Shown: one piece after another, positions 1 through 34,729 of the stretch | Layout: each line of letters starts with the position of its first letter | How positions within the stretch are numbered: the first letter of the stretch is position 1 | Source: Welwitschia mirabilis | Taxonomy: Eukaryota | Length of the DNA stretch: 34,729 nucleotides | NCBI GenBank assembly: GCA_051453625.1 | Contig: JBOZIK010000001.1 | Coordinates: 40,239,280-40,274,008, forward strand | Direction of reading: 5' to 3' | Notes under the pieces: generated by a model | What the model saw: only the letters and a program-made list of their open reading frames with translations | The model's database searches: none | Told to the model about the DNA's origin: nothing | Made by a program: the position numbers and the translations under genes

Positions 1-2860
1 AAAATAATAAAATGAATTTGAAAAATAAAAATATTTTTAATGGACATAAAGGTAATTTTCTTTGTAATGTTCCTATTGCATTTCATGAAAATATTTCACC
101 CAAGTTACCTTTTCTCTTCCCTTTGACTTCCAAAATCTATACTTTGATATGGCATCATAAAGTTCTCTTCATAACTCCTCTCTTCATCCAATTGACTTTA
201 CCTGAAAATAATTACACATCTCTTATGTTTCATTAATTGGTGAATTTCTAGTTTGGACCATACTTCTCTAAAAAGCTTGAGACCATAATAGATCCTTGAT
301 TTTCCTTTCTTTATTTTCAAATAAAAGTGTGTTTTTAGCTTTAAATTTAAATAAAAGTTTTCTTGCTTTGTTATTTTATTTTTAGTTTTTGGTTTTTAAA
401 GTTTCTATTTTTATTTTATGTTCTCTATTTTATTTCTATTTTTAGTTTTTTAATTTTTTCTTTCTATAAAAATAATAGGTTGTCTTCTCTGTCATCCTTA
501 TGATAGGGTGGATAATAGTCCCTTTTAATAGTTTTCTAGTTTTTTTTATTAATTTTCTATTTTTTGTTTCTTTTTCCTGTGTATGACTTCCTCTCTATTG
601 TCTAGACGATGATCAGGACGATAGTTAATAAACTGTTAATTTTTGGTTTTTTGTTATTTTTAAGAAAATAAATTTTTATGGCTCTGTTGAGATTTCTGAC
701 TTGACTACTTAATAATCATAGGAAGTAAATGGGAAAAATCGGAATTTCATGAGCAAACTGTCTAAATTTTCTCTTAGCCTTTTCCTTTGAAAGATTGTTA
801 TGGAATTACTTGATTATCTTTTAAACTTAACTTATGTATTTCTTTCCATGACTAGTATTTGGACTTGGACATTTTAGTGATAAGATTTAATTCAATCAAT
901 CTTAGAACATTCATAAGTTCATGAACTTCAATTAAAGGAAGATGCTTTATTTTTATGATTTTTCAATGGTAAAAAGGTCTTAGATTATTTAAGAATGTTT
1001 TTTCTGTCTTAATCATTTAACTTTTACCTTTGTCTTTTAGAGTGTTTGGTCATGTGAAAAGGTTTTATTATGTTAAATAAAAAAAGAAAAAAAGAAAAAA
1101 GTGAATAAAAACCATGATGTTTTATATCTCTATCTCAAAAAGATGATCACCATGATGTCCTACTACAAGTATATCAAGGCAAATATTTTCGAGAGGTGTC
1201 TTTGGCAGTGTAATATGGTAGTTATGGGAACTTCACTGGGAGGTCAATTAGCGATGCTTCATAGGTCTTAACTTCTCTGATAATGGTTGCACTCCCCTCA
1301 TCAGGGTAATAAAGTTGTATTTAAAACTTTGAGGCTATGGGATTAGTACTATTCTTAGTGTCATCAGAGGTATTGCTTGTTTTCTAGACTCTTAGTCTTT
1401 CCATATGATCATTTTATTTTTTGAGATTTGGGTATTTGTTTTGAGATGATGGTAGGAGAGTTCATTTTTAAGCAATTCTTTGGTCTAATCATTCATTTTT
1501 TTAAGCATATTACTCTAGCATCATCATCATCACTGCCTTATTAAATGAATATTTTGTACATTCAGTCATGCATTTTTCACATCAAGTGATGTTATGTTTT
1601 CTTTCATAAAAATTTTCTAGGTTAAAATATTAGATTGGTGAGCTATCTTGTGTTTATGTTATCTTATGCCCATCCTTCTTGTTTTTTTTTGTGGTTTGGT
1701 TAGTTATTTCAAAGTCATTACTGTATTTTCTTAGCATGTTAGTTTTTAATAAAAAATGATATGTTGCTTAGATAAGTCTTTTCTTAATAAATTTATGTTA
1801 TTTTTCAGATTTGTGGTGTGATAAAGCACTGCTCATGTTCTTTTTGTGATGAAAAATTATCTCTTTACTTGTCAGAATATTACCTATCTTTATATTTTTC
1901 AAATCTGACATTACTCAACTTTACACTTTGTTTTGAAAATTGTCCTCATTCTCACTATCTTTTACCTGCCTTTTCACTCTTGTTTATTTTCTTTACTTTA
2001 TTTTTTAATATGGGACATATTAATTTTTCTTTGGGAGAGGGCAGAGAACCATTTTCATGGCTTATTTTTCAATTTTTCAAAATTTTTTAACTTAATTCAG
2101 AGCTTTTATGATAGAATTTTCAAAATTTTATACACATTATGCATTGCTTGTTATTTATCCATGTGATGTGTTTTATGAGCCTGTTTTATGAATTTAAGAT
2201 TTATCTTTTAAAAAAATAAATTGGCTCGCAATTATGGTTTTTCCAATTGGTTTTTATTAGAGATTGACAAAGGCTAAGTGGAGGGCTATGTTGCACTACT
2301 AATTTATGGTTATTTGATGGGGTTTTATAAGTTGTTTTGCAAGACTTTTATATAAGTTTAGGTGCAATTCTGAGGATTTTGGAGATACAAGGAAAAACCT
2401 CAAAAAAGTGTAATTCTTATCCAAATTTGATGCGTTAAAGAAACTTTCTGATAAATAGAGCTTTAAAGAAGGATTTATGATAAAAATGCTAAGTTCTCTT
2501 CAAAGAAATCATCAAAGAAGACTGTCGTCCCCTCCATCATCCAAACTATAGGGAGGATGATAACTGCTGATGTGGATTGCTAAGTCATCAATTTGAAGAT
2601 ATTTTATGATGTGTTATTGTCCCCTATGTCATCCGGATGACAACACGAATAACACTGACATGTAACTGACTCTGACAGATTCCCTTAACCATTTTATCCA
2701 TTTTGGAATCATTTATGAGCGCAATTAACTGCACCAACTATCCGTCTTTTTCTACTATATTTTCCTATAAATAAGTCCTCCTTCGACTCTCCTTCTTATC
2801 TTCAATGCACTGGACATTCTCGTGACAGGAGAGTGAAGGGTAGGAGATCTATCTTGAGTG
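1..2860 (+). mobile_element. 3' non-coding region and start of the 3' LTR of a decayed Ty3/Gypsy (Athila-like) element; interrupted at ~2860
   Basis: No credible ORF. 2254-2288 'ttattagagattgacaaaggctaagtggagggcta' resembles the Athila pre-LTR/PPT motif and is followed by TG at 2289 (tgttgcac...). TATA-like 'cctataaata' at 2764-2773. Right boundary is approximate. Confidence 0.5.
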
Positions 2861-4000
2861 TTGTCGAAAGACATGCACTTGGTGAAGGCCTATTAAGGAG
2901 TACAAGGAGAGTCGAAGGAGAACTTTTTTAAAATTAATTAAATTACAATTACATGACTAGTAATCAAAGTGAGTCAATTAGATAGTGATTAAGAGACTTA
3001 CGTCTTAGTTATCCATAGGCTACACCTAAGGAGAACTATATAATGATAGTTCACCTAATTAATTCCCCATCTAACTTAAGCTTATTTAGAAATCTCATTG
3101 AGGAACACATAGAAGAAGTGTGTAGGTTACAGTCGAGTGGTTGGAATCAATAGCTAAGAAACTATATCTACATATCCTTATTTAGAGGAGTTCAGAGCAC
3201 ACATAGTTCTATATTGGACCTCATTTCCATCTCCACCAATACGCATAAGCATATAATAGATCAAGGGGTCTATATCAGTAGGCATGTGGGTAAATATATA
3301 CAAAATCCAATGCAATAAATAATGTAAAAATGCAATATTCAATTCAATTAAAAGAAGAGTATGATGTTACAAAATAGTACAAAAAGATATTACGAACAAA
3401 TATATATACGTATGCATAATAGCTATATGTATAGGAGGTAGCCGGTCAATAACTCTTCATAACATCTATCCCTAACAAGGAATTCTAATGCATGAATGAT
3501 GATAATACATATGCATATTAATATAAATCATATATGGATACCTAATTATATATATGGTGAATCCCGAAGTGGTCACTTGGCCATAATCATCTATTGGTAA
3601 TTATATTCACCAAGCATAAGGAACATCTCTATTTTCTCCATCATCTTGATGAGAGATAATGGGAGAAAAGTATAATAATAGAATGTCATTATGGTAAAAT
3701 CATGCAAACATGATGATTAGAATACACATATACACACACGTGCCATTTTGACATATTGTATAAAATGCCAAAAGAAACAGTTTGTATGCTATTGATTAAA
3801 TCACTATTCTTGATAAGACTTAGCATAATACAAGTTAAAGAGTAAATAAAGTTAATTAAATAATTAATTATTTCAATAAGAATCATAGAAAAATCACTAA
3901 TATTAGATAATTTAATGTATAAGATAACAAGTAACTACTTTAGACATTTAATTCATATGCATGAACATGTAAGAAAATACAATAAATAATACATGCCTGG

Positions 4001-5383
4001 TGGTCATAGTTTGTAGTGATCTAAATTTGAAATGAAGTTTGCACTTAATTATCATTCTTGCATAGGGATATATGAGGTGAATTTAATTAACAACATAAGG
4101 GAACAAAAATGCTCCAAGAATCTAATGATTAGTCCAACTATCCTCCTTCACTCTAATGATTCTTGTACCATGAAACTTGAAGATCAAGTGATATCCATCT
4201 AAAATTACTAATAATAATAAAAGAATGAAACACATGTAGAATTGGTCCTACTGAGATATTGCTAATATCAAATTAATATGCAATAATAATAAAAGGATTT
4301 AAATTAGTTTAAGAAATGGTCTTACCTAAATATTACTAATGCTAAGTAAATTACACAAAAATAATAAAAGTATTTANNNNNNNNNNNNNNNNNNNNNNNN
4401 NNNNNNNNNNNNNNNNNNNNNNNNNNNNNNNNNNNNNNNNNNNNNNNNNNNNNNNNNNNNNNNNNNNNNNNNNNNNTAAATATTACTAATGCTAAGTAAA
4501 TTACACAATAATAATAAAAGGATTTAAACCAATTCTTTATTAAACCTAAAAAAATATACATTACATCAATGGAGGAGAAGGAGAAGAAGAACACCTCAAC
4601 TAGCCTCAAATCATTTTGTCCCCAAGAAAGAGTGTTAGAGTGCCATGCTGTCTTAGGCTCTAATTCTTTTCCATGTTATACTAACCAAAAGATGTTTACA
4701 ATGGAAGCTTAAGGCTATTTTATAGATCATAATAGCCTTGAGGAGTTACATCACGATTACATTAGGTATTGTCATTATGCATTAGGTGGTGGTTACATAA
4801 GGAGGGTTACTTAATGGCTATTATATAAGGAGGTAGTTAAAATATGTTTAGCATGTAGTTACAAAAAGAATTCCTTTAACTTCAAGTAAAAACATGGCAA
4901 TGATGTGCCCTTTAACTACTAATGGTACTACCAACAAATTCCATATGATGTATCTTTGTTTCAATCATCCTCATTACATTAAATATTACTATGATGTATC
5001 GATTTGTGCTTCCACCATATGTCATCAGAGTCTAAGGTTAAATCTGATTTATTATTTAACTTAGCCCATAAATGCAATGAATTTAATTCCTTGAGGATGT
5101 AGAGGAACTTAAGTTTTTTAACCTTCAACTTCAAAAAGCTAGCGGTTCTAGTAGTGCTAGCTGGTGGAGCCACATTTGGTTCTAGATTATGATCAATTTT
5201 TGTATAGTTCTTCATAAGGCATCAATCATCTTGCTTATGTTAAGGGAAGTTCATATTTTCATGTAAAATTAATAAAAAGGATAGAAAACATTAATATGTG
5301 ATAAAATGATGCATTTTAATATTTCTTCCTATACTAAATTGATCAATTAGCTTGCATAGAATGTCAATTTTAGCATGCAAACA
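4001..5383 (-). repeat. 3' LTR of the Athila-like element (contains a 100-N gap)
   Basis: Plus strand starts tggtcatag and ends gcatgcaaaca; collinear with 9151-10480. Confidence 0.85.
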
Positions 5384-8300
5384 CATCTTTAACTAATATT
5401 TTATTAGTCCCTTAGTAAAAAGTTAATAAAAAAATGTTAGCATGGAAAAATTAACTAAATAAAAGTGGTAAGTATGAAAATGATATGATAATTTTTGAAA
5501 ATTTTGATTAATTTTTAATGAATAAGGCATTAAAATCGGAAAAAAAAATCAATAAAATTAGATGTCCTACCCCCTAATCAAAATTAAACTTTATCCTCAA
5601 AGTTACAAAGATAGGAAATTTTATATAAGGTTCTTAAGAACAAGTTAATTACAAAATACTAGCACATGATAATAATGTAAGGATAATAAGAAAAACCACA
5701 ACGCAATCTAAGAAAAACCAAAGCATAAAACCTAATGCAAAAACATCATCCACAAATTAAAAATATAGATTTCCTAATTGATGATCATATTTATTAAAAA
5801 TTGTTCAAATTTTATATTAAATTTAAAAAGGATTATAATGTCATACAAATAAGGTATCCTCTAAGTAAATCTAAAAGTAATCAAAATTTAGATAAGCAAA
5901 TCTTTAAGTATATAGGTTAAAGAAAAGTAAATACATAAGCTTCTTCCAATTCCACCCTTTTCATTCTAATTTACCTTTTTTACAATCATTCCTTATTCCT
6001 CATTTCAATCATTTTAATCTAACTGGGCATCTAGTTATATGATATTTTCTCCCAACAAAGTTAACATATTAATATATGAAAGATTCAATGCTGCATTACC
6101 AGTGAACATTTATATCCCTGATGTAGTTGAACATGTCATAAATTAAATCATTAGAGCTACGTTGCCAGTGAGTGTCATAGCCCCGATGCAATTAACTAAA
6201 CCTAATTTTTAATGATCAATAATTAATATGCTTTTCAAGAGTAGATATTTATTTTCTTTTTAATAATCCTTTTCTTATTCAATACATTTAAATGCACATA
6301 AAGGTCCATTGGATTATTAACCCAATCAAGATAATTCTTATCCCTATAAAATGCTTTAAAATAGTTTACTTAGCATGAAAGTAGATTCCACCTTTATTCA
6401 ATCATATTTGCCATTGAAAGACCTTAAGTGAAACTAAACCTTAATAAGTTAACTCAAAAAATAAGTAAAACCTTTTTATGAAAAACTACAAGTAAACTTA
6501 AATTCTATCTAGTTTAAAATGACAAAGTGATCACTTATTAAGGGTTTATTCTAATTAAGGACTACAAATTAGGATCATCTAATTTAAGAACTCATATATG
6601 GATGGAAGGAGAGGGTGATTGATGAAGTTTATTAGGTGGAATGAAAATTAAAGGAAGGGGAAGAGGGGTTTGAGGTGATGAAAATTTATTTAATGGTGTG
6701 AATGAAAGTTGGGCTTTCCTATCTAAAAATGCTTATGATGATGGTAATATAGGTGAAATTATGTGGGTGGTTTGAGGCATGAAAAGGCATCAAAATTTAT
6801 TTTTTAAAACATTTTTAACTTTTTTAAATCAAAATTTATCCTAAAAGAAAAATTGATTCTAAAAGAAAATCCCATTTTAAAATCACAAAACAAAGCTAAA
6901 ATGTTTTCAAGGCATTTTCCAAGGTATTGCATGTTTGAAAGCTCATAATGGTGAATGTAAAATTTAGATGATGAATCAAAATTATACAAAGCATTCAAAG
7001 AAGAGACCAAATCCATATAAACATTTATACATGAATTCATAAAATTTTGAAGACCATCAATGATAACAATAAAATTAATGCATGCAAAATCAGCAATTTT
7101 CTATCCCTTAGCTTGTTTATGTTTGCTCATTAACTCACCCAAGATGTCATTTTGAGATGAAGAAAAGGATGAATTAAAAACCCTGGGTAAAAGCAAATGA
7201 TCATTTAAAGAGGTATGAAAAAAATGATTTCAAATGTACAAATGATTTGTCTTCATCATTAAGGTTTAAGTCTTTCTTAAAAGATGAAAATATCATAATT
7301 GGTTTAAGAGGTTATTAAGAAAGGGTAATAATTCCTTAAAGGGTGGATTATGAAATGGATATTTGTTAATGTTATCCTGTTTGTTAAGGTTCTCAAGGGA
7401 TTATTTCTCACACAGTTGTACAAGTGACAAAGGTTGAGGTTAAAAGAAGTTAATATCATTTCTTTCATTTATGTCACCTATGGATTCATCCTCTATTATG
7501 TAACATTTAAGTTTTCTTCCTATCTCAAATATTTATTGACTTATTACTAATTAATCATCATTGTATGAAATGTCTAGTCCTACTCTAAAATACAATTTAG
7601 ATGCACCTTGATGTTCACTCTCTAAGGCATGTCTAAACTCAGGGTCCTCTTAGATGTCATCATTGGTTTTGTTGTAGGATTCTTCAAGGTTTTCTTTCTC
7701 ATTCCTAAGGAATATGGTTTGGGTTTCATTGGTTCTAATTTCATTATATCTTCAAAATTTTCTAAGTAATTAGATTTATGAAATTTGGGAAGATTTTCTT
7801 CTTATTATTATTGTTAAAGGGCCTTATATATTTGATCATTAGGTTCAAGCATTTGTTGAAAAAATTACTTGAGATTTTCAATGGTTTTCATAGTGGATTC
7901 TTCTGATGATTGGACATGGATTTGAATTGTGCTGGAAGAAGATTTAGAATCACCTTCTAGAAATCTATGAAAGGTATCATTAAAGGGAGGTGAGGTGAAA
8001 TGTTGTATAAGTGAAGATGACAAATATTATTTGAATGATGAAGGATATCTAAAAAGAAATGAAGGGTAAGGATCAAAGGATGATGAATATGACATTGACA
8101 GACATGGATTATGAGACATAATTAAGGCCATGTGATTAAACTCTTATGGGTTAATGTATGAGTCTTAGAATTCATAATTGCAAGGAGATTGATTTATGTA
8201 TAGATGGAGTTGAGGATACCCTTCAAAGGTTTGTATAGGCTGATAAAAGTCTCCTATAGTGTGTTTGGATTAGTTGTGGTATTGGAAGCTATAGGGGTAG

Positions 8301-9150
8301 ACAGATTGCTAATAAGAGGGTGTTTCAAATGAATTTGAAGCTTAAATCATGGTTTAAGTTTAAGAAAACAATTAGCAATTTCAACAAAAGGTTCATATTT
8401 TTTAGATTTTTCTCTATTTCATAGGAGGCTTATAATATCAGAAGGTTCAGAGAGATGACAAAAAGCTTTTAGTCTAAGTTGCGGAAGCTTTAAGGTAGGA
8501 ATGCTAGCAGCGCTAGTTAGGAAAGGTGGTAGCACTAGTCTAGTTAAGCAAAAAGGGCTATGAAAAGATAGAGTTTAGTTTCAAAGTAGCATAAAAGGTT
8601 TTGGATTGTAGGATATGAGAAATTTACGATAGAAATATGAAATAACTATAAGTAAACTTTTGTAATCTAGGAAAATAAACCTAAACATTTTTAAATTTTT
8701 CTTTAAAAATTTTTAAGAAAAATAAAAACTGACAAGACTAAAAAATTTATAGATTTTTATAGAAATCCAAAAAACATAAAATACATAAAACAAATTGTCA
8801 AAGTTTAGTTCGATTTAAATCATGATCTTAGGTTTCGTTACACCTGTAGGAAATTTGTTAGACCTACAACATGGAATATTGGATATAAAATAAATTTTGA
8901 TTATTAGGAAAGATAGCAAAACTTAACAATTTAAACCAGTTTATATTTTACTAGAAATAGACTAGTACCTATTAAGGGAAGGGAAAAAACATTCAAAAGA
9001 AAAATAAACAGAACCAGTTCAAGTATTACTAGAAGAGGGACCAATAACCATCACCGAAAAAATAGAAACAAACTAAAATTAGAAGAGAAAAATCATGTAC
9101 TTTTAAAAAAATTATCATGTAAATATATCCCTGGTCATGAAGAAAGAATT

Positions 9151-10480
9151 TGATCATAGCCTTATAGTGATTTGGCCTTAAAACTAAGTTTGCACTTATT
9201 TATTGTTCTTCCATATATGAGGTAAATTTAATGAAAAGATATAAGATTATTCTAACTGAAACAAAAACTCAAATAAAACTGAAAATAAGAAAGCTAAGAA
9301 AGAAAGTGATCTTTGATTAACAATGCAAGAAAAAGGACATGCTTCAAGGATCTAGCGATTTGTCCAACTCTCCTCTTCACTCCAATGATTTCTATATCCT
9401 ATAACTTGAAGATTAAATGAGATCCATCTAAAAATTAATAATGCTAAATGAATGTGCAATACTAATAAAAGAATGAAATACACTTAAGGTTAGTCCTATC
9501 TAAATATTGCTAATACTAAATTAATGTATAATAGCAATGAAATGGTTTAAAATAATTCAAGAAATGGTCCTTCCTAAATATTACTAATGCATGTAAATTA
9601 TACAATAATAATAAAAGGATTTAAACCAATTCTTTATTAAACCTGAAAGAAATATACATTACATCAATTGAGGATGAGAAGAGTAAGAACTCCTCAACTA
9701 GCCTTGAATCATTTTGTCCCTAAGAAAGAGTATCAGAGCACCATGATGTCCTAGCCTTCAAGTCCTTTCCACCTGATGCCAACTAAAAGATGTTTACAAT
9801 GGATGCTTAAGGCCCTTTTATAGATGGGAATATGCTTAAGAAGCTACATCATGATCACATTAGGTGTTGTCATTATGTGTTAGATGGGAGTTACATAAGG
9901 GGGTTTACTTAATAGCTGTTACATAAGGAGGGAGCTAGAAATATGTTTGGCATGTAGTCAAAAAGAGGATCCCTTTATCTTCAAGTGTAAACATGACAAC
10001 GTTATGTCCTTTGAGTATTGATGATGCTACCAATAGATGCCATTGATGTGTCTTCATCTTGATCATCTTCGTTGTGCCACATGTTACTGTGATGTGTCGA
10101 TTTGTGCTTCTGCCATGTGTAACTAGAGTTTAAGGTTAACTCTAATTTATTATCTAACTGAGCCCATATGTGCAATGAATTTAATTCCTTGGGAAGGTGT
10201 AGGAACATGAGTTTTTCGAGCTTCTACCTCAGAAAGTTGGCATCACTAGTAGTACTAGCTAGCGAAACTAGTGTTTAGTGCTAGATTTGATCAATTTCTT
10301 CACAATCCTTCATAAGGTACTAATTATTCTGCTCATGTTAATGGAAGTTCATAATTTCATGTAAAAGTAATAAAAGATCAGAAAACATTAATATGTTATA
10401 AAATAATGGATTTTAATGATTCTTCCTATACTAAATTAATCAGTTAACTTACATAGAATGTTAATTTTGGCATGCAAACA
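9151..10480 (-). repeat. 5' LTR of the Athila-like element (1330 bp)
   Basis: Plus strand starts tgatcatag and ends gcatgcaaaca; PBS-like 'ttcttcatgaccaggga' follows on the minus strand (cf. TGGCGCCGTTGCCGGGGA). Confidence 0.85.
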
Positions 10481-10774
10481 CCTGCAAAGCATTAACACAT
10501 ACTAAAAGTGACTAAAATTATTAAGGAATGTGCTAAATGTGCATCATTGTATAACCATACTATGCATAACATAATTGCATTAATTCACAAAAACACACAC
10601 CATTATGATTGAGGAATTCTGTAACTATTCCTTTTATAAGGCTAACATGAATAAACTAAATCTATAAATTAAAATACTTATAATGCTAATAATATAGTGA
10701 AAAAGAATTTAATTGTGTTATGCCCTATATGCATGAACATATATATTTACCTCTATGGGCCAAAGACTATTAAC

Positions 10775-10889
<115 letters not shown>

Positions 10890-11596
10890 TAGAAGCTATT
10901 AATTATAGTTATTAATTTTTTGGTTTAATACTTATACTATTCGTTTACATACAACAATATTTTAATTAATGTAATTAACATTTGTGATAGAACTAGTGCT
11001 TGAGTGTTTCCAATTCCTTATCTGTAATATCCCATATTTTTGGATGCAATGATTTAGTTTAATCTTTTATCAATACTTGATTTTCTATTTTCAATTTTTT
11101 AAATAATTTGATTTGTATATTACATAAGAAATAATTATAGTAAATTATAAAATGTTTAGTAGATTTCATGATATTGTTAAGTAAGGGCTACAGAATAATG
11201 TAAATTTGTAAGGTAACATAAAATAGTAACTATGCATTATTAGAAATATATATAGTTACTATTATCTTAGTGTGGGTTATCTCAATTAACAAGTTTTAGT
11301 GGTATAGTTTAAATAATTATTTTATAGAATTTTCAAATACTTAAATAATGGGGTGAAGTGCATTAATCAATTAAACTACTACTATCCTCTTATCATTTTG
11401 GCTTGTAAAACTATGAAAATTAAAGGCCTTTCTTTTAAAAAGATTAAATCTACCTCCTTTTGCTATGATAATATTGTCTCCTCCTTTCAATAAGTACCCT
11501 TCTATATTTTCACTCTAAGGACATGAGAACTTTGATCAAACTTTAGAAAACTTTGATCATATTTGCCTCCTCTTTATTTTTAAGAGGCACCTCTTC

Positions 11597-11629
11597 ATTA
11601 TTATTATTATGATTATTATTATTATTATT
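11597..11629. repeat. Imperfect (ATT)n microsatellite
   Basis: Seen directly. Confidence 0.9.
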
Positions 11630-11845
11630 TTTGGCCCTTCCCTTCACTCTGGTCACTTCCTTCTTTATGTTGTTCCTTGTAATTACGATGATTACTAACC
11701 TGCACTACTAGCTCTGCGGACTGTATCTACTGGCTAAAGCTCTAGCTCTCTTTTCCCTCAGCTCCCTCTTATCTGCTGGCATTTTGTGTATCAACCACTA
11801 TCACTCTTTCTCTTGGTATGTTTCTCAGATGTGTTCATGTTATGT

Positions 11846-11972
11846 GCCTTTTGTCTTAACTGTGCTATTAACTACCTTTCTACCACCTTCACTACGGGTC
11901 TTTATGATCTCTGTTCTTATCTTAATTGTGTGTGTTGATTATGTTTAATTGCTTAAAGCCTGGAAAGAATAC
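11846..11972 (+). repeat. Left copy of the 127-bp direct repeat flanking the Copia element
   Basis: gccttttgtcttaac...tggaaagaatac, abutting the 5' LTR; 11 mismatches and no indels versus 17903-18029. Confidence 0.95.
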
Positions 11973-12213
11973 TGTAAAGATGTGACTCCGATTTGAGCAT
12001 ACATCTAGAAGCACTAATAGCTTTAGGTGGCATACTCGCCCATGGAAATGACATCAAACCTTGAGCCTCCATTGGCTATATAAACAACCTTTGCATCTTG
12101 TTATATTTAGAGAGAAGATAATCAAAATTTGTTGGTGAGTTGTTTGAAGTGGGTTGGATACACAACCTTTGATAGGGCTCTCTCTCTGTGCGTCCTACTA
12201 GGGCTTATTTACA
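11973..12213 (+). repeat. 5' LTR (241 bp)
   Basis: tgtaaagatg...atttaca; 21 mismatches versus 17660-17900; TATA-like 'ctatataaa' at ~12076. Confidence 0.97.
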
Positions 12214-12215
12214 AG

Positions 12216-12228
12216 TGGTATTAGAGCC
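12216..12228 (+). other. Primer binding site (tRNA-iMet)
   Basis: tggtattagagcc, one mismatch to TGGTATCAGAGCC, 2 nt after the LTR. Confidence 0.92.
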
Positions 12229-13598
12229 ATCACCTTTGTCCATTCATGCGATGCACCACGACCATCTTCTGTGACACTGGCACTGCACTTGCACTCACAC
12301 GTGGCTTCGTTATTTCTTAGCTATTTTAAGCCATCTTTGACTAGTCTGTCTTCACTCATTATTGACTCCCATGCGTTTTCATATCCTGCACATTATTCTC
12401 GGTGTTTGTTTCATGCATTCATCTACACCACCCTTTGTGCTTCTCACCTGTGCCAGGTTCTGTCTCTGTCCATACCTGTGTTGACCTCTTCCTATGCCTG
12501 CGCCTCTGTCAGCATTCTATGCTTGCACCGCAGTCTCTTTCGCGTTCTTCCTATATGGCTATTTGCTTGTCCCTCTCGGCTAACTCACTGCATCTGCCTG
12601 CACCATGCTCTCGCATTATTATCGTCGTTGTCTGACGCGGTTCTCTTCTTGTCTCTAGGTATTTTTGCATGCTGCTTGTGGCTTCATTCATAGTCTACAG
12701 TCGAGTATCCTGTGGATCTGTCACTCACTGCGCTATCTGCACAGTCTCTTACTAAACCTTACCACTCAAACTCGTCTCTGCGCTTCGTGTGCTTCCCACA
12801 CTATGTGCTTGGCTCTGCCTCCACCAGCACCGACTTTCACCAGTGCCTACGTTGACTCTTGTCTCCCTGTACTAGCACCGACACATTGCCCTGCCACCAG
12901 CGCATTACCTGCGCATCACCTCTTAGCCTTTATATGACACCCATGCATTTTACTACTCATCACGCTGCCACCTTTGTCCGAAGCTTTGCTGCCTTCTATC
13001 AAGCACTGCCCCCTTGCCCACGCATCATTTTGCTCCTGGCGTTAACATCAACTCTACTGCATTTCCCTCTAGAACTGCACACATCTGGGACACTGCCACT
13101 GAGTCGCCATCCACTCTGCGCATCTCTAAATTGGCATTCACTGCTGCATCTGGAATGCAGTACTTCTGTTTGCACTCTTTACCACAGGCTTATCCAGCAC
13201 ACTTGAGTCTCCCGTCTTTTACACTTCTGCTCTTTGCTTGGCATTCTAGCGTTAACACTCATAATCCCCATCTCCTGCATGGTCAATGCGTGTCTCATTC
13301 TTTTTCTTGTTTATTTTGGTTGTTATTTTAGGTTGAGCCCAGTACATTCTACACCCAAGCGAAAATTGACTATTGAACAAATTGTTTTGTTCTCTCCTAA
13401 GTATTTTTTTTTTTTTTTAATGAGGCCTTTAACTTGTTTTTAGTAAAACACTGAGTGGCCTTAGGGGGTGGTACTTCTTACCACATAGGCTGTTGGTTTA
13501 TCTGTTGAAATAGGTTTTTTTTTAACGTTACCATACATTTAACCTCGGATTCTCTTGTATACAAAAGTTTTTTTTATTTCCAACTCCTCTGTTTTAGG

Positions 13599-16500
13599 AT
13601 GGCCACTGTGACAAAGTTTGACATCAAAAAATTCAATGGTAAATTGAGTTTTTCTATATGGCGTGTTCAGATGAGGGTCATGCTAACACAAAATGGCTTG
13701 AAGAATGCCTTGGATGGTAAAGCAAAAAAACCCGAGGCCATGTCCGACTAGCAATGGAATGAGTTAGACAAAAAGGCCTTGACAGCAATCTAGTTATGCT
13801 TATCCAAGGAGGTACTCCATGAGGTAATCAGTGAAATCACTATTGCTGGTCTATGGATGAAATTAAAAGTGTTATACATGACAAAAAGCCTTGCCAACAA
13901 GCTTTCCCTCAAGAAATGTTTATTCACCATTCGCATGTCTAAAGGTACTCCCATTCAAGAACATCTCAATAAGTTTAATTCCATTCTTTTGGATTTGGAA
14001 AATCTATATGTATACATTGAAGATGAAGACAAGGCAGTTTTGTTAGTTGTCTCTTTACCTCCTACCTATAGGCATTTTAAAGAAATTATGTTGTATAGTG
14101 GATTAGATACCTTATCTTTTGAAGATGTTAAAGAAAATTTATTGTCAAAAGAGAAGTTTAATTTAGACATCTACTCTGAAGAGAAGGGTAAAGGTCTGAT
14201 GATTAGAGGTCGAAGTCATGATAATATACATACGAGAAACTACAAGAAGTCTAAGTCAAAGTCAAGAGGACATAAGTCTAATAGTAAAACCTATCGGTAT
14301 TGTAAAAAAGTAGGACATGAGCTTTTTGAATATTATAAATTGAAAAATAAATAGGACATAGAAGCAAAGAAAAAACAACCTCAATAATTCGCAAAGGCTA
14401 GTATTTTGACACTGATATGAAAGGTGATGTTTTGTTATCAGAATCTTCTTCTGATGATAAAAGTTACTCTAACTGAATTCTTGATTCTGGTTGTACTTTT
14501 CACATATGCCCTCATCGGGACCGGTTTACTACCTTTAAACCCGTTTGCTCTGGGATTGTTTTAATGGATAATAATACCCAGTGTAAGGTTAAAGAAATAG
14601 AAACTATTCAAATCAAAAGCGATGATGGAATCGTCAGGACTCCTAAGGAGGTACACTTTGTTCCTGACCTTAAATGAAACTTAATTTCATTAGGTACTTT
14701 TGAATCAAAATGGTACAAATATGTAGCTGAACATGGAGTTCTAAAAATTATCAAAGTTGCTTTTGCTATGTTTAAGGCTAACCAATGTGGTAGCCTATGT
14801 GTCTTGTAAGGTTTTACCATATCAGGTTCTGCAGCAGTTTCTACTTCTATGCCTGATTCTCATGTTACTCATTTGTGAAACATGTGGCTAGGTCACATGA
14901 GTGAAAAAGGTATGCACATCTTAAGTAAGAAAGATCTTCTCTGTATTCAGCATATTGGTAAATTGGAATTCTATAAATATTGCATTTTTAGCAAATAGAA
15001 ATAAGTTATTTTCTCTACTGCCCTTGATCATACTAAAGGTGTGNNNNNNNNNNNNNNNNNNNNNNNNNNNNNNNNNNNNNNNNNNNNNNNNNNNNNNNNN
15101 NNNNNNNNNNNNNNNNNNNNNNNNNNNNNNNNNNNNNNNNNNNNNNNNNNNNNNNNNNNNNNNNNNNNNNNNNNNNNNNNNNNNNNNNNNNNNNNNNNNN
15201 NNNNNNNNNNNNNNNNNNNNNNNNNNNNNNNNNNNNNNNNNNNNNNNNNNNNNNNNNNNNNNNNNNNNNNNNNNNNNNNNNNNNNNNNNNNNNNNNNNNN
15301 NNNNNNNNNNNNNNNNNNNNNNNNATTAGTGGGAATGCCACAACAGAATGGTGTTATAAAACATATGAATAGAACACTTCTTGAGAGGGCTCGTTGTATG
15401 CTCTCTAATGCAAAATTATGGCATCGATGTGCTTTATGGGTTGAGGCAGTTTCTATCACTTGTTATCTTGTCAGTCGATCTCCACATTCCTCACTGAAGT
15501 TTGATATATTCTAGAAGAGATTTGATCAGGTAATCCTATTAACTACTCTCAGTTAAAAATATTTGTTTGTCCAGCATTTATTCATGCCAATGATGGTAAA
15601 TTAGCACCTAAAGCTATTAAATGCATNNNNNNNNNNNNNNNNNNNNNNNNNNNNNNNNNNNNNNNNNNNNNNNNNNNNNNNNNNNNNNNNNNNNNNNNNN
15701 NNNNNNNNNNNNNNNNNNNNNNNNNNNNNNNNNNNNNNNNNNNNNNNNNNNNNNNNNNNNNNNNNNNNNNNNNNNNNNCTCAAAATATGATAGATATAAA
15801 GTCTAGCAAGCATGTGGAATTAGAGATTACATCCTCTCCACCGACTGTTGTGAATTCCACACCTTCCTCTATTGAAGAAAATAGTGATGAGAATGCTCCA
15901 AGTATCAGTACTCCTGATCAACCACAGCAGGATTATTCAATTAATCGAGATCATTCAAGGAGAAGATAAAGAAACTAGCTAGATATCTTAAAATTGATGA
16001 TGAGTTGCTTACATATGCTCTCTCAGTTGTCTAGGAAATTTCTAAACGTATGGAACCTTCATTTTATTTAGAAGTTGTTTCGTGTGTTGACTCCTCTAAG
16101 TGGTTAATGGTAATGAATGAAGAAATGGACGGTCTTCATAAAAATAAAACTTGGATTTTGTGTGAACTTTCATCTAACCAACGTCATTTGAATTGTAAGT
16201 GGATCTACAAGAAAAAGAAAGAATTCCCAAAGTTGAAAATGCAAGATGAAAAGCACGTTTAGTTGTCAAAGGCTACAACTAAAGAGAAGGTATAGATTTC
16301 CATGAAATTTGTTTACCTGTAGTTCGTCATACTTCAATTCGTGTACTACTTACATTTGTGGTCTTATTTGACATGGAGTTAAATCAACTTAATGTCAAAA
16401 CTACTTTTTTACATGGAAATCTTAGTGAAGAAATCTATATGAAGTAGCATGATGGTTTTATAACCCCAGGAAAAGAATGTTATGTGTCATCTAAAGAAAT

Positions 16501-17620
16501 AATTATATGTCCTTAAACAAGCTTCGCGATAATGGTACAAGAAGTTTGATCCATTTATAATTAGACAGGATTTTCTCAGAAGTTAATATGATTATTGTAT
16601 CTATTATCAGCAGTATTTTAATAAGTTTGTGATATATTTGTTGCTGTACATTGATGACATGTTAATTACTTCTCACAAAAAGTCATTGATTGACAGGTTA
16701 AAATCTCAACTTGATAAGGAATTTGAAATGAAGGATCTAGGTGAATCCAAGAAAATTCTGGGTATGGAAATTTACAAAGATCATCAAGCTAATAAATTAT
16801 TTATCTCATAAATAAAATATGTTGAGAAAGTTCTTAATAGGTTCAATATGTTAAATTATAAACTTGTTTCTACTTCCTTCGCTGCTTACTTCAAATTGTC
16901 TTCGAATCATTGCCTAAAATCTGATAAAGAAATTGAGCATATGTTAAGCATTCCTTATTCTAATGCTGTTGGAAGTTTAATGTATGCTGTGGTCTATACT
17001 AGACCTGATCTCGCATATGCTATTAGTATCGTCAGTTGATACATGCATAATCCTGGAAAGGATCATTAGAATGCAGTAAAATGGATCCTTCATTATTTGA
17101 AGGGCTCTTCTACTTTGGGCTTAGAGTTTGATAGAAGCAAAACTACATCGACTAATGTAGTAGGATTTATTGATTCTGATTATGGTGGTGATTTAGATAG
17201 GCAAAGATCATTTTAGGTTATATTTTTACACTCTGTAATTTTGCCATTAGTTGGAAGGCATCCCTTTAACCTATTGTTGCATTATCAACAACCGATGCAG
17301 AGTATGTTTCAGTAATAGAAAGTATGAAGGAAGCTACATGGCTGCGAGGTCTCATCATTAAATTGGATGTAGCCTAAGGATAAATTGTTGTATTTTGTAA
17401 TAGCCAAAGTGCTATTCATTTTATCAAGAATGATATGTATCACTCAAGGACTAAGCACATTGATGTAAAACATTACTACATTAGAGACACTTTTGCTATA
17501 GGAGACATTGTAGTAGCTAAGATCCATACCTCTGAAAATCCCACTGATATGTTAACTAAGCCACTTCCCACAGTTAAATTCAAATAGTATTTAGCTATAG
17601 TAGGGATCAACAATTGTTAA
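13599..17620 (+). pseudogene. Copia gag-pol polyprotein with stops, frameshifts and two N gaps
   Basis: MATVTKFDIKKFNGKLSFSIWRVQMR (gag start); LYMTKSLANKLSLK; protease (W)ILDSGCTFHICP at ~14475; LGHMSEKG; integrase PQQNGVIKHMNRTLLERARCML; RT LLLYIDDMLI; YSNAVGSLMYA..TRPDLAYA; RNaseH ENPTDMLTKPL. Confidence 0.96.
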
Positions 17621-17648
17621 TAAATCCTCCGTGCATCAAATTTGAGCC

Positions 17649-17659
17649 AAGGTGGAGAT
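17649..17659 (+). other. Polypurine tract
   Basis: aaggtggagat immediately before the 3' LTR. Confidence 0.9.
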
Positions 17660-17900
17660 TGTAAAGATGTGGCTTAGATTTGAGCACACATCCAGAAGTA
17701 CTAATCGCCTTAGGTGGTATACTCACCCATGGAAATGACATCAAACCTTGGGCCTCCATTGGCTATATAAATAACCTTTGCATCTTGTTATTTTTAGAGA
17801 GAAGATAATCAAAATTTGTTGGTGAGTTGTTTGAATTAGGTTGGATGCACAACCTTTGATAGTGCTCTCTCTCTGTGCATCCTGCTAGGGATCATTTACA
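17660..17900 (+). repeat. 3' LTR (241 bp)
   Basis: tgtaaagatg...atttaca, collinear with 11973-12213. Confidence 0.97.
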
Positions 17901-17902
17901 TA

Positions 17903-18029
17903 GCCTTTTGTCTTAACTATGCTGTCAACTACCTTACTACCACCTTCACTACGGGTCTTTATGATCTTTGTTCTTATCTTAATTATGTGTGCTGATTGCG
18001 TTTAATTACCTAAAGCCTGGAAAGAATAC
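17903..18029 (+). repeat. Right copy of the 127-bp direct repeat flanking the Copia element
   Basis: Begins 2 nt after the 3' LTR; matches 11846-11972. Confidence 0.95.
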
Positions 18030-18052
18030 CGTTGCTCCAGTTACATTAGGAG

Positions 18053-19692
18053 ATGGTGTGAATAATGAATACCATAATTTAGTGTGAAGTACAATTACTA
18101 TGTAGGACATAATGGCACAACAGGTTTTTAAGTAGGAAGAGTTAAGCCATGATGGTTCAATATCTATAGTAGTGAGAAACTATGTGAGAAAAAGAGAATA
18201 GTGCTTAGAAATTTTGACCTGTAAAAGAGATCATTATGATCAGAAGAAATAGACAATTGAATCCGATTTCTTTTACTAAAGGTAATCAACAAGAGTACAT
18301 AACTATAAAACTAATCAGTAAGAAGGGCTAGAGGAAGAATGCGCTAGCAGATGACACGTTATCAGAAAAGAAATAATGGCATAGGCTACATAGAAAGTAA
18401 TAAAGAAGATGAGTAGGAAGCTCAAGAGCAAGCAAATTTAGAGAGAGGAGAGAGAACAGAGATCATAAAACAATGGACAAAATGATGGATAAAATAAAGA
18501 GGATCACTTCTTGACAAAAGAGTGGGTAAAAGAGAAACTGAAGGAGATTGTGAGAATAGATTACGTGTAGAAGAAGGTAGCACAATGACAACCTTAGGCA
18601 CAAACAAAAGGCAATAAGAGACGGCCTCTGGGCAGGAAAAAACATGCTAAAAAAATGGGAGAGAGTAGGTGGAGTGCCCTAAGGCACTGATGAAACATAG
18701 TATGGAGACTAGTAAAGCTCTTATTTCAGGAAGCATCAATCAACATTTGAAGATAACTAGAGTTTCCTGAGTGCATGATTGATGTGGTGGCTAATCTTGG
18801 ATTTGATTCGGCCAATGCTAAGACCCTCGATAATAATATCTATTCTGGTTCTCTTGAAAAATGAATTCTGAAGATTCTAGACAACTATAAAAAGTCTTAA
18901 CTACTTGTAAGAAGAAATGCTAAAATGTAAGATCTACTAGGAATCACTGATTCTTATGGAGTCAATCTATTTAATTCCGTTTCTCTCATAACTCTACTAG
19001 ACAGGTTAACTATCCTTGTTCTAAAGGAAGAGTTAGACGAGTACACTGTATGATAAATAGATGAAGAGGATGTAAATTTATTTTTGAGAATATGTGAAGG
19101 GATGTCATTGTGCTTAGAAATGGTTGGAATATCTTTGAAATCAAAAATAGACAAAATATGGGCTCTAGATGCCCTCAAATAAGAGCACAAATGTGGATTC
19201 GGAAAAATTTTTATGATGAGAAAGATCGATTTATTTACCTTCACTTTTAATGAGTTGGATAAATTGCATAAGAGGCCTTCTTAGACATCTATGCATTTTT
19301 CTTTTTAAATGAAAAACCATGGATCGGTTTGCTAAGAATCGTTAGGAATGATATAATGCACATTTTAGAAACTAGTTTTATCATGTTAATCCTATAACGC
19401 CCAGATGCAAGGCGACTTTCGCAATCCTTCTTTACTATGATGTTATGACTTTGGAACTACCCTTTGATGTTAGCAGATGTAAATCTTTGAGATGACTTTC
19501 AGATGCCCACTACTTCGGTTGTGTTACAAAGGGTTTTCTAGTAGCAAAGTCCCTTGTGGAAAACACCTCTATCATAAACATGCCATCTACAATATTGGCA
19601 CTTGGATTTCTTAAAGACACACAATCACAGCTTGAGGTTTCTTTAGACATCAAGCTATAAACTATGTTTGATTGTTTCTCAACCAAGCTAAG
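18053..19692 (+). pseudogene. Decayed NLR immune receptor gene: TIR-like N-terminus, NB-ARC and start of the LRR region
   Basis: Motifs in canonical order across frameshifts. TIR-like KYNYYVGHNG (18087) and VFK*EELSHDGSISIVVRNYVRKRE*CLEIL (18124-18216). Degenerate P-loop HSMETSKAL (18696). Kinase-2-like DNNIYSGSLEK. RNBS-B S*LLVRRN (~18895). RNBS-C-like YGVNLFN. GLPL-like ICEGMSLCLEMVGISLKSK (19090). RNBS-D FTFNELDKLHK/EAFLDIYAFF (~19237-19300). LPFDVSRCKSLR (~19457). LRR-like IINMPSTILALGFLKD (~19571). Possible splice donor AG|GTACC at 19692/19693. NB-ARC is well supported; TIR less so. Confidence 0.75.
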
Positions 19693-20524
19693 GTACCATT
19701 CTATTCCCTCTTCCATTGGATTTATTGTCTTTAATGTTACAAAGCTGTTCTTCTGTGCATTTTTTTTCTTATCAATGAAGCTTTTCAGATAAAGATAAAA
19801 GACACTCTAGTAATACTTTAAAGCAAATAATACAAATTTGTGTAAATTTACTTTTATATTTTCATCATCATTAGTTCTCTGCTAGTACTTTGAATTGTTA
19901 CCTTTACCTATTTCTATCATTTTAAAACTTTGTGTTACTAATTCAAAATTTTTTTTACTATTGTTGGCATCTTTGAATTCTTCTACTTTATTTGAAAAGC
20001 CTTACATTAATTTATATTTAGAAATAAAATCAAAACCATTTGCTTAGAATAAGTCAACCAAATAAATAAAATCTACCATCAGATTAAGGATTAATGCAAG
20101 ACATGTATTACGAATAATTCATGCATGACATCAAATCTTATAGTCTATTAGATGTTTAACCTACTTTTATGAATATTATACTTTTAGCTTCATGTTAATC
20201 ATGGTGAAAGAAGTCATGGACATAATTAATGTTAGAAAGGTTCAAATGGTATGTTATCTTTAGACCCTTTAGCTTAGGTGTGGAAACCCCTGTTATAGAC
20301 TTGGTATTCTAATAATTAACCTACACAAAGTCTTTGATTCACCTCCTAACACAACATAACCTACTATAGGCCTTGATCTCAATTATAGTCTCCTTTCCAA
20401 TAGATCAACAATAGTAATTAAGTTTAAGCTATAACCATGAATTAAACTATGTCACTAGTTATATACTAACATTAGAATATATCATATAGGTAATGTTAAA
20501 TTTTAAACTATTAGAAAAATTAGA

Positions 20525-22519
20525 TGTAACACCTTATATTTTTGTGTATATTAATGTATTTCATTATAATAAATTACATTATGTAATGTTATATTATCTT
20601 ACATTATGCATGTATGTTGTATTATAATGCATATATATCATATGTCATCTTATATTATAATATATTACTTGCTTATATATTATATTATATTATATTATAT
20701 TATATTATATTATATTGCATGATAAGTATAATATTATATTATTTTATGATACGTAATTTCTTATGCATAGTGTGTGTGTATATATATATATATAGTATTT
20801 TATTATATGTCATATTGTATTATTTTATATTATGCTATCTCATATGTATAGTATTATGAGTATATATATTATGAAGGGAAAACATATCTTGTTCTTAAGA
20901 GTATGTTAAGGTTAGAAATAGTCACATGATGAAACAACTATTTAGATGAGATTAAATATTCATCTTGATACCCTGAATAGTGTTGTTATTATAAGTAAAA
21001 TGCTTTTTCATAATATATAGTTGAAATGTAATGCAATATTGGTTAATCTAGCTATGTAACATGGGCATTAGATGATTATCTACTCATGTTAGTACTTCAT
21101 TGATTATATATTTAGCAGGTTAATTAGTTCAATTATAGTCATACTTTATTTCCTAATTTTTTTTAAATGAGGTGTTAAGTATTTTGAAATGTTCTCTAAA
21201 AATAGTATTAGGTTACATGTGACTATATTTAACTTAATAGTTAATTTAATTGGGATATATATTAAACATAGAATACATACTTTTGGTTCATCCTAGGCTA
21301 TTAAATTAGCATGTCAACATTATAAAATAGAAATCATGAAGTCAGGGCTGAAAATACCTTGAATCCAAATCAAGCTTAGATAATTTAAAATTTCACTATG
21401 ATGTGATGGTATTTAGAGATAAATATATAAATATGTGTATAGGGCATAATTTTACTAAACTCCTTTTTATTACTTATTGACATACTATGTTAGCATAATA
21501 AAAGAAGTGGTTATGGTTTTACCCTATCTTAATGATATGTGTTTATGTGATGTGATGTAATTATATTATGCATGGTATAGTTATCTAATGATGTAGGTCT
21601 ATCATAGTTCATAGTGATTATGGTTACCTCAATATGACTTATCACAATCCAAGTATGTATTCTTAAACTTATTTTCTTACATTTTCATGCTTATGAATTG
21701 AATTCTTAAATTAGTTATTTATTACCTTATGTACAAAACGATATATCATTAGTGATTTTCCCCCCTATGATGCTTATTGAAAAAGACCTAGGACCATAAT
21801 TAGCTTCTTTATTTTTAACTTCTACTATACCTAGTCTATTAAGACTAGTGATTAAATTTAGTGGCATATGGACTAGTTCCTTTAAGCATTTTATATATTT
21901 ACATATTATTAGATTCATTGTATTATGTTATAAAAGAAGCAACCATGAGGTACCCTATTGAAATGATGTGTGTGTATGTATACCTATGTGTTAATTGCAT
22001 TTCTACATAATGTTATACTATAGATATATCCATTCCATTAGCTGATACTAAGATGAGGGAGAGGTTTGAGGGATCTCTTTACATGCTTAGTTGATGGGTT
22101 TACTAGTGGTTTTATATATATATATATATTCTTTTCTTCCATTGGCATAGACTAAGATGAGGGAAAGAGTTGAGGGATCTCTTACATGCTTAGCTTCTAT
22201 GTGCCTAATAGATAATTTTGGCCAAGTAACTAGATGGTCACTATATATATTTATTTGGATATCCATATATAATTTATGTTAATAAACATATACATTATTA
22301 TCATTCATGCATTAAAATTTCTTATTAGAAATGAATGTTATAACCTTGAGAGTTTCTAACTAGCTATCTCCTATATTTTTAAACATAGATATGATGCTAA
22401 TGTATGTATATTTTTGTCTAATATCTTTTGATATTATTTCATTTCAATGTGTTATCATGTACTTCTTCTGGTTGAGTTGAATATTATATTCTTGCTTTAG
22501 TTTATGCATAATTTTGCCC
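20525..22519 (+). mobile_element. 5' part of a Tekay/Del-like LTR, interrupted at 22520
   Basis: Starts TGTAACACC (typical Del/Tekay terminus); (TATAT)n-rich 20580-20870; 21405-22519 is collinear with ~23085-24307. Confidence 0.6.
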
Positions 22520-22934
22520 TAGTGCGGTCTGTATTTGTGTAATATTTCATGTTTCAAATTCAATCCTGTTAATTATAAATAAGATGCAAAATACAACACG
22601 CTGTATAGATGGAGTGATCCAAATGTCGTAATTCCGTCGAAGGCCAATGGTATGGACAATAAAGAGTTAATTTCAAAGAGAAATATGTAAACCTAATCTA
22701 TTAAATTAAATTGCAGTGCATAGAAATAAAAGATGTTGATGCAAACTAATCTAAGAAAATAAACAATGATGCACCTAATCTAATTAAGCTTAACCTTAAC
22801 GAAGGCTGCCCTCATAATCTATATAACTAAAGAAACCTATCATGAATCTAGAACAATATAAACTATGAGGGATAAGTTCCTGCAATTATTAACAAAAAGA
22901 GTAATTCATATTAAAGATGTAAAAAGGCATCTGT
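22520..22934 (-). mobile_element. Probable terminal fragment of another Gypsy (Athila-like) LTR, cut by an assembly gap
   Basis: Homology to the Tekay-like LTR stops abruptly at 22519. The new sequence starts tagtgcgg (possibly a decayed TGGTGCGG terminus) and contains an Athila-U5-like 'tatagatggagtgatccaaatgtcgtaattcc'. Confidence 0.45.
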
Positions 22935-23034
22935 NNNNNNNNNNNNNNNNNNNNNNNNNNNNNNNNNNNNNNNNNNNNNNNNNNNNNNNNNNNNNNNNNN
23001 NNNNNNNNNNNNNNNNNNNNNNNNNNNNNNNNNN

Positions 23035-25617
23035 TCATTACATTGTGTATTAACAATATATCATTAGTGATTTTCTTTTCTTGTGATAGCATTTAGCAAT
23101 AACTATATAGATATGTATATAGGACATAATTTAACTAAGCCTCTTTTTATTATTTATTAACATTGTAAACAATTTAATTTATTGATTTATCTACTGTGTT
23201 AGCATTATAAAATGAGTAGTTATGGTTTTTCCTTATCATAATGGTATGCGTTTATGTAATGCAATGTAATTATATTGTGCATGGTATAGTTATCCAGTGA
23301 TGCAGGTGTAGCACACTCCTTAGTGACTATGGTTATCTTAATATGCCTTATCAAAATCCAGGTATGTAGCCTTAAACTTATTATCTTACATGTTCATGCT
23401 CATGAATTGAATGTTTTTAGTAGTTATTGTTACATTGTGTACAATGATATTTCATTAGTGATTTTTCTATGATGCTTGTTGAAAATATCTAGGCATAGAA
23501 TTAGCTTCTTTTATCCTTTAATTTCTATGGTACCAAGTCTATTGAGACTAGTGATCCAATTCAGTAGCATGTGGACTAGTTCCTTTGGTCATTTTTATAT
23601 TTATGTATTATTAGATTCATTATATTGTATTATAAAAGGATCATCCATAAGGTACCCTGCTGCATCGACATGTGTGTGTGTGTGTGTGTGTGTATACCCC
23701 TGTGTGTAAATCGTATTTCTACATAATGTTATACTATTGATATATCCCTCTCATTGGCTGATACTAAGAAGAGGGAGAGATTAAAGGGATCTCTTTATAT
23801 GCTTAGTTGATGGATCTACTAATGGTTATTTATACATTTTCTTTCCTCCCATTGGCTAATACTAGGGATCTCTTTACATGCTTAGTTGATGGGTTTACCG
23901 ATGGTTATTTATATATTTTCTTCCCTCCCATTAGTGAAGACTAAGATGAGGGAGAGAGTCGAGGGATTTCTTGACAGGCTTAGCTTCTATGTGTCTAATG
24001 GATATTTTGGCTAAGTGACCAGGGGGTTCACTATATTACATTTGAATACCCATATATGATTTATATTAATTATACATATGCATTATTATTGTTCATGCAT
24101 TAGAATTCCTTATTAGAAAGGACTATTGTGACCTCAAGAGTTTCTGACTGGTTGTATCCTATACTTTTATACATATCTATGAGGCTTATGTATATATATG
24201 TATGAGTAATACGTTTTGGTGACATGTCATTTTAATATGTCATGATACTCTTTTTTTAGTTGAGTTGGATATTGTGCTTTTTGATTAGTTTATGCTTAAG
24301 TTTGCCCATATGCCACTGACACAGACTACCCTTAACTATCATATGCTCATGCATATTAGTGGGGATGGGAATGAGGTCCAATATAGAACTACATGTGATC
24401 TGAACTCCTCTAGATGAGGATACGTAGGCATTGTTGCTTGGTTGTTGTTGCGACCAACCATTCGACCACAACTCACACACTCCTCTAGTGTGTTTTTAAA
24501 TGAGATTTTTTTTTGGATAATCACAAGATGGAACGTGGTGTTAATTAGGTGAGCTATCCTCATATAGTTCTCCTAAGGTGTATCTTGTGAGTTGAGAGGT
24601 GATTATCTTAGNNNNNNNNNNNNNNNNNNNNNNNNNNNNNNNNNNNNNNNNNNNNNNNNNNNNNNNNNNNNNNNNNNNNNNNNNNNNNNNNNNNNNNNNN
24701 NNNNNNNNNNNNNNNNNNNNNNNNNNNNNNNNNNNNNNNNNNNNNNNNNNNNNNNNNNNNNNNNNNNNNNNNNNNNNNNNNNNNNNNNNNNNNNNNNNNN
24801 NNNNNNNNNNNNNNNNNNNNNNNNNNNNNNNNNNNNNNNNNNNNNNNNNNNNNNNNNNNNNNNNNNNNNNNNNNNNNNNNNNNNNNNNNNNNNNNNNNNN
24901 NNNNNNNNNNNNNNNNNNNNNNNNNNNNNNNNNNNNNNNNNNNNNNNNNNNNNNNNNNNNNNNNNNNNNNNNNNNNNNNNNNNNNNNNNNNNNNNNNNNN
25001 NNNNNNNNNNNNNNNNNNNNNNNNNNNNNNNNNNNNNNNNNNNNNNNNNNNNNNNNNNNNNNNNNNNNNNNNNNNNNNNNNNNNNNNNNNNNNNNNNNNN
25101 NNNNNNNNNNNNNNNNNNNNNNNNNNNNNNNNNNNNNNNNNNNNNNNNNNNNNNNNNNNNNNNNNNNNNNNNNNNNNNNNNNNNNNNNNNNNNNNNNNNN
25201 NNNNNNNNNNNNNNNNNNNNNNNNNNNNNNNNNNNNNNNNNNNNNNNNNNNNNNNNNNNNNNNNNNNNNNNNNNNNNNNNNNNNNNNNNNNNNNNNNNNN
25301 NNNNNNNNNNNNNNNNNNNNNNNNNNNNNNNNNNNNNNNNNNNNNNNNNNNNNNNNNNNNNNNNNNNNNNNNNNNNNNNNNNNNNNNNNNNNNNNNNNNN
25401 NNNNNNNNTGGTGTTAATTAGGTGAGCTATCCTCATATAGTACTCCTAAGGTGTATCTTGTGAGTTGAGAGGTGATTATCTTAGTCTCAAACTAATCTAT
25501 CTGCTATAATAATTAATCATATCATGTGAGTTAATTAGGTTAATTTTGTTTTGGAAAGAAAAAAAAGTCCCATGGTTTTCGTGCTTCTTAAGTTCAGCCT
25601 ATGAGCGGGTCATATCA
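23035..25617 (+). mobile_element. 3' part of a Tekay/Del-like LTR (includes a 797-N gap)
   Basis: Homologous to 21405-22519 and, inverted, to 2930-4000/10481-10760. Ends 'gagcgggtcatatca' with no PBS after it, so a 3' or solo LTR. (TG)11 at 23671-23692. Confidence 0.65.
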
Positions 25618-26964
25618 TTATCATTAACATCATGACCTTTGTACACTCTGCCATATGACTTGCATTAATTATTCTTATCTAACCTTGCTTTTTGTGATTT
25701 TGTTCAAATTCATGTCCTTCTCATTCCTGCTTTTATTTACTTAACACTGTTATTATACCTTTATCATTACATCACTAATGATTATATTTTACTCTCTGTT
25801 ATATTTCTCTATCCTTAGATAATTATATTTTACTATTATTTATTCTCTCTATTCTTTTTATGCCCCTCATTCTATGTTACTTATTTTATTTTTTTATACA
25901 TCTTATTCTTGCTACCTATTACTTAATCTATTTTCTTATTATTCTTACTTATATTGTTTATCCTTCTATTCATCTACATTTGATTTTGTACATTTTACTT
26001 GATTTCTCTATGATTACTTTAATCTATATACTTTTCCTATGAATTACTTTACTATACTATTCTTACCTCTTAATCATATGCTTAAATTGTCTTGTACCTT
26101 CAAATTACTTCTCTAGGCTCCTATATCTATACATTATTTACTATAAGCATATTATATTTTTATATGCTTAGTATTTATACTATTATATTTCATTTACTAT
26201 ATCACTTTAACTTTATTATCATATTCTTTCTATAATTCTTTTACTACTCCTATCCTTATCATGTATTCATCCCTTCAAATCTTTACATTTATTTATTATC
26301 TTATTTGCTACTTACTCTCTACTTTCATCATTTATATTAAACATTATTTTATCTAATATTCAATTTTGCTTATTCACTGTTTATCCTATATTACATCTAT
26401 GCCTTTCTACACCCTTTTCATCAATATCCTACCTTACCTTCTCTACCTATATTATTATATCTTATGATATTGTATCATACCTCTTACTACTATATTACCA
26501 TGTTTAGTTATATACCTATTTGCTACTATTTCATTTTCATATTCCCATCTTAAACCTATTATAGACTTCTATTAGGTGTTCCTAGATTTATTAATTTACT
26601 AACTTCTTAATCATGGATTAAATTCTCTAGTCCATGATATTGAGCATGAGAAGGAAGTGAAAGTTACCTAGTGGGTACTACTAGGTTATCTTGATGTTAA
26701 GATATATTCTTTTAATATTGTTTAGTATGTTTATTTTTTGATTAAAATTTGAAAAGTTCATGAAAGATGTAGGGGTATTAGAATTCTCATTTCTCAAGCC
26801 TCGCAAAATGTTGATCAAAACATTGTACTATCCTTACATATATTATTCATATATTTACTATTCTACTTTTTTACTATATTCAACTTACATACTTTATATT
26901 TACATGCCTACATTAACTAAATCAATTTACTAATGCTAAATTACTCATGCTATTATTCTAGAAC

Positions 26965-27155
26965 TGAAGCATTTGTGCTACACTGATTTAAAATGTACTC
27001 TCTAAAGTACTCCTTGGAAATGTCTTATATTTGAAATAGGCAAATAGTCATGACTTATATCCAAAGGTCATGACTTATGAAAATTAGAGGCAAATCGTTG
27101 TGACTTATATCCAAAGGTTAAAACTTATGGAAATTATAGAGAGAAAAAATCTTCA
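26965..27155 (-). repeat. 3' LTR (191 bp) with an internal 50-bp tandem duplication
   Basis: About 32 mismatches plus one 7-bp indel versus 32038-32221 (hand count, ~17%). Confidence 0.93.
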
Positions 27156-27165
27156 ATCCTCCCCC

Positions 27166-30100
27166 TCAAGTTGGTGCATAGATATCACACATGTCCAACT
27201 TGTTAAGGCTTTTTGAAAATATTCAATTTGAGACTTCCTTATTAAGAACATCAACTAATTCATCCTTAAATTGAATTTTAGGAAGTTCTATAATTTTTCC
27301 ATCTAATTTCTTCTTAATGAAGAATCTATCTACTTCAACATGCTTTCTTCGATCATGTTGAATTGGATTATGGGTAGTGTCACATGAAGCTTTATTGTCA
27401 CAATACATCCAAATTGGTTTCTTAGATGGATAATCAAAATCTTACAAAAGTAATCTCAACCATAAGGCTTTACAAAATCCTAGTGTCATACCTCTAAATT
27501 TAACTTTTTCACTTAAGCAAGCAATAAAATTTTGTTTCTTGCTTCTCCATGTAATAAGATTATCACCCACAAATGTGAAATAATCAAAAATTAATCATCT
27601 ATCATTGATTGATCTAGTCTAATATATGTTACTATATGCATCTATGCTTTGATAATCTCTATTTTTAGTAAACAGTATTCCCTTTCTAGGAGCAGACTTC
27701 AAATGCCTCAAAATATGCATGAATGCATTCATATGTTGTTCTTCTAGATTATGCATAAATTGGTTGATAATACTCAATGCATAGGTAAGATCTGATCTAG
27801 TGTGGGATAAGTACATCAACCTCCCTATTAGCCTTTGGTATCTCCTTTTATCAACTAGTATTTGTTTTAACTCAATACATAACTTCAAGCCTTCCTCAAT
27901 GAGTGTATTAGCTGATTGACATGATGACATTTTGGTCTCTTTTAATAAAGTCTAATGCATATTTCCTTTAAGACAAAAATATTCCTTTCACTTTGATCCT
28001 AAGAAAATATCTCAAGGAATCAGGGTCTTTCATTTCAAATTCTTTGGATAAATACTCTTGTAAAACCTTCCTTTCTTTTGGATCATTCCTTGTAACTATC
28101 ATGTCATCCACATATACAATGAGTGTAATGATCTTATCCTACTGTTTTTTCAAAAATAGAGGATGGTCTTAATTGCTTTGATGGTTCAAATGCTATTATA
28201 GACTTTCTAAATCTTCCAAATCATGCTCGTAGAGACTGTTTTAGCTTATACCATGATTTCTTCTATCTGCACACCTTTTGACTATGCTTTTCTAGGGCCA
28301 TGCATCCTGGTGAAAGCTCCATATAAACTTCTTCAGATAATTCTTTAAGCAAAAAGGCATTTTTTACATCAAATTATTGTAATGATGAATTTAAGTTTTC
28401 TACTAAGGATAGCAATACCTTGACAGTGTTGACTTTAGCTATAGATGAAAATGNNNNNNNNNNCCATAGGTCTTACTTTAAATCATTCAATCATGCCATT
28501 TGCTTTATACTTCATAGTGTAAATACATTGACATCTTATTGGTTTCTTTCCTGGTGGGCAATCAATAAGGTCCCAAGTTTCATTCTTTTACAAGGAGTTC
28601 ATTTCCTCATTCATAGCAGCTTTCCACCTTGAATCAATTAAGGCTTCTTGCATACTGTTAGGAATAGCTATAGTGGATAATTAATTAACAAATGACTAAT
28701 TTAATTTTTACAACTTGTGGTTAGATACAAAATGACTCATGGGATATTTAACTTTACTTGAAAGTTAAGGTTTATATGTGGGTTTAGGAATACCTCTAGT
28801 AAGAAGTTCTAGTAGTTTTTTTCTTGAAGGCTCAAGTATTAAATCAGAAACATCCTTAGTAAACAGCTAATGTAATATATTAGTGAGGGGATCAAATTAT
28901 TCGATTGATGGATTTTCTTATTCAATCACTTCTTCAACTTCTAAATAATCATTAACATTATGATTAAAAGCTACACCACTTATATATGAATTGTTGCCAT
29001 CATTTTTTTTAATAATCTGCTAATTTAGAGTCTAAATCTCCNNNNNNNNNNNNNNNNNNNNNNNNNNNNNNNNNNNNNNNNNNNNNNNNNNNNNNNNNNN
29101 NNNNNNNNNNNNNNNNNNNNNNNNNNNNNNNNNNNNNNNNNNNNNNNNNNNNNNNNNNNNNNNNNNNNNNNNNNNNNNNNNNNNNNNNNNNNNNNNNNNN
29201 NNNNNNNNNNNNNNNNNNNNNNNNNNNNNNNNNNNNNNNNNNNNNNNNNNNNNNNNNNNNNNNNNNNNNNNNNNNNNNNNNNNNNNNNNNNNNNNNNNNN
29301 NNNNNNNNNNNNNNNNNNNNNNNNNNNNNNNNNNNNNNNNNNNNNNNNNNNNNNNNNNNNNNNNNNNNNNNNNNNNNNNNNNNNNNNNNNNNNNNNNNNN
29401 NNNNNNNNNNNNNNNNNNNNNNNNNNNNNNNNNNNNNNNNNNNNNNNNNNNNNNNNNNNNNNNNNNNNNNNNNNNNNNNNNNNNNNNNNNNNNNNNNNNN
29501 NNNNNNNNNNNNNNNNNNNNNNNNNNNNNNNNNNNNNNNNNNNNNNNNNNNNNNNNNNNNNNNNNNNNNNNNNNNNNNNNNNNNNNNNNNNNNNNNNNNN
29601 NNNNNNNNNNNNNNNNNNNNNNNNTTTTTAATAATCTGCTAATTTAGAGTCTAAATCTCCTTTTGGTACTCCCCCTGAAATCTAGACTTAAAGGAAAAAT
29701 ACATTGAGTTTTCATGAAAAAGTACATCTAATGTTATAAACATTCATTGTATTGGAGGATGATAACATTTGTAGCCCTTCTAATGCATAGCATACTCCAA
29801 AAAAACACATATTAAAGCTTGTGAATCCAACTTATTACACTGATGCTTATGAAAATGTACAAATACTACACAACCAAAGATATGAGAAGGTAAATTAGGA
29901 ATACTTGAAGCAACCAAGCATCACTAAGGGCTTGGAATGATATTCGAAAATCAATAGTTATTAATGGAGTTTGATTAATTAAATATGTTGTAGTGGTAAG
30001 TGCTTCCCCCCAATAAGATAATGGCATATGATATTCAATTAGTGAAGCATGAAAAACTTCTAGTAAATTTTGAATTTTTCTCTCGATAACCTTAGAGTTT

Positions 30101-31960
30101 ATTGGCACAAGTAGTTTGATTAATAATCCCATGCACTTCTAAATACTACTCAAGTTAAGAGTTCTGATACTCTCCTCCATTATCACTACGTAGAACCTAA
30201 ATCTGTGTATTGTACTGAGTTCTAATCATTTTATGAAATTTTTGAAATAACAAACTTAATTCAATTTTAGACTTCATTAAGCATGACCAGGTTATTCTGG
30301 TACAATCATCAATAACAATCACAAATCAATGTGCTTCTCTCAAAGTTAAGGTTTTGAATGGACCCCAGACATCAGAATGTACAACCATAAAAGGATGAGG
30401 ACTTTTATTTAAAATTAATGGAAATGAAGTTTGATGACTTTTTGGAAGTTTACGAACCTTACATCGAATGCTAGAAACATCAAACTTTCTAAATAAACTA
30501 GGAAATAATTTTTTTAGATAACCAAAGGATGCATGACTAAGATGTTGATGCCATAGCCAAATTTTAGATTTATTCTTCTTCCCCTTACAATTATCCACTA
30601 TAAAAACCTGGCATAACTTTTCAGAATGCTTTGAAATTAGGTCCAAGTAGTACAACTTACCTCATTTAATACCAGAACCAATCATCTACTTTATTTGAAT
30701 GTCCTCAAATATATAAAAATTAGGCTAAAAAATTACAACACAAAACAAGGCTGTGATCATTTGGGAAACAGATAAAATTTAAGGATAGGATAATTAAAAT
30801 AGAATCTAGATTCAAAGTATTAGTGAGGGTTGAAGAGTCTTCCCTAATAATTGGGGCTTGATTATCATTGGCAGTAGAAACAAAATTTTGGGAGGATGAT
30901 TTAAGATGTGTGATTTGTCTAAAATCAAATGTTATATGATCTGTAGCACTAGAATCAATTATCCATGCATTATTAGGAATAGGTGTAGAAATATTAAAAA
31001 CCGTACCACCATTATCTGTAGATGATACCAATGCATAGGCTCTTTTAGCAACATGATCATTTGTATTTGTTTTAACAATACCAACAATTTGGGTCCTCTT
31101 AGAGTTCTTCCTCTAGAAAGCTCGATTAAGATCCCATCATTTTGGATATCCTACAAGTTTATAGTAATGCTCTTTGGTATGTCTAGTCAAGTTATAATGG
31201 GTGCATTTGTAAGTAGACTTATTGATGTCATAGGTCATTTGTTATCTTTGATCGATTTCGAGTCAGCATTGTAGCAACTCCAAAATTTTCAGGCTCCACC
31301 TCTAGTGTTGCTTAGCATACTGCCTCTCGTTGAATTAACAAATAACATTCTTCAGGATCTAGAATGGGTTCCTTGAGTAAAATTTCTCCATGAATTTGTT
31401 CAAGATTACCATCTAGTTTAGCAATAAATATGTGCACCCTTAGGTGTTTAATGACTTTTGATATGCTACAATATCCTTAGGATCTTTCATGTCCATTGTA
31501 TCTCAATGGTCTAATTCTCAAAAACTTTAGTCAATTCTCCATAATATTTAGAAAGAGAGTTTCCATCTTATTTAGCTGTGAAAGCCTTTTGGTTTCAAGA
31601 AAAAAACTTGCAACTCATCACTTTCATCATAAAAAGCTTTTGATAGAGCATTCCAGATTTCAGAGGTAGTGGACAAGCGTAGGTAATACCTCATAATTTT
31701 TGAACTCATGGATATTAATAGCTATATTTTCACTTTTTGATTCTCGATGTACCAATTTTCATATCCATCTTTAGATTCTACAAGCGGCTTTATGTTACTA
31801 TGAATATAAGAGAGTTTCTCCCTCTTAGCAATATGCATCTCCATCAATTGTTACCAAACATCATAATTGGATTCAGTAAGAATAATTCTTTCATTGAATA
31901 CATCTTCAAATTGAACAACAATAGGAATTGATCTTGTTCTAGATGATTCAGTATTTTTTC
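27166..31960 (-). pseudogene. Ale-type Copia gag-pol, multiply disrupted
   Basis: gag LTESNYDVW*QLMEMHI; protease WIIDSSATDHIT; WHQHLSHASFGYLKKLFP; VHSDVWGP; YWGEALTTTTYLINQTP; YQRLIGRLMYLSHTRSDL; HDRRKHVEVDRFFIK; ends CDIYAPT*. Start position is approximate. Confidence 0.93.
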
Positions 31961-32037
31961 CACTCTTTTTTTTCCTTTTTGTTTGAAAACCTTTCTAATT
32001 TGTGGATTTTGTACTAGTAATGGCTCTGACACCAAAT

Positions 32038-32221
32038 TGAAGCATCTATGCTACACTGATATGGAATCTGTTCTCTAAAGTACTCCTTGAAAGCATCTTG
32101 TATTTGAAAGAGGCAAAGAGATGTAACTTATATCCAAAGGTCGTGACTTATGGAAATTAGAGACAAAGAGTTATGACAAAAGATCATGACTTATGGAAAT
32201 TGTAGAGAGTAAAAATCTTCA
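32038..32221 (-). repeat. 5' LTR (184 bp)
   Basis: tgaagcat...aatcttca, 3 nt from the PBS. Confidence 0.93.
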
Positions 32222-32357
32222 ACATTTTTACCTAAAGTGTCACATACACCAATGAATGAATCTAGCATTTCCTTGCTACGGAACAAGATAACTGAAGTGT
32301 AGTTTCACTTGAGTGAATTTTAGTGGTACTTAATTAATCATATGCTCTTTAAAACAC

Positions 32358-32619
32358 CGCCTCTAAAGCTTTCGTATGCTAAGGATATGTGAAAAGAGAC
32401 GTCTTTTTCATGAATTTAAAAACTCCTGAGACCTTAGTATCCCTTCGTGAAATACAATTAAGTCCCCTCAATGTCAGTTGATCATGCCGAAGAATATTTT
32501 AAATCTTACAGAACTTATAGAGAAATTGATCAAGATGTTGATTAATCATTCCAACTCGCTCCATAATTGTCATGTTGATGAACATTTTGTCAGCTTAGTT
32601 TCAAAGCTTGCCAATTCCT
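32358..32619 (+). pseudogene. Possible decayed LRR exon, probably a continuation of the NLR at 18053-19692
   Basis: LRR-like pieces in several frames: RL*SFRMLRIC, NLKTPETLVSLREIQL, CQLIMPKNILNLTELIE, FQSLP. Cut at 32620 by a Copia LTR. Confidence 0.4.
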
Positions 32620-32845
32620 TGTTAAAAGGGGATCCTCAGATTCAAGCACTCTTAGTAGTCTATTCTTGTAATAATTACTAGACAACATATGAATAGCAAA
32701 ATGGCGTACTAGAGCCATGACACTAGGTATTACTTTATAGGAGTCAAGCGCCAATAGGTTTGTAGAATACGGTGGGTAGCTCTCTGCTGTCACCGCCCTT
32801 GAGAATGTTTGGATGTGTACCCAATGTGAGCCACACATCCCAACA
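32620..32845 (-). repeat. 3' LTR (~226 bp)
   Basis: Starts TGTTGG directly after the PPT; TATA-like cctataaag; the far end (TTAACA at 32620) is inferred because the partner LTR is outside the window. Confidence 0.7.
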
Positions 32846-32883
32846 ATCTCTACCTTGGCTCAAATGGATTACATTTACAGTAT

Positions 32884-34729
32884 TTAAGTGGTGCTTATGC
32901 CCATTAAGTCCAAATAGTATTTGAACTTTACCTTGGGAAGAGACTTGGATAACATGTCAGCAGGATTTTATGAAGTATGTATCTTTTGTATAACAATGTC
33001 TCTTATAGCAAGAGTGTCTTTAATATAGTGACGCTTCACATCAATGTGTTTGGTCCTTAAGTGATACATATCATTCTTAGTAAGATGAATAACACTTTGG
33101 CTATCACAAAANNNNNNNNNNNNNNNNNNNNNNNNNNNNNNNNNNNNNNNNNNNNNNNNNNNNNNNNNNNNNNNNNNNNNNNNNNNNNNNNNNNNAACAT
33201 ACTCTACCTTGGTTATTGATAATGCAGTAATGAATTGAAGTAACGCCTTCCGGCTGATAGCAGAATTACAGAGAGTGAAGATTTATCCTGAAAGTGATCT
33301 TCATCTATCTAAGTCACCACCATAATTAGAATCGGTAAAGCCTACTACATTAGTCGATGTAGTTCTGCTTCCATTAAACATTCAGCCTAAAGTAAAAGAG
33401 CCCTTTAAATAATAAAGGATCCATTTTACAACATTCCAATGATCCTTTCCTGGATTATGCATGTATTGACTTACAATACTAACAGCATAGGTGAGATCAG
33501 GTCTAGTGCAGATTGTAGCATACATTAAACTTCCAACAGCATTAACATTAAGGACTAGTTGATCTACTTTCAATCTCTTCTTAGGTTTTCAGATAATAAT
33601 CTAAAAATAGTTTGAAGTGAGCAGCGAAGGGAGTGGAGACAGGTTTACAATTTAACATATTGAACCTATTAAGGACTTTCTGAATATATTTTCTTTATGA
33701 GAGAAACAATTTACCAACTTGACGATCTCTCTGAATTTCCATACCAAGAATTTTCTTAGCTTTACCCAGATCCTTCATCTCAAATGCTTTATACAGTTGT
33801 GATTTCAACTTATCAATTAAAGACTTGTTATGAGATGTGATTAACATATCATCAATGTAAAGTAATAAATACACAAAGGACATATCAGAATACTCCTGGT
33901 AATAGATACAATGATCATATTGACTTCTGTGAAAACCCTGTCTAATCATAAATGCATTAAACTTCTTGTACCACTGTCGCAGAGCTTGTTTAAGACCATA
34001 TAACGATTTATTTAGATGACACACATAACGTTCATTTCCTGGGGTTATAAAACCNNNNNNNNNNNNNNNNNNNNNNNNNNNNNNNNNNNNNNNNNNNNNN
34101 NNNNNNNNNNNNNNNNNNNNNNNNNNNNNNNNNNNNNNNNNNNNNNNNNNNNNNNNNNNNNNNNNNNNNNNNNNNNNNNNNNNNNNNNNNNNNNNNNNNN
34201 NNNNNNNNNNNNNNNNNNNNNNNNNNNNNNNNNNNNNNNNNNNNNNNNNNNNNNNNNNNNNNNNNNNNNNNNNNNNNNNNNNNNNNNNNNNNNNNNNNNN
34301 NNNNNNNNNNNNNNNNNNNNNNNNNNNNNNNNNNNNNNNNNNNNNNNNNNNNNTCGAAGTGTTATTTTTATGAAGACTATCCATTTCTATATTCATTATC
34401 ATTAACCACATAGAGGAGTCAGCACAAGAAACATCTTCTAAATAAGATGAAGGTTCCATACCTTCAGGAATTTCCTAGGCAACTGAGAGCATATGCAATC
34501 AACTCTTCATCAGTGTTAAGATATCTAGCTAGTTTCTTTATCATTCTCCTCGAATGATTTTGAGCAATTGAATAATCCTACTGTGGTTGATTAGGAGTAC
34601 TAATACTTGGAGTATTTGCTTTAATACTCATTTTAGTAGAGGAGGAAGGTGTGGAATTTATAATAGTCGATGGAGAGAATGTAACCTCTAACTCCACCTA
34701 CTTGTTAGACTTATGATCTGTTACTTCTT
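32884..34729 (-). pseudogene. Copia pol (integrase-RT spacer, RT, RNaseH), disrupted
   Basis: ORF fragments 33695-34459 and 33382-33573; C-terminus FKYYLDLMGISTT*. Confidence 0.94.

Follow-up and report, generated by a model that had tools for sequence, protein, structure and literature searches.

Does the DNA directly downstream of a decayed Ty1/copia retrotransposon conceal the remains of an NLR gene, and to which class of NLR would the parent of such remains have belonged? A preliminary description of this locus, which hopped freely between frames and read through stops and frameshifts, had proposed a hidden fossil of a TIR-NB-ARC-LRR gene over 1,640 bp of the window, the window being the whole stretch of 34,729 nt analyzed here. 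That gene was said to be composed of TIR-like strings, a purine-rich spacer, a degenerate P-loop, the remaining NB-ARC motifs from kinase-2 to RNBS-D and a series of LRR-like motifs, all in the expected order. Here the locus was compared with individual NB-ARC proteins, with a profile of the closest group of relatives, and with shuffled and reversed controls.

Genomic setting

With its 2,406 N set aside, the window has a GC content of 31.2% and a CpG observed/expected ratio of 0.27, and it has the appearance of AT-rich plant DNA of eukaryotic character, with Ty1/copia remains dense throughout. All of the annotatable sequence in the window is transposon-derived, and an Rfam scan over its entire length returned 0 matches. 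The features of the neighboring copia element are listed in Table 1; the string that follows its 5' LTR is presumably a primer-binding site, as we take it to resemble that for initiator tRNA-Met. The flanks of the element carry an odd duplication of 130 nt. The position at which the preliminary description began lies 153 bp past the copia 3' LTR, and the distance from the end of the element to the start of the relic described below is 925 bp, with the relic on the downstream side. At E≤1e-10, 56 proteins related to the copia gag (186 aa) were found, the best of them 70% identical; the named ones come from Capsicum baccatum (67% identity), Zingiber officinale (60–63%) and Orobanche (57–59%), and also from Tanacetum and Rumex. 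Among these 56 relatives no gymnosperm name was found, though the database includes Taxus proteins. The gag relatives thus suggest an angiosperm host, without distinguishing monocot from dicot.

Homology to NB-ARC proteins

A read-through translation of 18694–19287 (198 aa, with stops entered as X) was searched by phmmer against 1,835,955,588 representative proteins and returned two matches at E≤0.001, both of them NB-ARC proteins. The first, P0001 (E = 3.8e-5), is a TNL-type fragment with a Pfam NB-ARC domain (1e-43) and a ROQ1-type winged helix (WHD_ROQ1, 7e-17). The second, P0002 (E = 4.8e-5), is a transcriptome ORF with a Pfam NB-ARC domain (6.3e-24) followed by LRRs, and its residues 90–234 were aligned to residues 45–191 of the query. 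When P0002 was in turn compared with the window by tblastn, three collinear + strand HSPs were obtained in three frames: residues 165–234 against 19057–19266 (E = 4e-8), residues 219–268 against 19218–19373 (E = 0.19), where EAFLDICAFF of P0002 stands opposite EAFLDIYAFFF of the window, and residues 384–416 against 19394–19492 (E = 2e-4). The second and third of these HSPs lie mostly beyond the query by which P0002 was found, and thus provide independent confirmation. Eleven of 12 fetched NB-ARC proteins, P0011 being the exception, have at least one tblastn HSP at E≤1 inside 18901–19501, and P0003, P0004 and P0010 likewise match the piece that holds the linker and first LRR. The 12 proteins together produced one off-target HSP, to the copia reverse transcriptase (E = 0.12).

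A profile was built from eight members of the clade to which P0002 belongs (P0002–P0009) and was searched, unfiltered, against six read-through frames of the window. It matched solely at 18826–19275 (19.0–19.6 bits, E = 6e-8 to 1e-7), 19230–19370 (-0.0 bits, E = 0.05–0.12) and 19397–19504 (6.2–6.8 bits, E = 5e-4 to 7e-4); a minus-strand stretch at 31230–31433 reached a full-sequence E of 0.45 with no domain over the reporting threshold. The controls consisted of 100 local codon-shuffles in six frames each plus the reversed window, 606 frames in all, and their maximum was 1.8 bits, as against 19.6 and 6.8 bits for the two main pieces of the relic. The middle match, which corresponds to RNBS-D, was outscored by 5 of the 606 control frames and is weak when taken alone; it is counted because it is adjacent to and collinear with the others. 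Since P0002 had been chosen by means of the relic itself, the profile was rebuilt from P0003–P0010 only. With this P0002-free profile the first-LRR piece scored 8.3 bits and the main piece 4.1 bits, which placed them as the top 2 of 612 frames, with a control maximum of 2.7 bits. The claim that a decayed and unannotated NB-ARC gene remnant is hidden at this locus was thus borne out by phmmer, by tblastn and by the profile against its 606 controls.

The more general searches were blind to this remnant. The Pfam NB-ARC model had no match at E≤10 on + strand read-through frames of 17901–20302 or on shorter pieces, a phmmer search of the relic against 177,635 PDB sequences returned 0 matches at E≤10, and a word-indexed protein search scored 927 candidates with 0 at E≤10. 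As a positive control, Pfam run in this same read-through manner picked up RVT_2 in the adjacent decayed copia element, which indicates that the method works and that the NB-ARC candidate is either more decayed or more divergent than its neighbor. Two sub-cut-off Pfam matches on read-through frames, to CZB (E = 0.084) and Prion (E = 0.036), were taken as noise. The search for Pfam TIR and NB-ARC families proposed in the preliminary description therefore found neither family at E≤10, and NB-ARC similarity emerged instead from individual proteins and from the clade profile. It is to these, and not to the Pfam model, that both the similarity and the ordered motifs supporting NB-ARC membership can be traced; the signal is visible solely against relatives that are close enough.

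Extent and structure of the relic

The relic runs from 18826 to 19504 on the + strand, a length of ~680 bp and ~40% of the 1,640 bp claimed earlier. It comprises three collinear pieces in three frames, which lead from kinase-2 to RNBS-D and then directly to the first LRR (Table 1).

Table 1. Features of the relic, its flanks and the upstream copia element (coordinates are those of the window).
Feature	Coordinates	Strand	Details
Copia element, LTRs	11973–12213 and 17660–17900	+	241 nt each, 91% identical
Copia primer-binding-site-like string	12216	+	
Copia gag domain		+	PF14223, 6e-24 (Pfam)
Copia reverse transcriptase, broken		+	RVT_2, 5e-26 and 1e-17 (Pfam on read-through frames)
Upstream region (earlier 'TIR', spacer and 'P-loop')	18053–18825	+	Unassigned, purine-rich; GC skew +0.24, AT skew +0.22
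NB-ARC main piece	18826–19269	+	148 codons, 6 in-frame stops; profile positions 294–446
RNBS-D piece (EAFLDIYAFFF...)	19272–19373	+	34 codons, 0 stops; profile positions 432–476
Junction	19374–19396	+	~93 profile positions absent (476 to 569)
Linker and first-LRR motif (..CKATFAILLYYDVMTLELPFDVSRCKSLR, then a stop)	19397–19504	+	Third frame, 36 codons, 1 stop; profile positions 569–605
Downstream region (earlier further 'LRR-like' motifs)	19505–19692	+	IPSSIG-type strings by eye only; without statistical support

The main piece covers kinase-2 (LDNN), an RNBS-B-like motif (LLV-RRNAK), the RNBS-C region, a GLPL-like motif (EGMSLCLEMVG) and the helix preceding RNBS-D, where the motif names are labels that we take to apply from their positions in the profile. 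A frame change near 19266–19272 separates it from the RNBS-D piece. At the junction that follows, the winged-helix domain and the MHD/VHD motif are absent, and residues 269–383 of P0002 are without a counterpart; the junction is read here as a probable deletion of ~270 bp accompanied by a second frame change. The breaks in the relic thus amount to two frame changes and ~93 missing profile positions. The strings quoted in the preliminary description as 'DN...LEK...LLV.RN', 'CEGMSLCLEMVG' and 'EAFLDIYAFF' are all present, in that order and on the + strand, and the ordered series of NB-ARC motifs holds beyond chance from kinase-2 to RNBS-D. The series does not extend to the P-loop: upstream of 18826, the best profile match for a P-loop, RNBS-A or other N-terminal part has an E of 0.47 and falls in an unrelated region of the profile, with nothing found there for profile positions below 294. 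The LRR-like motifs fared in a similar way. A first-LRR motif is supported at 19397–19504, but past 19504 the best profile match has an E of 0.84 and falls in the N-terminal region of the profile, tblastn gave no HSP at E≤1, and Pfam found no LRR.

Seven stops occur in the 218 codons of the relic, as compared with 16.6 predicted from base composition (Poisson P = 0.007), a shortfall that fits a former reading frame. The P-loop and MHD that an NB-ARC needs for function are both absent. The comparisons show the homology of the relic, its extent, its breaks and its clade affinity; that it decayed in place and has no present function is probable.

The region upstream of the relic had been assigned to a TIR domain, with TIR-like strings placed at 18053–18280. 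Neither TIR nor TIR_2 was found by Pfam at E≤10 in the three + frames of 17901–20302 or in 18040–18300, and the TIR-bearing protein P0012 has no tblastn HSP upstream of 19066, so that these strings are without support. Extreme decay could hide a TIR. Read-through frames of the minus strand at the locus contained no relevant Pfam family. A ROQ1-type winged helix (PF23282) and a post-LRR domain were likewise without a Pfam match, the one LRR-start motif being what survives in this part of the gene. Remnants of a TIR or of LRRs elsewhere in the window were covered by the clade profile and by tblastn.

Relatives and class affinity

The relatives of P0002 were collected by a word-indexed search with its residues 1–420, in which 11 proteins, including P0002, were found at E≤1e-5 among 7,999 candidates scored. 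Eight relatives matched at E = 3e-25 or better, and those with names are from Taxus chinensis (two proteins) and Ginkgo (Gb_18504); two angiosperm TNL-type proteins were far weaker, at 2e-9 and 1e-8. Pfam TIR was detected in none of the seven clade members scanned (P0002, P0003–P0007 and P0009). Four of these seven have N-terminal regions of 200–340 aa with no Pfam family, and for the N terminus of P0004 the language-model look-alikes belong to Rx_N, MLKL_N and RPW8 clusters, with scores of 0.78–0.84 that serve as leads only. Among solved structures, the NB-ARC of P0002 is best matched by ROQ1 (7e-40), with MLA13 (6e-11) and Sr35 (3e-8) well behind. The group would thus appear to have an NB-ARC that is nearer to that of TIR-NLRs than to that of CC-NLRs, joined to an N terminus that is not a TIR.

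The RNBS-D motif distinguishes this clade from TNL-type proteins. In all nine clade members (P0002–P0010) it has the form FxDIC[A/S/Y]FF, with cysteine at position 6, whereas in all three TNL-type proteins it has the form FLD[IV][AT]C, with cysteine at position 7; a V precedes HD in four of the nine clade members. In the FLDIYAFF of the relic, position 4 is D and position 6 is Y, and the Y codon (TAT) is a single G>A change away from cysteine (TGT). A single substitution thus leads to FLDICAFF, and two are needed to reach FLDIACFF. In the preliminary description the RNBS-D had been offered as a sign of a TNL; the argument reverses, as the relic is nearer to the C6 form of the non-TIR clade than to the C7 form of the TNL-type proteins.

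Over 168 aligned columns the relic is 31.5% identical to P0002, 22–29% identical to the other eight clade members and 16–20% identical to the three TNL-type proteins. In a maximum-likelihood tree the relic and P0002 are sisters (support 86/85) within a clade of nine gymnosperm-type proteins, and a 100/99 branch parts this clade from the three TNL-type proteins, with the relic on the clade side. These comparisons are to be read in the light of their columns, which were limited to positions occupied in the relic and were aligned with the profile of the gymnosperm-type clade, a choice that favors this clade. The references in the tree were the nine clade members and the three TNL-type proteins, without canonical CNL, RNL or TNP sequences, and the placement of the relic is uncertain, as its branch is very long (2.51) and P0002 is nearest to it by selection. 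Taken with the motif evidence, these results suggest that the parent gene was probably a member, or else the nearest kin, of an unconventional group of non-TIR NLRs that is known chiefly from gymnosperms.

Such a group has been described in conifers. In excerpts from Van Ghelder et al. (2019, Sci Rep 9:11614, PMC6691002), the 'CNL2' subfamily is presented as non-TIR, with 'C6 after D4 in RNBS-D, a VHD motif'. The same excerpts give CNL2 as 6% of assigned conifer NLR transcripts, and describe CNL2-type NB-ARCs as 'only sporadic' in angiosperms, with a 'near absence' outside conifers. The clade of the relic is equated with CNL2 here with reserve, on the strength of this excerpted description and with the numbering of the motif positions inferred from its wording. 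If the host is indeed an angiosperm, as the copia gag suggests, then either that host is unusual or the clade ranges more widely than is known. A literature search for FLDIC together with NB-ARC found no paper, and one for 'CNL2' together with NLR and conifer found nothing beyond PMC6691002.

Origin of the relic

That AT-rich sequence, when read through its stops and frameshifts, should spell NB-ARC-like strings by chance is an extremely improbable account of the locus and one that is close to refuted. The lack of any match to the Pfam NB-ARC model or to solved NLR structures would fit it, as would the freedom with which frames were changed in the earlier reading and the RNBS-D piece, which by itself falls within the range of the shuffled controls. 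However, the phmmer E-values of ~4e-5 already take the 1.84e9 targets into account, the two matches are both NB-ARC proteins, sequence outside the original query matches P0002 in the right order, and the signal exceeds all 606 controls and survives the removal of P0002. The assignment made in the preliminary description, in which the relic was left by a complete TIR-NB-ARC-LRR gene whose TIR survives as remnants at 18053–18280 and whose P-loop lies, in degenerate form, ahead of the NB-ARC core, is distinctly unlikely. Against it, no TIR, TIR_2 or NB-ARC family was found at E≤10 in any + frame, P0012 has no upstream HSP, and a profile of the three TNL-type proteins scored the relic at -1.1 bits, which is under five shuffled frames. 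The relic is 16–20% identical to the TNL-type proteins and 22–32% identical to the non-TIR clade, with the 100/99 branch between them, the position of the RNBS-D cysteine fits the non-TIR clade, and TIR is seen in 0 of 7 scanned relatives. The preliminary description itself had named an NB-ARC grouping with CNL/RNL, together with the lack of a TIR match, as refuting a TIR-type assignment; with the relic on the side of a non-TIR clade and no TIR found, the assignment fails by that standard, within the limits of the tree given above. These points have to be set against the closeness of the clade NB-ARC to the TIR-NLR ROQ1 rather than to CC-NLRs, the TNL-type nature of P0001 (one of the two library matches, with WHD_ROQ1), an RNBS-D of the form FLDI..FF, which resembles that of TNLs more than that of CNLs, and the prospect that a TIR has decayed past detection.

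A history of capture, in which a transposon or ectopic recombination carried or copied part of an NLR gene to this locus and no complete gene ever stood here, is also unlikely. An internal slice alone is present, with neither the 5' nor the 3' end of a gene, the window is transposon-derived wherever it can be annotated, and the copia element that ends 925 bp upstream has the odd 130-nt duplication in its flanks. Around 17900–21500, however, no terminal inverted repeats or element boundaries were found, the inverted repeats there being short and weak, and a blastn search with 18040–19800 revealed no second copy in the window, with matches of 17–20 nt alone; plain decay likewise yields internal deletions and truncation.

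The best explanation, and probably the right one, is that the relic is a dead, non-coding remnant (~680 bp) of an NB-ARC-LRR (NLR) immune-receptor gene with a CNL2-like parent, lying in a transposon-rich and CpG-depleted region directly downstream of the copia element. First, a CNL2-like NB-ARC-LRR gene would have been inactivated. Deletions may then have removed its 5' part (the N-terminal domain, the P-loop and RNBS-A), the winged-helix/MHD segment and nearly all of the LRR region. Finally, stops, frameshifts and transitions would have accumulated through C>T and G>A decay, which is driven by methylation and is a mark of the window as a whole.

Implications

NLR pseudogenes are common, and the fragment itself is ordinary; it is an ordinary NLR pseudogene unless its host lacks the CNL2-like subfamily. 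A remnant that is unseen by Pfam and by searches against the sequences of solved structures can still be identified by searching exhaustively and then applying a profile specific to the clade, and this combination constitutes a useful recipe for deep NLR fossils. The class to which the remnant points is not the one that had been expected, but a little-studied non-TIR subfamily that is reported to be nearly confined to conifers.

It is conceivable, if doubtful, that the host belongs to the flowering plants and that the relic is a fossil of a CNL2-like subfamily once present in the ancestors of that lineage and later lost; as part of the same tentative reading, the CNL2-like NB-ARC would be a sister form to the NB-ARC of TIR-NLRs. 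Were this so, the relic would point to a second and so far unnoticed loss of an NLR class, beside the well-known loss of TNLs, and dating together with syntenic copies would make the loss traceable. That monocots lack TNLs is well documented (PMC2763876, PMC11789945), and the second of these studies calls it an enduring enigma. Should the host be an angiosperm, above all one from a lineage that has lost its TNLs, fossils of this kind could reveal the timing and the manner in which whole NLR classes vanished.

Comparison with known systems

The TNLs, as represented by ROQ1 (PDB 7jlu/7jlv), resemble the relic and its relatives in three respects: ROQ1 is the closest of the solved structures to the clade NB-ARC, the RNBS-D of the relic is of the FLDI..FF form, and P0001, one of the two library matches, is TNL-type with WHD_ROQ1. 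The relic differs from them in that no TIR or C-terminal post-LRR domain was detected in it and its winged-helix region appears to have been deleted, and it differs further in the position of the RNBS-D cysteine, in its lower identity to TNL-type proteins and in its separate position in the tree.

There is also a likeness to CNL2, as that subfamily is characterized in the excerpts. The relatives P0002–P0010 have D4 and C6 in RNBS-D (9/9) and in part the VHD motif (4/9), Pfam TIR is absent from the seven relatives scanned, the named relatives are from gymnosperms, and the relic itself keeps FLDI-Y-AFF, in which the Y is one G>A change from a cysteine at position 6. Unlike a CNL2 gene, the relic is a broken fragment with no P-loop, MHD/VHD or N terminus, and two of the three CNL2 signatures are therefore unreadable in it. 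The angiosperm host suggested by the copia gag is a further difference, CNL2-type NB-ARCs being reported as no more than sporadic in angiosperms.

With the ordinary NLR pseudogenes of transposon-rich plant DNA the relic shares its stops, frameshifts, internal deletion and truncation, and also its LTR retrotransposon neighbors. It is set apart from them by the extreme degree of its decay, to the point that Pfam is blind to its domain, and by its affinity to a rarely described NLR subfamily.

Repeats and assembly features surrounding the NB-ARC relic

The + strand copia LTR retrotransposon at 11973-17900 is bracketed by a 130-nt direct duplication, with one copy lying immediately beyond each of its two LTRs, in place of a short target-site duplication. 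The two copies are 91% identical to each other, the same value as that obtained for the LTR pair of the element. One possibility is that this arrangement arose by recombination between two insertions located 130 bp apart. Within the element, a pyrimidine-rich stretch of ~1.2 kb separates the primer-binding site from gag, with a GC content of 40-47% against 31% for the window. ORFs of 89-163 aa are present in this stretch, and a Pfam scan of two of them (12202-12693 and 12927-13331) returned zero matches. The sequence between the copia flank and the decayed NLR gene remnant (the NB-ARC relic) is purine-rich, with a GC skew of +0.24 and an AT skew of +0.22; neither a protein-family match nor a profile match was found here on either strand.

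Two additional copia remnants were identified on the minus strand, one of which carries repeats at 26962-27140 and 32035-32206 with a spacing of 5,073 nt. Long direct repeats were detected at four more sites, forming two pairs, and both pairs could represent the LTRs of old non-autonomous elements or, alternatively, tandem duplications. Nine runs of N, ranging in length from 10 to 797 bases, interrupt the window, which suggests that the assembly is an older one, scaffolded from short reads. The 797-N gap is flanked by the two copies of a 76-nt repeat, which share 99% identity and appear to be an artefact of gap closing or scaffolding.

Repeats, copia remains and compositionally biased stretches in the window
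Feature	Coordinates	Strand	Description
130-nt direct duplication	11846-11975 and 17903-18032		flanks the copia element
Pyrimidine-rich stretch	12200-13400		between the primer-binding site and gag of the copia element
Purine-rich stretch	18280-18800		upstream of the NB-ARC relic
76-nt repeat	24536-24611 and 25409-25484		flanks the 797-N gap
Copia remnant	26962-32206	-	gag_pre-integrs and Pol_BBD matches
Copia remnant	32590-34719	-	inverted homologue (79-91%) of 15792-17612
Direct repeat pair 1	4011-5384 and 9162-10481		76-87% identical, spacing ~5.1-5.25 kb
Direct repeat pair 2	21470-22121 and 23179-23837		77-85% identical, spacing ~1.7 kb

NLR relatives outside the window

P0001, a 528-aa TNL-type fragment and one of two library proteins matched at E<=0.001 by the read-through of the relic, contains one NB-ARC segment of ~119 aa in three tandem copies. 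Either the segment is genuinely triplicated within this protein or the source sequence was mis-assembled. The non-TIR gymnosperm-type NLRs P0003-P0006, which belong to the clade nearest to the relic, share a conserved region at the N-terminus, 200-340 aa long, that corresponds to no Pfam family. Language-model comparison of this region in P0004 returned Rx_N, MLKL_N and RPW8 as look-alikes, with scores of 0.78-0.84, a hint that the N-terminal region of these relatives may be a helical-bundle domain.
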